Assembly: GCA_039621445.1 (NCBI GenBank)
Contig: CP154954.1
Span: 17,390,589 to 17,454,588 of the forward strand
DNA length: 64,000 bases
Source of the DNA: Euglena gracilis
Taxonomy: Eukaryota
Direction of reading: 5' to 3'
Shown: one piece after another, positions 1 through 64,000 of the stretch
Position numbering within the stretch: position 1 is the stretch's first letter
How the letters are laid out: each line of letters begins with the position of its first letter
Made by a program: the position numbers and the translations under genes
Notes under the pieces: model-generated
What the model was told of the DNA's origin: nothing
Databases searched by the model: none
What the model saw: only the letters and a program-made list of their open reading frames with translations

Positions 1-861
1 GGTAATCGGGACAAATGCAAGCTGATGAAATCTGGCCTCCTGCAGTTTGTGCAACAATGGCCATGAGGATATGTGTTTTTCAAATTTGCCAAAATTTGCC
101 AAAATTCACCAATTTTACTGAATTTTGGCAATCTCTTGGCCTTTTTGGGGTTTTTTTGCCAATTTCTGCTGGGAAGTAATCCCATCCCGACTTGGGAAAA
201 TTTCGCAGATTTGGACCAGATTTTTACCTGCAATCGCAAGTCAAGGCCAGGGCCCGAGAAAAAAATTCGCAGTTTCAGTCATTTTGTGAAATGGGTGTAT
301 ATTTTGAGCTGTCATTCACACTTTTTCAACAAAAAGCCCCCCAAAAACATGACTTTTGCAATTTAGGGAACAAATATAGAATTTGGTGGCTGAAAACCCC
401 GAAAATGAAAAAATTAACAACAGTTTTGCTCCGCCATTTTTAAGGTTTTTTTCCCTCAAGTGCAGATTTGTTCCCTGAGGTTCAGTCATGGCCTGGGCCA
501 ATGATGGCCCTGAATATCTCTTTTTTGGGGGGCACGAACCGCCGGATTTTTTTCCTTGCAGTCAGGGTTTTCCCCCCTTGTCGAAGCACCCACATTACAA
601 ACATATCACTCCCCTCCACTTCATCTTCACCCCGTCTCTTCCGGTGCTTTGACCTCCCCTGGGGGGGGGGGTCGGGCCGAGTGCCCCCCTCTTCTCTACC
701 GCCAAGGTTCCGGTCACAGGTTGCAGGTCATGGGGGTGTTACGACCACTCCCCCGGTCACAGGTTGCAGGAACCCGGTCGTACAACAAGGGGGGGGGGGG
801 GGGGTATGGCTTGGATGGAAAAAGGGGGGTGGGCCTGCTCTTACTGTGCTCACCCCCACAG

Positions 862-1024
862 ACCGCCCTCCCCACGATGATGCACCCCATCAGCCCCCTG
901 CGCTTCATGCTGGGCGTGATGACCGTCGGCCCCCTCTCCTTCGTGGGCCTCGTCTGCGGGCTGTACAACGCCGAGGAGGCGTACCACACCCCGGCCTGGC
1001 GCCAGAGCCGCCGCGTCGTGCACA
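862..1024 (+). CDS. Probable isolated host exon (hydrophobic segment, possible membrane protein)
   Basis: Follows an acceptor-like CTCACCCCCACAG (AG ends at 861). GC3-rich codons give TALPTMMHPISPLRFMLGVMTVGPLSFVGLVCGLYNAEEAYHTPAWRQSRRVVH. There is no GT donor at the 3' end and the family is not recognised. Confidence 0.4.
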
Positions 1025-1477
1025 GGGCAGGGGCCCCCTCTAATGGCATGGTCCATCTCGTTGTTGTTTTTTTTTTGCAAGCAGACATCGAGCCAGACTT
1101 TTTTTCAGTCGGGTGCCTACCCCACATGGGGAGGTGGGTGCTAGGGGCAGGCACCCCATAGCACCCCTGCCAACCCCCCCCCCCCCAGGGGGCCGGGTTT
1201 TGGGCAAGCATCCGACCCTGGGTCCCCCGGGCTGCCCCACCCCCCCCCGGGTGCGCCTGCCAGGGGCAGGCACCCTATAGCCCCCACCCCCCCCCTCCCC
1301 CGGTCGGTAAAAAAAAAGCTGCACCAGCCAATTTTTTTGTGTTTCTTGTCTTCCCCTCCCATTGACGTTCAGGTCAAGGGTGATGGACGTTTTTTTGTTG
1401 ATTTACACCTGCGCCTTCCTTGCAGGACCTCTTCGGGCCTTGAAAGGGTCCAAAGTCTTGGCTTTGGGTCTCCCAAT

Positions 1478-1894
1478 CATACATCTCTTTGAGGTTTTGC
1501 AGACCCCCTGGGGGGGCTGCTGTAGCCAGCCCCGATTCTGGTCCAGCCCAGCTGCAGCCCCCCCCCCCCCCCGGGGGGATGCTCCTTGCCCTGCTAGCCA
1601 GCCCCTTTTTGGAGGGTCCAGCCCAAAAATTTGCAGCGCAAAGCGCCGGAAAAAGGTGTTCAAAAATGGCAAAAATGGTGTTTTGGGGCATTTTGGGGGG
1701 GGTTGCATGTGCTCATTTTTTTTTCAATATTGTGTTTTGCAGGTATTTTTTTAGGCCATTGTCCGATTTTGGCCTAGCCTGGCCCACCTCAGGTCCAGCC
1801 GGGGTCCAACCTCCCCCCCTCTCGCTGGGGGGGCTGGCCAGCCCAAATTTCTAGCCCTGGCTCAGCAACCCCCGGGTCGTTAAAGAGATGCATG
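1478..1894. mobile_element. hAT-type MITE
   Basis: TIRs CATACATCTCTTT / AAAGAGATGCATG. Flanks CTCCCAAT (1470-1477) and CTCCCAAA (1895-1902) form a 7/8 match for an 8-bp TSD. Same family as 5428-5878. Confidence 0.75.
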
Positions 1895-2356
1895 CTCCCA
1901 AACTTCTTTTTTTGGGTGATTCTGAACACCGAGAAAGATTGAACCGCTTGTTGTATGGCCACCCATGTTGAACGATCACCCCCTGGTCGTTCGCTGTGGG
2001 TTGGGGATTTCGGCAACCCACGCCATTGACTGCAGTGCTCATCAATTTCCTTTTGGTTTGGGCGGTTGGTGACGCCAGGAAGGGGTGCTTTTCTTTGAAA
2101 AGGTGACCCTTCTCAAAGAATGTCTTTGAAAGGTCATCCAAAATGGAACATTTTTTCCCCCGAATCCCCATTTACCCCGTGGGCCTTGGTCCAGACCAAT
2201 TGCTTTCATTTTGATGACATTTGTTGAATTTGAAAGATTTGGGATGCAAACGGCAATGCTATCCCGCCAAGGTGTTTCTGCAATGTCATTTGTGTGTTCT
2301 CAATCCAGGCAGGGGATCTTTTTTTTCATTGTCTCCAAAGTCAATTCAACATCCTA

Positions 2357-2580
2357 CCCGCCCCCCCCCCCTTGTCGTACGACCACCCCTCATTTACGAC
2401 CCCCCCCCCGGTCACAGGTTGCAGGTCATGGGGGTGTTATGACCACCCCTCCCGGTCACAGGTTGCAGGCTGCGAAAAATTTAACACCACCTTACCTACG
2501 ACCGCCCCCTCATTTACGACCACCCCCCCGGTCGCAGGTTGCAGGAACCCGGTCATACGACTAGGGGGGGGGGGGGCGGG
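2357..2580. mobile_element. Tc1/mariner-type MITE (GTCACAGGTTGCAGG family)
   Basis: TIRs CCCG-C(n)-TTGTCGTACGACC / GGTCATACGACTA-G(n)-CGGG, flanked by TA on both sides. A related partial copy lies at ~690-806. Confidence 0.7.
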
Positions 2581-5427
2581 TAACAACAAATTCGCCCAGG
2601 CTTCTCTGCTCCTCTGTAAAGCAAAGGGAGAGGGAGGTTCGACCCTCCAACCCCCTGAAGCGTCAAGTTTCTTTTTCCAAGCCTGCCCCTGGCCCAGGGC
2701 AGCGTTGAGAGCAAGTGGGACCCTGGCGGCAAGCCATCGAGGAAGCGGAGACTACCCCCGGGATCCGCACCGATGCCGCCGCCCCCATCGCCATGTGAGG
2801 CAGGCGCCGGACCCCATCCAAGTGAGGCAGCCCCAGAGCATCTTCACAGCTGTGCTGGGACCCTTTTGAGCTCGGCCGACAGTTCCAAAGTTGGCACGAG
2901 CAGCGGGTTTGCTTTTTTGAAATGGAACCTTGCCCACCTTCAACCCCACCCCTCGAAGCGTGTGGCAGTGGCACTGGGGGGCAGCATTTGGGCGCTGTGT
3001 TGGAAGAAAAGGGCCTTTTTGCCAATCCCCTCCCCTTTCCTGCTCATATTTGCCCTCCCCCCCAAAGTTGGTTTATTTTCCCCCTCCTCTGTTTCTGCGG
3101 AGGTTCTCCAGAGAGTCTGGTTGCCTGAGGGCCCAAAGGTTCCCAGGCTTCAGGACTGGCGCCTGTGTGGCAGGTGCCATCACCGACTCGCCCATCCCAT
3201 CGTCTTTTTGTTGTGTGTTGTTGTTGTTGTCGTGGAAGAAACAACGTCGTGGCAGGGCGTGGACCAGCACAAAAAAAGTGAAGAGCACAAGGGTCAAGCC
3301 ATTTCAGATTCCGTCTTTTTTTTGCATTTGTCGTCAAACTAGAAGCCACCGTTTATTTTTTGATATTTTTTATTTTGCCGGAAAAATTTCCACTCTCTTC
3401 GAATGCGTAAGTTTGCTAAAATCTCTGACATCAGCCACCAAGACCAAGGTTTGGTGGCCCTCGGCTGGGCCTGTTGCCTGGTGTTCAGTAACAGGGGAAT
3501 TAAAATACCTTTACATTAGGCTTTTTAGAGCTTCAACTTTCAGGTTCCTAATGCTTTCTTTTGATTTTCCAGTTTTGATATTTTGAATTTTTTTGACTTT
3601 TTGACCCCCCCCAAAATGGCCCCAAAATAGCCAAAAAAGGCTGCATTTGGGGCCAGGCATACAGCTGGCCCTGGCATCCCATACGGAGTGATGGATTGTC
3701 CCAGGGGCTTTTTTTCTAGGTCAAAATATTTTTTGAAAAATCGATTTTTGGACCCAAAATCTCACCTCGGCGAAATGTGGTGAGGTGGCAGTGAGCAGTG
3801 AGCAGTGAGCTGCCCAGTTTGGATCCTTTTCAGTTGAATTACTCACGGGTCTGGCAGGGAGTTGGGGGGGGGGGTCAAACGGGGGTGCTTCAGAAAGCCG
3901 CGATCCAGTCAGATGTGACTGAAAGATAATTCCAGGAATGAGGCCAGTGAATTCCGGGAATGGTGATGATCTGCGGTTTGCATTGCCGACAGGACTGGAG
4001 GGGCTGGACCAGGAGTTTTCTTATCTGCAGGGGGGGGTCCAGCCAGCTTTTTTTCCAGCCGAGCTGTGGACCCCGGGGGTCCGCTGAAATAAAGTTTGGG
4101 TCAGCCGGGCAAACCCAGGCTGGACCAAAAAGAATTCTATGCGCAAACTGCTGAATTTTTTTTTAAAAAGGGGTCAAAAATGGCCACAAAAAAATGGCAT
4201 TTATGGGTGGTTTTTGGGTCTTCACCACCTAATTTTGGCAGAAAAATGCTAACCAGCTGGATTTGGGTTTTTTTGGCAATTTTTTTTGGTACCCGCTGGG
4301 TCCAGCTCCCAGCCAGCCGGACCCCCGCCCCCCCCCCCCCCCCCGGACTCCCCACCCCCTAGGGGGGGTCCAGCCAGCACCTTTTTCCAGCCGGCCCGCA
4401 GGACCCCCTGTTGGTGCTTGAGAAATCCCTGGACACCCTTTCCCCGGTGGTAAAGACAAAAAAAGACAGGGGGGAGGTGGAAACACAAACACGTTTTTTG
4501 AGGGTTTTTTTACGTTTTTCGCTTTTGGCAAAAATTGGCGGTTTTTTTTGTGTTTTTTTCCCAGCGATTTTGGTATTTTTTTTGTAAATGTCCTTGACAA
4601 AAGACATTCCTTGTTTTGGCCCCGTTTTTCCCCTGAGACCAGAAATTTGGTTTATTTTTTGTCATTTTTGCATTTTTTTGGTGTTTTCGGCCGATTTCGA
4701 CTGGATTTTGGGTGAGTGGGTGGGTGGTTGCCCCCCCCCCCCCGGAGGGTCATGGGTGGGTGGGTTTGCCTTGGTCTGCTCCCCCCCAATGTGATTTGGC
4801 ATCGTACCAGGTTTCTTGTGAAGTCAGATGACCCCCCCCCAGTCTGGCAGGGCAGAACGGGAATCGGCCAAACAGCGGGGGGGGTAGACCACCCCCCCCC
4901 ACCACCCACTCTTCCCGTTTTTCTGGTGACACCAGTTTTTGGACCCCAAGAATTTTTCCCGGCGCCAAAGGCGCTGGGGGTGTTTTGGACCCATTTTGGG
5001 ACCCATTTTGGGACCCATGTAGGAGGTCCCCCCAAACCCCCATTTTTTCACACTTTCCAAAATTTCAGTTTCTCAACATTTTGATTTTGAGAGGATTTTG
5101 AAGCAAAAATGCCATTGAAAATCCAACAGAAACTCTGGACCTCTGGCCGGGACCCTGGCTTGGGGTCAGAAAATTGTTTAAGCACTGAACAACACTCCCC
5201 CGGGGGGGTGGGTGACTGGTTTTTTCAAAGTGACTGACTGGTTTTTTTGCCCGGACCCCTCCCCCCCCCCCCCGGGGGGGTCGGCCAGGAGTGGGCAAAA
5301 GTGGGTTGAGTGACCCCGGCGCCGAAGGCGCCGGAAAATTTTTTTGGCCTAAAATGGCCTAAAGTGACTGGAAAGTGGCCGTTTTTCTGAGTGGCCGACC
5401 CCCCCCCCCAGGGGGGGGGGTAGTGAC

Positions 5428-5878
5428 CATACATCTCTCTAAGGTTTTGCGAACCCCCCCCCCCCCCGGGGGGCGGCTGCAGCCAGCCCTGATTTGGGCC
5501 CAGCCCAGCCGCAGCAGCACCCCCCCCCCCCCCGGGGGGGGTGCTGCTAGCCCAGCTAGCCAGCCCCTTTTTTGGGGGTCCAGCAAAAAATTTTTCGGCG
5601 CAAAGCAAAGAAATTTTTTGAAAAATTGTGTTCAAAAGTGGCCAAAAATGGGGTTTGGGGGGCGTTTGGGGCATTTTTGGGGGGTTTCAGATGCGTCATT
5701 TTTTCAAAACTGTGTTCTGCAGGTCATTTTTGGGCATTTTTCCGATTTCAGTCCAGCTCGCCCCGGTTCGGGTCCAGCCGGGGCCTAGCCCCCCCCCGGG
5801 GGGGGGGGCGGGCTAGCCAGCCCAAATTTCTAGCCCTAGCCCAGCACCCCCCCCCCGGGGTCCTTAAAGAGATGTATG
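5428..5878. mobile_element. hAT-type MITE nested in another repeat
   Basis: TIRs CATACATCTC / GAGATGTATG with a perfect 8-bp TSD GTAGTGAC (5420-5427 and 5879-5886). Confidence 0.85.
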
Positions 5879-7399
5879 GTAGTGACTGGCTGGTTTTTTG
5901 AAAATGAGTGACTGACTGGTTTTTTGAAAAAGTGGAGTGACCCCCCCTCCCCCCCCCCCAGGGGTCGGTAAGCAATTGTATGCTTGGGGTCCCGGCCAGA
6001 GGCCCGGGTGTGGGTTTCAGCACAAAGCGCCGAAAAAATTTTGGGGAATGGACAGCCCAATTTTTGGGGTGTCCCGTGCTGGGCTGGGTGGGGGGGACCC
6101 CCCCCTCGCCGCGGGGGCCTTCAAAAGAAGTCTGCATCGTAGTCAGTGACGTTGGAATCGGCAACCTTTTGCACAGCTTGCCCCACCTTTTCAGTGTGTC
6201 GCCGCCCTGGCTTGCACTGGCCATCCTCCCCTCAGTGGCGGCCGTCTGGCCCATCGCCGTGGCTGCCACCCCCGTATCGGATATCGTCCCTCCCCCTGCA
6301 CCCTGCACCCCCTCGTGCACTCCCCCGGCGTAGCTCTTGCTGGGGGTGCCCTCTGCGGAGGTGTTCTCCCCACCCAGCCCTGCTCAGTGGACTGCACTCC
6401 TTCTGGTGGGTGTAATGCGCAAATGTGCTTTCAAAGGTTTTCTTTCTGTCCCCTCCCCCGCCCCCATGTCCAATGAACACAACAGTCACCTCACTGTTTG
6501 TTGGACACAAGGGGGATCAGATTCAACTTTCTGCAGAACATATTATGAGTTAGTATTCCAAAGTTCAAACGTAGGTTCCCCCCCCCCAAACACATCACAG
6601 GTGAGGTATGAGAAACAGTTGGCGGAAGAGGGTTTGAAGACAATTTTGATGTAAATGCGTTGCCTTGACCTCATTCACTCGAAAACCATTGATTTCACGT
6701 GTGAAAGCCACACCTCAGCAATGACAAGGGTCCCAGCCAGTGCCCAAGAGGGGTGGGGGGGGGCACAGGGGAAGAAAGCTCAAAAACGGAAACAGTGAGA
6801 AGAGGGGTGAAGGCATCGAACACAGGGCGTAGGGGGGCTCGCGAGTGTGTGTGAACCAGGGGTTTTTTTTAGACTTGGACCCCCTCCCCCGGGGGGAGGG
6901 GGGGTAGGGTGGGTGAGTCCAATGCACCCTCCACCACCCCCCCGGGGGTTTTTTTTAAGGCCGGGGGGGGGGGGAGGGGGTCGGCACCACCCACCCACCC
7001 CCTGGGGTGGGGCCCCCCCGGGGGAGGGGGGGGGTCCCGGGGGGCCCACCCACTTTTGCCCGAAAATGGCCAAAAATGCTACAAATAGAAGCTTTTTCAA
7101 ATTTTTTGACGCCTGCGGCGCCGAAAAAGATATACCCACCAGCCCCCACCCCCACTGGTGTGAACGCCCAGCAGTCCACAGCAACCGTATGGGAGGCGCA
7201 CCATCGCCTCCTGTCTCAGGGTATTTCAGAGCAGCACACCAACGCATCACTGGCTTCGGATGCCAACAAGCTGTCCCCAGTTTTGTGGCCCGATTTGAGT
7301 TGTCGTCATTCAACCGCTTTTCTGCAATGTATCCATCGCCCAGGGGCGGATGAGCTGTTGATTTGCGTCGCCATCGAAGGGAGTATGCCCACAGGCAGG

Positions 7400-8540
7400 C
7401 ACCTATGCCGACCGCAGCCGACCGCACAGCCGACCGCAGCCGACCGCAGCCGACCGCGGGTTTCAGGACTGTCATAGGTGGGGTGCCGACCGCAGCCGAC
7501 CGCAGCCGACCGCAGCCGACCGCGCAACTTTTTTTCTAATTGATGTCAATTTTTCAGTGAGAATGAGGAATTAGGCTCATTTTTATCCCAGATGTTGAGA
7601 TTTTTCTGGCTCATCTGGCTCATGTTGTCACTTTTGGCCACTTTTGGCCACTTTTGGCCATTTTTGGTCGCTTTTGTCCCCTTTTGGCCCATTTGTCACC
7701 ATAATTCACCCATTTTGATCTATTTTGACATTTTTTGGCCACTTTTTGCCCACTTCTTGTAGTCTTGGGCCATTTTGGGCCATTTTGGGCCATTTTTGAC
7801 CATTTAAAGCCATTTTCGACTTTTTCTTTTGTTATTTTTGCCCATTTTTTGGTCTCTTTTTGGTCCAATTTAACCATTTTCAGCATTGTGAGTGAACAAA
7901 AGCTGCTAAAATGACCCAAATTGGCCAAAAGCAGGGTCATTTTGGGCCATTTTTGGCTTTTTTGGACCACTTTGGGCATTTTTTTTGTTATTTTTGCCTG
8001 CTTTTGGAACTTTTGGCCATTTTAATCATTTTTTGCCACTTTAGGCCATTTTTAGGTCACGTTTGGCTGCTCTTCGTGTCAAAAGCAACAAAAAGACGTT
8101 TAAAGTGGCCTGCAAGTGGCCAGAAGTGGGTAAAAATGGCCAACAGCAGAGAAAAGTGGTCAAAAGTGGGTTAAAGAGGCCAAAAGTGGTCAAAAGAGGT
8201 CAAAGCAAAGCAAAAGCTGGCCAAAAGCAGCCAAAGCCCAGCAAAAAGTGGGCAAAAGCAACAAAAGCGACCAAAAGAAAGCAAAAGGCAATAATGGGCA
8301 AAGGCAGCAAAAATCGACCAAAAGTCGGCAACAGTGGCCAAAAGCAGTCCAAAAGCATCAAAAACTGCCAAAAGCAGCGAAAAGTGGCCAAAAGTTGGCA
8401 ACAGTGGATTGTGTGATTGTGATATATGCTCATTTTTTGTTGGCCTGCCCCCCACCCACGGCCAACTACTTTGCCGACCGCAGCCGACCGCAGCCGACCG
8501 CAGCCGACCGCGGGCTAAAATTTGGAATCTGTCATAGGTG
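7400..8540. repeat. Foldback-like element with (GCCGACCGCA)n arrays and inverted degenerate TTTTGGCCA / TGGCCAAAA blocks
   Basis: Ends CACCTATG...CATAGGTG. Arrays of the 10-mer at ~7410-7525 and ~8472-8511. A T-rich block (~7620-8070) is mirrored by an A-rich block (~8080-8400). Confidence 0.55.
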
Positions 8541-9514
8541 CTTGTGGGACATTTTCTGGGAAGACGGGATGGGCCCTGCCTTCTGCCTCTTCTTCAAACA
8601 GCCACTGCCAGCGATGCCTGAAGCTTTGCTCTGTCCCAGGCCTGGCCCTGCCCCTCATCCTCCCGGGCATCGCCTGCTTTCCACGGTGGTCGTTGTCGCT
8701 TTGATCCTGACCGGTACAGTGCCGCACATCGTTCTCTGTCTCGTCAACGTCACATCGTTCTTGTCTTCGGCAACGCCAAAAAAAAGAGGGCAAAGTTTGC
8801 ACCTCCCCAACGCTGCTTTTTCGCTTTCAAAGGCAAAAATGAAAGCAGTGACCACCAGGCTCCAGGCGGCGCATTGCTGAACTAAGACCTGTCCCCCTCC
8901 CCCCCGCGGGGGGGGGGGGAGGTGACTGACTGGTTTTTCCAGACTGACTGGTTTTCTGGCCAAGAACCCCTGGGGGGGGGCAGGCCCGAAAATGGCTCGC
9001 CCGGCGCCGAAGGCGACGGAATTTTTTGGGGATTTTTTTGAGACTTTTTGGCCACACATCCTCCTTAACAAACGTTCAATCCTCAGCCGACCCACATCCT
9101 CCTTGGCAAATGTTCAATCCTCAGCCGACCCGACACTTGCCATTGTGAGGCCATGCGACCATTCGGGCTCCGCACAGCGAGATGGTGAGGTCCTGCTTTC
9201 CTTGCCGGCTGTTCAGTTCTGGTGTGTTTGTGCGTGTGCGGGCGTGCTTCTTACTGCTTTTTGTTGCCGGAGTTGGCTGATTCCTATTTCTGCCCTTCGA
9301 CCTCAAGGAGAAAGAGTTTTACTTTTACGAGTTCAAGTGGAATTATTTTACGAGGAGTACTACTTTCCCGAAGACCATCACTTTGACCAACTGGTGGACC
9401 GAACTTTTTCGGAACTTCAACTTCCTGACGGAAGAATTCAACTCTTCGAGTTCAACTGGAATTATTCCCAGAAGTATTGCAATTTCCACAACAGAGATCA
9501 ACAACTAGACTTCC

Positions 9515-11257
9515 ATGAAGAATGAATTTCAAAGAAACTCTGAATTTCAAGAAGAACTTCAAAGAACTCCAAGAAGTCAGCTGAAGCTGGGGAAGGTGGA
9601 GGGGCGGCAGCAGCACACCTGTCCGTGGCCATCGCAACCCCCCCACCCCCCAGAGCATCAGAGATTTCAAAATCCCCCTCTCAACATGAGAATGGCCATG
9701 GAACATGGACAACTGTGGTCAGGAGGACAAGAAGACAGAAGGGGAATACCATCACAGGTCCAACAGACTCCCCCCCTTTTTCTATGTCCCCCCCCGTCCA
9801 GGGGACAAAGCCAGGGCTATGGCAGCCTTTCAACAAATATCAAAAATCCAAAGGATTCAAGTCATCATGGCTATGGCAGCCAGCATCCAAAAGGACCTGG
9901 GGTCCAGAATCAAGGCTATGGAAGCCATCATTCAAGAGGGCAGTGGGCCCATGGGCAAGGCTATGGCAGCCAGTGCCCCAGCCTGGAAAGATCCCACTGG
10001 GGAAGGGTATGTCCAACTTACCCCACAGCTCTCTCAAACATAAACCCCTCAGGAGCTGCCCATCCAAGCAAGCAGCCCCCCCTTCAGGGGAAGGCCAATG
10101 GAGGCCATTATATGCAAGAGGCCAATGGAGGCCAGAGGAAGCATCAAAATATCAAGGCCAATGGAGGCCATTTCAATCAAAATCAGGAGGCCATTGGAGG
10201 CCAGTGCATTCCAGATCACATCAGCCCTTGGGGGGGAGGCCCAAGATTGGCTACACCAGGGCCCCCCCAGAAGGTAATCAGCCCACACCCCCCAGCTATA
10301 TATGTACCTCCCCACTGCAGACACAGACCTTCCCCCATCTTTCAAATTCAGGGGGAAAGCCTGTCTTTGAGCAGCCCTATGGCAGGGCAAGAGGTGATCC
10401 CAGTGATGGGGCAGCCAGGGAGGACCCCAGTGATGGGGCCAGGGGGAAGGACCCCAGTGATGGGGCCTGTGGAATCCCCAGACACATTACACCCAGGGGT
10501 GCCCCCCTACAGAGCCCTGCAGGCCAGCATTCCCCATTGGGTCAAGGCAGGAGCCAGCACAGAGGTATTGAACTTAATAAGGGAAGGGGTCAGGGCAGAT
10601 ATTCCCCTCCCCCCTCAGATGTCCTTAAAAGTTCCCTTCAAAACTCCCCAAGAAATAATGACTGCCCAGAAAATTCTGAGGGAATACGAATGTGCAGGGA
10701 CCAGGCAAATCACCCCAGAGGAGGCAAAACATTTTGTCCCTTATTTTATCATTTCCAAAGAGGAAGGGGGAAAGACAAAGGAAAGACTAATTTCAGATTG
10801 TCGACAGTTAAATCTCCATTTCACCCCCCAGAAGTTCAGATTGGAACACATGGGAAACATCTTCCCATATCTCAGAAAAGGTTGGTTCTGTGGAAAAATA
10901 GATCTGAAAGATGCTTATTTCCACTTAAAGCTGCACAGCAGCCTGGAAAAACATGTTTGCATGCAGGTGGGGGGGAAAATGTGGCAATTTCAAGCTGCAT
11001 GCTTTGGTATAAGCAGCCTGCCACAAAAGTTTATGACTCTAATGAGAGTTTGGGAAAGGAAATGGAGAAAGGAAGGAAAGGTAGTTTTCATCTACCTGGA
11101 CGACATTTTGCTGTTAGCCCCCAGCAAAAAGACAGCAGCCCAACATTTGGCAGAAATGAAAAAAGATCTTTTACTGGCAGGTTTCAGAATAAACCTCCCC
11201 AAATCATGTCTGGAACCAACACAAGAAATAAACATTTGGGCCAGTGGATCAATTTGA
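9515..11257 (+). CDS. DIRS/Ngaro-type reverse transcriptase ORF
   Basis: Motifs RLISDCRQLN, KIDLKDAYFH, CFGISSLP, VFIYLDDILL (YLDD ~11093-11104) and GFRINLPKS. A long overlapping second ORF is typical of DIRS. A frameshift near 11230 leads into the RNase H frame. Confidence 0.9.
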   Translation: MKNEFQRNSEFQEELQRTPRSQLKLGKVEGRQQHTCPWPSQPPHPPEHQRFQNPPLNMRMAMEHGQLWSGGQEDRRGIPSQVQQTPPLFLCPPPSRGQSQGYGSLSTNIKNPKDSSHHGYGSQHPKGPGVQNQGYGSHHSRGQWAHGQGYGSQCPSLERSHWGRVCPTYPTALSNINPSGAAHPSKQPPLQGKANGGHYMQEANGGQRKHQNIKANGGHFNQNQEAIGGQCIPDHISPWGGGPRLATPGPPQKVISPHPPAIYVPPHCRHRPSPIFQIQGESLSLSSPMAGQEVIPVMGQPGRTPVMGPGGRTPVMGPVESPDTLHPGVPPYRALQASIPHWVKAGASTEVLNLIREGVRADIPLPPQMSLKVPFKTPQEIMTAQKILREYECAGTRQITPEEAKHFVPYFIISKEEGGKTKERLISDCRQLNLHFTPQKFRLEHMGNIFPYLRKGWFCGKIDLKDAYFHLKLHSSLEKHVCMQVGGKMWQFQAACFGISSLPQKFMTLMRVWERKWRKEGKVVFIYLDDILLLAPSKKTAAQHLAEMKKDLLLAGFRINLPKSCLEPTQEINIWASGSI

Positions 11258-11787
11258 AAAAAGGCCAACTGGAAATTCCACAGGAAAAACTGAAATCCTT
11301 AAGAAAGGAATTAGGAAAGGTGCTGACAGCACAAAAAATGAGCTGCAGAAAACTCAGCTCTATTGTAGGGCAAGTAAGAAGCTATTTAGTTTCAATGCCT
11401 TTTCTCAGAATTCTGACAGATCAACTTTGCAAAATGGTGGATTTGCACACCAAGTGGGGTTGGGACCACACCTTGACCATTCCCCAAGGGGTCAAAGATC
11501 AAATTGTGGAGTTAAAGGCATTTTTGCAGCCAGGTGTGGGCAGAGCATTTCAATCCCAGGCCTCTCAGGAACTCTTCTCAGACAGCAGCACCTGGCAATG
11601 GGGGGGGCTGGACAAAGATTCAGGCCAAAAGGTGCAGGATTTTTGGAGGGACCTGCATGTCCTTCACATCAATCAAAAAGAATTGCAGGCTGCAGTGGAA
11701 ACTGTAAAATCTTTGGCCAAACCAAAGCAAACGATTGTGCTTCATGTGGACAGTCAGGTGGCTGTCAGTTATTTAACAAAATGGGGA
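11230..11787 (+). CDS. DIRS-type RNase H, continuation of pol, 3'-truncated
   Basis: The frame of ORF 9625-11895 gives KHLGQWINL...LFSDSSTWQWGG...HINQKELQA...VDSQVAVSYLTKWG. It then runs into a MITE-like repeat. No tyrosine recombinase is seen. Confidence 0.85.
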
Positions 11788-11893
11788 GGGGGGTCCTATT
11801 TTTGGATTTTTGCTCGATCGGCTCAGGGGGGGTCTTATTTTTGGGGGTGGTCTTATTTTTGGGGGGGGTCTTATTTTGGGGGGGGGTTACCAT
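11788..11893. mobile_element. MITE fragment (GGTCTTATTTTGG repeats) truncating the DIRS element
   Basis: Four G-tract/TCTTATTTT units resemble the ATAAGACC motif family at 53494-53662. Confidence 0.5.
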
Positions 11894-12551
11894 AGGGCTT
11901 AATGCACCTGTTTTGCCTATCAGGTATTCTCCATGTTGATGTGGTTGGTTGACATACCATAGGGGGGCCTCTGTGGGTCCCCCCCTTGATTGAATGATCG
12001 GAAATTGAAAAATATTCATTGGAGGGGTTCTTGCCCCTCCCTCCAAAAGGACCACTGTGGGTGTGGGCGGCGGCGGCCTGAGCGCATGCGCACACAAAGT
12101 AGCGGAACCCTCCGCTACTACCTGACCACCCCCTTTCTGCATTTGCCTTCCGCAGGCTCCCTTGTTTCCATGGATTCAATCTGATTTGTGCATTGGAATT
12201 CAAGTTTTCAAGTTCAATTGTTCAATTCAATCAAATACAAAGATTTCAAAGAAACCAAAGGAAACTGCCAAAGGAGAAATTACCTTCAAGGAGATCAAAG
12301 AAAACCTCAAGGAATTGGCCTACCAGGAGCGCCCCAAGGCAATTTCAAAGGTACTTGCTGGATTTGGCTGGGCTAAGTGGCTATAAGGGTGGGAAGCACC
12401 CCCTGAAAACCCCTAGCACCCAGGCTTTTCCGCCCCCCCTCTGTCCCCCCTCAATTTCCCCCCTGCGAGGGCCCACCTAAGCGGCTCCGCAGACCCCCAG
12501 AGGCATCGCAGGAGGCACCCCCCTCCACTCCGCCGCCGGGAACACTAAAAA

Positions 12552-15500
12552 ATGGATCCCAACCCATTCCAAGCACCCACGGAGCTTCCCAGGGCCTCCG
12601 TGGGGGCTGAGCCCACCCGCGCACCCCCCCTCGCCGGATCCGTGACCCGGGACCCACCCTGCCGGAACCCCAGCGAGACCGGGACCCCCCCTGGGAAACT
12701 GGTAGCAGAGGCTTACGACCCTACCCCACACAACAACCCATTCCTCGCGGCCCACTCTGAGGTGAACCTTCAGATCACCGGCCGAGGCCCAGCACTCGGC
12801 GACCGCACCCCAGCGATGCCTGCAATCCCCTACGGGGGCCCCCCATCACATCTCCGTGGTAGCCCCCACGGGGATGCCCAATGCACAGCCCTAGCCCTGC
12901 TGTCCCCAAGTACAAATGATTTTGATCTCGATAGCCCTCGGGATCGAACCCCCACCCCACGGAAAGGAAAGTCAACCGGAAATACCCTTTTCCCCCCGTT
13001 CCCATCGCTCGATGAAGCCCCATCAGTGCTGCCTCCACCCTTCTCCCCCACCGACTCCGACCCAAACCATCCCTCCATCTTCTCCATCCGTCCCCCACCC
13101 TCCTCCTCATACACCCCACATCCCCCATCCTTCAGCCCTCATCCCCCATCCTACTCCTCCCCGACATCCGACGTCCCGGACCCAACCGACGGACCGCAGC
13201 CCCCCCAAGGGAGCCGAGACATGGGGCTGCGGACCCCGTTCTCCTCTGGGGCCACTCCCCGGCCCCAGAAGGTCCCGGGACTCTCCCCAGAGGAAGGGGG
13301 AGCAGAGGAGACGGACGAGCAGGAGCAGTGGGAGGAACAACGGTGGGAACCATGGGGGTCTGAAGGAGGATGGTGGCCTACTGAGGGTGACTACAAGCAG
13401 GACGAGATGTTCAACGACATCAAGGCGACGGCGGCACAACAACAACAAGACATCGAGACAGTCAAACGACAAATCACCGCATGCGACACCGCAGTCAATC
13501 TCGTGCGTGAGCAAGCAACCCGTGCGTATGACGTTTCGATGCGATGCGCGGCAGAGACTACAACGCTGCACGAAGCGGCGAGCGCCGCGCAAACCGCGAT
13601 CACACAGCACGAGGTTCGCTTCGCGATGGTGGAACGAGATGTCCAAGGGTTGAAGGAGCAGATCAAGACCGAAGCGGCTTCATCGTCCTCCAAAGGTGCA
13701 ACCGTCGACGCCGCGACAATCCACACTATCAGCAAACACGATGCGCGAATCACCGTCGTCGAAAGCGAGGTTCAAATGGTGAAGGAGCAGATCAAGATGG
13801 AGACAACAACACGAAACAGCGACATCCGGTCCCTAGTGGAAATGATGCGGCGCGAACACGAGCAACAAGCAGCAAAAGGATCACCAAAACCGCAACAACC
13901 TATCCAGAACCCGGAGATGGAGGTGGCAATGAACAGAATGACAGTGCGGATCCAAGAAATCGAACAATCGAAAGACCGACTGAAACGGGCGACGGTGGAG
14001 GAAGTGACGGTCATCAAGAAGGAGGTGGAGGCGATGAAACAAGCACAGCAGACACAGGTGGCGGTGATGGCGAAGGAGATCCAGGAGATGAAGCAAAAAC
14101 AACAGACATCGCAACCCCAACAACCGACCACATCCGACACTCTCATCCAGGATCTGATCTTCAAGGTGCAGGCCCTCGAGCAGAACAACAAGCAGTTCAA
14201 ACGCGAGACGACGGAGTACATCCGGAAGCTCGAGATCCAGGTGCACGACTTCCACCACCTTGGGGCCAGGGTACAAGCCCTGGAGACCTCCATGGCCCGA
14301 TCCAAAGATGAGAAGGACAGAGACCTTCTCCGGCTGAGCAAGAAGGTCGAGGTGGCGGACGAAGCACTGGCAAGGGCCATGGAGCGGGTGGAGAACAAGA
14401 TGCACGAGGAGATCAAACGACTTCAACTTCCACAACAACCACTCCAATCAACGGAAGAGGTGGAGGACGGCATCCGACAGCTGCGGGAGAGAGTGCTCCA
14501 TGGAGAGGGAGCGTTCTCCAAGGCCATCAAGGAGACAAAGACACAGCTCAGGGAAATACAGAGGGACATCCAGCTAATCCGGCAACAATCACGCCCCAAT
14601 GTGAGCAGCAGTGAACAGATGGAGCGAGAAGTGCAAGATCTGGCGAGACAAGTCGCACGGCTACAGCTCAGCACAACAACGCCCATCCAGGAACCACACA
14701 TCCCCCGTGAAGAAGTCCGTCAACGTGCAGAGGTCCACACATTCCCGTCCCAACCGTACCCAGAAATACAAGCACGACAACAATCTTCGGTTGCGGTGCG
14801 ACCGGAGCTCAGGTTGGCAAGAAAGAGCACGCGATCAATGGTGCAAAGTGAAGCAGTGACATCAATCCCAGTACAAACAGTGATGCCAATGACGCAAGTG
14901 ACACAGCCACCCAGGAGCACAACCGGAACGGCGGTGCGGGGGGTGGAAGTGACCATCGCCCCAGTGCAAGCACACACCGTCAGTCCACAACTCCAACTCC
15001 TACCCCCACAACTCCTGGAGTCCATCAGCGGCAGACATCCCGGAAGGTTCAGCGGGATTGCAGAGGACTGGCCAATGTGGAGAAGAAAGTGGATTCCGTT
15101 TCTACGAGAAACGGAAGGGCTGATGCCAGCAATGACCGATGCACAGCGATTGGCGTTGCTGCTGCGAAGTGCACTCGACGAGGCCGGGGCTCTCCTGGTG
15201 GACCAGGAGCTGGAAGCCAATCCGGACCTCGGGTACGAAGAGTACTGGGCGCGCCTCGACCTGGAGTTCGGGGCGGAAGACAAGGAGGTCCTCCGCCGCA
15301 AGCTCCACCGGCTGAAGATGGCGCATGCGGGCAAGCCAACAGAGAAGTCGTGGCGTGAGCTCTACGCACAGATGATGACCCTGGGTGGGCAACTTGGCGA
15401 TGTCAGTGATGCAGAACTGAGTCGCCTGTTGATGAATGCGATCCCAAGGGATCCGTGGCGAAGGAAGCTGGCGATGGAGGAGGACAAAAGGACAGAGAGG

Positions 15501-16350
15501 GGCACCTTGGTGCTCGATGGGCTGCCAATCGATGTGGCCACAGAGGAGGTGGAGAACATGGTGCTGGCGGAGACCGGGCTGAGACCACTTGCCGTGCGAC
15601 GGTTCGGCAAGCGAGTGAAGGTGACGCCGCAAGGGGAAGAGCATCGGCATGCCATCAAAATGCTCTATGACCGGCAGCGGCTCCAAGGCGGGAGCGTTGT
15701 CAAGGTCTCCCCGGACAATGCGGAGTTGGGGCCAAAAGAAATCAACGAGCTGATGACTCGTTGGCTCCGAACGGAGCAGCGGATCGCCAACGCGCCCGAG
15801 CCGCAGCAAATCTCCGGCCCCCAAAGGCAAGACCATCGGCCACAGCCGCGGTGGCACCGGGAAGTGGATGCAGAGTGGGATGGTGCGGAAGAAGAAGAGG
15901 AAGAAGCTGTCCGGCAAGTGGGCAAGGGAAACAAACGGCAAGATAAGAGGCCCCCGACACCTCCAAAGGTGTCTGAGAAGAAGGAGGAGCAACCGACAAG
16001 CACGGTGCAACCCGGACCACAGCCCACCCAAAGTGCACCGTCACCGCCACCGGCGGTGAAGGGAGGAGATCGATCGACAACCAGAGTGGTCATCATCGGG
16101 ACAGTGGCAGAATGCCCCGTACCAAGGCGGAGCGTCGTGGAACAACTCATGGGATGCCAAAGGCAAGGGAAAAGGCAACCCACAATGGTCAAAGGGAGGA
16201 GATGGCAAAGGTGGTGGACAAGACAAGGGTGGCAAAGGCAAAGGCGATGAGAAAGGCAAGAGCAAAGGAAAGGGAGATGGAAAAGGCAAAGGAGGAAAAG
16301 ACGGCGGCCGAGGGAGGAGTGTCGCCGCAGTGGAGGAGTGGGAGGAGTGA
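12552..16350 (+). CDS. gag: Gag-like protein (Pro-rich N-terminus, coiled coil, capsid-like domain, GKG-rich tail)
   Basis: 1232-aa ORF with capsid-like PGRFSGIAEDWPMWRRKW. A GATC duplication at ~16068-16075 shifts the frame. Removing it continues as QPEWSSSGQW...KGKGKG...GGRGRSVAAVEEWEE to TGA at 16348-16350. Confidence 0.75.
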
Positions 16351-16859
16351 AGGGGCCGCCCAGGCCCCAGGGGAGGAGGCCTGGGCAGGCAGTCAAAACC
16401 CCGAGCCGGAGACCGGCAAGAGGAAGTGCACGAGGTGAGAACCGTGCAGGTGTGCTCCACCACCCTGTCCAGGCATCGAGAGGAGGAAGGATGGCAGGTG
16501 GTGGAGAAAAAGAAAAGAAACCGCAAGCCAAGACAATCACCTCCGATGACACAACCCGACAAGGATCAAGGCGCAAAGGGAAGGAAGGAAGAAGGGGAGA
16601 GATCTATGCCAAGGAAATGGCAAAGATCAACAACGAAGAACAACAACCACTCCAAGGGAAAAGGAAGTAAGAAGGAGGAACGACAACCTCATCGCGACAA
16701 CCACCTCAAGGGTCAACATCTACCACACAACACCCTCCCCGCGACACCAACCGGCATCCACAACAAGAAAAGCAACACCTACCCCAAAGAAAGCAACATC
16801 CACTGCGCGACACCGACCGGCATCCACCACAAGAAGAGCACCCAAGAAGCCTAACAGCC

Positions 16860-18170
16860 ATGCAACAGCCCGACAACAAGCGACACGAAACCCGGCAGCC
16901 ACCCCACGAGCATCATCCGCCACAAGAACCGCCATCTCCACCCCAACTTCCCCATCATCAACAGCTCCCACCAGAACGCTCCTCTAACCCGCTGCAGCCA
17001 CCCCACGAGCATCATCCGCCACAAGAACCGCCATCTCCACCCCAGCATCTCCACCATCGACATCTCCCACCAGAACGGACATGCAACCCGCAGCAGCCAC
17101 CCCACGAGCGTCATCATCCACAAGAACCGTCATCCCCACCCCAACATCCCCTCCAACGACATCTCCCACCAGAACGGACATCCGAACCCCGACCCCGACT
17201 GCAGCCGCCGCCACTAGAACCGACACCATCATCCAAGCTGCATCCTCCCCAACGACCACTCCCACCAGAACCTTCATCTTCACCGCAACAACTACCTCGA
17301 CAGCAGCTACCCCACAAACCCGCATCATCATCAGAGCGACATCTACTCCAACGTCAACATCCACCAGAACCTTCATCTTCTCCACAGCATCCACCATCGC
17401 CGCTGCCGCCACGAGAACCGACTCCATCATCTAAGCCACATCCACACCAACCACAACTCCCACGAGAACCTTCATCCACATCACGACATCCGTCATCGCA
17501 GCCGCCGCCACGAGAACTGTCTTCATCTTTGCAGCGACATCCACCCCAACATTATCGCCCACCAGAACCTTCATCTTCTTCGCGACACCCACCTTCGCGG
17601 CTGCCACCACGAGAACCGTCTCCGTCATCTCAGCGACACCCACACCAACTTCATCGCCCACAGGAACCGTTATCTCCTCCGCAACATCCACAATCGCTAC
17701 AACCGCCACGAGAACCGATTTCGTCATCTCAACAGCATCCACATCAACCACAACTCCCACCAGGACCGTCATCTGCATCACCACAACAGCTACCTCTGGA
17801 ATCGTCATCAAAGCGACATCCTCATCAACGATATCACCCACGGGAACCGTCATCTACTTCGCGACATCCACTGCCACTACAGCCGCCACTCGAACCGCCA
17901 TCATCATCACAAGGAAACACCCCGCTACCACTCCCACAAGAACCTTCATCTTCGTCTCAGCATCCACCTCAACAACAACCTCCACTGGAACCGACTTCTA
18001 CATCGCCGCATCCCCACCAACAACACCAACCACCAAGCGATTCCCAGCATCAACCACAACCGCCTCAAGAAGGATCAAGGCAACATCTACCACAAGAAAC
18101 ACCGCATCCACATCCAACATCCAGCAACATCGCCCAAGCCACATCCACATCCGTGCCTCCAGACTCAGTG
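16860..18170 (+). repeat. Degenerate coding tandem repeat (P/Q/H/S-rich spacer, PPxEPSSSxxH units)
   Basis: About 430 codons of related units in frame with the DNMT domain. The frame is open from 16671. Confidence 0.8.
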
Positions 18171-18212
18171 ACGCCAGAAGAAAAAGAGAAGCACCAGCAG
18201 AGCCGCGGACGC

Positions 18213-18820
18213 GAGCTCTGGGCACTGGACCTGTTCTCCGGGACAGGCAGTGTCCGCCGGGCCCTGGAGGCACTGGGTTACCATGTCGTGAGTGTCGACT
18301 GGGACTCCCGGTGGCACCCCGATGTGGTGGCGGACATCCGGCGATGGGAGTACTGGCAGCAGTATTCCCCGGGTGACTTCGATCTGGTGGCAGCATCCCC
18401 ACCATGCACCGAGTACTCATCGGCAATGACGACAAGGCCGAGGCGGTTGAGGGAAGCAGATGCGGTGGTGAGGAAGACAAGGGAGATCATCCAGTACCTC
18501 GCTCCGGCGAAGTGGTGGATCGAGAATCCCCGGCACGGGCTGCTCCGCAGGAGGCGAGTAGTCCGAGACCTGGCCTTCGTGGACCTCGACTACTGCATGT
18601 TTGAAGACTTCGGCTACCGGAAGCCCACCCGGTTCTGGTTACCGAAGGAGATGGCCAGGGATCTCACCAACGTGTTGTGCGATGGCCGATGCAAAAGCTC
18701 GGTGCAAGGGGACAAAGGAAGACGGCGCCACCGGTTCCAGCTGGGAGGCAGGTGCCCCCACAGAGTGTCACGAGAGGAGGCGTACAGAATCCCAAGCGGC
18801 GTGGTGGAGTACCTGTGCCA
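18213..18820 (+). CDS. C5-cytosine DNA methyltransferase domain within the Gypsy polyprotein
   Basis: Motif I LDLFSGTGS (~18225-18251), SVD, ADI, motif IV ASPPCTEYS (catalytic Cys 18405-18407), motif VI WWIENP (ENP 18522-18530), DYCMF, motif VIII-like YRKPTRFW and a C-terminal AYRIP. In frame with the protease ALIDTGA. Confidence 0.9.
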
Positions 18821-18949
18821 AGGCACAGGACCACAAGCAGCGAAGCAGAAGGAGCAGTGTCCAACAGCCAAAGTGCAAGAGGTGACCATCAAGCCGTGGC
18901 ACGTAAAGCCGGCCCGCTTTCGAGTGGGCAGGATGCAAAGGAGAGGAGG

Positions 18950-19320
18950 CGGATGCCAGCTGCTGCTGGAAGTGACCGTGGAAGCCAATGGTGAGTGCTA
19001 CCAAGCAAAAGCGCTCATCGACACCGGAGCCCAGACGTCTCTCTGCCGGAGGGACCTGCTGCCAGAAGCCTGCTTCACGCAGTCCAGCAAGCCGCTGCTG
19101 CTCAAGACAGTGAGTGGCGAAGAGCTCAACGGAGGGAAGAACGAGGCCACCCTCACACTCTCCTTCGAGGCAAGGAGTGAACCGAAGAGGGCGTGCCAGT
19201 GGGCAGCCAGTGGAGCAGCACCGTCACCGCACACGACGGGGACATCGGCTGCGACCTCATCCTCGGATATCCGTGGTTGAAGGTCAATCGCCTCGACGTG
19301 CAGCCGTGGAGAGATGCACT
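18950..19320 (+). CDS. Retropepsin-type aspartic protease
   Basis: KALIDTGAQTSL (DTG ~19020-19028) and C-terminal DLILGYPWL, separated by a one-base frameshift near 19180-19200. Confidence 0.85.
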
Positions 19321-21947
19321 CCAGCTGCATGATCCGCCACGGTGGGTGCTGTGGGCGCAAAAGAACAGCACCGTCCAAGGACAAGGAAGATCGACAGCAG
19401 CAGTGGTCACCCAGCAAGAGCCGCAACCACACCCAGCATCCTCAACCCAACATCCCCTCCAGCAACCCCTGTCATCAACGGCAACAACACATCAAGAGGA
19501 AGAAGAGTGTCTGTGGGAAGAAGAAGAAGATGTGGAGGAGCAAATGCTGGCATTGGTGCAGAAGATGCGGATGTGCATTCCCGGAGAGATCCATGAAGCC
19601 GAGGAGGATGAAGGTGCGTCGGATGAGGAGATCTCCGACAACGAGGCACTCCAGGAAGCAGCAAGACACATCCTCCAAGTGCAGGGTGAGCAGGTGGAAA
19701 TCAGAGGCGTGGTGCAGTCAGACGACGAGCATCCAGATCCACTGGCATCCAAGCTCCGGCAAGAAATCCTGGATGAATACGCAGGACGCGTCTTCCGNNN
19801 NNNNNNNNNNNNNNNNNNNNNNNNNNNNNNNNNAAAAAAAAAAAACGTGCTCAGGCTGAAGCCAGGAGCAGTGCCAGTGGTGGGCAGAGTGATCCACCTG
19901 AGAGGAGAAAGGCATGATGCCCTGAGGGAAATGGAGGTAGAGTGCCGGAAGGACGGCAAGCTGGAACCCGGGAGGGGACCGTGGAGAGCAGCCGCCTTCC
20001 CAATAGAAAAGAAAAGCGGGAAGTGGAGACTGGTGTGCGATTACGCGCTCACCAACAAGCAGCTGCAGCCGGACAGCTACCCGCTGCCCCTCACCGAGGA
20101 GATCGTGGCCGAGCAAGCAAGATGTGAGCTGTTCAGCACAGTGGACCTCCGGGATGCCTTCCATCAAGTCGCCCTTGACGCCGAGTCCCGGCCAATCACC
20201 AACATCCAAATGCCGGGCGGCCTGTGGCAGTGGACTGTGGTCCCACAAGGGATCAATGTGGGCCCGGCACTGCTGCAACGGGACATCGATGCGACGTGTG
20301 CCGGACTGCAAAGGCACTCAAGGCCGTACTTTGATGACATCATCATCTGCACCAAAAGAAAAGTCGGCCAATCGGAAGAAGACTTCCTGAAGGCCCATGC
20401 CGCAGATGTCCGGGAGACGCTGGCAGCGCTCGAGCGCGACAAGTGGGTCTCGGACCCCAAGAAGGTGAAGCTGTTCATGCGCCGAGTGGAGTTTGTCGGC
20501 CATGTGCTGGGAGGAGGAAGAAGGTCACCAGCCCCAGGGAAGCTGGCAGCTGTCCAGAAGTGGGAGTTGCCCAAGAACGTCTCCAGCCTCCGGGCATTTT
20601 TGGGGCTGTGCAATTATTACAGCGGATACGTGCGAATGTTCGCCGAATATGCGGCACCGCTGCAGGAAAAGCTGAAGTTGCCCCGGGAGCTCGCCAAAGC
20701 AGGCAGCAAACACCCGGTGACATGGACCAAGGAGGAAGAGAAGGCATTCGAGCGCCTGAAGCAGGCACTCGTGGCGGACCTCGAGCTGTACCACATGGAC
20801 CCCACCAAGGCGTTTGTCCTTCGGACAGATGCATCGGACTATGCGGTGGGTGCGGCGCTGGAGCAGTTCCCACTGGTGGAAGGACTCCCGTCCCTCGCGG
20901 ACATCAAGCCAGGTGCCTCCATCCCCGTGGCCTTCATGAGCCGCAAGCTCACCGATGGCCAACGGCAGAAGTGGGACACCAGGGACAAGGAGACGTATGC
21001 AATCGTCTCCGCCCTGGACAAGTGGGCGCCGTACATTCTGGACAACGAGGTGCTGGTGCTGACAGACCACAAGAGCCTACAAGGGTGGTACAAAGAGCAT
21101 GTCGCAGGAGTCGGCCCACAAGGCCGCCGAGCAAGGTGGCATGCAAAGCTCAACAACTTCCGGCTGGAAGTCATCCATGTGCCAGGCCAAGCAAACACCA
21201 TCGGAGATGCGCTCTCAAGATGGGCATATCCCGCCAGCCAAGGCTTCAAGGACATCACCTGGCATGGCACCGATCAAGACACGAAAGAAATGCAAAAGCA
21301 AATCCAGAAGGAGAAGGAAGAGGAGAGATCGTGTCCAAAGGCCACTCACCCAATCGACACAGCCACCGAAGAAAAGCAAGTATGCATCATACGACACAAG
21401 CACAAAAACACCGAGAACACCGAAGTGGCAGTGACCACCCGAGCACAGATGAAAAAGAACCAGGCAGCACCAACAGCCAAGGGGTCCACCGACATGGAGA
21501 CGCCAAGCCCAGCACATCAAGGCACAGCAAGACCCACCAGACCCACCAGAGAAGAAAGCAGAATGCCAAAGAAAAACGAAAAGCCAGCAGTCCCACAGAC
21601 CAGCAGCAAATCAGCCAAGGACTCAGTGGAGGACGAGGAGGACGTGGTGGAAATCACAGCACCCACAGCAGAAACACCCAAGGAAAAGGATGCCACAACA
21701 TCAACCGCCGACCCAACAACCTCATCACCCCATCAACATCCCGACACCTCTATCATGCAGCCGCAACCTCCGTCTTCCAGCATCCCAGCACCCTTACCAT
21801 CCTCATCATCACCCGACATCCCAACATCCTCCCCAACCACATCTGCCCCTGATCATCCCATCACCGACCCCGCAGACGCCGAGGAGGACATCGACATCTA
21901 CACCATGGACTGGGGACCGCACTACGAGAAGTACCCCAGATGGCAAA
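19193..21947 (+). CDS. pol: Gypsy Pol: RT and RNase H
   Basis: WRLVCDYALTN, YPLP, VDLRDAFHQV, PQG, PYFDDIII (~20327-20338), VEFVGH, LRAFLGLCNYY, RTDASDYAVGA, KETYAIV, TDHKSL and NTIGDALSR. An N gap lies at 19798-19833. Confidence 0.95.
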
Positions 21948-24885
21948 CTGCTGCGATGGTCGTACCTGCAAACCCTGGCGGCCAAGGGGAAGAAGTTCCG
22001 GCTGGAGGGCCCCCCCGACACCGTCCTCCACGACCTCCGCCGGGCGCTGAACCAGTACACCGAGTGGGCAGCGCGCAGCAACCCCACCGACGCCACCTAC
22101 CTCCGGAAGCTGGGCGAGTGGGCCGACGCCGTGGAGGCCCGCTGCACCACCAACTGGCGGTGCTCGGCCGTCAGAGAAGAGCTGGTCCCCACCGGCTTCC
22201 CGGGCCTGTCACAGCAAATGCGGGAGGCCCACCAGGTCCTCGTCTTCCTCCACGACGACCGGGCCCCCCACGGCCTGATGTTCGTTTGCAAGCGCTGGTA
22301 CCAGAAGCAGATGGCCACCTACCTGGCGGACTCCACCGTGTTCGAGGACGTGACCGACACCTGGAGGGAGGTGGTTGCCCGGCTGTCGGAGGTCAACCAG
22401 CGGTTGCACTTCCCCACTGGCGCCGGTGTCGTCTACAACTACGGCATCTGGAAGCCAGCGAAGAAGAAGTTCCGGTTCATTGCCGGGACCCGCAAGAACC
22501 CCGATCCCGACCCCGGGTCCCCCGCCCCCGCCTCTGAGTCCGCCCCCGCCTCCGCCCCCACCGCCTCCAAGGAGCCCCCCCGGCAGCCCCTCTATGCCCT
22601 GAGCAAGGCTTTGGTGTCGCTCCTGAAGCACATCGAGGTCGCCCTCCGGGAAAAGGACGAGCGGCGGCAACAGCAGGAGGGCATCAAGGCGTTCTGGGGA
22701 ATCGACAGCGTGGAGTCTTTCGTCCGGATGGTCCGAACCCACTCCAAGGACATCCTGGCGGGGGGCTTGGAGACGGCGGACTTCACGACGATGTACACGG
22801 CCTTCACCTTCGACGCCATCATCGAGCGGACCATGGAGTCGGCCAAGGAGGCCTGGGCCTTCGTGCGGGAGACCAAGACCCCCGCTGGGGTGGACCCCGC
22901 CACCCCACCGTCCCTCACCACCGGCGGCTGGTCGTGGGATGGCCTCGGCTACTCCTTGGATGACCTGAAGGAGCTGGTGGCCGTGGCGGTGCAGAACAAC
23001 TACACCTGCAATGGCGGAAGGGTCCGGCGCCAGATCCGGGGCATGCCCATGGGCCTCCCCCCGGCCCCGCAGCTGGCCAACCTGGCCTGCTACCCCGTGG
23101 AGCGCGACCACATGTACGCCCTCCCTCCCCAGCTCCGGTCCTCCGCCGTGTCCCGATACATCGACGACATCGTCCACCCCACCACCATGCCCCTCCCCTC
23201 GGCAGCCGAGTACGGCATGGAGTACAAGACCACCGGCTCCGGCGAGTCCGTGGTGTGCCTGGGCGTCCGAGTGTACATCCAATGCCATTCCAACGGGGAC
23301 CGCGTGGTGCACACCACCGTCCACGACCGGGAGGAGGAGTACCCCCACCACATTGTTCGCTACCCCCTAGCCACCACCACCGCCCCCACCGAGCAGCTGG
23401 GCGGGGTCATCATGGGCCGCCTGGAGTTCGCCCGGATGGCCTGCAGCCACATGGGGGATTTCAAGCAGTCAGTGGCCAACGTCTTCCGCAACGCCATCTG
23501 GCGGGGGTACTCTCGCCGCCTGGTGCAATCGGTGTGGAGCCGCTTCCTCTTCCAGCGCTGGCATGCCGCCGACATCCGCGTCCGTGAGCTCCGCACCTGG
23601 TTTTCCAAGGTGTGGAAGTGGCTCCACTCCAGCCCCCACCGCGCTCCCCCAGCCCCATGGGCCACCGCCCTCCCCCTCGATGAGGCCCATGCCCCCTCCC
23701 AGGCCGACTTTCTCTCCGTCTTCGGCCACCCCGCACCCCTCCCCGGGGGCATCGACGACTTGCTGGCCGAGATGACGCCGCCCCCTTCCCCCTCCGCCTC
23801 CCATCCCTCCGACGTGGACGTGATGATCATCGACCGGGAGGCCCACGTGCGCCACGGCAAGCAGCAGGCCCCGAGAGGAGCGTCCCGATCCGTCCACTGG
23901 CCAGGGCTCAGAGAGGGGGACGCCCCAGAGGTGAGGTGCGCCCAATCCGTGAGCAGCAAGGGCAAGGACCCGGGGGTGATGCCGCCAAGGATCCCGCCCC
24001 CGGCGAGCCCGGGCGAGCCTCTACCAATCAGTCAAGAGGAGGGGGACGCCCCAAACAGCCGCAGCACCAGGCCGGCCCACACCGGGGCGGGGTTTACGCC
24101 GGGCAGTGAACCGGGGGTGACGCCGCCAAGGATCCCGCCCCCGGGGAGCCCGGGCGGGCCTGAGGACAGCGAGGGGGACGCCCCGAGCCACGGACTGGCC
24201 CACACCGTGACGGGGTTTACGTCGGGCTGTGAACTGGGGGTGACGCCGCCAAGGATCTCAGCCCCAGGGAGCCCGGGCGGGTCCGTGATCGTGCTGCCAG
24301 GACCGGCCTAAGAGCACGCGCGGGACGCCCCAAGCGACAGGCTGGCCCACACCGGAGCGGGGTTTACGCTGGGCGGTGAACCGGGGGTGACGCCGCCAAG
24401 GATCTCGCCCCCGGGGAGCCCGGGCGGGCCTGAGAGTTGCCAGCCCACGGCCATGGAGACAGAGACGGACGCCCTCGAGGGGGTTGCAGCGCAGCCAAGC
24501 ACCGCCTCCCAATCCCCCATCGCCCCAACGGCTCCCACAGCCTCCCAAGGCCCCCCTCTCTCCAACCCGGACTCCGCCTCCCCAACCCCATGCCTCCCCC
24601 CACCCACCCGTGAGGTCCTCCAGGAGCGGGTCGTCATCGTCGAGAGGCAGGTCCCCGTTCCCGTGCGGGAGCCTGTCTTCGTGGATCGGGTCATCGAGCG
24701 GGTCGTCCCTGTCCCCGTGCAAGTCCCCGTGGAGGTCCGGGTCCCCATGCCCGTCCCCGTCCCCGTGGAGGTCCGGGTTCCCGTCCCCATCTACCTCCCT
24801 CCCTCCGCGCCACAAGCCCCCTCCATCGTGCAGAATGTGCATCTCAACGCACTCACCATCGGCCCCTCCTCCTCCTCGTCTTCCT
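21948..24885 (+). mobile_element. Penelope-like element copy C, 5'-truncated (RT plus part of the C-terminal extension)
   Basis: TADFTTMYT, QIRGMPMGLPPAPQLANL and RYIDD (23157-23168). Near-identical in inverse to ~26078-29928. TAA at 24309-24311 where copies B and D read TCA. Confidence 0.9.
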
Positions 24886-26639
24886 GCCGCAGAGGGGGGA
24901 GGCCTCGCACGGGTTGCACGCCCACCTCCAGCCGGTGCGGCCCGAACTGGAGGGCCGGAGATACCAGCTCCGGCAGGCCGGGGGTGGCACACCTGCGATG
25001 TCACCGCCTCCGCGTCCGTGCTGGTCGTCGTCTCCTGCTGCCGCCGCTGCCGCCGCCGTCCGCCGCGACGATGGCCTTGCAGGGGCTCCCACGGGTTGGG
25101 ATGAGAGGGGATCGGAGGGGGGCCGGCCCCTGCCTCCCTCTCTCTCTCTCTCTCCTCTCCGCGATGGTCTCAATGCGGTTGGGGGCTCCGACTCCCCCCG
25201 AAAGTGGCGTTGAGCTTGGCATTTTTCCTGCAGCTTCTTCAGCTCCTTGCTGAGGGCGGAGATGCTGTCCGCCATCCTTTTGATCTCCTTGTGCAGTGCC
25301 GCCCCTCGCCGGCTCTGCACCGGTGTCCATGCGACACCTTCGTCTCTTCGGTCTCTTTCTTCTCCTCGGGGTGGGTTGCCCTGCGCACTCCCAGGGCGAG
25401 AGGGTCTCGAAAATCTCATGGCTGCTGAAGAAAAAGAATCCCCAGGGCGGCGCCCACGGGCCGCTTCCCTGTTGGGTCGCCAAGGGGCTTGGGGCCGGGG
25501 CAAATCCCGCTTCGCTTGCTCCCCTGCGGACGGGGTTGCGGGGCACAGGCACCACGCTGCCTGCCACCCGCCCGGACTTGGCTCGGTCTCGCTCCGGGGA
25601 CGTGGCTCCCGGAGGGTTGGTGGCCCTGGTGGGGGCCGTGGGGGTGGCGCCTTGGACCGGGGTGATCGGCCTCCCCGATCCTGGCACCTTCATGCCAGTC
25701 GTGCGTCTGGCGCTCGAGGTCCGCGGGGCGCTCGACGTTCTGGGCTGCTGCGGCTTCTTGCCATTCTTGGATGATGCTCCGCCGCTGGGGGCCGCACGAG
25801 GCCCAGACCTGGTTCTGCAGGTCCGGGTCCCATGATTCGTACATGGCTTGTCCTCGTCCTGCTTCTCGTGGATCCTTCAGCACCGCCTTCCACTCCTCGT
25901 ACTTGGCTCGCCACTCGGCAGGCCACTCACTCAATGAAGTGAACTTCCTCTTCTTCGTGGGGCCTTGGGAAGAGGTGTCGTCGTCGGTGGTGTCGCTGGG
26001 GGGCGGGGGGGGAGCAGTGAGGAGGGGGCGGTTGGGGGCCTCGATGGCGGGAATGGGGAGACCTTGGAGGAGGGCCAAGGAAGACGAGGAGGAGGAGGGG
26101 CCGATGGTGAGTGCGTTGAGATGCACATTCTGCACGATGGAGGGGGCTTGTGGCGCGGAGGGAGGGAGGTAGATGGGGACGGGAACCCGGACCTCCACGG
26201 GGACGGGGACGGGCATGGGGACCCGGACCTCCACGGGGACTTGCACGGGGACAGGGACGACCCGCTCGATGACCCGATCCACGAAGACAGGCTCCCGCAC
26301 GGGAACGGGGACCTGCCTCTCGACGATGACGACCCGCTCCTGGAGGACCTCACGGGTGGGTGGGGGGAGGCATGGGGTTGGGGAGGCGGAGTCCGGATTG
26401 GAGAGAGGGGGGCCTTGGGAGGCTGTGGGAGCCGTTGGGGCGATGGGGGATTGGGAGGCGGTGCTTGGCTGCGCTGCAACCCCCTCGAGGGCGTCCGTCT
26501 CTGTCTCCATGGCCGTGGGCTGGCAACTCTCAGGCCCGCCCGGGCTCCCCGGGGGCGAGATCCTTGGCGGCGTCACCCCCGGTTCACGCCCAGCGTAAAC
26601 CCCGCTCGGTGTGGGCCAGCCTGTCGCTTGGGGGCGTCC

Positions 26640-27590
26640 CCCCTCCATCTCCTTCCACTCACCTCTCATCCCCCTCCGCCCCGCTCCCGCGGGTGGAGGG
26701 GATCCTCTCCCTCGTCCCCCATACGCACCCTCTCCGCAGCTCCCTTCACGCCCGCCTGCATCCCCGTTCCCTGACACCCCCTCGTAACCCCCCCCCCCGC
26801 TCTTCTCTCCTGCTTTCCCTCACCTCCTTCACTCCCACTCCCTCCATCTTTGTGCCCCCCCCTCTCCCGTGCCTCCCCTTTCCTCCTCACGCCCTGCCTC
26901 TCCTTCCATCACCTCTTCCCCCCTCCCCTGGCTCCCCCCCCCTCACTCCTCCTCCCCCGCCTCCTTGGCCAGTTCCGCTTCCTCCTTTCTCCTTGGCCCT
27001 CATCCAATTCTTTCGCCCCGGCTCCGATGCTCGACCCTTCCCCTGCCTGACTGGGCTTCCTTGCACCCTCACCTTCTCCCCCTCCCCATCCTCCCAACTT
27101 CTTCACCACCCACCCCCTCCACTCCCCCTTTCTCTTCACGTGTGCCTCCCTTTCCACTCCTCTAGTTGCTCGCCCCCACCTCGCCCACCATGCCTCATGT
27201 CACCCTTTTCTACCTCCGGCGGGTCCTCCCAGCCCCACCCATCCCATCTGTACTTCCTCTGCTCCGTTCTCACTTTGTCTCCCTTTCCACATACGCCATT
27301 CTTTCATCGCTTCCCCCACTCCCTCTTAGCGCTCCCCACCCCCCCCCGACCCGCCTCAGACCTTTCCCCCTCGTCCCCATCCTTCCACAGCACCCGCACT
27401 CTGCCATCCCCGTACCTCCACCTTTCCTCCCCCGCTCTGGTCCTTGCCCGCCTCACCCCCCCGCGTCTCGCTGGCTCCTCCCTCTCACTACAACCCCACC
27501 CCCGCCCCATCCTTGCTCCGCCCCTCTCCCCCACGTCCCCTCCTTCCCCCGTCTTGTGCCCTCTCCTCCCCCTCTATTTTCCTGGCAGCA
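26640..27590. other. Non-periodic pyrimidine-rich block, probable read/consensus artefact
   Basis: Replaces a ~50-nt segment that is intact in copies B (~34095-34145) and D (~60065-60115). No repeat unit, TIR or TSD is visible. Confidence 0.65.
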
Positions 27591-30500
27591 GGCACGGCCG
27601 CCGGGCTCCCTGGGGCTGAGATCCTTGGCGGGTCACCCCCAGTTCACAGCCCGACGTAAACCCCGTCACGGTGTGGGCCAGTCCGTGGCTCGGGGCGTCC
27701 CCCTCGCTGTCCTCAGGCCCGCCCGGGCTCCCCGGGGGCGGGATCCTTGGCGGCGTCACCCCCGGTTCACTGCCCGGCGTAAACCCCGCCCCGGTGTGGG
27801 CCGGCCTGGTGCTGCGGCTGTTTGGGGCGTCCCCCTCCTCTTGACTGATTGGTAGAGGCTCGCCCGGGCTCGCCGGGGGCGGGATCCTTGGCGGCATCAC
27901 CCCCGGGTCCTTGCCCTTGCTGCTCACGGATTGGGCGCACCTCACCTCTGGGGCGTCCCCCTCTCTGAGCCCTGGCCAGTGGACGGATCGGGACGCTCCT
28001 CTCGGGGCCTGCTGCTTGCCGTGGCGCACGTGGGCCTCCCGGTCGATGATCATCACGTCCACGTCGGAGGGATGGGAGGCGGAGGGGGAAGGGGGCGGCG
28101 TCATCTCGGCCAGCAAGTCGTCGATGCCCCCGGGGAGGGGTGCGGGGGGGCCGAAGACGGAGAGAAGGTCGGCCTGGGGGGGGGCATGGGCCTCAGCGGG
28201 GGGGGGGGCGGTGGCCCATGGGGCTGGGGGAGCGCGGTGGGGGCTGGAGTGGAGCCACTTCCACACCTTGGAAAACCAGGTGCGGAGCTCACGGACGCGG
28301 ATGTCGGTGGCATGCCAGCGCTGGAAGAGGAAGCGGCTCCACACCGATTGCACCAGGCGGCGAGAGTACCCCCGCCAGATGGCGTTGCGGAAGACGTTGG
28401 CCACTGACTGCTTGAAATCCCCCATGTGGCTGCAGGCCATCCGGGCGAACTCCAGGCGGCCCATGATGACCCCGCCCAGCTGCTCGGTGGGGGCGGTGGT
28501 GGTGGCTAGGGGGTAGCGAACAATGTGGTGGGGGTACTCCTCCTCCCGGTCGTGGACGGTGGTGTGCACCACGCGGTCCCCGTTGGAATGGCATTGGATG
28601 TACACTCGGACGCCCAGGCACACCACGGACTCGCCGGAGCCGGTGGTCTTGTACTCCATGCCGTACTCGGCTGCCGAGGGGAGGGGCATGGTGGTGGGGT
28701 GGACGATGTCGTCGATGTATCGGGACACGGCGGAGGACCGGAGCTGGGGAGGGAGGGCGTACATGTGGTCGCGCTCCACGGGGTAGCAGGCCAGGTTGGC
28801 CAGCTGCGGGGCCGGGGGGAGGCCCATGGGCATGCCCCGGATCTGGCGCCGGACCCTTCCGCCATTGCAGGTGTAGTTGTTCTGCACCGCCACGGCCACC
28901 AGCTCCTTCAGGTCATCCAAGGAGTAGCCGAGGCCATCCCACGACCAGCCGCCGGTGGTGAGGGACGGTGGGGTGGCGGGGTCCACCCCAGCGGGGGTCT
29001 TGGTCTCCCGCACGAAGGCCCAGGCCTCCTTGGCCGACTCCATGGTCCGCTCGATGATGGCGTCGAAGGTGAAGGCCGTGTACATCGTCGTGAAGTCCGC
29101 CGTCTCCAAGCCCCCCGCCAGGATGTCCTTGGAGTGGGTTCGGACCATCCGGACGAAAGACTCCACGCTGTCGATTCCCCAGAACGCCTTGATGCCCTCC
29201 TGCTGTTGCCGCCGCTCGTCCTTTTCCCGGAGGGCGACCTCGATGTGCTTCAGGAGCGACACCAAAGCCTTGCTCAGGGCATAGAGGGGCTGCCGGGGGG
29301 GCTCCTTGGAGGCGGTGGGGGCGGAGGCGGGGGCGGACTCAGAGGCGGGGGCGGGGGACCCGGGGTCGGGATCGGGGTTCTTGCGGGTCCCGGCAATGAA
29401 CCGGAACTTCTTCTTCGCTGGCTTCCAGATGCCGTAGTTGTAGACGACACCGGCGCCAGTGGGGAAGTGCAACCGCTGGTTGACCTCCGACAGCCGGGCA
29501 ACCACCTCCCTCCAGGTGTCGGTCACGTCCTCGAACACGGTGGAGTCCGCCAGGTAGGTGGCCATCTGCTTCTGGTACCACCGCTTGCAGACGAACATCA
29601 GGCCATGGGGGGCCCGGTCGTCGTGGAGGAAGACGAGGACCTGGTGGGCCTCCCGCATTTGCTGTGAAAGGCCGGGGAAGCCGGCGGGCACCAGCTCTTC
29701 TCTGACGGCCGAGCACCGCCAGTTGGTGGTGCAGCGGGCCTCCACGGCATCGGCCCACTCGCCCAGCTTCCGGAGGTAGGTGGCGTCGGTGGGGTTGCTG
29801 CGCGCCGCCCACTCGGTGTACTGGTTCAGCGCCCGGCGGAGGTCGTGGAGGACGGTGTCGGGGGGGCCCTCCAGCCGGAACTTCTTGCCCTTGGCCGCCA
29901 GGGTTTGCAGGTACGACCACCGCAGCAGCTCGGACTCGTTGCTCACCACGTGGCCCTCGTGGAAGGCCGCCGGCTCCTTCCGGCGGAGGGCTGTGTGGCA
30001 CTGGCAGCCCTCGAGGTCGTCGGCCTGCGCGGCGGCCACGTCCAGCTCGCTGGAGACCTGGGCGTAGTTGCACAGCCACGCCTGCCACTGCGGGGCGAAC
30101 TTGTCGCAGACCATGATGGCGGCGGCGACGTCCGGGTTGGGGTGGAGCTTGTAGACGGCCTCCTCCCGCAACACCTTGCGCAGCTCCAGGTGGCGGGCGC
30201 CGTTGTTGGAGTAGGAGAACTTCAGGAACTGCCGCTCGGGGGCCTCCTTCCTCTTCGCCTTGATGAGCTCCACCAGCTTGCACTCCAGGGAGAGGTGGCC
30301 GGAGCGCCGCTCGTCGTCCGGGACGTGCTGTTGCAGCCAGTCCAGGGTGGAACACAACCGCGCCTTGCCCCAGGAGCGTGCCTCCGCCAGGGCGCTGGAG
30401 TCCCCTTGGTGGCAGCGGCGGAGCCACTTGGCTAGGTCAGGGCTGGGCGGAGGGTCGCCTTGGGATGTGGGGGCGGGGTCGGGGCTGGGGAGGGTGTGCT

Positions 30501-30635
30501 GGCGGCGGAGCACCTTCCGGCTGACGGGGAAGCCGGGGTAGGCGGCGTTGAAGCCGTGGGGCCACATGGAGTTGAGGAGGCCCACCCACTTGCGCTCGCG
30601 GGCGAGGGCATCCCGGGGGGGGGGGGGGGGGGGGT

Positions 30636-30673
<38 letters not shown>

Positions 30674-31304
30674 CGGGGGGGGGGGGGGGGTGGGGGGGGG
30701 GGGGGGGCGCGGCCCGGGGGAAGCTGTCTGGTGAGGGGAGCCTCTCGATGGGGATCATGAGGAAGGAGAAGGGGGTGGGGTCGTTGGCCAGGGCGTCGTG
30801 CAGGGCGTCGGCGCAGCGCCCCCGGCTCCACCAGTGCTCCTTGGTCCGCTTGTAGACCTTCCGCGTGGTCTGCCCAACGTAGAGCCGCCCCGTGGGGAAG
30901 TGGAAGAGGGCGTAAATCCAGCCAGGGGCGTCCCACAGGGCGGCCACGTTGCCCCAATCCACGGCGGCATTGGCTGGGTCGGAAGAGCGGAGCTGCAGGA
31001 CCCTGCGCATGGTCTTGTTGCGCCAGGATTGCCGCCCCCAGCTGCGCTGCATCCACTGAAGGTGGTCCTGCCAGCTCCACTGCCCCTCGTTGCGGCGGTG
31101 GCGGGACGGCTGGGGGTCATGCTTGTCGTAGGGCTCGGCGATGGGGAGGGCGCGGTCATCCCGGGAGTGGGATGGCCTGGGGGGCCTTCGGGAAGAGGGT
31201 TGCCCGGGAGGGCGCTCGGGGGGAGGCCTGGGGGTGCGAGAAACCTCACCAGGCAATTCTGAGTGGACCCCGGGGAAAGCTCCCCGAGCCGCAGGGACTG
31301 CGGA

Positions 31305-31680
31305 AATCTCTCTTCTTGATTGGTATGGACGGGGTATTCTGGGTGCGGGTGGGGGTGGGGATGGGAGGGGATGGGGAGGGAGGTGGGGGGGCGCCGCAGA
31401 GGGGGGAGGCCTCGCACGGGTTGCACGCCCACCTCCAGCCGGTGCGGCCCGAACTGGAGGGCCGGAGATACCAGCTCCGGCAGGCGCCTCGCAGGGAGGG
31501 CATACATGGGATGCCGCTCCGATCGGAGGGGGGCCGGCTCGTCGTCTGCCGCCGCCGCCGTCCGCCGCGACGATGGCCTCGCAGGGGATCCCACGGGTTG
31601 GGATGAGAGGGGATCGGAGGGGGGCCGGCCCTTGCCTCCCTCTCTCTCTCTCTCTCTCCCCTCCGCGGTGGTCTCCTCCG
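31305..31680 (-). repeat. pLTR-like direct repeat of the Penelope-like family
   Basis: The same block recurs at ~32050-32625 (with a ~95-nt subunit triplicated), ~58030-58400, ~24886-25165 (partial) and ~37767-38145 (diverged). It occurs both before the ORF start and at element 3' ends. Confidence 0.85.
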
Positions 31681-31818
31681 CGGTCTCTCTCTCTCTCTTC
31701 TGAATCGGTGTTGCTGGGGGAACTCCTTGGGGGGAACTCCTTGCCGACCCGAGAGTGTGTGCTTGTGGGGGAAGTGTGTTGTCAGTCGGTGTGGGCGCGT
31801 GTGTTGTCAGTCTGTGTT

Positions 31819-31891
31819 GCGGTTTCGCCCCAGGCTGGCAGGTGGGGCATCGTCAGGGGTGACGACCCTGCCAACCCTCGTCCCCGACCGC
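31819..31891 (-). ncRNA. Type III hammerhead ribozyme
   Basis: Minus strand reads GCGG-UC/GGG-GACGA-gggUUGGCAggg-UCGUC-a-CCC-CUGACGA-U-GCCCCA-CCUGCCAGCC-UGGGGC-GAAA-CCGC. The core is complete, stems I-III pair, and GUC cleavage is predicted between 31886 and 31885. Confidence 0.92.
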
Positions 31892-32035
31892 GCTTGTCTG
31901 TGTGGTGCAGACCGTTACAAACGAGCTCTGCGTCCCCCTCCGGGGGGGGGGGGGGGGGGGGGGGGGCTGAAAAAAACCGGCCCCAAAAACAAGGCAGCGC
32001 GGGACGGAAAAATGGTCCACTACCTACGGGGCACC

Positions 32036-35000
32036 CTCTCTCTCTCTCTCTCTCTCTTCTTGATTGGTATGGACGGGGGATTCTGGGTGCGGGTGGGGGT
32101 GGGGATGGGAGGGGGTGGGGGGGTGCCGCAGAGGGGGGAGGCCTCGCACGGGTTGCACGCCCACCTCCAGCCGGTGCGGCCCGAACTGGAGGGCCGGAGA
32201 TACCAGCTCCGGGGTGAGGGAGGTGGGGGGGTGCCGCAGAGGGGGGAGGCCTCGCACGGGTTGCACGCCCACCTCCAGCCGGTGCGGCCCGAACTGGAGG
32301 GCCGGAGAGCTCCGCTCCGGGTGAGGGAGGTGGGGGGGTGCCGCAGAGGGGGGAGGCCTCGCACGGGTTGCACGCCCACCTCCAGCCGGTGCGGCCCGAA
32401 CTGGAGGGCCGGAGATACCAGCTCCGGCAGGCCGGGGGTGGCACACCTGCGATGTCGCCGCCTCCGCGTCCGTGCTGGTCGTCGTCTCCTGCTGCCGCCG
32501 CTGCCGCCGCCGTCCGCCGCGACGATGGCCTCGCAGGGGATCCCACGGGTTGGGATGAGAGGGGATCGGAGGGGGGCCGGCCCTTGCCTCCCTCTCTCTC
32601 TCTCTCTCTCCCCTCCGCGGTGGTCTCGATGTGGTTGGGGGCTCCGACTCCCCCCGACAGTGGCGTTGAGCTTGACATTTTTCCTGCAGCTTCTTCAGCT
32701 CCGCGCTCAGGGCGGAGATGGTGTCCGCCATTCTCTTGATCTCCTTGTGCAGGGCAGCCCCTCGCCTGCTCTGCACCGGCGTCCATACGTCGCCTTCTTC
32801 TCTTCTGCCTCTTGCTTCATCACGGGGTTGGTTGCCCTGCGCACTCCCAGGGCGAGAGGGTCTTGTAGATCTCATGGCGCTTGAACTTTGTGATTCCCCA
32901 GGGCGGTGCCCACGGGTCGATTCCCTGTTGGGTCGCCAAGGGGCTTGGGGCCGGGGCAAATCCCGCTTCGCTTGCTCCCCTGCGGACGGGGTTGGCGGGG
33001 CACAGGCACCACGCTGCCTGCCACCCGCCCGGACTTGGCTCGGTCTCGCTCCGGGGACGTGGCTCCCGGAGGGTTGGTGGCCCTGGTGGGGGCCGTGGGG
33101 GTGGCGCCTTGGACCGGGGTGGTCGGCCTCCCCGATCCTGGCACCTTCATGCCAGTCGTGCGTCTGGCGCTCGAGGTCCGCGGGGCGCTCGACGTTCTGG
33201 GCTGCTGCGGCTTCTTGCCATTCTTGGATGATGCTCCGCCGCTGGGGGCCGCACGAGGCCCAGACCTGGTTCTGCAGGTCCGGGTCCCATGATTCGTACA
33301 TGGCTTGTCCTCGTCCTGCTTGTCGTGGGTCCTTCAGCACCGCCTTCCACTCCTCGTACTTGGCTCGCCACTCGGCAGGCCACTCACTCAACGAAGTGAA
33401 CTTCCTCTTCTTCGTGGGGCCTTGGGAAGAGGTGGGGGCGGCGGTGGTGTCGCGGGGTGGGGGGGGGGGGGTGGGGTGGAGGAGGCGGTTGTGGGCCTCG
33501 ATGGCGGGAATGGGGAGACCTTGGAGGAGGGCCAAGGAAGACGAGGAGGAGGAGGGGCCGATGGTGAGTGCGTTGAGATGCACATTCTGCACGATGGAGG
33601 GGGCTTGTGGCGCGGAGGGAGGGAGGTAGATGGGGATGGGGAACCCGGACCTCCACGGGGACGGGGACGGGCATGGGGACCCGGACCTCCACGGGGACTT
33701 GCACGGGGACCGGGACGACCCGCTCGATGACCCGATCCACGAAGACAGGCTCCCGCACGGGAACGGGGACCTGCCTCTCGACGATGACGACCCGCTCCTG
33801 GAGGACCTCACGGGTGGGTGGGGGGAGGCATGGGGTTGGGGAGGCGGAGTCCGGGTTGGAGAGAGGGGGGCCTTGGGAGGCTGTGGGAGCCGTTGGGGCG
33901 ATGGGGGATTGGGAGGCGGTGCTTGGCTGCGCTGCAACCCCCTCGAGGGCGTCCGTCTCTGTCTCCATGGCCGTGGGCTGGCAACTCTCAGGCCCGCCCG
34001 GGCTCCCCGGGGGCGAGATCCTTGGCGGCGTCACCCCCGGTTCACCGCCCAGCGTAAACCCCGCTCCGGTGTGGGCCAGCCTGTCGCTTGGGGCGTCCCC
34101 GCTCGGCTCTGAGGCCGGTCCTGGCAGCACGATCACGGACCCGCCCGGGCTCCCTGGGGCTGAGATCCTTGGCGGCGTCACCCCCAGTTCACAGCCCGAC
34201 GTAAACCCCGTCACGGTGTGGGCCAGTCCGTGGCTCGGGGCGTCCCCCTCGCTGTCCTCAGGCCCGCCCGGGCTCCCCGGGGGCGGGATCCTTGGCGGCG
34301 TCACCCCCGGTTCACTGCCCGGCGTAAACCCCGCCCCGGTGTGGGCCGGCCTGGTGCTGCGGCTGTTTGGGGCGTCCCCCTCCTCTTGACTGATTGGTAG
34401 AGGCTCGCCCGGGCTCGCCGGGGGCGGGATCCTTGGCGGCATCACCCCCGGGTCCTTGCCCTTGCTGCTCACGGATTGGGCGCACCTCACCTCTGGGGCG
34501 TCCCCCTCTCTGAGCCCTGGCCAGTGGACGGATCGGGACGCTCCTCTCGGGGCCTGCTGCTTGCCGTGGCGCACGTGGGCCTCCCGGTCGATGATCATCA
34601 CGTCCACGTCGGAGGGCTGGGAGGCGGAGGGGGAAGGGGGCGGCGTCATCTCGGCCCGCTCGTCGTCGCTGCCCCCGGTGACGCGTCCGGGGTGGCCGAA
34701 GCCGGAGAGAAAGTCGGCCTGGGGGGGGGCAAGGGCCTCAGGGAGGGGGAGGGCGTGGGCCCGTGGGGTTGGGGGAGCGCGGTGGGGGCTGGAGTGGAGC
34801 CACTTCCACACCTTGGAAAACCAGGTGCGGAGCTCACGGACGCGGATGTCGGTGGCATGCCAGCGCTGGAAGAGGAAGCGGCTCCACACCGATTGCACCA
34901 GGCGGCGAGAGTACCCCCGCCAGATGGCGTTGCGGAAGACGTTGGCCACTGACTGCTTGAAATCCCCCATGTGGCTGCAGGCCATCCGGGCGAACTCCAG

Positions 35001-37766
35001 GCGGCCCATGATGACCCCGCCCAGCTGCTCGGTGGGGGCGGTGGAGGTGGTGAGGGTTTAGCCAACAGTTTGGTGGGTGTACGCGTCCTCCCTGTCGTGT
35101 ACGGTGGTGTGCACCACGCGGTCCCCGTTGGAATGGCATTGGATGTACACTCGGACGCCCAGGCACACCACGGACTCGCCGGAGCCGGTGGTCTTGTACT
35201 CCATGCCGTACTCGGCTGCCGAGGGGAGGGGCATGGTGGTGGGGTGGACGATGTCGTCGATGTATCGGGACACGGCGGAGGACCGGAGCTGGGGAGGGAG
35301 GGCGTACATGTGGTCGCGCTCCACGGGGTAGCAGGCCAGGTTGGCCAGCTGCGGGGCCGGGGGGAGGCCCATGGGCATGCCCCGGATCTGGCGCCGGACC
35401 CTTCCGCCATTGCAGGTGTAGTTGTTCTGCACCGCCACGGCCACCAGCTCCTTCAGGTCATCCAAGGAGTAGCCGAGGCCATCCCACGACCAGCCGCCGG
35501 TGGTGAGGGACGGTGGGTGGCGGGGTCCACCCCAGCGGGGGTCTTGGTCTCCCGCACGAAGGCCCAGGCCTCCTTGGCCGACTCCATGGTCCGCTCGATG
35601 ATGGCGTCGAAGGTGAAGGCCGTGTACATCGTCGTGAAGTCCGCCGTCTCCAAGCCCCCCGCCAGGATGTCCTTGGAGTGGGTTCGGACCATCCGGACGA
35701 AAGACTCCACGCTGTCGATTCCCCAGAACGCCTTGATGCCCTCCTGCTGTTGCCGCCGCTCGTCCTTTTCCCGGAGGGCGACCTCGATGTGCTTCAGGAG
35801 CGACACCAAAGCCTTGCTCAGGGCATAGAGGGGCTGCCGGGGGGGCTCCTTGGAGGCGGTGGGGGCGGAGGCGGGGGCGGACTCAGAGGCGGGGGCGGGG
35901 GACCCGGGGTCGGGGTCGGGGTTCTTGCGGGTCCCGGCAATGAACCGGAACTTCTTCTTCGCTGGCTTCCAGATGCCGTAGTTGTAGACGACACCGGCGC
36001 CAGTGGGGAAGTGCAACCGCTGGTTGACCTCCGACAGCCGGGCAACCACCTCCCTCCAGGTGTCGGTCACGTCCTCGAACACGGTGGAGTCCGCCAGGTA
36101 GGTGGCCATCTGCTTCTGGTACCAGCGCTTGCAAACGAACATCAGGCCGTGGGGGGCCCGGTCGTCGTGGAGGAAGACGAGGACCTGGTGGGCCTCCCGC
36201 ATTTGCTGTGACAGGCCCGGGAAGCCGGTGGGGACCAGCTCTTCTCTGACGGCCGAGCACCGCCAGTTGGTGGTGCAGCGGGCCTCCACGGCGTCGGCCC
36301 ACTCGCCCAGCTTCCGGAGGTAGGTGGCGTCGGTGGGGTTGCTGCGCGCTGCCCACTCGGTGTACTGGTTCAGCGCCCGGCGGAGGTCGTGGAGGACGGT
36401 GTCGGGGGGGCCCTCCAGCCGGAACTTCTTCCGCAGGTACGACCACCGCAGCAGCTCTGACTCGTTGCTCACCACGTGGCCCTCGTGGAAGGCTGCCGGC
36501 TCCTTCCGGCGGAGGGCTGTGTGGCACTGGCAGCCCTCGAGGTCGTCGGCCTGCGCGGCGGCCACGTCCAGCTCGCTGGAGACCTGGGCGTAGTTGCACA
36601 GCCACGCCTGCCATTGCGGGGCGAACTTGTCGCATACCATGATGGCTGCGGCGACGTCCGGGTTGGGGTGGAGCTTGTAGACGGCCTCTTCCCGCAACAC
36701 CTTGCGCAGCTCCAGATGGCGGGCGCCGTTGTTGGAGTAGGAGAACTTCAGGAACTGCCGCTCGGGGGCCTCCTTCCTCTTCGCCTTGATCAGCTCCACC
36801 AGCTTGCACTCCAGCGAGAGGTGGCCGGAGCGCCGCTCGTCGTCCGGGACGTGCTGCTGCAGCCAGTCCAGGGTGGAACACAGCCGCGCCTTGCCCCAGG
36901 AGCGTGCCTCCGCCAGGGCGCTGGAGTCCCCTTGGTGGCAGCGACGGAGCCACTTGGTTAGGTCGGGGCTGGGCGGGGGGTCGCCTTGGGATGTGGGGGC
37001 GGGGTCGGGGCTGGGGAGGGTGTGCTGGCGGCGGAGCACCTTCCGGCTGACGGGGAAGCCGGGGTAGGCGGCGTTGAAGCCATGGGGCCACATGGAGTTG
37101 AGGAGGCCCACCCACTTGCGCTCGCGGGCGAGGGCATCCCGGCGGGCGAGGGCGCGGCGGTCAGCCCGGGGGAAGCTGTCGGGTGAGGGGAGCCTCTCGA
37201 TGGGGATCATGAGGAAGGAGAAGGGGGTGGGGTCGTTGGCCAGGGCGTCGTGCAGGGCGTCGGCGCAGCGCCCCCGGCTCCACCAGTGCTCCTTGGCCCG
37301 CTTGTAAACCTTCCGGGTGGTCTGCCCAACGTACAGTCGCCCCGTGGGGAAGTGGAAGAGGGCGTAAATCCAGCCGGGGGCATCCCACAGGGCGGCCACG
37401 TCGCCCCAGTCCACGGCGGCGTTGGCTGAGTCGGTGGAGCGGAGCTGCAGGACCCTGCGCATGGTCTTGTTGCGCCAGGATCGCCGCCCCCAGCTGCGTT
37501 GCATCCACTGCAGGTGGTCCTGCCAGCTCCACTGCCCCTCGTTGCGGCGGTGGCGGGACGGCTGGGGGTCGTGCTTGTCGTAGGGCTCGGCGATGGGGAG
37601 GGCACGGTCATCACGGGAGTGGGACGGCCTGGGGGGCCTTCGGGAAGAGGGTTGCCCGGGAGGGCGCTCGGGGGGAGGCCTGGGGGTGCGAGAAACCTCG
37701 CCAGGCAATTCACGGTGGACCCGGGGTGGACCCCGGGGAAAGCCCCTCGAGCCGCACGGACTGCGA
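32036..37766 (-). mobile_element. Penelope-like element copy B, full-length layout with frameshifts
   Basis: ORF pieces 35453-37708, 35058-35465, 33384-35009 and 32024-33937. GIY-YIG WIYALFHFPTGRLYVGQTTRKVYKRAKEH...ERKW at ~37090-37375 and YIDD at 35253-35264. Ends in the pLTR plus (GA)n. Confidence 0.92.
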
Positions 37767-40700
37767 AATCTCTCTCTTGATTGTTATGGACGGGGATTCT
37801 GGGTGTGGTTGTGAGTGGGGATGGGTAGGGGGATGGTTAGGAGGTGGGGGGGTGCCGCAGAGGGGGGAGGCCTCGCACGGGTTGCAACGCCCACCTCCAT
37901 AGCCCGGTGGGCGGCCCTAACTGGACGGATACCAGTACCAGGCTCCGGCAGCCGGGGGTGGCACACCGCTGCGACCCCCCTTGGGGGCCCGCTGCCTCCC
38001 CCACGTCCGTGCCGGTGTCGTCTCCGCTGCGCCGCTGCCGCCGCCGTCCGCCGCTTGACGATGGCTCTCGCAGGGATCCCACGGGTTGGGATGAGAGGGG
38101 GTCGGAGGGGGGCTGGCCCTTGCCTCTCTCTCTCTCTCTCTCTTTTACCACGTGGGTTTCCCTTGCCTTCCTTCGCCTTGCCCCCTCCCCCCATCCCTTG
38201 GCCTCCTGGTCCCCCCCGGTGGTGCCCGGTCTGTCCTGGCGCTCTGGGCTGCCCTTTCCCTTGCCCCCCTCCCCCCCTTCCCTTGGCCCCTCTCCGGTCC
38301 TCCGGGGGGCTGCCCGTCTGTCTAGCGCGCTGGGCTGCCCCTTCCCCCTCCCCCCTCCCTTGCCTGCTGGTGGGTGTGTGGCGGTCCCCGTGCGTGCGTG
38401 CGTGCTGGGGGGGCGGCGCTCCCCCCATGGGCTCCGCACGCCTTTCACGCCACCCCCGGACCCCGCGCCAGGGCCCGGGGGCCCGGGGATGCCACCGCCG
38501 GCGAGCCCCCCACCCCCCAGGGCCCCGTCGGCGTGGTACACCTCGTTCTGGTACCCGCATGACGGGCACGGCTGGCAGGTTCCGTGCCCGGCACGCGGGT
38601 TTCGGGGATCTCCGTGGCCGTGTCGATCTTGGGCTCCGTCGCCTCGTCCTCGGCCTCGTCCTCCCCGTCCTCCGCGTCCTCGTTGCTCTGGTGGCGGCTG
38701 CCTGCTCGCTTGGCGGCTTGGGGGTTCAAACCCAATGGATCTCTTCCGCCCCCGGCGTTGTTGCTGTGGCTGCAGGGGGGCCCAGGGGTTGTCGTCCCTT
38801 AGGTCCGGTCGTTGCTGCTGCTGCTGCGGGGGCGGATTCTGCCGCCATTGGTCGAGCTCTTGCTGCATTTCTTGCAGCGCCCGTTGGAGCCCTTGGAGGC
38901 GCTTTTGGAGGCGTTTTCGGCCGGTGCTTTGTGCTGTTTGCCAGCCCTCTCCTTGGGGTTGGCCCTGCCGGCTTCCTTGTGGGGTGACGTTTCCTTTGCC
39001 ACCCTTGCCTCCTTTCCTGGGCTGTGTCTGCCCTTTTCCTGTTTGTTGTCCTCCTCGCTGGGCCCCCCCTTTTGGGTTGGGCTGTTGGTACCCTCTTTGG
39101 GGTGGTCCGGGGTTCTTTGCTTCCCCGATCCGTGCCCCTTTCTTCCAGTCGTGCTGGTCTTGGCTTCTGCTTCTGGGGCACGGTTCTTCTGCTCCTTCGT
39201 CCCGCTTGACGGCGTGTCGGGCCACGCCCTGCCAGTGATTGGCAGGTACCCCTGGAGATCCGCCCCAGGTCGGTTGCGGGTTCTTAGGCTGGCGCCCCGC
39301 CTGCCACCCGGGGCAGAGGTCCTCTGCGCCGGGCAGGCCGTCATTGCCTGGCATGCCTGTGATTTTTGTGCGTCATGGTGCTGGTGGGTTCTTTTTGTTC
39401 GTCGTCCCGATTGACGGCGTGCCGGGACACGCCCTGCCGGTGATCGGCAGGTACCCCTGGAGAGCCGCCCCAGGCCGGTCGCGGGTGATTCTTTGGGCTC
39501 CCCGCTTGCCCCTCGGGGGGGTCCGCTGCCGACCCTTCCTCTTCTGGGCCTGGCTGCTTCGCCTCCCCGATGCGCTGGCCTTCCTGCCAGTCGTGGCTGG
39601 TGGGTTCTCCACCTTCGTCTTCCGCTCCGGTGTGGGACCTCCGCCTCTCTTCTCGCGTGCTTCTGGCTTGGCCTTCTGCTTGGGTTGGTGGGCCTTCGTT
39701 CTCCCTCGCCTTCCATCGGCGGATCTCGTCCCTCCGCTTGTCGGCGACGGCTGCCCACACTTGGTCTTGGAGGCTTTGGTCCCACCCCTGCCACATCTCG
39801 TGGCGGTCGCTTGCTTTGGGCGTGGCCTTGAAGCGCTCGTACTGCTCCCGCCACTCTGCCGGCCACTCGGCCAAGCGCGTGTACAGCCTCTTCTTGCGTT
39901 GGCTTGGCTGGGTTGCCTGCGAGGCGTCGTCCCCTTCGGTGGGCTGTGGTGTGGCCGCCTCCTCCACCACCACCGACACTGGGCGCTTGTTGCCCAGGAG
40001 TCGGTCTGTGGCCATGGGGTCGCTTCTTGCCGGTGCCTCCTCGGTGGCTGTGGTGCTTTGTGCTTCCTGCGTGGGGGTGGCGCTCGGTGGCGGTGTGGCG
40101 CTTGTTGTTGGTGTTGGTAGGGCCGGCGTGCTGCTTGCCGCTGCTGCTGCTGCGGGCACGGGGCTGGTGCTGCCGGGTGGTGCTGCTGGCGTGGCGGTGG
40201 TGCTGGCCCCTTCCGTTGCGGGTGGTGGTAGGTTGCTGCTTGGCGGTGGTGCTGCTCCTGCCGGGGTGGTGCCTGCTGCGGGCGATGTGGGTGTGGCGGC
40301 GGTGGGTGCGTCTTCGATCGCCAGCGTGGCGCGGTGGGTGAGGTGGCGGCTCTCTTGCTGCTGCTGTTGCTGCTGCCAGATCCATCGCACCATTTCGATG
40401 AGCAGTGCCCGTTGGGGGTCCACTGCTCCTTCCGCCGGGTAGGGCTGTGGTCGCCCCATCTCCCGCTGCCACCGGGCCCTTGTCGGCCCGGTGGTGCTGC
40501 TGACCGCTTGGATCAGTCGTTGGACTGGCATGGGCAGCTGTGCGCTCGCCCCCCGGAGCAGCGCGGTCACTGCGCCGGTGTCCATCCCCGGCAGCCGCAG
40601 CGGGCGTTCCACTGGCACCAGGCGCTCCACGTGCACCGGCACCGGGTACGGTGTGGGCACTGCGCGCTCCACGACCACCGGCACGGGTACGTGGTACGGC

Positions 40701-40960
40701 ACTGGGATCTGTACCGGCACCACGCGCTCGACGTACACCGGCACGGGACAGGGGGTGGGCACCGGCACCGGCACCGGGTACGGTTGGGGCACCTGGACCA
40801 CTTGCAGCGGCTGCTGCACTGTGGTTGTTGGCGGCTGCTGGCTGGTTGGCGTCGCCGCTGATGTCTGTGTGGTGGGTGTAGGGGAAGCGCCGGCCACCTC
40901 CCGCTCCTGTGTGCTCGCTGTGCACCGTGTTTCGGCCGACCGTTGGAGCTGGGATATCTG
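37767..40960 (-). mobile_element. 3' half of a diverged sister Penelope-like subfamily, head-to-tail upstream of copy B
   Basis: ORFs 39341-41032 and 37837-39354 share the VPV repeat, the LAEWPAEWREQYE...WDQSLQDQVWA domain and the HDWxxGxRIGEAxxPGP motif with the C-terminal extension of copies A-D. They end in a diverged pLTR. No RT is present. Confidence 0.7.
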
Positions 40961-43318
40961 GCAAGCCGCGGCTAGCGGCTGGCTGGCTGGAAAAAAAAGA
41001 GGAGGAAGGTCTGGCCAGCCATGGCCAGCCACGGCCTGGCTGAGGGGATTTAGAGGAGGAGGAGGTCTGGCTGGCTGCGATGGGACTTTTCAAAAAATTA
41101 TGATTCACCCATACGCAAAAAATTGCTTGCATTCCTAATCCTTCTTCTTCTGTTTTACGGAGCATGGCGTTAGGCTGGAGGGGGGGGTTCCTGGCTCGCC
41201 GGCCGACAAGCCAGGAACTGGCATGGTCGGCAGCTAATCGGCGAGATAGGGGGGGGGTCCTGGCCAGTCGGCCGACTAGCCGGCGAAATATCCACTCTAA
41301 CGTACTAACAGGCCAAACCCGCCGACTTTTAAAAAAAACCCCCCCATGAAGAAAATTGTATGCAAGCTGGTCGGTGGTCATAAAAAATGGTCTGTGGTGG
41401 GCCCAAGTCACCCGGAAATGGTCCGGATGGGTCCACATAAGTGCCTTACACACCAACATAAACACCCTCAGATGGAAATCTTTGGTCGGTGGGGGTAGGT
41501 GGGGCCCTTGATGAGGGCCCAGAGGGGTTAAAGACCAATGATGGAACAGGGATTACATGAAAATCCTTTAGAAATGCAAGCATTCTGCATCACGAGAGGC
41601 AGAAATCTCCCCCCTCCACCCCCATCCGAGCCTCAAATAACAAAAAGGTAAGGTAAGTGTTCAGTCCCGAGGTACCCCCCCCCCTATATGACACCCCTGG
41701 GGGGGGTCATCTAGGGGGGGGTCACAGAGCAGAGCAATTTTTCAAGTGGGAAAAGTATCCCCCCCTAAATGACCCCCCCTAGATGACCCTTTGGGGGGTC
41801 CTGAAGCAACATTAATAGGGTCATTCAGGGGGGGGGTACGTGATTCCTACTCTGCGATTATTTAAGCCCCGCCCCCCTCAGCAAAGGAAGTTAACAGAAA
41901 GAGGTCATTCTGTGGAGTTTTTGTTGATGTTTGGCATGGTTTATTTCATTTAATTAGTTGTAACTGATATTTTTCTGCGTTTTTATCTCTGAAATTGCAA
42001 TTAAAATTCCCAATTATTGATGTTTTGGTGTGAAATTGTAATTAAATTGATGTTTTTTCTTCTGTTACCTTTCAATTACAAATATGAATTACCAAGCAGA
42101 AACGAAAAAAAAAAAAAGAAAGAAGACGGCGAAGCACGAAGGAACGGAAGAGGGTCGCGCGAGACATTTCGCGCGAGTCACGCGGTCATGCCGCCCCCTT
42201 GCCCTCTTTATGAGTGTACGGTGGTGCCCTTGCCCTTACCGTTTCCGGAAGCCGGAGAGGGGGGTTGAGCCCCTCGCGTCCCCCGCGTCCCCCCCCCCCG
42301 CGTCCCCCCCGCGTCCCCACCAAGTGGCTTGGTGTCCTTTTTTGAAGAGGCTTTTCTGCAATGTCCCGGCATGCTTGTGTGATGAAACAAAGAAAAGGGG
42401 AGAAGGACAAAGAACGTTGGAAATTGAGAAGTCAAATTTTTATCCTTGCCACTCAAAAAAATGGTAGTTGTTTGCTGGACCCCAGGTATTGGGGGGGGGT
42501 CCCGTGGGACCCCCTGCCGCTTGTGATGGGTGAAGGTCATGACCTAACGAGTCTCTTACAGATGCTTCCGATTTCTTTGTACTGCAGTTGATGGGATGCG
42601 GGAAGACAATTGGTGGTGGATGCAAAAGTGTCCATTTGTTATTTCCTGTTTGTTCGGCATGATCAATGCTAATCCTAGAATGTCCCCCCGCAATCACTGC
42701 ACACCTTTCCCATTTTGTGTCCTTTTTGTTGACACCGTTCCCATCTCCTGTTCTCTTTTCCATTTCGTCAATTTTTTTCAGCCCATGGCATTCAGCCCAT
42801 CCTCTCACCTGGAATTTCTGATCATGGTGTATCCCAAAGAGCCGTCTTCCCATTTTGAGTTTGCTAGAGACTGCCTTTCAAATAATTTTTTTGAAAGGGA
42901 ATTTTGTAGGATATTCTAATCGACCAGCACATTTTTTGGGAATGTTGGGCCATTTTTGACTCCATTTTGGGTGTGGAAATGCACCAGAGTTTGGAGTTTT
43001 TTTTTTTAAGAGGACGTTGTGTTGCAAAACTTCTTTTAAAAAACACACTTTCCATTTTTTTTTAAAAGGCACTTTTTTGTTGCTTTTTTAAATAAAAAAA
43101 AACAGAACATAATTTTTTTTAAAAAAAGTCAGTTGCGTGTGCGGAAGAGGAAACAGAGGAGGATGGCCACTCTGGGTTGGTCAGAAACTGAAACTGGGCG
43201 GGATCGTTGTCCAGGTAACCCTTAGCTTCAGCGGGCCGTTGCACTCCGCACAGAAGACGGTGGCGCCGTCGGCGGAGCTCTCCGCAAGGGTCTTGGCCCA
43301 GTCCCAGGGATCGGCGTA

Positions 43319-45438
43319 CAGGGGGTAGCTTTAAATCGTAGGACACTTAATTCGGTTTGACATTTAACTCGCTCTGGATTAAATCCGTTTTAATCCAGCG
43401 AGGTTCGGGGGTCAGACCGGATTTAATCCAGCGAGTTTAACCGCTATCGAGGTTACTCCTAATTGGCAGGATGCGCAGATTTCTGGTGCAAAAGGACAGT
43501 TTGGAGCAAGGTACCATATTCCTTCCGTTTATCACTGACATTCACTTCTTTCTCCAGAGAGGAAACGAGAAGATGATTTTAAAGCTGTTGTCGATCATGC
43601 GGAAGATGTGTTGGAAACCAGGTTGACTTCCTCCCAAATTTCTCCCCTGCTTGCCTTCTCATTCAGGAACTCCAAGAAACAAAAAGTGAAGAAGGAGTGG
43701 GCCTCCTGGTCCGACGAGAAGAAGACGGAGATTGCGGACATGGCCATCCAGAAGGGGATGACCTACGCAGCATTTCAGGTACTTTCTCATCCCACTGTGG
43801 GTCCCACAACACCCCCTCAGCTGTGGTGGAAAGGTCAGCACCTTTTTTTATATCCTCTCCTACGTTTTGTTTTCGCCGCTGCCACCCCTTCCTTTCTGTT
43901 TTGTCACAGGGACGCCGCTTCCAGTTCAAATCAAGAGGACCCCAGAGAGAGGGTAATTCAAGAACAAGAACCTGGGAATATTCATGAACAAGAACATGGG
44001 AATAATCAAGAACAAGCCGTGGAACAAGAAGACGAACAAGAATCCGACAGTGACGTCGAAGTTCAGGTGGCAGGTGTGCAGGCATGTGCTGAAGTGATCC
44101 CAGACGATTTGGTTGTGGAGGAAGGAGAAGGGGTTGCCGAAGAAGAGGCTGCTGCAAGAGAAGTGGAGGCAGCCCGACAACTGGAGATGGATGAGGCCAT
44201 TGCCAAATCGCTGGCACGTGGTGGCCGACTGTTGTTCAAGTTTGCCCCCCCCCCTGTGGACAACATTTCCTCCCCCCCCTGTGGACAATATTTTCTTGCC
44301 CCCCCCCGTGTTTTTTAAAAAAATTCTGTTTTAAAAACCTGTTTTTTAAAAAAAACACACGAAAGTGTTTCTTTCAAACAGCAAAAAATGCCCCCCCCCC
44401 CTGTGGACAACATTTCGTCCCCCCCTTTTGGACTAAATGTCCTTCCCCCCCCTCCTTGTGCACAATCCCCCCCCCCTGGACAAACTTTCCTCCCCCCCCC
44501 CCCCGATGGCCCGGGCAACCTTGCTTCTGCCCCCACGGGCTGGTGTTGATCGGGCAAAGAAGTTTGGGAAGTGATGCATTATTGTTTGTTTGTTCACGAC
44601 ACAGCCGGCAGCTGCTGTGTTCAGGCTTTCCTCTCCCCCCCCCACCTGTGGATTTCACAACGGTGTGTCTTACAACAAAAAAATTTTTTTGGGTTTTTTT
44701 TGTGACTCAAAAATTTTTTTTAAGCGGGTTGACCCAGCAGACCCCCCCCCCCGGGGGGGTGCAGGACCTGGGGGGGGTCCCGCGCCTGAGGCGCTGGGAA
44801 AACCTTTTCGGCCCGAAGCGCCGAAAATTTTTGGAAACTGCCTTTACTGGGCCCGATTCGGTGGGGGGGGGGGGGGGGCCCCCCCCCCCCCCCCGCGTCA
44901 CGACCCCCCTCCCCCCCCTTTTGTATGAAGAAGGCCTGTGCTCTCCACGTGTTCTCACGTGTTCTCACGTTTGCACACCTTGCACGTTACATTGCTGCTG
45001 TTTTTACGTTTGCCAGACTGTCGTGGAATCGTGGAATTGTTTTTGGTGCTGGAAAGTAAAGTGAGCCGTTGTGAAAAACGGCTTGTTGCAAAAAAGATGT
45101 TTTTTTTTCCATAAAACATTCCATTCAGTGGGGGTCAAGTGGTGAAGGGGTGTTTTGAAAGGAATTTGTGTGGTCGGGTTTGGGCAACGTCCGTCAAATC
45201 TGGGCAACGTCCGTCCCGTTGGATTGGGGGTGCAAAAACTCCTCCTGGCCAGGAACAAATACTGCCGTTCGGTCCGCTGAAAAGGATTGAAAAAAAAACG
45301 TCGGCTCCTGAACACTTATCAGGCTACCTCGGCCCGGACCGAATTTAATCCGCCGAGGTTTGGTACCCAAACCGAATTTAATCCTCGCGCCTTTAATCCC
45401 TACGTATTAAGTACTCGGCGCCTTTTAACTACCTCCTG
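43319..45438 (+). mobile_element. TA-targeting DNA transposon (Tc1/mariner/pogo-like), internally deleted, with nested repeats
   Basis: Ends CAGGGGGTAGCTTTAAA / TTTTAACTACCTCCTG with TA at 43317-43318 and 45439-45440. Subterminal TTTAATCC repeats occur at both ends. The empty site restores the flanking reading frame. Confidence 0.8.
43471..43833 (+). CDS. Spliced N-terminus of a probable transposase (HTH-like)
   Basis: GT-AG introns 43511-43557, 43622-43666 and 43779-43820 join in frame to MRRFLVQKDSLEQERKREDDFKAVVDHAEDVLETRNSKKQKVKKEWASWSDEKKTEIADMAIQKGMTYAAFQLWWK. An acidic segment follows at ~43910-44230. No DDE domain is seen. Confidence 0.6.
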
Positions 45439-45568
45439 TAGTAGTTGGGGATGACGTGGAGGAAGTCCGGGTGGGCGGCGCGGGTGACGGCCACGTAGGC
45501 GTAGACGGCCACGCGGCCACGTAGGCCATCTTGGGGTTGGCTTGGATCTGGTTCCAGTCGAGGATGCC

Positions 45569-45793
45569 GGGGGTGTTCCCCCCGCCACCCCCCCCTTTCC
45601 CCCCCCCCCCCCCCGCGTCCCCCCCGCGTCCCGGATTTTGGCCCGGCTTATTTTTTGGTCGAGCAAAGGAAAATTACATGCAAATTTGGGTGACGCCAAA
45701 GAAAACGTGTGGGGGTGGTTGGGCCATGGTTCCCCCCCGCGTCCCCTCCGGGTCCCCCCTCCGCGTCCCCCCCCCGCGTCCCGAACCACCCCC
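45569..45793. mobile_element. TIR insert with 3-bp duplication (introner-like)
   Basis: GCC|GGGGGTGTTC...GAACCACCCCC|GCC, with internal C(n)GCGT arrays. Confidence 0.8.
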
Positions 45794-45928
45794 GCCGTAG
45801 TTCTCGTGGATAGTCTCCCCCTGCGCCTGGATCGAAGAAGGTGAGGGTGACGGAGGCGTCCTCTTCCTCTTGCGAGTCACGTCGGTGTTCTGTTGGCGCT
45901 GGAGCACGTCCACCCACTGGAGGGTGAC

Positions 45929-46264
45929 GGGGGTGTTTCCCCCCGGCCCCCCCGCGACCCCCCCCGCGACCCCCCCGCGACCCCACTCTGAGCCCAATTC
46001 GGGTTCCCAAAAAGTACGAAAAATTTGCATTAATTAGGAATTTGCCACTCAATTAGGAATCAAAAACGCGAAAAATTGGTCGCAAATTCCTAATTGGACC
46101 TATTTTCGGACCCAAATGGCACGCAAATTCCTAATTAGGATCTAAAATTAGAGGATAGGACGACGTCACACAAGTCACATATGACCTGCCGCAAAACCCA
46201 TTTCACCCCCGCGACCCCCCCCGCGACCCCCCCCGCGACCCCCCCCCGCGACCCCAACACCCCC
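45929..46264. mobile_element. TIR insert with 3-bp duplication (introner-like)
   Basis: GAC|GGGGGTGTT...AACACCCCC|GAC, with internal C(n)GCGA arrays. Confidence 0.8.
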
Positions 46265-46820
46265 GACCGTTCACTTCTCCGGGTCGATGGACTGGAGGAT
46301 GGCACATCGGTTGTTGACGACCTACGGGGTGTTGCTGCCGTCGGGCGGCTTCCGGTCGCGGAGGGTGTTGCGGCTGATGACCTCCATGCCCTCGCCGTAA
46401 ACAAAGTTCTGGAGGTACTCCCAGCTTTTCTGCTGGTGGGCCGAATGACGGGGCTGAGCACACAGAGATAGCGAGCAAGGTGAATGAGTCTTTGACCGCA
46501 GCGGGTAACGTGACCCCCCCTATTTGCCCCCCCCCCCTAATTGGCCAGAGCCCAGGTGGCCATTTAGCGGGGGGGGGGGTTACTCATTTCAAGGTAAATG
46601 CCTTTATTCGGGTGTTTTACGGGGTTCGCAACTATGAAGGACGGGGGCACGGTGGCCAATTAGGGGGGGGGGGTAACCCCCCCCTTAATTGTCCCCCCCC
46701 CCCTAATTGGCCAGAAGGGGGGTCCGGGCCGCCTGGAGTGCGGCCAAATAGGGGGGGAGGGGTTGGTATCCTTCCAAGTCGGGTGAAGTGTGTCATTGTG
46801 GACGAGGGAAGCGCTGCGTA

Positions 46821-47276
46821 CCCCCCCCCTTTATTTGACCCCCCCCCCTTAATTGAGCATTTGGGTCCGGGAAAAAAATTTTTCATGCGCCGAAGGCGCC
46901 GAAAATTTTTTTTTGCCCTATTTCTAAAGGAATTTTTGACCCCCCCCTTATTTGACCCCCCCCCCCTTATTTGAGCATTTGGGGGGTCCTTTGGCCCCTA
47001 CGGGTGCTCAAATAAAGGGGGGGGGGGGTGGTATCGTAACCGTTTGAAGGATTTCCAGCCGAATGGGCTGCACATACCCCCCCCCTTTATTTGAGCACAC
47101 CCACGGGCCAACGGACCCCCCAAATGCTCAAATAAGGGGGGGGGTCAAATAAGGGGGGTCAAAAATTCCTTTAGAAAGCGGGCAAAAAAAAATTTCGGCG
47201 CCTTCGGCGCATGAAAAAAAATTTTCCCCGGACCGAAATGCTCAATTAAGGGGGGGGGTCAAATAAAGGGGGGGGG
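46821..47276. mobile_element. Two inverted copies of a TA-flanked MITE (TTATTTGACCCC family)
   Basis: Copies 46821-47031 and 47077-47276 are each flanked by TA. Further members lie at 52127-52207 and 63533-63728. Confidence 0.75.
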
Positions 47277-47859
47277 TATGTGTGGCCGACAAGCTTCATG
47301 GCCATTGCTTAACACCTGTCCCACCCCACCCCCGGGGAGGGTGACTGACTGGTTTTTAAAGAGGGTGACTGACTGGCTTCCTGGCCAAGAGACCAAAAAT
47401 GAAAAGTGGCTGGCCTGGACATTTTTTGGACGCTTTGAGAACTTTTGGCTGAGAGGCTAGAGTGACTGACTGGTTTTTTCAGAGTGGAAAGTGACCCCCC
47501 CCCCCCCGGGGTCCCTAAGCAATGGTATGTTCACGGACCGGTAGTGCTATGACTCGGTCCCACTTTGATGACCTTGACACCCTCTTTGGTGCAGTTGCTT
47601 TACAGGGATATTACTGATGATTGTGTTGGGGAAAAGTCATTTCCAACAAAAAAGGAATTTTTTTTTGGAAAAAACAGTACAATACATTTTTTTCCCTTTT
47701 TGTGGTGCAAGGTCCCTGGCATCCTCGTGAAGTCTGTCCATGCCTCGACACGTCGTCGGTTTTTCAAATTTCTCAAGGCGCAAGGTCGCCCCCTGACCCT
47801 CCCCCCAAAGTGGGGGGGGGGGGGCGCCGGAACTCTTGCATGGTTTTTTTCCAAGAAAA

Positions 47860-48330
47860 GGACCTTGTCATTGTGGATGGACGCTTGTGAATGGTGGTGT
47901 GAGCATCTTTTGGTAATGAAAGAATTTGTAGCATCGGAAGTGCAGCGCAACCCTTGGACTGCCAAGAAGGAAGGCTAGGTTCCCCCTCTGTTGCATCGCA
48001 TTCACGAAGTCCTCACCACAAATGCTTTCATTTCTGTCAAGGCTGGATTGAAGTTTTCAAGAAAAGAGGAGGATTGAGGTTGAGGTTGAAGTGAGGTTGA
48101 AGTTTCAAAACTTCTCCCAACTTCAACCCGGGAAACACTTGCATTTTTATGACGTAAATGACTTTGTTCCTTCCTTAGAAATGGCTGATGGCACTGCCAA
48201 TCCACCGAAACGGATTTGTTTTGCCAAGGGCCACCAAGGAAAGAGGAATATGGATCTAGCACGTTACTTTGAGGCATATGGTGCTCCGTTGCGGGTGAGG
48301 TGCAAATTATGTTATCAAGCATGGTTTAAT
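47860..48330 (+). pseudogene. Possible hAT transposase fragments
   Basis: SLWMDACEWWCEH resembles the segment after the hAT TRW motif, and RYFEAYGAPLRVRCKLC resembles a BED finger start. Both are short and fragmented. Confidence 0.35.
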
Positions 48331-49687
48331 GAAGGGCTAAAAGTCTTGGAGGAAGTCCTCAAAATCCTCCGAAAAATGGCCAAAACTCGTCAAAATTTGT
48401 AAAATCTGTCAAATTCTGGTGAAATTGTAACAACGTTGCGGAAAAAACACCTGGGTGTCCTCATGGTGAGTCCGGAGGATGTCGAAAGAGGCCTACATTT
48501 GTGGACCTTAGTGTGCCAACGTCCTCGGAGGAAGAATGCTCCGAGGCTCGTTCCTTTTGGAACCTGCATTGACCGTCCGCTGACCCACTGAGCGATTCAT
48601 ATGTGATAACAAGGAAGTCGTTGCAAAGTTTACACTGCTTTCATCCTCCCTTGCATTTTACAATGAGGTTGGATTTTAGTGCTTCCATTTAGGTTTGCCA
48701 GGTTTGTCATTTGGGGCACTCAAATGGTTCATTCAAGGGCAACACACATGGAGAACACATCAAATACTCATCTTCCGGTGGGGCAGGATTTGGATTGAAG
48801 TTGGAAGAAGTTAGATTGAGGTTGAAGTGAGGTTGAAGTTTGAGAACTTCTCTCCACTTCAATCCAGCCCTGTTTCTGACCACACCCAAGCAGTGGTGTA
48901 GAAACATTTTTTGCTCGGGATGGGGGGGGGCCGAGATCCTAGGCCAGAAGCGAAGTCAGCGCCGGCCATAAACAGAAAAATTCCAAAAATAGCACTTTTT
49001 CAAAAATTTTCGGCGCCAATGGCGCCGAGTAGTATGTCCCACTCCCCCCTGTCACCAATGTTGTTTGGAGGCTAGGCACATTGGAGGGGGGGCTGAGGGG
49101 GGGGCAAGCGGCCGCACGGGGGGGAGGGGGGGGGGGAGGGGGGAGGTTAGGCAGGGGGGGGGGGGGGGCTGTGGACCCCCCCCGGTGAAGTTCACCGGGG
49201 GGGGGGGGGGGACTTTCGGCGGTGAAGTTCACCGGTGAAGTTCACCGTTTTGATGGTTGGGGGTGAAATTTTCATGGGTAAAATTTTGCTCCTTTCCTCT
49301 CAAAATGGTCATTTTGAGGTTGATGCTTCATGGAATTTTATCAAAATTTCCGAAAACTTGCCATTTTTGGCCAAAAAAGTACTCTCTTGGTGAACTTCAC
49401 CAGTGAAGTTCACCGATGGGTTAGGCAGAGGGGGGGGGGAGGGGGCCCGGGACACCCCGGTGAACTTTCAAACGGTGAACTTCACCATAGGGGGGGGAGG
49501 GGGGTCAAAATGACCAAAGTCTACTGCCTGATCTCCGGGGGTCCGAGGGCGGCCGCGCGGGCGGCGCACGACCCATTTTCGGGTCCAAAAAGTGGTCATT
49601 TTTAGCCATTTTTGGGCAATTTTTGCATTTTTTGGCTTAGCTAGGCACAGGGGGGGGAGGGGGGGGTCGAGGGGGATGCGATGAGCA

Positions 49688-49747
<60 letters not shown>

Positions 49748-49760
49748 GCGGGGCGGGGGG

Positions 49761-49803
<43 letters not shown>

Positions 49804-51224
49804 CCCGGACCCCCCCGAGCGGCGCGCCTAGCCTTCTTTGTATGTGCTGTTTTCTTTTTACCGCCCGAAGGGCGGCGAGACGGCAGCACTTTTTTTGAAA
49901 GAAAGCATTGAACGTAACAAAAAAAATGTGGCAATTTTTTGACATCATGCCAATTTGACATTTTGACACCATCACAATTTGAAAGCTTTCAAGCTGCCAA
50001 CGGGCAGCCTGACGGTGTTGCCTTTTGTGTTTTAAGATTTCAAACGAGTGCAAAATGCGAAAAAGAGCCCTCGGGGCTATTTTGTATGGAACAAAAAATA
50101 TATTGCCGTCCGAAGGGCGGCTGGACGGTAGTGCAATTTTCCAAGAACATTCCCCAAAAAGAGCCAAATTTGTCAACAGAAATGGTTTGCTCCTTTTAAA
50201 CATTAGAAGCCAAGTCAAGATACATGTGTTTCCTTTTTCCATTTAGAGGGCGGCGAGATGGGAGTGGATATATTCACAAACAACAACTTCAGATTGGAAA
50301 AAGGAAGACTTTTTTCCCCTCCGACCATGAGTTTTGGGCTTGTTTGGCCGCCCAAAGGGCGGCAAGACGGCAGCGATGTCCAAGGGAGTGCTACCCCCGT
50401 GACCCCCCCCCCCCCGTGACCCCCCCCCCGTGACCCGCCCGTGACCCGAGAATTGAGCCTTCGATTTTCATACAATGCATCAACCTTCATCACTTCAGCC
50501 TTTCTTTTCATTCATCATTTCAGCCTGCTTTTTGATGTCCAGGTGGCGTTTTTGGTTGCTTTTCATCAATTTTCTGGTTCAAACCACTGAAAGTTTGCCT
50601 TGAGATGGTCTAAAAATGGAAAGAAATGCCAAGATTTGAGGGGAAATTTTTTTCGACCCAAACACTGGCGCTTCTTTGCCATATGAATTTGACCCAAAAC
50701 ATTGGCAAAAGGGGAGATTGCGCAAGTAGGAAAGAATTTCATGGCAAAAAGGGAAAAAGGGGGGAGGGGAAACATGAAATTTCTGTGGAAGACCCCCCCA
50801 AAACAGAAAATAATTGTGTCGGCCGGGCCGAGGGACAATATGGGGGGGGACAATATGGGGGGGGGGGTAGGATGCGTGCCGCCCTTCTCATGATGGGATG
50901 CAACAACATGGATGCTACCTCCTGACCACCTCCAAAGTGGCATACTTCCCCCGTGCCCCCCCCCCCGTGACCCCCCCCCCCCGTGACCCCCCCCGTGACC
51001 CGCACCACCCCCCAGCAACAAAATCACCCAAAAGTTCAATGAAAAGTTGTGTTCTTAATCTGAAAGATTTTTTTCACAAAGTAAAAAAAAAATTTGGAAG
51101 GTAACTTTTTAGGGTTCCGAAAAATTTTTGAGGCAAAAAATCTTTAGGGGGGGGCAAAAAAATCTCGGGGGGGCGCCCCCCCTGCCCCCCAAGTTTCTAC
51201 TTCTACACCAATGCCCCCAAGCGC

Positions 51225-51809
51225 TTGCAAAGACCCTCAATATTCTTCAAAGTTCTTCGTTCAAGCTGGAACTGGACCGGAAGTTCGAGCTTGCTCCATC
51301 AGGACAGACCCCGTTTGTTTTTGATGGTGATGGATGTCCGGGTGCATTTTTTCCAACTTGCAAAGGAGAATGCCTCTCTTTCCCCACGGGTAGAAGAAAT
51401 TCTGTCGAAGTTTTTAGACGCCAAGAAATTGCGCGACATTTTTCGTTTGTCTGCCAAGAGAGCTTACAAACATTTTGACACAGTAATGTCAAAGGACCAA
51501 TCGGCAAAGGAGGTTCGTATTTTGTGCCCGGGTAATTTAACCGACTTTGAGCATGACATCTCTCAGTATGAAATGTTGCGTCTTCCGCTGGATGATGAAC
51601 AAATTCAGGATGAATGGCGTAAGTATTGCTGCATTGAGAAATCGCATATTGCTACACCTGATTGTGTTGCAACTTTTTGGGTGAACCGACCAGGTAAATT
51701 GGCAGAATATGCAGCTTTTCTGGTTTCTTTGCCAGTGACGTCGGCCGACCTACTTGCAGAACCATTTTGTTCCTTTGTCAAGAACATCCAGAAATGGAGC
51801 ATGGCATAG
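51225..51809 (+). pseudogene. hAT transposase C-terminal dimerisation region fragment
   Basis: DEWRKY...ATFWVNRPGKLAEYAAFLVSLPVTSAD matches the hATC pattern, but the expected ERxFS is lost. Confidence 0.65.
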
Positions 51810-52339
51810 CAAAACAGGTGAATCCAGACGTCCGCCGCGGTCAGACAAAACGGCATTCAATGTCACCATTGAACAGCATCATAGTGGACAGGCGACTAAT
51901 ATTGTCTGGCAAAGAATTCCGGAGTTTTGTATCAATGCACCCCAACAAACTGAAAGAACGCTCAACGTAATCTCCAAGTATGTGCAATTTTGTGCAATTT
52001 TGTGCAATTTTTTTTGCACAGCAATTTTGACCCCCCTATGTGCAATCCCCCCTGTTCTGTGTCCCCGCTGTGGTGTGAGGGTTGGTTTCCCAACCACCTC
52101 AGATGTTGCCCGCTCCGTTTCGTGTACCACCCCCCCTTTATTTGACCCCCCCCTTATTTGAGCATTTGGGGGGTCCTTTGGCGTGTGCTCAAATAAAGGG
52201 GGGGGAGTATCTCATGCAACGACACTTATCATTTTGTGTGCGCCGACCTCCGCCGTGCTCCCAAACGTCCCTGGAGATGCCCGGGATGTTTGTGATGCGG
52301 TGTGTCCGTAGTATGTCCCACGAGGTGTTTGCTATATCG

Positions 52340-53251
52340 AGAACTGTGTCCCAGACGCCGGTTCGGGCGGGAAACCTGTGCCTGGGACGCCGGTTCGGGC
52401 GGTAGCCGCCCGAACCGGCGTCTGGGACACAGTTTTTGAAACCGTGGCTAGGGGGCTCCGGTTTCATGCCCGAACCGGCGGCTAGGGAATCACGGCCAAT
52501 TTCGCCCAAAATACCCATGTTTGGGGCAGTTTGGGCAATTTTGGCCCAAATGGGCGGCCGGTCAAAAATGGCAGATTTCATACTTATGAAGGCATGTTAC
52601 CCATTAAGCGAAAGCTCTTTTAAAGGGCTTTCGACAGATGGCCACAGGATTCGGCCATAATGCACGCAGCGCTTATTTTCAGCGATCGTGTATTCCAAAA
52701 TTTGACATCCTAATTTGTCAAATCCCACTGCTCAGGTTGCGTATTGCATATCAAACGAAAGCTCTCGCCAACACCTTTCGCTTGGTACCCACAGAACTCA
52801 GCCAGATTGTAAAGCGCCCTCAAAATCAGCGATCGCATTTTTCCGCATTTTTCGGATCCCATTTGCATATCTGAAATTCCACTTTTCAGCTGCCATGTTG
52901 CCCATCGATCGAAAGCTCTTCTCAAGGGCTTTCAGCAGATGGCCTTAGATTTCTGCCATGCTGCGTGGTACTCTATTTCAGAAATTCTCCAAAATTGGCC
53001 AAAGGAAAATTGTTGCTCAAAAAACCCCAATTTTTGGCCCAAGACCACCCAAAAACTGCTATAATATGAATGCCACCTGTCTACAAACCCTTTTGGACAC
53101 TTTTTGGCACTTTTTATTTTGGGTCCCCCAGACGCCGTTTTCACGCCCGAACCGGCGTCTGGGACGCCGGTTCGGCGCAGAAATTTCGCACCCGAACCGG
53201 CGTCCCAGACGCCGGTTCGGGCATGAAACCGGAGCCCCCAGACACGGTTTC
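52340..53251. mobile_element. ~0.9-kb non-autonomous element with CCGAACCGGCG subterminal repeats
   Basis: Ends AACTGTGTC / GACACGGTT, with internal CGAAAGCTCT motifs. A diverged copy lies at ~56238-57145 and a partial copy at ~63860-64000. Confidence 0.7.
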
Positions 53252-53493
53252 AATCCGTTTGCATACGTCCTCCCCCATTCATCTCCCATTGTCGTTGGCG
53301 ACTCTTGGAGACACTCAACAATCATCTGGTGTGACTGCTCTTGTGATCTTTTTGTCCGTTTTACTCTGGGTAGTGAACACAGTTTTTTGGCAGATAAACG
53401 TGTTCAGTCCACGGGTACAATGTCAATAAACGTGTTCGGAGCACGATTTTTTGTGCAGGAAAACGTGTTCAGTCCACGTGTACAGTGTCAATA

Positions 53494-53662
53494 CCATGCC
53501 CCCCCATATGAGACCTCCCATGTAAGACCCGCCCCCTGGCCGGCCGAAGGCCGGCCCTTTGGCTGGGACCGACCCCCCCCCCATATAAGACCGCCCCCCC
53601 ATATAAGACCCCCCCTAGGATTTTGGCTCCCGAGGGGGGTCTTATGGGGGGGGGGGGCATGG
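53494..53662. mobile_element. Tc1/mariner-type MITE with a reconstructable empty site
   Basis: TIRs CCATG-C(n)-ATA / TAT-G(n)-CATGG with a TA TSD. Removal gives TGTCAATAAACGTGTTC, identical to the neighbouring repeat unit at ~53421-53437. Confidence 0.85.
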
Positions 53663-56237
53663 TAAACGTGTTCAGTCCACGTTTATCGTCGCTGTACACG
53701 TGCACTGAACATGGTTTTTCACGACGCTGTACATCGTGGACCGTGTTGGGCCCAGAAAATAGGTTTAATGGTTGCCAAATCACCCCTCAATTGAAAGTTC
53801 CTCGCATCAGACGACCAGCGATGACAAATGTATCTGGCCAAACTGTACAGAATGCTCATTCTGAACTTCCAGAAAATGAAATGGGGTATCCTAAGTTCAG
53901 CCAGTTGTGATCATCTGACCGCAAAATTTAACCCTTGTCTGGTCCAAAACGCTTCCTGAACCCCATAACCAAAAATGTCGAAAAAAAAAGTGGAAATCCA
54001 AAATGTCCAAAAAAATTCACCAAAAATTCTGAATCTGACCAGCAACATATTTCAATGGAATGGAAAGCGACTGCCCTAAACGGGCGCCTGAATGGAAATT
54101 GAACTGACTGACCTAAACAGGCGCCTGAATGGAAATCGACTGACCTAAATAAATTCAGCCTGAATTCCGTTTAAGTCAGTAGAAATTCAAGACAGGTGTC
54201 GGGCCCAGAAAATAGGTTTTAATGAAATTCCCCCTTTGTTTTTTTGATGTTTTTCAAACTGTTTTTTTTCCCCTTCAAAAAGCACGTTGTTTTTTTGAAA
54301 ACAAAAAAATGCTCACTGTGGCTACTATGGCTGACTCTGTCCCCCTGGACGATGGCCTTGTTCGTACCCCCCCCCCCTTTTCATTGCCCCCCCCCCTTAA
54401 TTAAGCATTTGGGTTTGGGAAGGAAAATGTTGCACATTTTTGGATCCCCCGCAATTGATATCACCCACATGTCTGCACAGATGTTTTTCTTCAAAAAATG
54501 TCTTCCGCTCCGCAGATGACCCACACAATCCAGGTTGCTAATCCTTTTTTGAATTTGAACGTTGAACTCAGGTGGGAACCAAGGGAGGTCAGGTGGGGGG
54601 TCCAGACCTGCCCTGGTGAAGTTCATCAATGAAAGTTCACTGGGGATTGGGGGGGCACCCTTGGTTGGTGAACTTCACCGGTTCACCATTTTGACTGTCC
54701 GGAGATATTTTTTGATGCCTGAGAATTTTTGCTGTTTTCCCGACATAAATTACCTTTTCTCAAAATTTCTGAAGAGTTGCAAAAATGACATTTTCCCCCA
54801 TTTTGGTCAAATTGCTTTGGTGGTGAACTTCACGGGTGAAGTTTGCCATTACATTGGGCAGAGGGGGGGGAGGGGGTCTAGTGAAGTTTCAAACGGTGAA
54901 GTCCACCATGAGGTTGGGGAGGGTCCAAAATGACCAAAGTCTGATCTCCAATGAATGCTGCTGGGGGGGACATGGGGGTCCATTTTTTGCCACAAAGGAA
55001 GTGGAAGGAGGGGTACACCCCAGAGATGGTGTGCATTCGCAATTTCATACCCAACCCAAAATTGTCTACCTCATGTCAAAATTGTTGCTTGTGACACAAA
55101 AAATGCCAAAAACAGGGGGAATTTTTTTTGCATTTTTGTGCATTTTTTTTTAATTTTTTTCCGGTGCATTTTTGCTTTTTGGCACATTTTTTTTGTGAGG
55201 TTCACAGTTTTTCGCATTTTTCAACCATTTTTTTGCAATTTTTGAATTTTTGAAACTGAGTTTTTCCTCATGCAATTATTGTGAATTTGGTGCCATTTTT
55301 GCATTGGGGGGGGCAATTATTTGCATTTGTGTGATTTTTGCGCATTTTCTCTCAAAAATTTCAGCATTTTTGTGCATTTTTTCCTTCAAAAAATGCCGCA
55401 TTTTTTGTGTATTTTTTGTGCTTCCCCTTTTCAACAAGAAATATATTTACACCTAGATCGTTTGTTTCGCAATCGTTCTTTTACGCTCAATCATGCCAGT
55501 CTTTTCATCATTGAGCAAAAATGCTGATTTTTTGTAAATTTTCTTGTATTCCGGGACACTCTTGGCAAATGTATTTGAAGGTGGGCAAAAATCCAGACGC
55601 CTTTGGCAGTTTATTTTTATCAAGTATGGGCAAATTTTTTGGGTGTAAGGTGTAATAATTTTTCAAAAGCAATCAAATCCTGGTGTGCTGTTTTTGCTGT
55701 TTTTATTTTTACAATTTTCTGACAGGTGCAATAGATGAAACCGAACATGTTTACTGTAAGTCAGTTTTTTAAATGGTTGGTGCCTTTTTCTGGTGCCTCC
55801 TGATTTGGGAGGTTTTTATGCCTATTTCACCAAAAAGGTGGAGTTTTTCAAAATCGTTTGAAGTCAAAGTTATTTTCCAAAAAAAAAACATGTTTTTGCT
55901 TCCCCCCCCCCATCTGGCAAGTTGGAAATTGGAGGGGGGGACCACCACTTTCTGTCTCGCACAGGGGAGGGTCCAAGAGCCAAAGGTTTCTTTTTACAAA
56001 TTTGGTGTTATTCACCATTCTTAATCCTTTTTATCTCCCGAAATGTATTCAGCTTTTTGAGAGTTTGACAACCTGCTTTTGATGTTGACGAATTTGAGGC
56101 TTTTGTGGATTATGTTGCAACTGATTTCAAGGATCCATCCATGCCTGTTGCATATGCTCAGATCTCTTCTTCAGATCTCTTATTGCAATCTTTTTCATGG
56201 TATCAACGCCAAATGACAAATAACGTTTTCTGATACG

Positions 56238-57145
56238 AAAACTGTGTCCAAAACGCCGGTTCGGGCGTGAAGCCGTGTTCCAGAACGCCGGTTCAGGCGG
56301 CAGCCCGAACCGGCGTTCTGGAACACGGCTTCACGCCCGAACCAGCGTTCTGGACACAGTTGTTGAAACCGTGGATTAGGGGCTCTGGCTTCACGCCCGA
56401 ACCGTCGTTCAAGGAATCACGGCCAATTTCGCCCTAAATACCCATTTTTCAAACATTTTGGAGCATTTTTGGGCTGGCTGACTGAAGTTTTCACAGGTCT
56501 GGTGCCATGTTACCCATCGATCGAAAGCTCTTCTCAAGGGTTTTTGACATTGATATGCTGTATGGCACCTGAGGTGTGGGATTTCACAAATTAAGATGTC
56601 AAAATTTCGAATACACGATCGCTGAAAACAAGCGCTGTGTGCATCTTGGCCGAATCCTGTGGCCATCTCGAAAGCTCTCCCCAAGACCTTTCTCTTGGTA
56701 CCCTCAGAACTCAGCTACACTACAGAGCACTCTGAAAATCGGCGATCGCATTTTCCGACCCTGTTTTCAAAGTCAAAATTCCTATGTTTCACCAGCTATG
56801 CTGCCCATCTATCGAAAGCTCTTCTCAAGGGCTTTCAGCAGATGGCCTTAGATTCCAGCTGTATTCTATTTCAAAAGAATTCCCCAAATTTGGCGAAATG
56901 GAAATTGTTGCACAAAATACCCCATATCTGGCCAAATACCCCCCCAAAACTGCCCAAATGTGATTGCCACATGTCTACTAACCATTTTGAACACTTTTTG
57001 GCACTTTTTATTTTCGGTCCCCTGGACGCCATCTTCCCGCCCGAACCGGCGTTCTGGACGCCGGTTCGGCGCAAAAAATTCTGCGCCGAACCGGCGTCCA
57101 GAACGCCGGTTCGGGCGTGAAGCCAGAGCCCCAATACACGGTTTC
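56238..57145. mobile_element. Second copy of the CCGAACCGGCG element
   Basis: Colinear, diverged homologue of 52340-53251. Confidence 0.7.
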
Positions 57146-58009
57146 AAGAGCTCTTTTGTGTTCAGCAGGAAATTATTCAAGATTTCGTCGCAAAGCACCG
57201 AAAGTCAAAAATGACGTTTTAAAGGGCTTTTTTTTGTGTATTTTGGCCTCAAAAATGAAGAAAAAGGTTGAAAAAATTCATAATTTGTGCTTTTGGGTTC
57301 TGCCTGTTCTTGGGTGCAAGCCTGGAATCCGGGTTGGCCCAGGGTTTTTTTTTTTAGTCTTGGACCCCCTCCCCCGGGGGGAGGGGGGGTAGGGTGGTCC
57401 CTCGGACCCCCCTCCCCCCCTGTGGGGGGGGGTAGGGTGGGGGCGAGTGGGTATATCTTTTTTCGGCGCCGAAGGCGCCGAAAATTTTTTAAAAGGTGCT
57501 ATTTTTAGCATTTTGTGCTAATTTCGGGCAAAAGTGGGTGGGTCCCCCCGGGACACCCCCTCCCCCGGGGGGCCCAACCCCAGGGGGGTGGGTGGATGGG
57601 TGGGTGCTGACCCCCCCCGGTCTTAAAAAAACACCTGGGAAGGCCCGCAGGCCCGAAGGACCCAGGAGTCACCCTGACTTCTCAAGCAAAGCCTTCTCCA
57701 GAAAAGAAACAGCCCACCAGGGTATTTCTCAAGGACCCCCATGGGCGCATCAGTCCATTGGCCGGCAGAAAAAGGTGCAGCAAACCCCCCAGGGCGGGTC
57801 CTGCGCCTGATCCCCACACAAATGCACAAATGCCCAAATTTCACTCATTTTTTCATAACACCCCATTTGGAACATTATCAAAGGAGGTGGGAAAATTACA
57901 CCAGCTTTGCAGTTCGTTGATTAGGGATGATTGGAAGGTCAAATTTTGCGCTGGATCAGTTTTAAACGGCAGCCCGAAACTACTGGGCCCCCCCCAGGGG
58001 ACGGGGTAT

Positions 58010-61000
58010 TCTCTCTCTCTCTCTCTCTCTCTCTTCTTGATTGGTATGGACGGGGGATTCTGGGTGTGGGTGGGAGTGGGGATGGGAGGTGATGGGGAGG
58101 GAGGTGGGGGGGTGCCGCAGAGGGGGGAGGCCTCGCACGGTTTTCACGCCCACCTCCAGCCGGTGCGGCCCGAACTGGAGGGCCGGAGATACCAGCTCCG
58201 GCAGGCCGGGGGTGGCACACCTGCGATGTCGCCGCCTCCGCGTCCGTGCTGGTCGTCGTCTCCTGCTGCTGCCGCTGCCGCCGCCGTCCGCCGCGACGAT
58301 GGCCTCGCAGGGGATCCCACGGGTTGGGATGAGAGGGGATCGGAGGGGGGCCGGCCCTTGCCTCCCTCTCTCTCTCTCTCTCTCCCCTCCGCGGTGGTCT
58401 CGATGTGGTTGGGGGCTCCGACTCCCCCCGACAGTGGCGTCGAGCTTGACATTTTTCCTGCAGCTTCTTCAGCTCCGCGCTCAGGGCGGAGATGGTGTCC
58501 GCCATTCTCTTGATCTCCTTATGCAGGGCAGCCCCTCGCCTGCTCTGCACCGGCGTCCATACGTCGCCTTCTTCTCTTCTGCCTCTTGCTTCATCACGGG
58601 GTTGGTTGCCCTGCGCACTCCCAGGGCGAGAGGGTCTTGTTGATCTCATGGCGCTTGAACTTTGTGATTCCCCAGGGCGGTGCCCACGGGTCGATTCCCT
58701 GTTGGGTCGCCAAGGGGCTTGGGGCCGGGGCAAATCCCGCTTCGCTTGCTCCCCTGCGGACGGGGTTGGCGGGGCACAGGCACCACGCTGCCTGCCACCC
58801 GCCCGGACTTGGCTCGGTCTCGCTCCGGGGACGTGGCTCCCAGAGGGTTGGTGGCCCTGGGGGGGCCGTGGGGGTGGCGCCTTGGACCGGGGTGGTCGGC
58901 CTCCCCGATCCTGGCACCTTCATGCCAGTCGTGCGTCTGGCGCTCGAGGTCCGCGGGGCGCTCGACGTTCTGGGCTGCTGCGGCTTCTTGCCATTCTTGG
59001 ATGATGCTCCGCCGCTGGGGGCCGCACGAGGCACCAGACCTGATTCTGCAGGTCCCGGTCCCATGATTCGTACATGGCTTCATGGTTGGGGTCCTCGTCC
59101 TGCTTGGTCGTGGGGTCTTCACTACGAAAAAGGGAGTGCGTTTACAGGAAGGGATGGGGATAAAGGAATAGAGGGCGGCGGGGAGGGGGTTAGGAATAAG
59201 GGCAGGGGGAGTTGTAGACTATTCTCTCTACGGATTTCTGTCATGTCCGGGTCCAGTGTATTCGTACATGGCTTGTCCGTCGTCCTGGCGTGTCGTGGGT
59301 CCTTCAGCACCGCCTTCCACTCTTCGTACTTGGCTCGCCACTCGGCAGGCCACTCACTGAACGAAGTGAACTTCCTCTTCTTCGTGGGGCCTTGGGAAGA
59401 GGTGTCGTCGTCGGTGGTGTTGCTGGGTGGCGGCGGGGAGCGGTGAGGAGGAGCCGGTTGGGGGCCTCGATGGCGAGAACGGGGAGACCTTGGAGGAGGG
59501 CCAAGGAAGACGAGGAGGAGGAGGGGCCGATGGTGAGTGTGTTGAGATGCACATTCTGCACGATGGAGGGGGCTTGTGGCGCGGAGGGAGGGAGGTAGAT
59601 GGGGATGGGGACCCGGACCTCCACGGGGACGGGGACGGGCATGGGGACCCGGACCTCCACGGGGACTTGCACGGGGACCGGGACGACCCGCTCGATGACC
59701 CGATCCACGAAGACAGGCTCCCGCACGGGAACGGGGACCTGCCTCTCGACGATGACGACCCGCTCCTGGAGGACCTCACGGGTGGGTGGGGGGAGGCATG
59801 GGGTTGGGGAGGCGGAGTCCGGGTTGGAGAGAGGGGGGCCTTGGGAGGCTGTGGGGGCCGTTGGGGCGCTGGGGGATTGGGAGGCGGTGCTTGGCTGCGC
59901 TGCAACCCCCTCGAGGGCGTCCGTCTCTGTCTCCATGGCCGTGGGCTGGCAACTCTCAGGCCCGCCCGGGCTCCCCGGGGGCGAGATCCTTGGCGGCGTC
60001 ACCCCCGGTTCACCGCCCAGCGTAAACCCCGCTCCGGTGTGGGCCAGCCTGTCGCTTGGGGCGTCCCCCCTCGGCTCTGAGGCCGGTCCTGGCAGCACGA
60101 TCACGGACCCGCCCGGGCTCCCTGGGGCTGAGATCCTTGGCGGCGTCACCCCCAGTTCACAGCCCGACGTAAACCCCGTCACGGTGTGGGCCAGTCCGTG
60201 GCTCGGGGCGTCCCCCTCGCTGTCCTCAGGCCCGCCCGGGCTCCCCGGGGGCGGGATCCTTGGCGGCGTCACCCCCGGTTCACTGCCCGGCGTAAACCCC
60301 GCCCCGGTGTGGGCCGGCCTGGTGCTGCGGCTGTTTGGGGCGTCCCCCTCCTCTTGACTGATTGGTAGAGGCTCGCCCGGGCTCGCCGGGGGCGGGATCC
60401 TTGGCGGCATCACCCCCGGGTCCTTGCCCTTGCTGCTCACCGATTGGGCGCACCTCACCTCTGGGGCGTCCCCCTCTCTGAGCCCTGGCCAGTGGACGGA
60501 TCGGGACGCTCCTCTCGGGGCCTGCTGCTTGCCGTGGCGCACGTGGGCCTCCCGGTCGATGATCATCACATCCACGTCGGAGGGCTGGGAGGCGGAGGGG
60601 GAAGGGGGCGGCGTCATCTCGGCCAGCAAGTCGTCGATGCCCCCGGGGAGGGGTGCGGGGTGGCCGAAGACGGAGAGAAAGTCGGCCTGGGAGGGGGCAT
60701 GGGCCTCATCGAGGGGGAGGGCTGTGGCCCATGGGGCTGGGGGAGCGCGGTGGGGGCTGGAGTGGAGCCACTTCCACACCTTGGAAAACCAGGTGCGGAG
60801 CTCACGGACGCGGATGTCGGTGGCATGCCAGCGCTGGAAGAGGAAGCGGCTCCACACCGACTGCACCAGGCGGCGAGAGTACCCCCGCCAGATGGCGTTG
60901 CGGAAGACGTTGGCCACTGACTGCTTGAAATCCCCCATGTGGCTGCAGGCCATCCGGGCGAACTCCAGGCGGCCCATGATGACCCCGCCCAGCTGCTCGG

Positions 61001-61382
61001 TGGGGGCGGTGGTGGTGGCTAGGGGGTAGCGAACAATGTGGTGGGGGTACTCCTCCTCCCGGTCGTGGACGGTGGTGTGCACCACGCGGTCCCCGTTGGA
61101 ATGGCATTGGATGTACACTCGGACGCCCAGGCACACCACGGACTCGCCGGAGCCGGTGGTCTTGTACTCCATGCCGTACTCGGCTGCCGAGGGGAGGGGC
61201 ATGGTGGTGGGGTGGACGATGTCGTCGATGTATCGGGACACGGCGGAGGACCGGAGCTGGGGAGGGAGGGCGTACATGTGGTCGCGCTCCACGGGGTAGC
61301 AGGCCAGGTTGGCCAGCTGCGGGGCCGGGGGGAGGCCCATGGGCATGCCCCGGATCTGGCGCCGGACCCTTCCGCCATTGCA
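58010..61382 (-). mobile_element. Penelope-like element copy D, 5'-truncated within RT
   Basis: Begins at CNGGRVRRQIRGMPMG, has YIDD at 61221-61232 and the full C-terminal extension, and ends in the pLTR plus (GA)n at ~58010-58035. Confidence 0.9.
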
Positions 61383-64000
61383 TTTTGACACCATCACAAT
61401 TTGAAAGCTTTCAAGCTGCCAACGGGCAGCCTGACGGTGTTGCCTTTTGTGTTTTAAGATTTCAAACGAGTGCAAAATGCGAAAAAGAGCCCTCGGGGCT
61501 ATTTTGTATGGAACAAAAAATATATTGCCGTCCGAAGGGCGGCTGGACGGTAGTGCAATTTTCCAAGAACATTCCCCAAAAAGAGCCAAATTTGTCAACA
61601 GAAATGGTTTGCTCCTTTTAAACATTAGAAGCCAAGTCAAGATACATGTGTTTCCTTTTTCCATTTAGAGGGCGGCGAGATGGGAGTGGATATATTCACA
61701 AACAACAACTTCAGATTGGAAAAAGGAAGACTTTTTTCCCCTCCGACCATGAGTTTTGGGCTTGTTTGGCCGCCCAAAGGGCGGCAAGACGGCAGCGATG
61801 TCCAAGGGAGTGCTACCCCCGTGACCCCCCCCCCCCGTGACCCGCCCGTGACCCGAGAATCGAGCCTTCGATTTTCATACAATGCATCAACCTTCATCAC
61901 TTCAGCCTTTCTTTTCATTCATCATTTCAGCCTGCTTTTTGATGTCCAGGTGGCGTTTTTGGTTGCTTTTCATCAATTTTCTGGTTCAAACCACTGAAAG
62001 TTTGCCTTGAGATGGTCTAAAAATGGAAAGAAATGCCAAGATTTGAGGGGAAATTTTTTTCGACCCAAACACTGGCGCTTCTTTGCCATATGAATTTGAC
62101 CCAAAACATTGGCAAAAGGGGAGATTGCGCAAGTAGGAAAGAATTTCATGGCAAAAAGGGAAAAAGGGGGGAGGGGAAACATGAAATTTCTGTGGAAGAC
62201 CCCCCCAAAACAGAAAATAATTGTGTCGGCCGGGCCGAGGGACAATATGGGGGGGGACAATATGGGGGGGGGGTTGGAAGGGTTCCGCCCCTTTCCTGAT
62301 GGGGAGGCAAAACCTGGATGGTACCTCCTGACCACCTCCAAAGTGCCATCCTCCCCCCGTCCCCCCCCCCCGTGACCCCCCCCCCCCCCGTGACCCCCCC
62401 GTGACCCGCACCACCCCCCAGCAACAAAATCACCCAAAAGTTCAATGAAAAGTTGTGTTCTTAATCTGAAAGAATTTTTTCACAAAGTGCAAAAAAAATT
62501 TGGAAGGTAACTTTTTAGGGTTCCGAAAAATTTTTGAGGCAAAAAATCTTTAGGGGGGGGCAAAAAAATCTCGGGGGGGCGCCCCCCCTGCCCCCCAAGT
62601 TTCTACTTCTACACCAATGCCCCCAAGCGCTTGCAAAGACCCTCAATATTCTTCAAAGTTCTTCGTTCAAGCTGGAACTGGACCGGAAGTTCGAGCTTGC
62701 TCCATCAGGACAGACCCCGTTTGTTTTTGATGGTGATGGATGTCCGGGTGCATTTTTTCCAACTTGCAAAGGAGAATGCCTCTCTTTCCCCACGGGTAGA
62801 AGAAATTCTGTCGAAGTTTTTAGACGCCAAGAAATTGCGCGACATTTTTCGTTTGTCTGCCAAGAGAGCTTACAAACATTTTGACACAGTAATGTCAAAG
62901 GACCAATCGGCAAAGGAGGTTCGTATTTTGTGCCCGGGTAATTTAACCGACTTTGAGCATGACATCTCTCAGTATGAAATGTTGCGTCTTCCGCTGGATG
63001 ATGAACAAATTCAGGATGAATGGCGTAAGTATTGCTGCATTGAGAAATCGCATATTGCTACACCTGATTGTGTTGCAACTTTTTGGGTGAACCGACCAGG
63101 TAAATTGGCAGAATATGCAGCTTTTCTGGTTTCTTTGCCAGTGACGTCGGCCGACCTACTTGCAGAACCATTTTGTTCCTTTGTCAAGAACATCCAGAAA
63201 TGGAGCATGGCATAGCAAAACAGGTGAATCCAGACGTCCGCCGCGGTCAGACAAAACGGCATTCAATGTCACCATTGAACAGCATCATAGTGGACAGGCG
63301 ACTAATATTGTCTGGCAAAGAATTCCGGAGTTTTGTATCAATGCACCCCAACAAACTGAAAGAACGCTCAACGTAATCTCCAAGTATGTGCAATTTTGTG
63401 CAATTTTGTGCAATTTTTTTTGCACAGCAATTTTGACCCCCCTATGTGCAATCCCCCCTGTTCTGTGTCCCCGCTGTGGTGTGAGGGTTGGTTTCCCAAC
63501 CACCTCAGATGTTGCCCGCTCCGTTTCGTGTACCACCCCCCCTTTATTTGACCCCCCCCCCTAATTGAGCATTTGGGTCCGGGGAATTTTTTTTTCATGC
63601 GCCGAAGGCGCGGAAATTTTTTTTTGCCCTATTTCTAAAGAAAATTTTGACCTCCCCTTATTTGACCCCCCCCCTTATTTGAGCATTTGGGGGGTCCTTT
63701 GGCGTGTGCTCAAATAAAGGGGGGGGAGTATCTCATGCAACGACACTTATCATTTTGTGTGCGCCGACCTCCGCCGTGCTCCCAAACGTCCCTGGAGATG
63801 CCCGGGATGTTTGTGATGCGGTGTGTCCGTAGTATGTCCCACGAGGTGTTTGCTATATCGAGAACTGTGTCCCAGACGCCGGTTCGGGCGGGAAACCTGT
63901 GCCTGGGACGCCGGTTCGGGCGGTAGCCGCCCGAACCGGCGTCTGGGACACAGTTTTTGAAACCGTGGCTAGGGGGCTCCGGTTTCATGCCCGAACCGGC
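61381..64000 (+). repeat. Segmental duplication of 49959-52479, including a second hAT fragment at 62631-63215
   Basis: Near-identical colinear sequence. The two 194-aa ORFs are identical, while the MITE copy differs in length. Confidence 0.95.

Follow-up and report, generated by a model that had tools for sequence, protein, structure and literature searches.

A stretch of the Euglena gracilis genome that looks like a Gypsy retrotransposon with a C5-cytosine methyltransferase set between Gag and protease raises three questions: whether the enzyme is real and belongs to the element, where it comes from, and what it would do there. The window analysed here is the whole stretch of 64,000 nucleotides. 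In our reading, positions 18213-18830 are the DNA methyltransferase (DNMT) module of a defective, 3'-truncated Ty3/Gypsy copy; the module belongs to an enzyme family shared with giant viruses and with the EpiLTR elements, and intact copies, we infer, methylate their own cDNA or insertion site. We give this reading a probability of roughly 0.72.

The DNMT domain and the DTG of the protease share a single open frame (16671-19280), which translates into 869 residues with zero stops and in which a spacer rich in Pro, Ser, Gln and His precedes the domain. All motifs listed in Table 1 occur in order within the frame of 16671, and the uninterrupted series of C5-methyltransferase motifs proposed by the initial annotation is borne out by this translation. 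The SAM-binding Asp sits in the sequence SVD, motif VI reads ENP, versus ENV in M.HhaI and DNMT3A, and the domain ends in a C-terminal helix. The spacer is real and repetitive, as had been noted, but longer than the estimate of about 430 residues. Its repeat number differs among copies: some contigs skip 102 and 201 nt in the array, and in two independent contigs (L001 and L002) the spacer is shorter and gives no alignment to window positions 16687-18056.

Table 1. Features of the DNMT-bearing element and its 3' flank (positions in the window)
Feature	Position	Strand	Details
ORF1, Gag-like	12549..16250	+	1233 aa stop to stop, open frame; Lys/Gly/Arg-rich tail at the end; upstream of pol, fits Gag
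Start of pol frame as in other copies	16351..16678	+	Thrown out of frame here by a 2-nt insertion near 16677
Pro/Ser/Gln/His-rich spacer	16671..18212	+	514 aa; Pro 27%, Ser 14%, Gln 14%, His 11%
99-nt tandem array within spacer	16895-17189		3.0 copies, 88% matches
99-nt tandem array within spacer	17201-17774		5.8 copies, 73% matches
Mini C5-cytosine methyltransferase domain	18213..18830	+	206 aa; Pfam, profile, structure and fold searches
LDLFSGTGS (motif I)	18225-18251	+	FSGTG at 18234-18248
ASPPCTEYS (motif IV Pro-Cys, catalytic Cys)	18393-18419	+	SPPC at 18396-18407
IENPR (motif VI)	18519-18533	+	
Cys-Cys-Cys-His tetrad segments	18588-18602; 18672-18692; 18723-18737	+	DYC; VLCDGRC; RRH
YRKPTRFW	18615-18638	+	
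AYRIPSGVVEYLC	18780-18818	+	
Aspartic protease, broken	18831..19441	+	Weak Pfam matches: gag-asp_proteas E 5.3e-4, RVP E 0.002
Protease LIDTGAQ	19014-19034	+	DTG at 19020-19028
Assembly gap	19798..19833		36 N, just upstream of the reverse-transcriptase domain
Reverse transcriptase	20003-20506	+	RVT_1 E 9.3e-23
Ty3/Gypsy-type RNase H	20723-21160	+	RT_RNaseH E 7.2e-23, RT_RNaseH_2 E 9.6e-23
Truncation point of element	21948		Just ahead of integrase; X1, X7 and X15 contigs diverge exactly here
GC-rich Penelope-like element array, outside the DNMT element	21949..41552		1 partial copy on +; repeated copies of ~6.5-7.5 kb on -; direct repeats D6-D13

Using Pfam, we found that PF00145 matches the domain at E 0.00099 and 19.1 bits, below the curated cut-off of 22 bits, and TIGR00675 likewise scores 17.6 bits against an NCBIfam cut-off of 100.65. 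The PF00145 score falls under its cut-off because the domain is short and not because the fold is absent; the 22 bits are reached by 15 of 26 long relatives and by the viral homologues L007 and L012. The PF00145 match ends at profile position 110 of 324, and the candidate motif VIII (KPTR) lies beyond any residue-level alignment. Against PDB sequences the window domain alone reached only E 0.23 at best, and a family profile was needed. This profile (29 members) matches DNMT1 chains at E 1.4e-4, with motif I aligned to the DNMT1 motif I, PPC to PPCQ and ENP to ENV; DNMT2 tRNA methyltransferases are also among its matches (E 0.025-0.028). The PF00145 search recommended by the initial annotation thus gave a match that the family profile extends to DNMT1, though at a score short of the curated limit.

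The AlphaFold model of the domain (pLDDT 94.8, pTM 0.91) has 227 PDB matches at E <= 0.001 in Foldseek, and among the matches listed every top one is a C5 DNA methyltransferase; DNMT3A/B, M.HhaI, M.HaeIII, DNMT1 and DIM2 match best in structure. In the VIA structure comparison, the same model aligns with DNMT3A over 189 residues (Z 14.8) and with M.HhaI residues 11-320 over 197 of its 206 residues (Z 14.7, rmsd 3.4), and both alignments extend from motif I through the C-terminal helix of motif X. This Ty3/Gypsy-type element therefore does contain a C5-methyltransferase fold in its pol frame, and the family is predicted to transfer methyl groups to C5 of DNA cytosine. M.HhaI and DNMT3A are longer, by about 120 and 70 residues respectively, and their recognition domain corresponds in the window DNMT to a short Cys/His-rich segment.

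The target-recognition domain of this mini-DNMT has shrunk to about 50 residues, and its usual position is occupied by a Cys-Cys-Cys-His tetrad, all four residues of which are invariant across the 113 aligned rows (27 of 27 viral rows). This Cys3-His knuckle is probably zinc-binding. Equally invariant over the 113 rows are the catalytic Cys, the ENP glutamate and the SVD aspartate; in motif I, Phe is present in 110 and the first Gly in 112, and in KPTR, Lys is present in 113 and Arg in 100. Between the window and L001 we obtained a dN/dS of 0.149 at dS 1.0, and the domain is under purifying selection in the family. For the window versus L002 and for L001 versus L002, saturation at synonymous sites (pS about 0.75) makes the ratio unusable. 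The initial annotation had named two findings that would count against it, the lack of a profile match and a domain that is missing or degraded in other copies; instead the profile match exists and other copies keep the DNMT intact.

A domain with so little left for target recognition could be a relic or have a role outside DNA, as an RNA (tRNA-type) C5-methyltransferase or as a SAM-binding module of the particle. With only about 50 residues in that region, the domain could act on either DNA or RNA and gives little hint of the sequence context, DNMT2 chains are within reach of the family profile, and the DNA versus RNA role of orphan DNMTs is hard to predict, according to the available part of Sarre et al. 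2025. We nevertheless consider such a role unlikely. The best structural matches are all DNA enzymes, the viral homologues described below lie in genomes of DNA viruses, in one case with a Dam gene 3 kb away, and the invariant catalytic Cys and Glu together with the low dN/dS argue that the domain is not a relic.

The element around the domain is of Gypsy type, as first proposed: protease, reverse transcriptase and RNase H follow one another as in Ty3/Gypsy pol, and relatives carry an rve integrase after RNase H, with a chromodomain found in 14 of the 26 long ones. Eight relatives used as queries, six of which reach into integrase, matched no integrase in any part of the window, and the truncation at 21948 cuts the integrase off. 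The chromodomain, present in the relatives P0016, P0052 and P0073, falls outside the truncated copy as well. The sequence ahead of ORF1 does not recur as a direct repeat in the window, where no LTR pair is possible because the 3' end is missing. The proposed Gag fits by position, and an ESM Atlas language-model search links ORF1 to PNMA/Retrotrans_gag/Ty3_capsid clusters (score 0.87), which we take as a lead only; but no Pfam family matches ORF1, even when the limit is relaxed from E <= 0.1 to E <= 10. We detected no DAM domain in the window: its proteins (P0001-P0004) lack a PF05869 match, and tblastn with the DAM portions of P0021 and P0038 found nothing.

Two small insertions disrupt the pol frame of the window copy. 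The start of pol, with whose frame the L001 ORF aligns at 16423-16686, is displaced by 2 nt at 16677 that are absent in X1 contigs (depth 23408 of 23961), in X7 (17 of 17) and in RNA reads (2 of 2); this insertion is nearly private to the window copy. A 5-nt insertion at about 19176-19180 moves the homologous protease reading out of the frame of 16671 and into the frame of 19181, and the open frame of the window is broken 150 nt past the DTG. The protease is read through in the relatives P0005-P0008, L001 and L002. Frameshifts between gag, pro and pol are frequent in retroelements, and the window copy could in principle be active and autonomous, its frame changes being programmed ribosomal frameshifts. 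In keeping with this, the 5-nt form is common in contig depth: one X1 contig lacks the 5 nt at 19179 (depth 3405 of 15013), and none of X7 or X15 does. The shift, however, lies inside the protease and comes from five additional bases, which bring a stop into the new frame, no slippery heptamer was seen at the site, and relatives read on with no shift at all; a programmed frameshift at 19181 is ruled out on these grounds. With the upstream insertion nearly private and the integrase and any 3' LTR missing beyond 21948, we regard an active window copy as highly improbable. The copy is dead, being unable to make the polyprotein because of the 2-nt and 5-nt insertions and the truncation before integrase. 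The polyprotein source of the enzyme supposed by the initial annotation thus fails for this copy and may hold for intact ones.

At the truncation point GC climbs from 0.58 to 0.68 and a Penelope-like element starts, the first of an array with weak matches to RVT_1 (E 4.5e-4 to 6.2e-4) and GIY-YIG (E 0.007). Among 82 flanking ORFs in the window no host genes were found, nor were Rfam families or tRNAs found in the window. In one RNA run, 9 of 12.9 million reads fell on the element, all of them partial fits.

The family to which the window element belongs is Ty3/Gypsy (chromovirus-like) and of very high copy number. It comprises 2851 cluster representatives at 50% identity (match at E <= 0.001), and 8940 X1 contig pieces lie on the element, with depth over the DNMT level with that over protease and reverse transcriptase. 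Both independent contigs have an uninterrupted ORF from spacer through DNMT to protease, which in L002 goes on through reverse transcriptase and RNase H. The same uninterrupted spacer-DNMT-protease(-reverse transcriptase) frame is found in P0006, P0007, P0008, P0016, P0025 and P0073. The order DNMT, protease, reverse transcriptase, RNase H, integrase and chromodomain is present in the three chromodomain relatives named above, and P0025 has the same order up to integrase without a chromodomain match; none of these four has a DAM match. Elsewhere many relatives combine DAM, DNMT and chromodomain, and among 290 proteins collected, 76 have the DNMT fused to protease, reverse transcriptase, integrase or DAM in many domain orders.

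These copies bear on whether the DNMT is foreign to the retrotransposon, a giant-virus or host gene that came to lie within a Gypsy copy by nesting or faulty assembly. Transposons are nested in one another in the window, whose assembly also has a gap, the nearest structural relative of the domain is viral, and a recent preprint cautions, in its available part, that Euglena elements can be affected by nested insertions and by artefacts of assembly (bioRxiv 10.64898/2026.05.21.726589). An insertion or artefact would, however, hardly recur in one uninterrupted frame on two independent contigs and six further relatives, in 76 fused proteins, at equal contig depth over DNMT and reverse transcriptase, and in a starred clade of transposon-borne DNMTs (below), and we give this possibility very little weight.

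The best match in BFVD is a putative cytosine methyltransferase of Tetraselmis virus 1 (A0A2P0VN45, 218 aa; E 3.6e-19, TM 0.87, rmsd 2.2, 32% identity), which resembles the window DNMT in length, fold, motifs and the invariant Cys-Cys-Cys-His tetrad. In IMG/VR, relatives are encoded in 187 of 219 candidate stretches, on giant-virus-type contigs. These loci came from a search with a narrower alignment; a single-protein query gave 2 metagenome loci. All 80 loci kept are stand-alone ORFs of 142-293 aa, none of the 80 has a reverse transcriptase beside it, and NCLDV capsid, PolB or RNR genes adjoin the mini-DNMT in 5 of 6 loci checked. The viral mini-DNMTs thus differ from the window domain in being free-standing, in the neighbourhood of such genes. 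By contrast, identity to the DNMT3A/B structures is 15-17%, although their Z-score ties with that of M.HhaI and the tree described next held no DNMT3 sequences. Judged by these identities, the window DNMT is probably not of the DNMT3 type borne by dinoflagellate and charophyte elements, to which the initial annotation had compared it.

In the tree, the window lies within a starred clade (95) of eight DNMT-protease(-reverse transcriptase) rows, none labelled DAM, which is nested in a starred clade (98) of 64 transposon rows and six stand-alone-like rows. The tree is unrooted and gives no direction of transfer between viruses and transposons; it omits 39 rows whose context is unknown, any row sharing over 80% identity with one that was retained, and domains falling short of profile positions 10-190. 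Two separate captures into LTR elements, one of the N-terminal type and one of the C-terminal type of Cymbomonas, were suggested by unstarred branches (81-94) of the free tree. We dropped this claim because a single clade of all transposon-borne DNMTs versus the viral rows is not rejected by the AU test (p-AU 0.606) and the constrained tree is better by 13.7 lnL. The same mini-DNMT family occurs both as a free-standing giant-virus gene and as the DNMT of EpiLTR elements. The acquisition is not special to this host or domain position, where the initial annotation had suggested that it may be independent: the same DNMT occurs in the 76 transposon-linked proteins, in many orders, and on giant-virus contigs.

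Part of this clade is already reported. EpiLTRs of Cymbomonas tetramitiformis and Euglena gracilis are LTR/chromovirus-type elements with DNMT and DAM, and their DNMT clade is stated to be distinct from DNMT3 acquisitions, in the available part of the preprint (Fernandez-Moreno et al., bioRxiv 10.64898/2026.05.21.726589). The window family resembles them in the pol of an LTR/chromovirus-type element with a C5-DNMT that is probably not a DNMT3, and the window DNMT matches Cymbomonas CYMTET_39951 (P0066) at E 2.7e-26. It differs in that the window lineage lacks DAM and that its DNMT lies upstream of the protease, whereas the Cymbomonas DNMT is at the 3' end of pol. DAM-less elements were outside the preprint's screen because that screen was for DAM, as far as the available part describes it. 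Viral stand-alone homologues and the Cys-Cys-Cys-His tetrad are not mentioned in that part, and our literature searches turned up neither a description of DAM-less LTR elements with a window-type DNMT nor one of a giant-virus link; the supplements of the preprint, including Supplementary Fig. 2D, could bear on both points.

Other retroelement-borne DNMTs are described in the available part of an earlier study (de Mendoza et al. 2018, PMC5890265). KnitGypsy-Dnmt3 of Klebsormidium nitens is likewise a Gypsy-type element whose Pol polyprotein contains the DNMT; its key residues are conserved and it is under purifying selection (Ka/Ks below 0.2, compared with 0.15 here), but it carries a eukaryotic DNMT3 and the window a virus-type mini enzyme of ~200 aa. 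In the 2018 yeast assay KnitGypsy-Dnmt3 gave no methylation, a result its authors called inconclusive, and SymbioDIRS-Dnmt3 domains gave de novo CG methylation in yeast. The Symbiodinium elements SymbioDIRS-Dnmt3 and SymbioLINE-Dnmt resemble the window family as retroelement-borne DNMTs at very high copy, theirs in a genome with pervasive CG methylation; they differ in being a DIRS with tyrosine recombinase and a LINE ORF1 with other DNMT lineages.

Intact members of the family encode, in one pol frame, a disordered spacer, a mini C5-methyltransferase of ~200 aa, aspartic protease, reverse transcriptase, RNase H, integrase and chromodomain. The protease may free the DNMT domain, or the domain may act inside the Gag-Pol particle; it could then write de novo 5mC on the new cDNA of the element or at its insertion site, and a new copy would thereby match the host genome, which the preprint (bioRxiv 10.64898/2026.05.21.726589) describes, in its available part, as heavily methylated. 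The element is not CpG-rich as had been supposed: its CpG o/e is 0.73, against 0.68 in the whole window, with TpG/CpA at 1.28, values compatible with methylation yet the same as in the flanks. More tentatively, and with reservations that outweigh our confidence, a giant-virus-type C5-methyltransferase of ~200 aa, in which an invariant Cys3-His knuckle replaces the recognition domain, may have been exchanged between giant viruses and chromoviruses and have radiated in LTR retrotransposons with or without DAM and in many domain orders. Such a family, below the PF00145 threshold and perhaps under-counted in surveys, would write 5mC on fresh cDNA so that insertions blend into a CG-methylated genome.

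Counts of eukaryotic and viral DNMTs may be too low because many members lie under the Pfam cut-off and the survey of Sarre et al. 2025 used PF00145 at E < 1e-4, as given in its available part. At ~200 residues, a DNMT with a Cys3-His knuckle would rank among the smallest cytosine-5 DNA methyltransferases and suits questions about minimal target recognition. To the published cases the family adds this minimal enzyme, a DAM-less lineage with the enzyme ahead of the protease, and a direct connection, in structure and in sequence, with stand-alone genes of giant viruses, which makes the origin of the module testable in either direction. Transposons with their own DNA-modifying enzymes show that mobile elements manipulate the host epigenome besides suffering it.

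Translation of the window showed one plus-strand frame open from 16671 to 19280, 869 codons without a stop. The C5-methyltransferase motifs follow one another in this frame with the protease motif last, and a spacer of 514 aa, rich in Pro, Ser, Gln and His and bearing 99-nt repeats, lies 5' of the cytosine methyltransferase domain (mini-DNMT). The initial annotation had described ordered C5-MTase motifs in frame with the protease DTG behind a repetitive spacer, and this observation is therefore accurate. The copy number of the 99-nt coding repeat (16895-17774) differs among genomic copies, with 102 or 201 nt skipped in some contigs, and no alignment to this stretch was obtained for the two metagenome contigs with related elements (L001 and L002).

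Features of the retrotransposon copy and its flanks, in window positions
Feature	Position	Strand	Evidence or context
Further RT ORF of another retroelement	9509-11895	+	RVT_1, E 2e-12
ORF1, Gag position	12549-16250	+	open frame
99-nt tandem arrays (n=2), inside spacer	16895-17189 and 17201-17774	+	repeat search
LDLFSGTGS	18225-18251	+	in frame of 16671-19280
SVD	18291-18299	+	in frame of 16671-19280
ASPPCTEYS	18393-18419	+	in frame of 16671-19280
IENPR	18519-18533	+	in frame of 16671-19280
YRKPTRFW	18615-18638	+	in frame of 16671-19280
AYRIPSGVVEYLC	18780-18818	+	in frame of 16671-19280
Protease motif LIDTGAQ	19014-19034	+	last in order, in frame of 16671-19280
36-N gap	19798-19833		sequence gap in element
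Reverse transcriptase (RT)	20003-20506	+	Pfam, E 9.3e-23; after protease
Ty3/Gypsy-type RNase H	20723-21160	+	Pfam, E 7.2e-23; after protease
Penelope-like element array, GC-rich (~69%)	21949-41552	partial copy +, then ~6.5-7.5 kb repeats -	weak RVT_1 and GIY-YIG matches
Further RT ORF of another retroelement	59304-61664	-	RVT_1, E 2.5e-5

Taken as a single sequence, the domain gives weak evidence of being a methyltransferase: PF00145 matched it with E 0.00099 and 19.1 bits, below the 22-bit cut-off and over profile positions 4-110 of 324 only, TIGR00675 with E 0.0024, and the best PDB sequence match had E 0.23. The family-level evidence is strong. Of 1.84 billion cluster representatives searched, 2851 are relatives at E <= 0.001; 1311 of them reach E <= 1e-10 and 154 reach E <= 1e-30. 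A 29-member family profile matched DNMT1 (E 1.4e-4), aligning the family PPC with PPCQ and ENP with ENV, and the AlphaFold2 model from the same alignment (pLDDT 94.8, pTM 0.91) gave 227 Foldseek matches in PDB at E <= 0.001; among the matches listed, the top ones are all C5 DNA methyltransferases. VIA-align superposed the model on DNMT3A (Z 14.8, 189 residues) and on M.HhaI (Z 14.7, 197 of 206 residues, spanning chain residues 11-320, motif I through the C-terminal helix). The catalytic Cys, the ENP Glu and the SVD Asp are each present in 113 of 113 aligned non-redundant family members. The methyltransferase module is real and well supported; it sits in a dead copy of a chromovirus-like element that is abundant.

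The element family is very abundant. In sequencing run X1, 8940 contig pieces fall on the element, with depth over the DNMT bins level with protease and RT, and this depth comparison gave no sign of copies without the domain. The same continuous frame occurs on both metagenome contigs (domain identity 79% in L001 and 73% in L002), and Nei-Gojobori dN/dS over the domain, for the one usable pair (window and L001; two others were saturated), is 0.149 at dS 1.0. Copies therefore keep an intact domain and a profile match exists, though beneath its cut-off, so that neither finding named in the initial annotation as counting against it, absence of a C5-MTase profile match or other copies with the domain missing or degraded, was made.

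Among 65 longer relatives, 26 were scanned with Pfam and yielded an rve integrase in 16, a chromodomain in 14, a Dam domain in 13 and PF00145 above 22 bits in 15. The nearest full-length relatives are P0016, P0052 and P0073, with the order DNMT-protease-RT-RNase H-integrase-chromodomain and no Dam match in Pfam, and P0025, which has the same order with no chromodomain match in Pfam. The 290 proteins collected with a mini-DNMT comprise 80 viral stand-alone ORFs, 134 without another recognised part (many of them fragments) and 76 in which it is joined to protease, RT, integrase or adenine methyltransferase (DAM), in 24 different orders and with DAM in 31. When near-length proteins were searched with a profile, 4816 of the 8000 candidates scored matched at E <= 1e-10. 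One relative, the retrotransposon polyprotein P0057 (1965 aa; DNMT, DAM, RT, integrase and chromodomain), also has an SLBP_RNA_bind domain for histone-mRNA stem-loop binding at residues 553-623 (E 6.4e-23). ORF1 had no Pfam match even at E <= 10, and the only lead, to PNMA/Retrotrans_gag clusters, came from a language model (score 0.87). Its tail contains a TGA at 16248-16250 where the L001 frame stays open, and 4 nt at 16068 are absent from the copies in runs X7 and X15.

Retroelements with methyltransferases (SymbioLINE-Dnmt, SymbioDIRS-Dnmt3 and KnitGypsy-Dnmt3) are described by de Mendoza et al. 2018 (PMC5890265). In a preprint, EpiLTRs of Cymbomonas and Euglena are described as carrying DAM, DNMT and chromodomain, and their DNMT is placed in a clade of its own, separate from the DNMT3 acquisitions (Fernandez-Moreno et al. 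2026, bioRxiv). The window domain matches a Cymbomonas protein at E 2.7e-26 and therefore falls within the EpiLTR DNMT clade, whereas its lineage lacks DAM. Elements of this kind were first reported in 2018 and this DNMT clade in 2026; the present one is a DAM-less variant. Our literature search found no published account of the DAM-less members or of viral stand-alone homologues.

The window copy is defective in four ways. Five extra bases at ~19176-19180 interrupt the protease, placing the homologous frame in that of 19181; P0005 (96% identity), P0006-P0008, L001 and L002 read straight through. Contigs show that the genome holds both forms, the one without the five bases accounting for 3405/15013 of the depth in X1 and for none of it in the other two runs, X7 and X15. 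Nearly all other copies lack the 2-nt insertion seen here at 16677 (X1 23408/23961, X7 17/17, RNA reads 2/2), and without it a frame opening at 16351 continues into the spacer and DNMT, as in L001. The third defect is the 36-N gap at 19798-19833. Fourth, contigs of three runs part from the window exactly at 21948, where GC rises and the Penelope-like array takes over. No integrase was found anywhere in the window, and LTRs are not definable because the region upstream of ORF1 has no repeat there. In the flanks, 82 other ORFs had no Pfam match; together with the further RT ORFs, this gives the window as a whole the look of transposon debris. A G-dominated tract at ~30617-30710 in the Penelope-like array has long G runs with few other bases between.

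The catalytic core is intact, under selection and located inside pol upstream of the protease. In intact copies the protease may free the DNMT domain, or the domain may act within the particle; it would methylate the element's cDNA or a new insertion. The DIRS domains were shown to methylate CG in yeast (de Mendoza et al. 2018, PMC5890265), and near-default CG methylation is reported for Euglena (Fernandez-Moreno et al. 2026, bioRxiv). The proposed CpG-rich cDNA does not hold, as CpG observed/expected is 0.73 in the element vs 0.68 in the whole window. The element's TpG/CpA value of 1.28 is compatible with some decay driven by methylation, though not specific to the element.

Against viral models, the first Foldseek match was the putative cytosine methyltransferase (218 aa) of Tetraselmis virus 1 (E 3.6e-19, TM 0.87, rmsd 2.2, 32% identity). 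An IMG/VR scan identified 187 relatives among 219 candidate stretches; in all 80 viral loci kept, the gene stands alone as an ORF of 142-293 aa, with RT found in 0/80. NCLDV capsid, PolB or ribonucleotide reductase genes adjoin the mini-DNMT in five of six neighbour-scanned loci, and in the sixth a Dam gene lies at a distance of 3 kb. On viral contig L022, Dam (PF05869, E 7.3e-15) and a stand-alone mini-DNMT lie ~3 kb apart (genes at 4264-4746 (-) and 7992-8780 (+)), the same methyltransferase pair that EpiLTR retrotransposons have fused into pol.

In an unrooted maximum-likelihood tree of 113 rows, with unknown-context rows and near-duplicates left out, the window lies inside a 95* clade of eight DAM-less DNMT-protease(-RT) rows, nested in a 98* clade of 64 transposon and six stand-alone-like rows. 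The opposite side of the tree, with unstarred branches, holds the 27 viral rows as well as the four Cymbomonas-type integrase-DNMT rows. One capture is as good a reading as two, since a constraint joining all 68 transposon rows against the viral rows was not rejected (p-AU 0.606) and had the better likelihood.

Between KPTR and the last helix the mini-DNMT has only ~50 residues, among them a tetrad made up of the Cys of DYC, VLC and GRC and the His of RRH. This tetrad (window 18588-18737) is present in 113 of 113 aligned relatives and common to transposon and giant-virus members; it is probably a structural zinc site in place of the usual recognition domain. No published account of it was found in our literature search. 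The minimal Cys3-His architecture and the giant-virus link are the parts worth following up.

What the first reader, a model, noticed from the sequence alone, without database searches (positions are those of the whole stretch)
24886..37766. Penelope-like family with N-terminal GIY-YIG and an unusually long multi-module C-terminal extension
Seen: GIY-YIG precedes a PLE-type RT (DFTTMYT, GMPMG, RYIDD). After it come several hundred residues: PGVTPPRIPPPGSPGGP repeats, a VPV repeat, a KKRK plus Trp-rich domain, a 2A-like motif and a short coiled coil. Established: the permuted order characterises Naiad/Chlamys-type PLEs, whereas canonical Penelope has GIY-YIG at the C-terminus. Inference: the combination of permuted order, this extension and a type III hammerhead is not one I recognise, and may be an undescribed lineage. 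The near-identical copies suggest recent activity.
Basis: partly seen in the sequence, partly recalled or inferred. Interest (0 to 1): 0.85.

Follow-up and report, generated by a model that had tools for sequence, protein, structure and literature searches.

The report
Permuted Penelope-like retrotransposon with 2A-like tail
This is a nest of broken copies of a Penelope-like jumping gene whose long, conserved tail carries a likely ribosome-skipping site followed by a small basic protein, and which has a self-cutting RNA motif next to it, a combination I could not find described for this class.

Summary
Window 21.9-41.1 kb and 58.0-61.4 kb carry five partial or broken copies of retrotransposons with the order GIY-YIG nuclease, CxC linker, reverse transcriptase (RT). 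The predicted RT fold is closest to telomerase RTs. The nuclease lacks the CCHH and CX2-5CxxC cysteines, so it is Chlamys-type, within the described N-terminal-nuclease Penelope-like clade.

The long tail is real coding sequence, not a high-GC artefact. Relatives down to 34% RT identity, some in 45-62% GC contigs, keep the same modules. These are a VPV repeat, a basic patch plus a four-helix Trp-rich domain with no Pfam or clear PDB match, a 2A-like site (HxWxEGxRIGEAx[N/H]PGP, or canonical DGDV/IxxNPGP in relatives), then a conserved basic protein with a heptad helix. All eight tree rows showing this tail fall in one 100/100-supported group.

A type III hammerhead lies at 31818-31892 (-), between two copies. 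It is below Rfam's threshold, but a model built only from a relative's motif recovers it (E 5e-4), with 4 compensatory pairs.

No window copy is intact. The span 24886-37766 covers two copies, not one. StopGo activity, self-cleavage and placement among named reference families are untested. Verdict: new variant of a known kind.

The parts
32036..38143 (-). Copy D, the most complete copy. Order: LTR-like region, nuclease, CxC, RT, tail, 2A-like site, basic protein, LTR-like region.
   Evidence: Self-BLAST. tblastn with P0001 and P0028 shows three frame changes. There is a stop at 35058-35060, an 18-nt in-frame deletion in the GxKF motif, and AGG where relatives have the start ATG at 37661-37687.
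24885..31691 (-). Copy BC, in tandem downstream of D. Its nuclease-to-PGVTPP frame is intact over 27721-30615.
   Evidence: Defects: a CCN/poly-Pro expansion with frameshift at about 30620-30712, indels at 27598-27632, a 935-bp insertion at 26646-27579, a frameshift after the 2A-like site, and a 3' LTR-like region cut at 24885.
21948..24885 (+). Copy A. It is an inverted, 5'- and 3'-truncated copy abutting the 3' end of BC (convergent arrangement).
   Evidence: TAA stop at 24309-24311. 24322-24885 is the reverse complement of 26078-26640 at 99.3%.
58013..61382 (-). Copy E, 5'-truncated inside the RT, with its own flanks.
38144..41100 (-). Copy F, a 5'-truncated copy of a related second family. 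It has a VPV repeat, a Trp-rich domain, two 2A-like sites, a basic protein with a heptad-rich helix and a CPSCG knuckle.
   Evidence: ORFs 41089-39344 and 39372-37840. There is no DNA similarity to D beyond the shared LTR-like region, which is 83-84% identical.
37073..37375 (-). GIY-YIG nuclease core of D (GWIY..YVGQT..RERKWVG..LNSMWPHGFN). It has no CCHH and no CX2-5CxxC cysteines.
   Evidence: Pfam PF01541 at E 0.0068, below cut-off. Alignment A1. No column with 60% or more Cys before the CxC pair.
36521..36535 (-). CxC motif (GCQCH) of D. In BC it lies at 29995-30009, followed by GKKF (GxKF) at 29866-29889.
   Evidence: C-x-C is present in 13 of 13 aligned sequences that cover it.
28252..29622 (-). 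RT of copy BC, from DDRAPHG to the thumb (WFSKVWKWL). Motifs: A DFTTMYT, B' GMPMG, C RYIDD.
   Evidence: AlphaFold2 model of aa 440-1000 has pLDDT 85.6 and pTM 0.80. The top 15 Foldseek PDB hits are all telomerase RTs.
33988..34461 (-). PGV(T/M)PPRI..PGSPGGP repeats, period about 141 bp (47 aa).
   Evidence: Self-BLAST at 77-78%. Motif positions. The repeats are specific to the closest relatives: P0001 keeps similar repeats, more distant relatives do not.
33632..33797 (-). VPV repeat (ERVVPVPVQVPVEVRVP..).
   Evidence: TRF periods of 18/36 bp. Equivalent V/P/I-rich repeats occur in P0010, P0022, P0024, P0025, L002, L008, F and many of the 15 sampled HMMER hits.
33161..33421 (-). Basic patch (KKRKF) plus a Trp-rich helical domain (WPAEW..W..W).
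   Evidence: Alignment A4 has three invariant Trp in 12 of 12 sequences. AF2 gives four helices, with pLDDT about 90 over residues 11-77. No Pfam match and no clear PDB fold match.
33110..33160 (-). 2A-like site HDWHEGARIGEADHPGP. The same site is at 25653-25703 in BC.
32354..33109 (-). Post-2A basic protein. It includes a heptad helix at 32678-32749 and runs on into the LTR-like region (HPNPWDPL at 32534-32557).
   Evidence: 41% identity to P0024 over 346 columns, E 8e-57. 45% identity to P0028 in one frame down to 32354. Shared motifs appear in 15 sampled relatives.
32036..32627 (-). 3' LTR-like region of D, ending in (GA)n. Homologous copies lie at 31244-31691, 37769-38143, 24885-25171 and 58013-58401.
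   Evidence: A 107-bp unit occurs three times at 32109-32427.
31818..31892 (-). Type III hammerhead-like motif. Cleavage is predicted after C at 31886 (GUC|G).
31893..32035 (-). Spacer between the 3' end of D and the hammerhead. It contains (C)25 at 31942-31966 and is unique in the window.
   Evidence: It is not shared with the 3' flank of E.

Best explanation
The region is a nest of tandem, inverted and truncated copies of an autonomous Penelope-like retrotransposon of the N-terminal-nuclease (Chlamys-type) kind. It belongs to a sub-lineage defined by a conserved 3' coding extension.

What the sequence and its relatives show:
- One long reading frame encodes GIY-YIG nuclease, CxC/GxKF linker, a telomerase-like RT, proline-rich repeats, a basic patch with a four-helix Trp-rich domain, a 2A-like site, and then a basic protein.
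- In relatives that basic protein also carries RGG tracts and a CPxCG knuckle.
- An LTR-like region of 370-590 bp ending in (GA)n brackets the body. Part of it is itself coding.
- A type III hammerhead sits upstream of the frame.

Inferred mechanism:
- Transcripts that start upstream are cut by the hammerhead. This sets the 5' end of the RNA.
- The ribosome translates the nuclease-RT polyprotein. At ..xPG|P it skips one peptide bond (StopGo). This releases the enzyme with the Trp-rich domain at its C-terminus.
- Translation continues into a separate nucleic-acid-binding protein that is ORF1p- or Gag-like.
- Together with the RNA these integrate by target-primed reverse transcription at (GA)n-rich sites. 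This gives the 5'-truncated, tandem and convergent inverted copies seen here.

The copies in this window are all inactive.
For: Membership:
- The nuclease lies N-terminal to the RT.
- C-x-C is present in 13 of 13 sequences and GKKF follows it.
- There is no conserved Cys in the nuclease.
- The RT model has pLDDT 85.6, and its top 15 Foldseek PDB hits are all telomerase RTs at E 1.4e-8 to 4.2e-7, followed by group II intron RTs.
- LTR-like repeats, tandem D-BC, inverted A and 5'-truncated E and F are all present.

The tail is coding:
- Six of the 27 homologues (P0013, P0015, P0022, P0025, P0026, P0027) carry RT and a 2A-like site in one predicted protein.
- L008 has one 776-aa frame, at 45% GC, running from the RT thumb to 188 aa past NPGP. 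L010 has one 1289-aa frame at 62% GC, running from the RT to 370 aa past the site.
- A profile of the Trp-rich domain plus site finds 93 clusters at E<=1e-3, 38 of them at E<=1e-10, among 1.84 billion representatives.
- In an RT tree of 25 rows, all 8 rows in which the tail is visible fall in one group of 17 with 100/100 support and branch length 2.23.

2A-like site:
- Of the 93 clusters, 32 have GEAxxPGP, 12 have D[VI][EH]xNPGP, 2 have both, and 51 have neither.
- By my reading, 59 of the 93 reach the site. Of these, 45 keep xPGP. The other 14 are decayed (NPSP, NPRP, NPEP..) or cut.
- Trp sits 15 residues before the last Pro in 31 of 34 GEA-type sites. The residue before PGP is N in 29, H in 3 and Q in 2.
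- Canonical and GEA-type sites occupy the same column.
- The frame continues for 100 aa or more after the site in 26 of 42.

Post-2A protein:
- It is conserved between window D and P0024 (41%, E 8e-57) and P0028 (45% in one frame).
- Shared motifs are seen in 15 sampled relatives.

Hammerhead:
- The full core (CUGAcGA, GAAA, GUC site) and three helices are present.
- A covariance model built only from L005/L007 scores the window site at 26 bits, E 5e-4 over 64 kb with filters off. The next best match has E 0.39.
- 35 of 36 cells pair, and 4 pairs carry compensatory changes. Slid controls give 0 compensatory pairs and 39-55% pairing.
- In L005 the motif lies upstream of the nuclease frame, and in L007 it lies between two tandem copies.
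- Contigs of runs X15 and X16 follow the window up to 31882, 3 nt from the predicted cut, and then continue into (TC)n and unrelated sequence.
Against: - No copy in the window has the frame intact.
- Differences between copies are even over codon positions, for example 21/18/30 for BC against D. The window alone therefore gives no sign of selection.
- Both BC and D have AGG where P0001, P0003 and P0024 have the start Met.
- The window's site reads DHPGP, not NPGP. It fits neither published class. It lacks D(V/I)E of class A. Compared with class B (Rao et al. 2025, PMC12338488, passages read), its Trp is at 15 rather than 16 and it has no Pro at 5. That paper reports that shifting the Trp register by one abolished activity in class B.
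- A 2026 preprint (10.64898/2026.06.17.732966, passages read) finds that many eukaryotic 2A-like peptides lower protein abundance rather than skip.
- The hammerhead scores 18.8 bits against Rfam's cut-off of 48.5. It was not listed in the 64-kb or 15.5-kb Rfam searches.
- It occurs once in the window, in sequence unique to the D/BC junction.
- It was not found upstream of the frames in L004 (about 600 nt available) or L006 (about 950 nt).
- With two distinct sequences the shuffle control is not significant (94 of 500).
- The 31882 end comes from two runs of one coded organism and may be a single locus.
- The RT was not placed in a tree with named reference families.
Confidence: 0.7

Rival explanations
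1. The 2A-like motif does not separate proteins. The whole frame gives one very large polyprotein. The conserved HxWxEGxRIGEAxNPGP would then be a stalling or abundance-lowering element, a protease site or a binding motif.
For: - The motif departs from both tested 2A classes (passages; counts).
- A preprint reports that most retrotransposon-associated 2A-like peptides reduce protein abundance: 70% of ORF1p cases and 59% of ORF2p cases (passage).
- The window's copies have His before PGP. Rao et al. found this less active than Asn.
Against: - Related elements carry textbook D(V/I)ExNPGP, for example DGDVELNPGP in P0026 and DGDVESNPGP in P0044 and P0051, at the same alignment column.
- PGP is kept in 45 of 59 sequences that reach the site.
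- Some elements have two sites in series (F, P0022, P0045, P0058, P0063). This is typical of polyprotein punctuation.
Confidence: 0.22
2. The hammerhead does not belong to the retrotransposon. It is part of a separate small hammerhead-bearing repeat (retrozyme-like), or of flanking DNA, that happens to lie between copies D and BC.
For: - It lies in a 360-bp stretch unique in the window.
- The F/D junction and the P0024-type junction lack it.
- No hammerhead was found in L004 or L006.
- Summed contig depth over 31304-31870 is about 10 times that over the RT in run X1. This would fit a more abundant non-autonomous repeat.
- Craig et al. 2021 suggest that hammerheads may parasitise these elements (passage).
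Against: - A homologous motif, with the same extra U after CUGAnGA, the same GUC site, long loops and compensatory stem changes, lies in the same position in a 54-56% identical relative. There it sits upstream of the nuclease frame and between tandem copies.
- It is on the same strand as the elements in all three cases.
Confidence: 0.15
3. The long tail is not coding. It is a 3' untranslated region that stays open only because stop codons are rare at 69% GC.
For: - There are 112 open frames of 80 aa or more, in all six frames, across 14.5 kb.
- The window's copies show no codon-position bias.
Against: - The same order of modules is kept in relatives with 34-55% RT identity, and in contigs of 45-50% GC with frames of 776-988 aa.
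- Three Trp are invariant in 12 of 12 sequences.
- A confident four-helix model was obtained.
- 93 clusters were found by profile search.
Confidence: 0.02

Closest known systems
Chlamys group of N-terminal-nuclease Penelope-like elements (Craig, Yushenova, Rodriguez, Arkhipova 2021, PMC8557442; sections 5, 6, 9 and hammerhead passages read)
   Same: - N-terminal GIY-YIG without the CCHH and CX2-5CxxC cysteines.
- CxC then GxKF before the RT.
- A long stretch between RT motifs A and B'.
- Pseudo-LTRs and tandem, inverted or truncated copies.
- Ends in microsatellite-like runs.
- Variable accessory domains.
   Different: - The tail (VPV repeat, Trp-rich domain, 2A-like site, downstream basic protein) is not among the accessory domains listed there (PHD, SAP, Josephin-like, zf-CCHC).
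- The position I take to be the DKG motif reads DRA.
- The microsatellite here is (GA)n, not (CA)n or (C)n.
- Placement inside Chlamys by phylogeny was not tested.
Chlamys-1_cBra and Chlamys-2_cBra of Chara braunii (same paper, section 9)
   Same: - Chlamys-1_cBra has an ORF of about 1,800 aa with a C-terminal extension.
- Chlamys-2_cBra has a canonical hammerhead and a separate gag-like nucleic-acid-binding protein.
   Different: - The extension there is Josephin-like plus a Cys/His motif.
- The gag-like protein there is an upstream ORF with zf-CCHC. Here the basic protein is downstream, in the same frame, behind a 2A-like site.
- The paper places its hammerhead at the 3' end. I did not see its type.
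2A-like sequences of non-LTR retrotransposons (L1Tc/Ingi; Odon et al. 2013, PMC3708506, listing and abstract only; preprint 10.64898/2026.06.17.732966, passages)
   Same: A ribosome-skipping-type motif inside a retrotransposon frame, next to a coiled-coil nucleic-acid-binding protein.
   Different: - There the motif sits near the N-terminus of ORF1p or ORF2p of APE-type elements.
- Here it lies after the RT of a GIY-YIG element.
- Neither paper's text mentions Penelope.
Class B 2A peptides (Rao et al. 2025, PMC12338488, passages read)
   Same: - A conserved upstream Trp.
- Asn or His before PGP.
- Found largely in protists and metagenomes.
   Different: - Trp is at position 15, not 16.
- There is no Pro at position 5.
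- The core is RIGEA instead of EEGIE.
Type III hammerheads of plant LTR retrozymes, and type I hammerheads of canonical Penelope-like pseudo-LTRs (as summarised in preprint 10.64898/2026.07.22.740005, passages)
   Same: - A hammerhead associated with terminal repeats of a retroelement.
- The topology is type III, as in plant retrozymes.
   Different: - Canonical Penelope-like elements carry type I.
- Retrozymes are non-autonomous.
- Here the motif has an extra U after the CUGAnGA box and long loops. It lies outside the repeated LTR-like block.

Membership tests
Penelope-like elements, N-terminal-nuclease (Naiad/Chlamys) clade | GIY-YIG nuclease N-terminal to the RT in one frame | tested here: met
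   The same order is seen in P0001, P0003, P0005, P0007, P0010, P0015, P0022 and L005.
Penelope-like elements, N-terminal-nuclease (Naiad/Chlamys) clade | CxC motif followed by GxKF/Y between nuclease and RT | tested here: met
   GCQCH and GKKF. C-x-C is present in 13 of 13 sequences. D has an 18-nt deletion in GxKF.
Penelope-like elements, N-terminal-nuclease (Naiad/Chlamys) clade | RT related to telomerase RT | tested here: met
   This holds by fold only: the top 15 Foldseek PDB hits are TERTs. A sequence profile against PDB chains found nothing significant.
Penelope-like elements, N-terminal-nuclease (Naiad/Chlamys) clade | Insertion in the fingers domain between RT3(A) and RT4(B) | tested here: inconclusive
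   87 positions separate the motif A Asp (D235) from the GMPMG Gly (G322), with helices 245-266 and 294-306 in the model. No residue-level comparison with a canonical element or with the TERT IFD was made.
Penelope-like elements, N-terminal-nuclease (Naiad/Chlamys) clade | DKG-type motif (DKA in Naiad, DK in Chlamys) | tested here: inconclusive
   The only candidate is the invariant D-R-A in LHDDRAPHG. That this is the DKG position is my inference, not an alignment to references.
Penelope-like elements, N-terminal-nuclease (Naiad/Chlamys) clade | Pseudo-LTRs, partial tandems, inverted and 5'-truncated copies | tested here: met
   L007 is tandem. L010 has a convergent inverted copy.
Penelope-like elements, N-terminal-nuclease (Naiad/Chlamys) clade | RT groups with reference members in a phylogeny | not tested
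   No named reference sequences could be obtained. The tree holds only unnamed relatives.
Chlamys (as against Naiad) | No CCHH and no CX2-5CxxC cysteines in the nuclease; R, H, E, N kept | tested here: met
   No column with 60% or more Cys before the CxC pair. RxxxH, RERxWV and LNSMWPxGFN are conserved.
Naiad | CCHH motif inside the GIY-YIG core | tested here: not met
Hammerhead ribozyme type III (Rfam RF00008) | Conserved core CUGANGA..GAAA with a UH cleavage site, and helices I and II closed with helix III open | tested here: met
   There is one extra U after the CUGAcGA box.
Hammerhead ribozyme type III (Rfam RF00008) | Rfam gathering score | tested here: not met
   18.8 bits against 48.5. 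No hit.
Hammerhead ribozyme type III (Rfam RF00008) | Self-cleavage | not testable with these tools
   Needs an in vitro transcription assay.
2A / StopGo peptides, class A | D(V/I)ExNPGP at the C-terminus | tested here: not met
   The window copies read IGEADHPGP. Twelve of 93 related clusters do carry D[VI][EH]xNPGP.
2A / StopGo peptides, class B (Rao et al. 2025) | Trp at position 16, Pro at 5, N/H at 4, PGP | tested here: not met
   N/H at 4 and PGP are met. Trp is at 15 in 31 of 34 sites. Position 5 is S/K/D/T/Q/A, never P.
2A / StopGo peptides (any class) | Peptide-bond skipping between Gly and Pro | not testable with these tools
   Needs a reporter assay.

The most novel reading that the evidence does not exclude
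The element may have no fixed protein start and stop of its own. In tandem arrays, or on hammerhead-cut and circularised unit RNA, the reading frame would run on from the tail through the coding LTR-like region into the nuclease of the next unit. The 2A-like site would then be the only punctuation. The 'post-2A protein' would be the N-terminal part of the next round's product, made by continuous (rolling) translation.

Points in favour:
- P0024 is one uninterrupted 1151-aa frame. Residues 141-463 match the tail, 2A-like site and heptad helix of D. Residues 721-1135 match the nuclease and CxC of D.
- The LTR-like region is conserved as protein.
- The start Met of relatives is AGG in both window copies.
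- In L005 one frame runs from before the hammerhead into the nuclease.

Points against:
- The window's own junctions contain stops.
- Open frames are cheap at this GC content.
- Only one relative shows the continuous frame.
Probability: 0.07. Interest if true: 0.9.

Novelty: new variant of a known kind. Interest (0 to 1): 0.6.

Why it matters
- Penelope-like elements are the least understood of the three retrotransposon classes. They are the closest relatives of telomerase.
- This sub-lineage would add a second protein to the single-ORF picture. That protein would be made by ribosome skipping after the RT rather than from an upstream ORF. This would make a putative RNA-chaperone partner testable.
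- It would put 2A-like recoding into a further retrotransposon class. It also supplies a natural series of sites: a form with Trp at -15, beside canonical ones at the same position. That series bears on how the nascent chain is read in the exit tunnel, and could yield new co-expression tags.
- The hammerhead adds a third case inside a clade reported as almost free of them. Its 5' position gives a direct test of whether such ribozymes define the ends of the mobile RNA.
- The Trp-rich domain has no family or clear fold match and is found in 93 clusters. It is an uncharacterised module that sits where a target- or RNA-binding domain would be expected.

Tried and rejected
- Whole genome: none is held, so copy number, intact copies and other hammerhead copies could not be surveyed.
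- Rfam at gathering score over 64 kb, and at E<=10 over 24000-39500, listed no hammerhead. It listed only chance microRNA-like matches on the (GA)n hairpin of the LTR-like region.
- The simple pattern CUGANGA..GAAA is at chance frequency: 5 found against 4.5 expected. The case rests on the helices and the relative instead.
- MFE folding of 31800-31900 is not exceptional (z -1.08).
- The first MAFFT alignment of the three hammerheads was out of register, so it was not used.
- The covariance model was run on 28 of 42 loci only. My script covered all 42.
- A PDB sequence search with the family profile gave nothing significant; the best hit was a retron RT at E 0.13.
- Trp-rich domain: Foldseek gave no match at E<=0.001. 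The wide VIA search gave a best Z of 5.5, in the range of generic helical bundles. A Myb/SANT-like guess from the Trp spacing is therefore dropped.
- L002's post-2A region looked like a Cys protease by eye. Pfam gave nothing, so this is dropped.
- ESM Atlas was closed for the window protein and for P0010.
- Earlier findings of the scan returned nothing.
- Host: a recalled dinoflagellate spliced-leader motif has no match with up to 3 mismatches. The flanks hold only other repeats. The host stays unidentified.
- Self-association of the heptad-helix segment: complex prediction gave 'no answer'. This is not evidence either way.
- Selection from within-window copies is uninformative.
- An empty-site comparison for copy E via the duplicated flank 49955-52170 found no matching 3' side.
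- Read laying used contigs only, so it gives no starts, strands or expression levels. The joint 31243->31692 in RNA run X20 has no GT..AG ends and remains unexplained.
- Supplement of Craig et al. 2021, held text with long runs cut: 'IGEA' 0 times, 'NPGP' once and 'HPGP' once, both inside the nuclease domain of Chlamydomonas families. Because the runs are cut, this does not prove absence.
- Tree: 25 rows were used, chosen from the 27 proteins and the 42 loci. P0002, P0004, P0014, P0016-P0021, P0023, P0024, P0026, P0027 and the other loci were left out as short, partial or redundant. The root is at midpoint only, and several outgroup branches are long.

Full report
**What is there**

The window is about 69% GC between 22 and 40 kb, and 47-58% GC around that. 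Self-comparison and protein-guided mapping resolve the finding into copies of one family.
- Copy D (minus strand, 38143 to 32036) is the most complete.
- Copy BC (minus, 31691 to 24885) follows D in tandem. It is interrupted by a 935-bp unique C/T-rich insertion at 26646-27579.
- Copy A (plus, 21948-24885) is truncated at both ends and meets BC tail to tail.
- Copy E (minus, 61382-58013) is 5'-truncated inside the RT.
- Directly upstream of D lies F (about 41100-38144, minus). F is a 5'-truncated member of a related second family that shares only the LTR-like region, at 83-84% identity.

The copies are 97-99% identical over the RT. B is 95.8% identical to D over the tail. The finding's coordinates therefore span two copies. 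No copy is intact:
- BC has a CCN expansion with frameshift in the nuclease, small indels, the insertion, and a frameshift after the 2A-like site.
- D has three frame changes, a stop at 35058-35060, an in-frame deletion in GxKF, and a triplicated 107-bp unit in its 3' LTR-like region.
- A has a TAA at 24309-24311.
- In both BC and D the codon that is the start Met in P0001, P0003 and P0024 is AGG.

**What kind of element**

The order is GIY-YIG, CxC, GxKF, RT. Pfam sees only sub-threshold RVT_1 and GIY-YIG. The family alignment has no conserved cysteine in the nuclease, but a C-x-C pair in 13 of 13 sequences. By the criteria of Craig et al. 2021 (PMC8557442, sections 6 and 9) this is the Chlamys pattern and excludes Naiad.

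An AlphaFold2 model of the RT has pLDDT 85.6. Its 15 best Foldseek PDB matches are all telomerase RTs, followed by group II intron RTs, as expected for a Penelope-like RT. A sequence profile alone found no solved relative. I could not bring named reference elements into the session, so clade membership rests on diagnostic motifs and fold, not on a reference tree.

**The tail is coding and conserved**

At this GC content open frames prove nothing: there are 112 frames of 80 aa or more in 14.5 kb. The window's copies also differ evenly over codon positions. The evidence comes from relatives.
- A word-indexed search found 27 proteins at 34-80% identity.
- A metagenome scan gave 42 loci.
- Distant members keep the same series after the RT thumb. 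It runs: a V/P/I-rich repeat, a basic patch, a Trp-rich domain, a 2A-like site, then more protein.
- Six of the 27 proteins hold RT and the site in one predicted protein.
- L008 (45% GC) has one 776-aa frame from thumb to 188 aa past NPGP. L010 has one 1289-aa frame from the RT to 370 aa past the site.

The Trp-rich domain has three invariant Trp in 12 of 12 sequences. It folds in silico as four helices, with pLDDT about 90 over residues 11-77. It has no Pfam family: 0 of 92 hits, and 0 for the window pieces. It has no convincing structural neighbour either.

A profile of domain plus site finds 93 clusters at E<=1e-3 among 1.84 billion representatives. In a maximum-likelihood RT tree of 25 rows, all 8 rows whose tail is visible lie in one 17-row group with 100/100 support. 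Outside it are relatives with other tails, such as OTU plus DnaJ in L015 and L020, or tails that are not visible. A J-domain also occurs inside the tail of P0027. Variable accessory tails thus seem a general habit of this clade. The PGVTPP repeats are a recent addition of the closest relatives only.

**The 2A-like site**

The window reads ..THDWHEGARIGEADHPGP (D, BC, E). F has two such sites.

Among the 93 clusters:
- 32 carry GEAxxPGP, 12 carry D[VI][EH]xNPGP, 2 carry both, and 51 carry neither.
- Many of the 51 are fragments. By my reading, 59 reach the site. Of those, 45 keep xPGP and 14 are decayed or cut.
- In the GEA type, Trp sits 15 residues before the final Pro in 31 of 34 sites. The residue before PGP is Asn in 29, His in 3 and Gln in 2.
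- In the canonical type the context is W..DLTQDGD(V/I)..NPGP. Both types fall in the same alignment column.

Rao et al. 2025 (passages read) describe a class B with an invariant Trp at 16, Pro at 5 and N/H at 4, common in protists. The present form is close to class B but not the same. I infer StopGo here; it is not shown. The alternative is that the motif mainly lowers expression, as a 2026 preprint reports for most retrotransposon cases. No paper in the library holds both 'Penelope-like' and '2A-like'.

**The downstream protein**

After the site the frame continues. It is conserved between window D and P0024 (41% over 346 columns, E 8e-57). It is also conserved with P0028 (45% in one frame down to 32354, deep in the LTR-like region). 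Fifteen sampled relatives share motifs here..SGNHAPR....QRGARAAPQAPAGE.AKG....AAMR...SRPGSAQGN.., a heptad-rich helix..DDNPW.PL....SIGF.PPSR.., RGG tracts, and in some a CPxCG knuckle. This composition suggests a nucleic-acid-binding partner comparable to ORF1p or Gag; that is inference. Part of the 'LTR' is therefore coding.

P0024 is a single 1151-aa frame that runs from the tail of one unit into the nuclease and CxC of the next. This feeds the speculative reading given in the section on the most novel reading.

**The hammerhead**

At 31818-31892 (-) the sequence has a GUC site, helix I, CUGAcGA plus one extra U, helix II, GAAA and helix III. Rfam scores it at 18.8 bits, far below the 48.5 cut-off, and only in a 161-base search.

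My descriptor script found just three instances in the window plus 129 kb of related loci: this one, and an identical pair in L005 and L007. A covariance model built from that pair alone recovers the window site as the only significant hit in 64 kb (26 bits, E 5e-4; next best E 0.39). Between the two versions 35 of 36 cells pair and four pairs change on both sides. With two sequences this is suggestive, not statistical.

In L005 the motif lies upstream of the nuclease frame. In L007 it lies between two tandem copies. It was not found upstream in L004 or L006. In the window it sits in a 360-bp stretch unique to the D/BC junction.

Contigs of two runs follow the window up to 31882, three bases from the predicted cut. 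They then continue into (TC)n and unrelated sequence. This fits a copy whose 5' end was set by self-cleavage and which was inserted next to (GA)n. It may be one locus seen twice.

The 3' ends of D and E coincide through (GA)n plus about 8 nt and then diverge.

**Expression and spread**

Near-identical sequence is held by 20 runs of 19 studies. One is on record as RNA, a leaf-litter metatranscriptome whose contigs touch 26 of 30 bins. Contigs cannot show that it is transcribed. The host was not identified.

**Verdict**

This is a member of the described N-terminal-nuclease Penelope-like clade of the Chlamys type. It belongs to a distinct and apparently undescribed sub-lineage, defined by a Trp-rich domain, a 2A-like site and a downstream basic protein, and it is associated with a type III hammerhead.

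Noticed in passing
window 26646-27579: A 935-bp C/T-rich stretch, unique in the window, interrupts copy BC exactly where D has 15 bp. On the plus strand it reads as a proline-rich open frame. Runs X1 and X20 show no depth over 26768-27334.
   Followed up: partly
window 9509-19277 (+): This looks like another retroelement. It has an RT (RVT_1, E 2e-12) at 9509-11254, a 1233-aa frame without a Pfam match at 12549-16247, and a frame with a weak C-5 cytosine methyltransferase match at 16671-19277. RT-linked DNA methyltransferases are known from dinoflagellate and charophyte retrotransposons (PMC5890265, passages read).
   Followed up: partly
window 21948-26640; L010 1793-5659: A convergent (tail-to-tail) inverted partial copy abuts the 3' end of a copy, both in the window (A against BC, with a 563-bp inverted repeat at 99.3%) and in relative L010. 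In L010 the long frame runs on into the antisense of a second copy. The literature describes inverted copies at the 5' end.
   Followed up: partly
window 37661-37687 and 31209-31235 (-): Both D and BC have AGG (TPRPPPERP) where P0001, P0003 and P0024 have the start Met (TPMP.P / MPPP). The next in-frame Met, in MQRSWG, lies after a conserved N-terminal block.
   Followed up: no
window 30620-30712 (-): A CCN (poly-proline) microsatellite expansion lies inside the nuclease of BC. It replaces DRRALARR and shifts the frame.
   Followed up: no
window 39182-39486 and ORFs 41089-39344 and 39372-37840 (-): Copy F carries two 2A-like sites about 100 aa apart, beside an internal 100-bp duplication at 87% identity. 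Relatives P0022, P0045, P0058 and P0063 also have two sites in series.
   Followed up: partly
L015 850-5124; L020 1854-3881; P0027: More distant N-terminal-nuclease relatives carry other tails. L015 has OTU-like protease (E 0.0039, below cut-off) plus DnaJ (E 8.7e-23), and L020 is similar. P0027 has a DnaJ domain ahead of its 2A-like site.
   Followed up: partly
window 49955-52170 and 61378-63577: A 2.2-kb duplicated block at 98% identity. The 5'-truncated end of copy E abuts one of the two copies.
   Followed up: partly
window 31243/31692: One contig of the RNA run X20 joins 31243 to 31692, skipping the whole 5' LTR-like region of BC (448 bp) without GT..AG ends. It may be a copy variant in which the hammerhead spacer meets the ORF directly.
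   Followed up: no
window 19798-19833: A run of 36 N, that is an assembly gap.
   Followed up: no
P0007 (N-terminus): This relative's predicted protein starts in a (TG)n-encoded CVCVCV run, about 140 aa ahead of the conserved nuclease leader. This fits insertion next to a (CA)n/(TG)n microsatellite, as reported for Chlamys.
   Followed up: no

What the first reader, a model, noticed from the sequence alone, without database searches (positions are those of the whole stretch)
25653..25703. Conserved 2A/StopGo-like motif HDWxxGxRIGEAxxPGP in the PLE polyprotein
Seen: HDWHEGARIGEADHPGP at 25653-25703, 33110-33160 and 58883-58933, plus diverged HDWKKGARIGEAKNPGP (39103-39153) and HDWQEGQRIGEAKQPGP (39545-39595). 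The sequences after the motif are unrelated between subfamilies. Established: 2A peptides end in NPG/P and occur in some non-LTR retrotransposons. Inference: this is a non-canonical variant lacking D(V/I)ExNPGP that could release a separate C-terminal product by ribosomal skipping.
Basis: partly seen in the sequence, partly recalled or inferred. Interest (0 to 1): 0.7.

Follow-up and report, generated by a model that had tools for sequence, protein, structure and literature searches.

The report
New 2A-like skipping motif in retroelement
A short, strongly conserved peptide ending in (N/H)PGP sits in an accessory gene of a Penelope-like retroelement and recurs, often several times, in RNA-virus polyproteins, so it is probably an undescribed sequence class of the ribosome-skipping "2A/StopGo" signal, though nobody has tested it.

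Summary
The five motif copies are real, at the stated coordinates, but on the minus strand. Three are near-identical copies of one element; two are tandem duplicates in a second subfamily.

The motif is not in the endonuclease/reverse-transcriptase ORF. It lies in a separate accessory ORF ("ORF-X") in the 3' part of a Chlamys-type Penelope-like element. There it occupies a disordered linker between a helical W-rich domain and a basic/coiled-coil module.

A profile search found 49 relatives, and 37 carry S-H-(D/N)-W-x-E-G-x-R-I-G-E-A-x-(N/H)-P-G-P.

A back-translated core, RIGEAx(N/H)PGP, hits 26 short IMG/VR contigs. Scrambled controls gave 7 and 0. In 24 viral ORFs, all 35 (N/H)PGP sites follow R-Φ-G-E-A-x (Φ = I, F, Y or V), with up to five per polyprotein. 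Four ORFs place the motif downstream of a picorna-like RdRp.

The core GEAx(N/H)PGP fails the published StopGo core (D/G/C/N)(V/I)ExNPGP at two positions. The tryptophan register differs from class B. I found the motif in none of the four recent 2A surveys I checked.

Best reading (about 0.68): a third sequence class of StopGo peptide. No experiment supports this yet.

The parts
25653..25703 (-). Motif copy a, HDWHEGARIGEADHPGP (H at position 4)
   Evidence: codons
33110..33160 (-). Motif copy b, HDWHEGARIGEADHPGP, in the copy whose frame runs unbroken from the helical domain through the motif to the tail
58883..58933 (-). Motif copy c, HDWHEGARIGEADHPGP, in a disrupted 5'-truncated element copy
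39103..39153 (-). Motif copy d, HDWKKGARIGEAKNPGP (subfamily 2, N at position 4, closest to the family consensus)
39545..39595 (-). Motif copy e, HDWQEGQRIGEAKQPGP (subfamily 2, Q at position 4). It is a tandem duplicate of the d unit in another frame, and its frame stops 67 codons later.
32024..34030 (-). ORF-X copy B, stop-to-stop frame: P/V-rich repeats, W-rich helical domain (33197-33412), motif, basic region, coiled coil (32666-32785), NPWDPL (32525-32551), tail. The ATG at 33968 is in another frame because of one extra base about 110 codons after it.
25416..26819 (-). ORF-X copy A: ATG at 26510, helical domain 25740-25955, motif. A 1-bp deletion 37 codons after the motif shifts the frame.
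58013..60072 (-). ORF-X copy C (ATG 59936), disrupted by insertions of about 158 bp and 10 bp and by single-base indels. It ends in (GA)n next to AT-richer flanking DNA.
37837..41089 (-). Subfamily-2 ORF-X in two frames. 39341-41089 holds the N-terminal part, the helical domain (39698-39898) and motif e. 37837-39372 holds motif d, the coiled coil (38842-38943), DDNPWAPLQ (38770-38796) and SIGFEPPSR (38713-38739).
35453..37783 (-). Endonuclease/RT ORF of unit 2: GIY-YIG-like WIYALF...YVGQT at 37319-37375, a CxC motif (CQCH), and the N-terminal half of the RT
27574..31116 (-). RT ORF of unit 1 (YIDD at 28702-28722, stop at 27574-27576). Its GIY-YIG part lies in another frame, 30432-31781.
21948..24885 (+). 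Inverted 5'-truncated copy of the RT region, abutting ORF-X copy A head to head at 24885
59304..61664 (-). RT part of the 5'-truncated copy C. Homology to the other copies starts at 61382.

Best explanation
The motif is a member of an undescribed sequence class of StopGo/2A peptide. Its core is R-Φ-G-E-A-x-(N/H)-P-G|P, where Φ is mostly I and sometimes F, Y, V, M or L. In this element it is preceded by S-H-(D/N)-(W/Y/F)-x-E-G-x.

Inferred mechanism: the roughly 18-residue nascent peptide sits in the ribosomal exit tunnel. When Gly is in the P site and Pro-tRNA is in the A site, the peptidyl-tRNA ester is hydrolysed instead of forming a peptide bond, and translation continues from the Pro.

In the retroelement this would split the accessory ORF-X product into two proteins. 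The first is an N-terminal protein (P/V-rich repeats plus a four-helix W-rich domain) ending in ...GEAx(N/H)PG. The second is a C-terminal protein starting with Pro (basic region, coiled coil, DDNPWxPL and SIGFxPPSR blocks), which resembles a retroelement ORF1-type nucleic-acid chaperone.

Shown: the motif, its conservation, its position, and its recurrence in viral polyproteins. Inferred: the skipping event, the two products and their roles.
For: 1. Family conservation. A profile of the domain plus motif found 49 proteins at E<=0.001 among 1.84 billion representatives. A loose pattern forcing only G-[EQ]-[AS]-x-x-P-[GAR]-[PHA] found 42 instances in 37 of the 49.
- At unforced positions, of 42: H 40, D/N 39, W 34 (Y 3, F 1), E 33, G 41, R 40, I 32 (M/L/V/F 10).
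- Position 4 is N 30, H 8, Q 2, K 1, T 1. The residue after PGP is not conserved.
- The flanks are low-complexity and variable.

2. Portability. Five proteins carry two copies. One places a copy after an AAA_28 domain (E 2.5e-14), and one is a coiled-coil protein without the PLE domain.

3. RNA viruses.
- The back-translated core hits 27 loci on 26 IMG/VR contigs, 25 of them on contigs of 1.2-10.4 kb.
- 25 of the 27 loci lie in ORFs of 321 aa or more.
- Same-composition controls gave 7 hits for RIGAEx(N/H)PGP, all on contigs of 7.6-53 kb, and 0 hits for RIGEAx(N/H)GPP.
- In 24 viral ORFs, all 35 (N/H)PGP tetrapeptides are preceded by [R/H]-Φ-G-[E/D]-A-x. Ten of these were not selected by the search pattern. 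Single ORFs hold up to 3 and 5 sites.
- Codons vary freely across these sites.

4. Position in the viral polyproteins. RdRP_1 scores above Pfam's cut-off in 4 of the 13 full ORFs scanned (132, 123, 56 and 30.5 bits; cut-off 23.9), always N-terminal to the motif(s). A zinc-ribbon hit (22.3 bits, just under its cut-off of 25) starts one residue after a PGP. Weak coat-protein S-domain hits, below cut-off, follow the motif in two contigs.

5. The full extended PLE form, H(D/N)(W/F/Y)xxGxRIGEAx(N/H)PGP, occurs in 3 of the viral ORFs (L030, L039, L040), two of which (L030, L039) also hold an RdRp. Close variants of the upstream part occur in L020, L029, L043 and L046.

6. AlphaFold2 with a 41-row alignment gives helices 16-78 at pLDDT above 90, and the motif region at pLDDT 56-64, i.e. 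a linker.

7. The frame continues through the motif into conserved downstream blocks.

8. Published tolerance of the canonical core. H at the N position is functional (PMC12846837 sections 9 and 14; PMC12338488 section 9). G at p12 is common. A at the E position, as a single change, retains 39-74% activity (bioRxiv 10.64898/2026.09.24.754024, section 28).
Against: There is no experiment.

The core GEAx(N/H)PGP departs from the published StopGo core (D/G/C/N)(V/I)ExNPGP at two positions that those surveys find almost invariant: p13 is E rather than V/I, and p14 is A rather than E (PMC12846837 section 9). In F2A the E14 side chain stacks on an rRNA base (section 6).

In class B peptides, any one-residue shift of the tryptophan abolished activity (PMC12338488 section 10). 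Here the tryptophan lies one residue closer to the PGP.

The three young copies in the window have H, and copy e has Q, at position 4. H variants of class B were weaker than N variants.

All three subfamily-1 ORF-X copies carry at least one frame-breaking change.

The homologue search used a profile that contained the motif, which favours motif-bearing hits.

The host of the viral contigs is unknown, and most of their ORFs (9 of 13 scanned) gave no Pfam domain above its cut-off, so 'domain boundary' is shown in only a few.
Confidence: 0.68

Rival explanations
1. The motif is a linker recognised by a protease, either a host polyprotein-processing peptidase or a viral 3C-like enzyme. Separation would then be post-translational proteolysis, not ribosomal skipping.
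For: The motif sits at junctions in polyproteins. One of the viral genomes has a faint 3C-protease-like hit in the upstream ORF (E 0.16). Protists such as dinoflagellates are known, from my own recollection and not from any call, to process nuclear-encoded polyproteins at conserved linkers.
Against: The retroelement and the cellular-type proteins that carry the motif encode no recognisable protease. The same 10-18 residues are conserved across unrelated viruses, a retroelement and other proteins. That is far longer than usual 3C-type sites. The motif ends in exactly the (N/H)PGP that defines StopGo, with an invariant Pro after the Gly.
Confidence: 0.12
2. The motif is a conserved short linear binding or structural motif, for example a docking site for a host factor. 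The protein stays in one piece.
For: It lies in a disordered linker, as many linear motifs do. The core does not fit the published StopGo core at p13 and p14. Both flanking modules are always in one frame.
Against: A binding motif gives no reason for up to five copies spaced along a viral polyprotein downstream of the RdRp. It gives no reason for every (N/H)PGP in 24 viral ORFs to carry it, or for N/H alternation with strict P-G-P.
Confidence: 0.13
3. It is a StopGo-related arrest peptide that mostly releases the upstream product without efficient restart. It would then work as a dosage control, giving much N-terminal protein and little C-terminal protein, rather than as an equimolar separator.
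For: 'Falloff' and reduced-abundance outcomes are reported for eukaryotic 2A-like peptides (bioRxiv 10.64898/2026.06.17.732966, passages seen). H and Q variants occur at position 4 in the window copies.
Against: In the viral ORFs, structural-type proteins lie downstream of several successive sites, which needs efficient continuation.
Confidence: 0.07

Closest known systems
Canonical StopGo/2A peptides (class A; core (D/G/C/N)(V/I)ExNPGP; FMDV F2A, T2A, P2A)
   Same: Both end in NPG|P, with H as an occasional alternative to N. The conserved length is about 18 residues. The residue after the Pro is not conserved. Both lie between functional modules, can occur several times in RNA-virus polyproteins, and show peptide-level rather than codon-level conservation. 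G at p12 is an accepted variant.
   Different: p13 is E (not V/I) and p14 is A (not E). Upstream there is an invariant R at p10 and I at p11, and no Leu-rich helix. Searches that allow only one deviation from the core could not have found it (PMC12846837 section 9; bioRxiv 10.64898/2026.09.24.754024 section 28).
Class B 2A peptides (Rao et al. 2025, PMC12338488), equal to upstream motif 1 of Li et al. 2026: W-V-R-D-L-T-E-E-G-I-E-P-(N/H)-P-G-P
   Same: Both have an upstream tryptophan, N or H at position 4, G at position 8 counted from the terminal Pro, and acidic residues in the centre. Both occur in protist genes and RNA viruses.
   Different: The tryptophan is at position 15, not 16. The centre is RIGEA rather than EEGIE. 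There is no Pro at position 5. None of RIGEA, RVGEA, GEASNPGP, GEAKNPGP or GEASHPGP occurs in that paper's four supplementary files.
2A-like sequences of non-LTR retrotransposons (L1Tc of Trypanosoma cruzi, CR1-type elements)
   Same: Both are a skipping-type peptide inside a retroelement protein. The L1Tc and CR1-4_NV entries even end in HPGP.
   Different: Those have the GD(V/I)(E/A)x core and sit near the N-terminus of the element's protein. Here the element is a Penelope-like element and the motif is in a separate accessory ORF. The Chlamys description (PMC8557442) does not contain NPGP or PGP.
Chlamys-type Penelope-like elements (Craig et al. 2021, PMC8557442)
   Same: GIY-YIG-like module N-terminal to the RT, a CxC motif, partial tandem and inverted copies (pseudo-LTRs), 5' truncation, internal tandem repeats, a (C)n run at an insertion end, and no hammerhead ribozyme.
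   Different: This element carries a long extra ORF between the RT stop and the 3' end. In the sections I read, the only extra ORF reported is an upstream zinc-knuckle ORF in one Chara family, and N-terminal extensions.

Membership tests
StopGo/2A peptide (published core (D/G/C/N)(V/I)ExNPGP) | C-terminal N-P-G-P (rare functional H at the N position) | tested here: met
   NPGP in copy d and HPGP in copies a-c. QPGP in copy e does not fit. In the family, N 30 and H 8 of 42. In viral ORFs, N 25 and H 10 of 35.
StopGo/2A peptide (published core (D/G/C/N)(V/I)ExNPGP) | p12 = D, G, C or N | tested here: met
   G in all 5 window copies. This position was forced by the pattern, so the 42 of 42 there is by construction.
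StopGo/2A peptide (published core (D/G/C/N)(V/I)ExNPGP) | p13 = V or I | tested here: not met
   E in all 5 window copies. In viral instances, E in 34 of 35 and D in 1.
StopGo/2A peptide (published core (D/G/C/N)(V/I)ExNPGP) | p14 = E (rare H) | tested here: not met
   A in all 5 window copies and in 35 of 35 viral instances.
StopGo/2A peptide (published core (D/G/C/N)(V/I)ExNPGP) | Co-translational separation between G and P on eukaryotic ribosomes | not testable with these tools
   Needs a reporter assay and N-terminal sequencing.
StopGo/2A peptide (published core (D/G/C/N)(V/I)ExNPGP) | Portable module found between protein modules, often several per viral polyprotein | tested here: met
   2 to 5 sites per ORF in 5 viral ORFs. 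Downstream of RdRP_1 in 4 ORFs. Two copies in each of 5 database proteins.
Class B 2A peptide (PMC12338488) | Invariant W at position 16 from the terminal Pro, register-critical | tested here: not met
   W at position 15 in all 5 window copies and in 34 of 42 family instances.
Class B 2A peptide (PMC12338488) | Central EEG(I/V)E and Pro at position 5 | tested here: not met
   The centre is RIGEA. Position 5 is variable (K, S, D, A, T, Q).
Chlamys-type Penelope-like element (PMC8557442) | GIY-YIG endonuclease N-terminal to the RT | tested here: inconclusive
   Pfam GIY-YIG E 0.0068-0.0078, at 17 bits against a cut-off of 22.6. The WIYALF...YVGQT sequence is visible. It lies upstream of the RT in the same ORF in unit 2.
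Chlamys-type Penelope-like element (PMC8557442) | PLE-type RT | tested here: inconclusive
   RVT_1 hits only below cut-off (20-24.5 bits against 29.6). A YIDD motif is present. No PDB sequence match. No comparison with curated PLE RTs was possible.
Chlamys-type Penelope-like element (PMC8557442) | CxC motif between endonuclease and RT | tested here: met
   CQCH in both endonuclease/RT ORFs.
Chlamys-type Penelope-like element (PMC8557442) | Partial tandem and inverted copies (pseudo-LTRs) and 5' truncation | tested here: met
   Self-comparison: tandem units 27580-34119 and 34119-40650, an inverted copy at 21948-24885, and a 5'-truncated copy at 58013-61382.
Chlamys-type Penelope-like element (PMC8557442) | No canonical hammerhead ribozyme | tested here: met
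   No Rfam family at gathering score in 21000-62000.

The most novel reading that the evidence does not exclude
R-Φ-G-E-A-x-(N/H)-P-G|P is a third, mechanistically active class of StopGo/2A peptide. It would be shared by protist retroelements (the first case in a Penelope-like element), other protist proteins and picorna-like RNA viruses. It would have been missed by all recent systematic 2A surveys because it breaks two 'invariant' core positions. This would imply that the ribosome can be driven to skip by a nascent chain in a different register from the one seen in the F2A cryo-EM structure.
Probability: 0.6. Interest if true: 0.82.

Novelty: new variant of a known kind. Interest (0 to 1): 0.74.

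Why it matters
2A/StopGo peptides are used in thousands of co-expression constructs. Current models of the mechanism rest on a core in which V/I-E before xNPGP is treated as almost invariant.

A natural class with G-E-A in that place, if active, would have several consequences:
- It would widen the sequence rules for skipping.
- It would give a test case for the structural model, because the Glu is shifted by one residue and there is a conserved Arg and Trp in a new register.
- It would add new tools for co-expression.
- It would show that motif-constrained surveys undercount StopGo in protist viruses and mobile elements.
- It would be the first such signal in a Penelope-like element, and it would explain how one accessory ORF yields two proteins.

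The same extended motif in a retroelement and in RdRp-encoding viruses also points to exchange, or convergence, between viruses and mobile elements of protists.

Tried and rejected
- **Plus-strand reading:** gives unrelated peptides.
- **Word-index homologue searches** with the domain-plus-motif region and with the motif region alone: no hits. This reflects a sensitivity limit and is not evidence of absence.
- **Cluster and name look-up** for ten hits: not available. The Atlas was also not available. The taxonomy of the 49 homologues is therefore unknown.
- **No whole genome** is held for the window.
- **RNA evidence:** no RNA holder was listed for the stretch. Three raw RNA runs of the same species label, laid on 31000-39700, gave mean depths mostly under 2 and no joints. 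Neither the transcript structure nor the possible intron could be tested.
- **Foldseek** of the helical domain against the PDB: nothing at E<=0.001.
- **PDB sequence searches** of the post-motif viral segments and of the RT ORF: nothing meaningful.
- **Relatives of one viral post-motif protein** in IMG/VR: only itself. No alignment for a capsid fold could be built, and I did not fold it.
- **Metagenome scan** with the long W...PGP pattern: only 2 loci.
- **Full-text searches.** The strings GEASNPGP, GEAKNPGP, GEANNPGP, GEADNPGP, GEASHPGP and GEAxNPGP gave 0 papers. RIGEA and similar strings gave only irrelevant hits among the 20 listed of 774. 'NPGP' with 'dinoflagellate' gave 2 papers, neither mentioning the motif.
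- **Supplements of the two bioRxiv preprints** are closed. Whether any RIGEA-type peptide was among their thousands of tested peptides is unknown.
- **Rejected: chance or low complexity**.
- **Rejected: membership of class B**, because the register and the centre differ.
Full report
**Observation**

The minus strand translates to HDWHEGARIGEADHPGP at 25653-25703, 33110-33160 and 58883-58933. It gives HDWKKGARIGEAKNPGP at 39103-39153 and HDWQEGQRIGEAKQPGP at 39545-39595. The plus strand gives nothing of the kind.

A back-translated core pattern, RIGEAx(N/H)PGP, matches four times in the window against 0.00 expected in 100 shuffles.

The five copies are fewer than five independent samples:
- The first three lie in element copies that are 94-99% identical.
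- The last two are 442 bp apart, in different frames, inside what the translations suggest is a tandemly duplicated unit of a second subfamily. I did not align the units formally.

Between subfamilies, seven invariant residues use different synonymous codons, and replacements fall on the 'x' positions.

**Surroundings**

Positions 21948-41500 and 58013-61382 are G+C-rich (0.66-0.71, against about 0.5 around them). They consist of tandem, inverted and 5'-truncated copies of one retroelement.

The element's long ORF has these features:
- a GIY-YIG-like module (WIYALF...YVGQT; Pfam E about 0.007, below cut-off);
- a CxC motif (CQCH);
- an RT with YIDD (Pfam RVT_1, below cut-off).

No Rfam family, and so no hammerhead ribozyme, is found. 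This matches the description of Chlamys-type Penelope-like elements (PMC8557442; section 9 read in full, other passages by search). The endonuclease and RT assignments are weak, and I could not compare them with curated PLE sequences.

The motif is not in that ORF. In all three subfamily-1 copies the order on the minus strand is:
1. RT stop codon;
2. a variable block of tandem repeats;
3. an ATG (26510, 33968, 59936);
4. a P/V-rich repeat region;
5. a W-rich domain;
6. the motif;
7. a basic region;
8. a coiled coil;
9. an NPWDPL block;
10. a tail ending in (GA)n.

Copy C ends there against AT-richer DNA. At two places the tail is followed directly by the 5' end of the next unit.

The accessory ORF, here called ORF-X, is therefore the 3' part of the integrated unit. 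It comes to lie upstream of the endonuclease/RT ORF only through the pseudo-LTR arrangement. The Chlamys paper reports that transcription of one Chlamydomonas element starts in the pseudo-LTR. ORF-X could thus be translated ahead of the endonuclease/RT, but I have no transcript evidence. RNA reads laid on 31000-39700 were too few and showed no joints.

None of the three subfamily-1 ORF-X copies is free of frame-breaking changes.

**Family**

A profile of the W-rich domain plus motif from both subfamilies (A2) was run against 1.84 billion representatives. It found 49 proteins at E<=0.001 and 18 at E<=1e-10.

A loose pattern that forces only G-[EQ]-[AS]-x-x-P-[GAR]-[PHA] found 42 instances in 37 of the 49. 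Of the 12 without a hit, three show one- or few-residue variants. Most of the rest are short predictions that end within or soon after the domain, and two longer ones (P0019, P0049) lose similarity after it.

Counts at unforced positions, out of 42:

| Position | Residues |
|---|---|
| H | 40 |
| D / N | 23 / 16 |
| W | 34 (Y 3, F 1) |
| E | 33 |
| G | 41 |
| R | 40 |
| I | 32 (M 4, L 3, V 2, F 1) |
| Position 4 | N 30, H 8, Q 2, K 1, T 1 |

The residue after PGP varies. Because the profile contained the motif, this sample leans towards motif-bearing proteins.

Five proteins have two copies. One carries a copy after an AAA_28 domain, and one is a coiled-coil protein.

AlphaFold2 on a 41-row alignment gives four helices (residues 16-78, pLDDT above 90) and a low-confidence linker at the motif (pLDDT 56-64). 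Foldseek found no similar solved fold.

Pairwise BLASTP of the two window subfamilies downstream of the motif finds only the tail. An alignment of 16 family members shows three shared blocks in the frame of the motif: WxxVQ...coiled coil, DDNPWxPL and SIGFxPPSR. One metagenome contig holds an unbroken 444-residue frame through the motif.

**RNA viruses**

The back-translated core hits 27 loci on 26 IMG/VR contigs.
- 25 of the contigs are 1.2-10.4 kb long.
- 25 of the 27 loci lie in ORFs of at least 321 residues.
- The two exceptions, a 23-residue frame and a 122-residue frame on a 56-kb contig, look like chance.

Same-composition controls gave 7 hits (E and A swapped), all on contigs of 7.6-53 kb, and 0 hits (P and G swapped).

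After fetching whole contigs, I examined 24 ORFs. They hold 35 (N/H)PGP tetrapeptides, and all 35 are preceded by [R/H]-Φ-G-[E/D]-A-x.
- Ten of these were not selected by the pattern (RFGEA, RYGEA, RVGEA, RIGDA, HIGEA).
- Two ORFs hold 2 sites, three hold 3, and one holds 5.
- Position 4 is N in 25 and H in 10. Two pairs of these ORFs carry the same site context (L014/L035, L038/L041), so independent sites are fewer than 35.

The upstream parts fall into a few types. The full PLE form, H(D/N)(W/F/Y)xxGxRIGEA, occurs in three ORFs (L030, L039, L040), with close variants in L020, L029, L043 and L046. The other types are HRPKxAxxGxRIGEA and RRKRKDR(Y/F)QGVRIGEA.

RdRP_1 scores above Pfam's cut-off in 4 of the 13 full ORFs scanned, always N-terminal to the motif(s). 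The other 9 gave nothing above cut-off. A zinc-ribbon hit just under its cut-off starts one residue after a PGP. Coat-protein S-domain hits follow the motif in two contigs, but both are below cut-off.

**Comparison with what is known**

- *Li et al. 2026* (PMC12846837; sections 6, 9, 10 and 14 read). They define the core as (D/G/C/N)(V/I)ExNPGP, with p14 and p16-p19 almost invariant. They accept rare H at p14 and p16. They searched only octapeptides with at most one deviation.
- *Rao et al. 2025* (PMC12338488; sections 7-10 and the figure legends read). Their class B is typified by WVRDLTEEGIEPHPGP: W at position 16, register-critical, N or H at position 4, and Pro at position 5.
- *A 2026 preprint* (10.64898/2026.09.24.754024; section 28 read). 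It tested 'class X' peptides with a single core substitution. G at the D position and A at the E position can be active. All clustered class X motifs keep V or I.

The present core, G-E-A-x-(N/H)-P-G-P, has the accepted G at p12 but E at p13 and A at p14. Its tryptophan is at position 15.

It occurs in none of Rao's four supplementary files or Li's two. The strings 'GEA' and related forms are absent from the main texts of both preprints and of a picornavirus 2A review. Full-text searches for eleven spellings of the motif gave nothing relevant. The preprints' supplements are closed, so an untreated instance in their libraries cannot be excluded.

**Reading**

The most economical explanation is a new sequence class of StopGo peptide. 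It accounts for:
- the ending in (N/H)PG-P with a free residue after it;
- the position in linkers between modules;
- the repetition along RNA-virus polyproteins that contain no canonical 2A site.

In the retroelement it would split ORF-X into a helical-domain protein and a basic coiled-coil protein.

The rivals are a protease-recognised linker, a binding motif, and a release-only arrest peptide. The first two fit fewer of the observations above, the third is countered only by the viral ORFs, and none of the three is excluded. Nothing here shows skipping directly. The departures from the core at p13 and p14 are real reasons for caution.

Noticed in passing
window 16671-22537 (+): An LTR-type retrotransposon polyprotein. 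It has a weak C-5 cytosine methyltransferase hit (E 0.001, below cut-off), faint aspartyl-protease hits, and then strong RT and RNase H hits (E about 1e-22). DNMT-carrying retrotransposons are reported from dinoflagellates and charophytes (PMC5890265; search listing and start of the abstract only). This may hint at the kind of host.
   Followed up: partly
window 25416-25600, 32900-33040 and 58700-58870 (-): Some 40-70 codons after the motif, the subfamily-1 frame reads AKRDLPRPQAPWRPNRE. Most family members read AKGIxPGPNPxxDxxGNRP there. The shifted frame of copies A and C (GICPGPKPLGDPTGxRPVG) resembles that family consensus. This suggests paired compensating frameshifts in this lineage.
   Followed up: partly
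window 37680-37966 (-): A possible 287-nt intron, from G|GTGTGC at 37967/37966 to CAG|G at 37680/37679, would join the subfamily-2 ORF-X frame in phase to the endonuclease/RT frame. I worked this out by hand. The equivalent donor in subfamily 1 (32447/32446) is out of phase by that rule. No reads support or refute it.
   Followed up: partly
window 31942-31966 (-): A run of 25 C lies just past the (GA)n end of unit 1, in a stretch of about 360 bp of non-element DNA between two element pieces. Chlamys elements are reported to insert at (C)n and (CA)n.
   Followed up: no
window 26645-27580, with 23960-24433, 33988-34461 and 59956-60429: Tandem repeats of about 145 bp lie between the RT stop and ORF-X, and their number varies. 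Copy A has about 920 bp more than copies B and C there.
   Followed up: no
window 49955-52479 and 61378-64000: A second repeat family (98-99% identical) begins exactly where PLE copy C is truncated at its 5' end. It runs off the window.
   Followed up: no
window 59080-59236 (-): Copy C carries an insertion of about 158 bp inside the W-rich domain. Its ends repeat the flanking 'CAAGCCATGTACGAAT' region, like a footprint or a small duplication.
   Followed up: no
L039 2-3595 / 3562-8025 and L030 3-3704 / 3581-7654: Two RdRp-bearing viral contigs have two long ORFs that overlap by about 30-120 nt in different frames, with the RdRp at the start of the second. This layout suggests ribosomal frameshifting.
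   Followed up: no
L048 2-4141 (+): Five motif sites cut the region after the RdRp into three pieces of about 120-130 residues, one of 490 and one of 154. Whether the three small pieces are paralogues was not checked.
   Followed up: no

Follow-up and report, generated by a model that had tools for sequence, protein, structure and literature searches.

In the present work, we examine a hammerhead-like motif on the minus strand of a 64-kb stretch of Euglena gracilis DNA (the window; 64,000 nucleotides). On balance, we lean towards the view that this motif represents a true RNA gene of the self-cleaving hammerhead type, with type III topology, that the stretch carrying it is a short and very abundant repeat separate from the neighbouring Penelope-like element (PLE), and that this repeat is a non-autonomous retroelement, either descended from PLEs or parasitic on them. 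The repeat is treated as separate because it is more abundant than the adjacent PLE piece, has diverse flanks and is absent from the PLE terminal copies. A link to PLEs is suggested by the extra nucleotide between A9 and G10.1, the PLE-like (GA)n end, and the head-to-tail position exactly where a PLE copy (copy B) ends in its (GA)n tail. Catalysis, a role for a loop-loop pseudoknot, retrotransposition, and mobilisation by a PLE are inferred.

Anatomy and singularity of the hammerhead motif

Read on the minus strand, positions 31891-31819 hold the full set of hammerhead core letters, three stems, an extra U after A9 and two complementary loops. The individual parts are:

31819..31891, minus strand: type III hammerhead, in the order stem III, GUC triplet, stem I hairpin, CUGACGA plus U, stem II hairpin, GAAA, stem III (sequence, descriptor, RF00008 alignment)
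31891-31888, minus strand: stem III 5' strand, GCGG
31887, minus strand: U16.1
31886, minus strand: C17
31885..31886, minus strand: predicted cleavage site, directly after C31886; G31885 would be the first nucleotide of the 3' product (hammerhead numbering on the sequence)
31885-31878, minus strand: stem I 5' strand, GGGGACGA
31877-31866, minus strand: loop 1, 12 nt, GGGUUGGCAGGG
31865-31857, minus strand: stem I 3' strand, UCGUC-A-CCC, with A31860 bulged
31856-31850, minus strand: core CUGACGA
31849, minus strand: extra U following A9
31848-31843 and 31832-31827, minus strand: stem II, GCCCCA / UGGGGC
31842-31833, minus strand: loop 2, 10 nt, CCUGCCAGCC
31826-31823, minus strand: GAAA
31822-31819, minus strand: stem III 3' strand, CCGC

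Stem I has 8 bp with an A bulge, stem II 6 bp and stem III 5 bp. The letters of a type III core are all in place, i.e. C3 U4 G5 A6 N7 G8 A9, G12 A13 A14, an A15.1-U16.1 pair, and a nucleotide other than G at H17. The helix topology is also that of type III, as loops cap stems I and II and stem III is open, and the G10.1-C11.1 pair is formed by G31848 with C31827. Positions 31876-31867 of loop 1 are complementary to all ten positions of loop 2, with nine Watson-Crick pairs and one G-U pair, and the energy of this duplex is −19.9 kcal/mol. A complete type III hammerhead with these stem lengths, bulge, extra U and loop pairs had been described in a first-pass annotation of the window, and the sequence, the descriptor and the RF00008 alignment bear this description out.

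The loop-loop complementarity places the motif close to the pseudoknot-stabilised hammerheads of Perreault et al. 2011 (PMC3088659), with which it shares the canonical core, a distal Watson-Crick tie between stems I and II, and the type III topology. That work takes at least 4 bp as the mark of a pseudoknot-type hammerhead, while 10 contiguous positions are available here. Stem I is 2 bp longer than stem II (8 vs 6), which is the length relation of type III pseudoknots in the same source; according to its Figure S4 legend, this difference commonly accompanies the pseudoknot in type III hammerheads. The same paper puts the share of hammerheads that likely rely on a pseudoknot of this kind at ca 40%. 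The present case differs in that 10 positions could pair, compared to 4-6 bp there, in that the whole of loop 2 is involved and no linker is left, in that the same pairing also feeds a competing hairpin, and in being known from sequence. A full 10-bp kissing helix is doubtful, since A-form geometry would make it sterically implausible when loop 2 has no linker nucleotide.

The motif was searched for with a descriptor consisting of CUGANGA, zero or one extra nucleotide, GAAA and U-H, together with minimum stem lengths of 4 bp (stem I), 3 bp (stem II) and 3 bp in addition to the A-U pair (stem III). On both strands of the 64-kb window exactly one site was found, that at 31891-31819. Any match to this relaxed descriptor occurred in 5 of 300 block-wise dinucleotide shuffles; a single hit reached 6/4/4 bp, and the observed 8/6/5 bp was obtained in none of the 300. 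The probability of a contiguous 10-position complementarity between the loops is 0.3% in shuffles that keep the loop compositions, and 0.02% with the background composition. A scan of the window for type I hammerheads gave none, and hammerhead pattern scans of viral_contigs and genome_contigs gave no matches. Two metagenome loci from a pattern scan were rejected as chance matches beside a stop codon, lacking stems I or III. The exact ribozyme words, along with five RT peptide words, had no match in the supplement of PMC8557442.

The first-pass annotation had also suggested a comparison with the Infernal hammerhead models. On an 87-nt stretch and with laxer filters, RF00008 (Hammerhead_3) is the top family and its alignment spans the whole model (positions 1-54), but the score of 18.8 bits (E 0.046) is far under the gathering score of 48.5, i.e. 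below the Rfam threshold. The low score is mainly due to inserts of 23 nt and 13 nt where the model expects 7. No hammerhead was reported by the Rfam search of the whole window at the gathering threshold, nor by that of 301 nt at E up to 10.

Without pseudoknots, the fold is unexceptional, with a z-score of −1.21 and 27 of 200 shuffles at least as stable. The nested thermodynamic optimum is a long hairpin of −36.0 kcal/mol, compared to −26.5 kcal/mol for the hammerhead stems, and stems I and II have a probability of about zero in the pseudoknot-free ensemble. It is important to point out that this competing hairpin relies on the same loop pairing and that it buries the CUGACGA box.

Variation among copies was assessed in contigs from sequencing runs of the organism (X1, X13, X16 and X17). 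Inside 31819-31891 there is no variant at 10% or more in X1 or X13, and the family consensus hammerhead is thus identical to the window copy. The corresponding count is two in the ca 170 nt of flank, numbers that are too small to show better conservation of the hammerhead. The stem variants seen in contig snippets are one two-sided and two G-U-compatible changes, all in stem I, with none seen in stems II and III. The two-sided change is found in one X17 contig, in which G31883 is replaced by A and C31859-A31860 by U, so that a G-C pair plus bulge becomes an A-U pair. In a group of 11 X1 contigs, C31880 is replaced by U, giving a G-U pair in stem I, plus a GUU cleavage triplet. Both the compensated X17 variant and the X1 variant cost the competing hairpin a pair. 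In loop 1, the compensated X17 variant also carries A instead of G31872 while loop 2 is unaltered, which breaks the central G31872-C31837 kissing pair; the other variants retain loop 1 positions 31876-31867.

The predicted cut is crossed by two contigs from the X17 RNA library, of which one lacks a single nucleotide (the deletion being aligned at U4, 31855) and the other has the same core as the window over the aligned part. An X16 contig that ends at 31882, 3 nt off the predicted 5' end, was considered as a sign of cleavage and rejected, being a single contig from one study at depth 4 at a site that the X17 contigs cross.

The high-copy repeat and its PLE neighbours

The motif lies between PLE copies that share a terminal piece (T). 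The relevant features of the window are:

32026..38143, minus strand: PLE copy B, with upstream T at 38143-37769, GIY-YIG/RT coding region (broken frames), 3' UTR and T (self-BLAST, repeats)
within 32026..38143, minus strand: 107-bp tandem repeats in T of copy B
32036..32057, minus strand: (GA)11 tail closing T of copy B, directly 5' of the unique segment (sequence)
31931..32035, minus strand: 5' part of the 350-bp unique segment, which may be repeat, PLE 'tail' or trapped target DNA (unique in the window)
31966-31942, minus strand: 25-nt C run in this 5' part
31684..31930, minus strand: hammerhead-bearing high-copy repeat, minimum extent at least 247 bp (sequencing-run contigs)
31697-31684, minus strand: variable (GA)n tail, 3' end of the high-copy repeat
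24885..31675, minus strand: PLE copy A, with upstream T at 31675-31307, RT ORF, and 3' UTR plus truncated T at 26645-24885 (self-BLAST, profiles)
31116-27574, minus strand: RT ORF of copy A, 1180 aa (RVT_1, E 6e-4, weak)
21948..24885, plus strand: inverted 5'-truncated PLE copy abutting copy A (self-BLAST)
58001..61382, minus strand: PLE copy C, comprising T, 3' UTR and the ORF's 3' part, truncated at 61382 by a different repeat and without hammerhead (self-BLAST, scan)

The earlier placement of the motif between tandem PLE copies is supported by self-BLAST, the tandem repeats, and the RVT_1 and GIY-YIG matches. The latter are weak and both below the Pfam cut-off (E 0.0078 in copy A, E 0.0068 in copy B); in copy A the GIY-YIG start is in a different frame across G/C runs at 30615-30707. 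Relatives of the copy A RT comprise 26 proteins that are up to 79% identical. The inverted copy matches copy A at 98.9% (21948-24302 vs 29928-27580) and copy B at 98.6% (21988-24885 vs 36432-33535), both in inverted orientation, and an inverted 5'-truncated copy abutting a full one is the usual PLE arrangement (PMC8557442). A C-Q-C motif, the CxC of the flanking PLE, is visible in P0001. With GIY-YIG upstream of CxC and RT, partial tandems of the pLTR, an inverted 5'-truncated copy, microsatellite ends and no canonical hammerhead, the flanking elements have the architecture of tandem Chlamys-like PLEs with an N-terminal endonuclease, and it is on this architecture that the putative clade assignment is based. 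The Atlas neighbours are rotifer and streptophyte clusters, some of them with RVT_1, a lead consistent with a PLE-type RT.

The PLE copies in the window contain no hammerhead core with stem II, in agreement with the report that Chlamys elements, apart from two subclades, are without canonical hammerheads (PMC8557442).

The stretch around the motif behaves differently from the PLEs. Within the window, 31676-32025 (350 bp) has no other match save homopolymer runs, so the first-pass statement that the segment occurs once and is absent from the other pLTR copies holds there. In the organism's sequencing runs the stretch is abundant. The region 31692-31930 is matched by 3443 contigs in X1 and 1151 in X13, and the X1 contigs divide into 1082 at 99% identity or above, 1255 at 95-99%, 832 at 90-95% and 274 below 90%. 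Across 31700-31909 the X1 summed depth stays roughly flat at 0.68-0.94 million, compared to 0.0045-0.18 million for the stretch 31532-31636 of the PLE. In X13 it is 39,000-85,000 over the repeat and 60-3,250 over the adjacent PLE piece. Both runs are taken as DNA runs by guess, and summed depth cannot be equated with copy number. Bin by bin, the repeat is several-fold to ca 200-fold deeper than the PLE terminal piece. The contig comparison covered the repeat up to 31930; 31931-32090 and 31637-31657 are repeat-masked, and zero cover there is not a finding.

The 3' end of the repeat is marked by loose contig ends in X1 at 31692, 31690 and 31684 (33, 26 and 39 contigs, respectively), where the consensus agreement of the flanks is only 0.36-0.58. 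Similarity between copies extends 9-17 nt beyond the CA at 31701 into a variable (GA)n, after which the flanks diverge. In some X1 and X13 contigs, 5'-truncated copies are joined behind the (GA)n tail of another copy, at 31819->31684, 31811->31690 and 31770->31688. Head-to-tail joints of truncated copies are few in the run contigs, and the window itself contains one copy. An alignment of the repeat 3' end with the PLE terminal piece looked suggestive, but past the (GA)n tail the similarity is insignificant (1223 of 2000 shuffles scored as well). What follows the (GA)n tail in copy B aligns weakly with its counterpart in copy C. No tRNA-derived SINE head was found with ARAGORN in 31300-32400. 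Protein searches with two stop-free plus-strand frames of the repeat, for copies called as spurious ORFs, gave no matches for either.

In the first-pass annotation, the hammerhead was regarded as a component of the PLE pLTR, with the proviso that a segment found genome-wide independently of this PLE would belong to another element. The latter is what we find, the repeat being far more abundant and having diverse flanks in the runs, and the pLTR assignment is abandoned. A further proposal was that the ribozyme sets where the transcript of copy A begins; with a repeat that is independent of the PLE, this could only be a local side effect.

Known hammerhead families and alternative readings

The PLE hammerheads resemble the motif in the core. 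They have a nucleotide inserted between positions 9 and 10.1 and a conserved G10.1-C11.1 pair (Cervera and de la Peña 2014, PMC4209133), and both are present here, as is the association with a PLE-rich locus. File S2 of PMC8557442 gives Chlamys/PLE-X hammerheads from Chara and Selaginella. That of Chara PLE-X1 has an extra core nucleotide and the same letters in its 6-bp stem II, and, as we read the table, its loop 2 is complementary to the stretch directly 3' of stem I. PLE hammerheads belong, on the other hand, to type I: their stem I is open, their helix III is minimal, and they are said to function in dimeric form (PMC7761336). The present motif is of type III, has a stem I closed by a 12-nt loop and an open 5-bp stem III, and lies outside the local PLE terminal repeat. 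The article PMC13159263, which names PLEs, Chlamys and hammerheads, concerns fungal Coprina elements and has no bearing on the locus.

With the non-LTR retrozymes of metazoans, the repeat shares that it is a short, non-coding, abundant and hammerhead-bearing sequence in the 150-400 bp range (PMC7229834; bioRxiv 10.64898/2026.07.22.740005), its multi-copy nature being read from runs of guessed type and from a depth that is not a copy number. Those elements are regarded as non-autonomous, either derived from PLEs or parasitic on them (same sources). They have type I hammerheads, tandem arrays and circular RNAs, in contrast to the type III motif here, and the partner in the present case would be a Chlamys-like PLE with an N-terminal endonuclease and without a hammerhead of its own. 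The LTR retrozymes of plants (PMC4918200) likewise have a type III hammerhead in a non-coding stretch of ca 330 bp, with isolated copies being common.

This last resemblance raises the possibility that the stretch is a solo LTR of a plant-type retrozyme, i.e. one with LTRs of ca 300-400 bp that is moved by Ty3/gypsy enzymes. From TG (32032) to CA (31701) there are 332 bp, compared to 330 bp for the Jatropha LTRs, solo LTRs are common (PMC4918200), and a gypsy- or DIRS-like RT/RNase H ORF is present in the window. However, the TG...CA unit is bordered by unlike 4-mers and thus lacks a 4-bp target duplication; similarity passes CA by those 9-17 nt into (GA)n, which is a 3' end of the non-LTR or PLE kind; no second LTR, PBS or PPT is found nearby and no second copy in the window; and the extra nucleotide after A9 is a mark of PLE hammerheads (PMC4209133). 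We regard this reading as very improbable. Slightly less probable still is a hammerhead that is built into the pLTR or 5' part of the PLE, kept in the full-length copy only, where it would cut read-through tandem transcripts and set the 5' end of the copy A RNA. The motif does have the orientation of the PLE, is located ca 210 nt upstream of the copy A terminal piece, immediately past the point where the (GA)n tail of copy B ends, and PLEs generally have hammerheads in their pLTRs (PMC7761336, PMC4209133); a B-to-A read-through transcript would indeed be cut here if the ribozyme is active. This is outweighed by the lack of a hammerhead in the other four terminal-piece copies of the window (38143-37769, 32627-32026, 25171-24885 and 58401-58001), by the excess depth and many flanks of the stretch, and by the Chlamys-type character of the PLEs, in line with PMC8557442 as cited above.

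Two further scenarios are unlikely, to a similar degree, yet carry more weight than those. The stretch could be the 3' end of a different, autonomous PLE family with hammerheads, for example a PLE-X-like one, represented mostly by short 5'-truncated copies. Canonical PLE hammerheads are near the 3' end (PMC8557442), the stem II identity with Chara PLE-X1 fits, and so do the 5'-truncated copies joined behind (GA)n tails. The flat depth over 31700-31909 does not display the 5'-ward drop expected from 5' truncation (the comparison ends at 31930), and no second PLE-related RT family is seen in the window. The motif could also be a non-catalytic look-alike, i.e. an imperfect hairpin of the repeat with chance core letters, or a decayed ribozyme carried passively. 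The hairpin optimum that buries CUGACGA, the sub-threshold Rfam score, the RNA-library contigs crossing the cut site and the small variant counts can all be read in this way, and at ca 0.017 relaxed matches per 64-kb window, scanning very many windows will yield chance cases. Against it stand the stem lengths, which the shuffles never attained, the loop complementarity as an independent added improbability, the 2-bp rule of pseudoknot type III hammerheads (PMC3088659), the extra U and G10.1-C11.1 pair as in PLE hammerheads (PMC4209133), and the stem I variants, which preserve the hammerhead pairing while weakening the hairpin.

Proposed pathway and implications

In the preferred reading, that of a genuine type III hammerhead in a separate retroelement, the repeat would be of the retrozyme or SINE kind, derived from or parasitic on PLEs. 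Its presence at the end of copy B may reflect either insertion into the (GA)n tail or a template switch by the PLE reverse transcriptase. As the RNA is transcribed, the hairpin of stem I would be the first to form, followed by the core and stem II, and the loops would then lock the active fold. Loops 1 and 2 would pair as a pseudoknot, probably in part (ca 5-8 of the 10 possible pairs), and thereby align stems I and II side by side. The RNA would then cut itself after C31886. The competing hairpin, being built on the same loop pairing and sequestering CUGACGA, could leave a share of the molecules uncut. Uncut or religated molecules may serve as templates for retrotransposition, as suggested by the genomic copies, which retain at least 45 nt upstream of the cut.

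A more specific possibility, which we put forward tentatively, is that the repeat represents an undescribed class of retrozymes of at least ca 250 bp, with a (GA)n tail, thousands of copies and a long-pseudoknot type III hammerhead, and that it is a parasite of ribozyme-less Chlamys-type PLEs. The N-terminal-endonuclease PLEs, Naiad and Chlamys, thrive without a hammerhead (PMC8557442). If the preferred reading is true, retrozyme-like elements with type III hammerheads would extend beyond the LTR retrozymes of flowering plants. In the more specific case, the long loop complementarity would let the RNA switch from the fold that cuts to a hairpin that is protected, much like viroid-like RNAs. 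The motif would also be a natural hammerhead whose pseudoknot has an inhibitory hairpin as its competitor. Should the ribozyme be inactive, the stretch is an ordinary repeat.

The finding, if true, would bear directly on the suggestion in the Discussion of PMC8557442 that hammerheads may 'simply parasitize PLEs'. In this locus, a hammerhead-less Chlamys-like PLE is found beside a far more abundant repeat that has the PLE-type extra nucleotide and the same (GA)n end. PLEs and hammerheads occur together in most lineages, and to our knowledge nobody knows what benefit the ribozyme brings to the PLE. If the PLE moves the repeat, ribozyme and reverse transcriptase are physically separate here, and whether the ribozyme serves or exploits the PLE would become a question that can be asked directly.

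The hammerhead and its competing fold

The motif at 31891-31819 on the minus strand is probably rightly identified as a hammerhead ribozyme. The first-pass annotation had described it exactly, and reading the sequence recovers the full anatomy, with the parts listed here.

Parts of the hammerhead (31891-31819, minus strand)
Stem III 5′ side and cleavage triplet: GCGG-U-C, with cleavage predicted between 31886 and 31885
Stem I hairpin: GGGGACGA / UCGUC-A-CCC, 8 bp, A31860 bulged, 12-nt loop
Core: CUGACGA, then one extra U at 31849
Stem II hairpin: GCCCCA / UGGGGC, 6 bp, 10-nt loop
3′ part: GAAA, then CCGC closing stem III, 5 bp including the A15.1-U16.1 pair

A loose hammerhead descriptor finds this motif as its sole match on both strands of the window. 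In 300 shuffles, made dinucleotide-preserving in 1-kb blocks to retain the local composition, a match of any kind occurred in 5; one match reached 6/4/4 bp and none reached 8/6/5 bp. Loop 1 (31876-31867) is in addition complementary to the whole of loop 2 (31842-31833) at 10 positions, with 9 Watson-Crick pairs and 1 G-U. By chance this is expected in 0.3% of cases when the composition of each loop is kept and in 0.02% with the background composition, and it is an improbability separate from the descriptor result.

At gathering thresholds, the Rfam search of the whole window gave no hammerhead match, and neither did that of a 301-nt segment at E values up to 10. With laxer filters on 87 nt, Hammerhead_3 (RF00008) was the top family. 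In this Infernal check, which the first-pass annotation had proposed, the whole model (1-54) is aligned end to end, and the score of 18.8 bits (E 0.046 on these 87 nt) is below the gathering value of 48.5, owing to hairpins longer than the 7 nt of the model (23 and 13 nt) and to the added U. By Rfam's rule the motif lies outside RF00008; by its anatomy it is a hammerhead. The 301-nt search also returned eiav_FSE at 31963-31992 (plus strand), where an A run comes after a small G/C hairpin; at 19.3 bits against a gathering value of 40 (E 0.021) this is taken as a chance match.

The best pseudoknot-free fold is a long hairpin of −36.0 kcal/mol, in which the pairing of the two loops is extended by that of UCGUCA with UGACGA, and the catalytic box is buried. 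The three hammerhead stems amount to −26.5 kcal/mol. The long hairpin, as the nested optimum, is ordinary, with a z-score of −1.21 and 27 of 200 shuffles folding equally well. The loop 1/loop 2 duplex by itself is worth −19.9 kcal/mol, and the hammerhead with the pseudoknot is therefore comparable in stability to the hairpin. The two structures are mutually exclusive, and the order of synthesis favours the hammerhead, since the whole of the stem I hairpin has been made by the time the core is transcribed. As for the 10-bp kissing helix claimed earlier, the ten complementary positions, one of them a G-U, stand. We infer, however, that all ten could not pair in cis, because loop 2 lacks a linker that could span a complete turn of the helix back to its stem; a shorter kissing helix, of some 5-8 bp, is plausible. 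We consider it fairly likely that the predicted ribozyme would be catalytic.

The repeat that carries the hammerhead

The hammerhead had been assigned to the Penelope-like element (PLE), where it would define the 5′ end of the copy A transcript. The surrounding 350 bp (32025-31676) are found once in the window, so the accompanying claim that the segment is single and absent from the other pLTR copies holds within it. The segment sits between the (GA)11 tail (32057-32036) of the copy B terminal piece and the start of the terminal piece upstream of copy A (31675), and has its own terminal (GA)n at 31697-31684.

The repeat stretch is present in 20 of the 24 listed public runs (15 studies). Four runs were compared over 31490-32090, with 31931-32090 masked, so that coverage is informative 5′-ward to 31930 only. 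Run X1 (organism A) has 3443 matching contigs, of which 1082 are at least 99% identical, 1255 at 95-99%, 832 at 90-95% and 274 below 90%; run X13 (organism B) has 1151. Both are guessed to be DNA runs, and their summed depth is not copy number. In X1 this depth stays roughly level across 31700-31909, at 0.68-0.94 million, and the PLE piece 31532-31636 has 0.0045-0.18 million; in X13 it is 39,000-85,000 over the repeat and 60-3,250 over the PLE piece. Matches in X1 stop within the (GA)n tail or where it ends, at 31692, 31690 and 31684 (33, 26 and 39 contigs), and the sequence past these stops varies, with a consensus agreement of 0.36-0.58. The high depth and the divergent flanks mean that the hammerhead stretch forms a separate repeat family, which has a variable (GA)n 3′ tail and far exceeds the PLE in abundance. 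The first-pass annotation had named this outcome as one that would refute its assignment to the PLE, which in the form given is wrong.

Between 31819 and 31891, variants stay below 10% of the depth at every position in both X1 and X13, and the window copy is therefore the family consensus ribozyme. Just outside, 31892 has another letter in nearly all copies. One contig of run X17 has G31883 changed to A and C31859-A31860 replaced by U, which turns a G-C pair plus bulge into an A-U pair; this two-sided change would retain stem I and cost the competing hairpin one pair. This contig also carries an A for G31872 in loop 1 and an unaltered loop 2, so a central kissing pair is broken. In 11 X1 contigs, C31880 is U (a G-U pair), with the same bulge change and GUU for GUC, and some contigs are entirely without the core. 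Two RNA-library contigs span the predicted cut, one with a 1-nt deletion aligned at U4 and the other with the core unchanged over the aligned part. These variants are thin evidence: they speak mildly for stem I, count mildly against a complete kissing helix, and say nothing on catalysis.

Soil and leaf-litter metatranscriptome libraries (X16, X17) contain near-identical pieces of the repeat, one of 191 nt with a single difference, which indicates that the organism or a close relative lives in such habitats. The repeat may be transcribed, DNA carry-over being the alternative. On the 3′ side of the ribozyme, at 31813-31775 and 31742-31716 (minus strand), GACTGACAACACAC and AAGGAGTTCCCCC are each present as a pair of short direct repeats, which could be protein-binding sites or the result of slippage.

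The flanking PLE copies and other elements

From about 22 to 41 kb, the window holds a GC-rich block made up of minus-strand PLE copies. In copy A, an open frame of 1180 aa (31116-27574) matches RVT_1 weakly; a C-x-C motif is visible in the translation, and the reverse transcriptase (RT) has 26 relatives in environmental assemblies, at up to 79% identity. Upstream of the RT, GIY-YIG matches in copies A and B are weak (E 0.0078 and 0.0068), under Pfam's cut-off. Every PLE unit starts and ends with the terminal piece, itself bounded by (GA)n on both sides.

Further PLE features in the window
21948-24885: inverted, 5′-truncated PLE copy
58001-61382: third PLE copy
32109-32427; 27588-27966; 33986-34511; 24046-24434: PLE tandem repeats

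The tandem repeats measure 107 bp in the terminal piece and 123-147 bp at the 3′ end of the ORF, and the copies differ in how many they have; for several published Chlamys families, 'Tandem repeats at 3′ end' are recorded (PMC8557442). In copy A, four plus-strand G runs of 16-38 nt (30615-30707), which are C runs and proline codons on the coding strand, part the GIY-YIG frame from the RT frame; this may reflect a frameshift, a homopolymer assembly slip or an intron. Some 0.9 kb (26645-27580) separates the copy A ORF end from the 3′ UTR; copy B has 15 bp there and no counterpart. Part of the region around it matches 24322-24885 in inverted orientation, a rearrangement.

A type I hammerhead scan of the window found none. 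The other candidates for a core plus stem II, counted as four, all lie outside the PLE copies (47614 and 54769, plus strand; 56174, minus strand). Two metagenome contigs (L001, 693-724; L002, 354-385) share an identical stretch with this pattern just past a stop codon; it was rejected as a hammerhead because stems I and III are absent, and it looks like a terminator-type hairpin.

Another kind of retrotransposon occupies 16671-22537 (plus strand), with a 36-N run at 19798-19833. One ORF matches RVT_1, RT_RNaseH and RT_RNaseH_2 (E about 1e-22), and the ORF ahead of it matches a C-5 DNA methylase weakly (E 0.001), an arrangement known from DIRS-like elements. Its 3′ end is overrun from 21948 by the inverted PLE copy. 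The longest homopolymer seen in the window is a G run of about 100 nt (49688-49786); the adjacent repeat 49959-52170 recurs at 61381-63577 with 98% identity and ends PLE copy C at 61382.

Relation to known hammerheads and retrozymes

Loop-to-loop pseudoknots are described as a common way to fix stems I and II, likely in about 40% of hammerheads, and in type III they commonly go with a stem I that exceeds stem II by 2 bp (PMC3088659); here these stems have 8 and 6 bp. A nucleotide inserted between A9 and G10.1 and a conserved G10.1-C11.1 pair are described for PLE hammerheads (PMC4209133), and the motif has both, with U31849 as the extra nucleotide, a feature of many entries of File S2 of PMC8557442. 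One of these, the Chara PLE-X1 motif, agrees with the present one in all six stem II letters; as we read the table, loop 2 of the Chara motif is complementary to the sequence that directly follows stem I on the 3′ side. PLE hammerheads are described as minimal type I motifs (PMC7761336), whereas the present one is of type III.

Plant LTR retrozymes are reported to have type III hammerheads, LTRs of about 330 bp, 4-bp duplications, a PBS and a PPT (PMC4918200). A 332-bp TG...CA unit of similar size can be drawn here, but the 4-mers flanking it differ and the family similarity continues into the (GA)n tail; such an end is of the non-LTR kind. Animal non-LTR retrozymes, which are short hammerhead repeats in tandem with a proposed origin from PLE pLTRs (2026 preprint), are closest in lifestyle, although theirs are type I.

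The local PLE copies share the architecture given by Craig et al. for Chlamys-kind PLEs, which have an N-terminal endonuclease and a microsatellite insertion bias, and which are reported to be without canonical hammerheads except in two subclades (PMC8557442). On balance, we lean slightly towards a pseudoknot-type, PLE-flavoured type III hammerhead on a separate, abundant, short (GA)n-tailed repeat, likely non-autonomous and plausibly moved by the adjoining Chlamys-like PLE. The significance would be higher if the repeat depends on a PLE without a ribozyme of its own.
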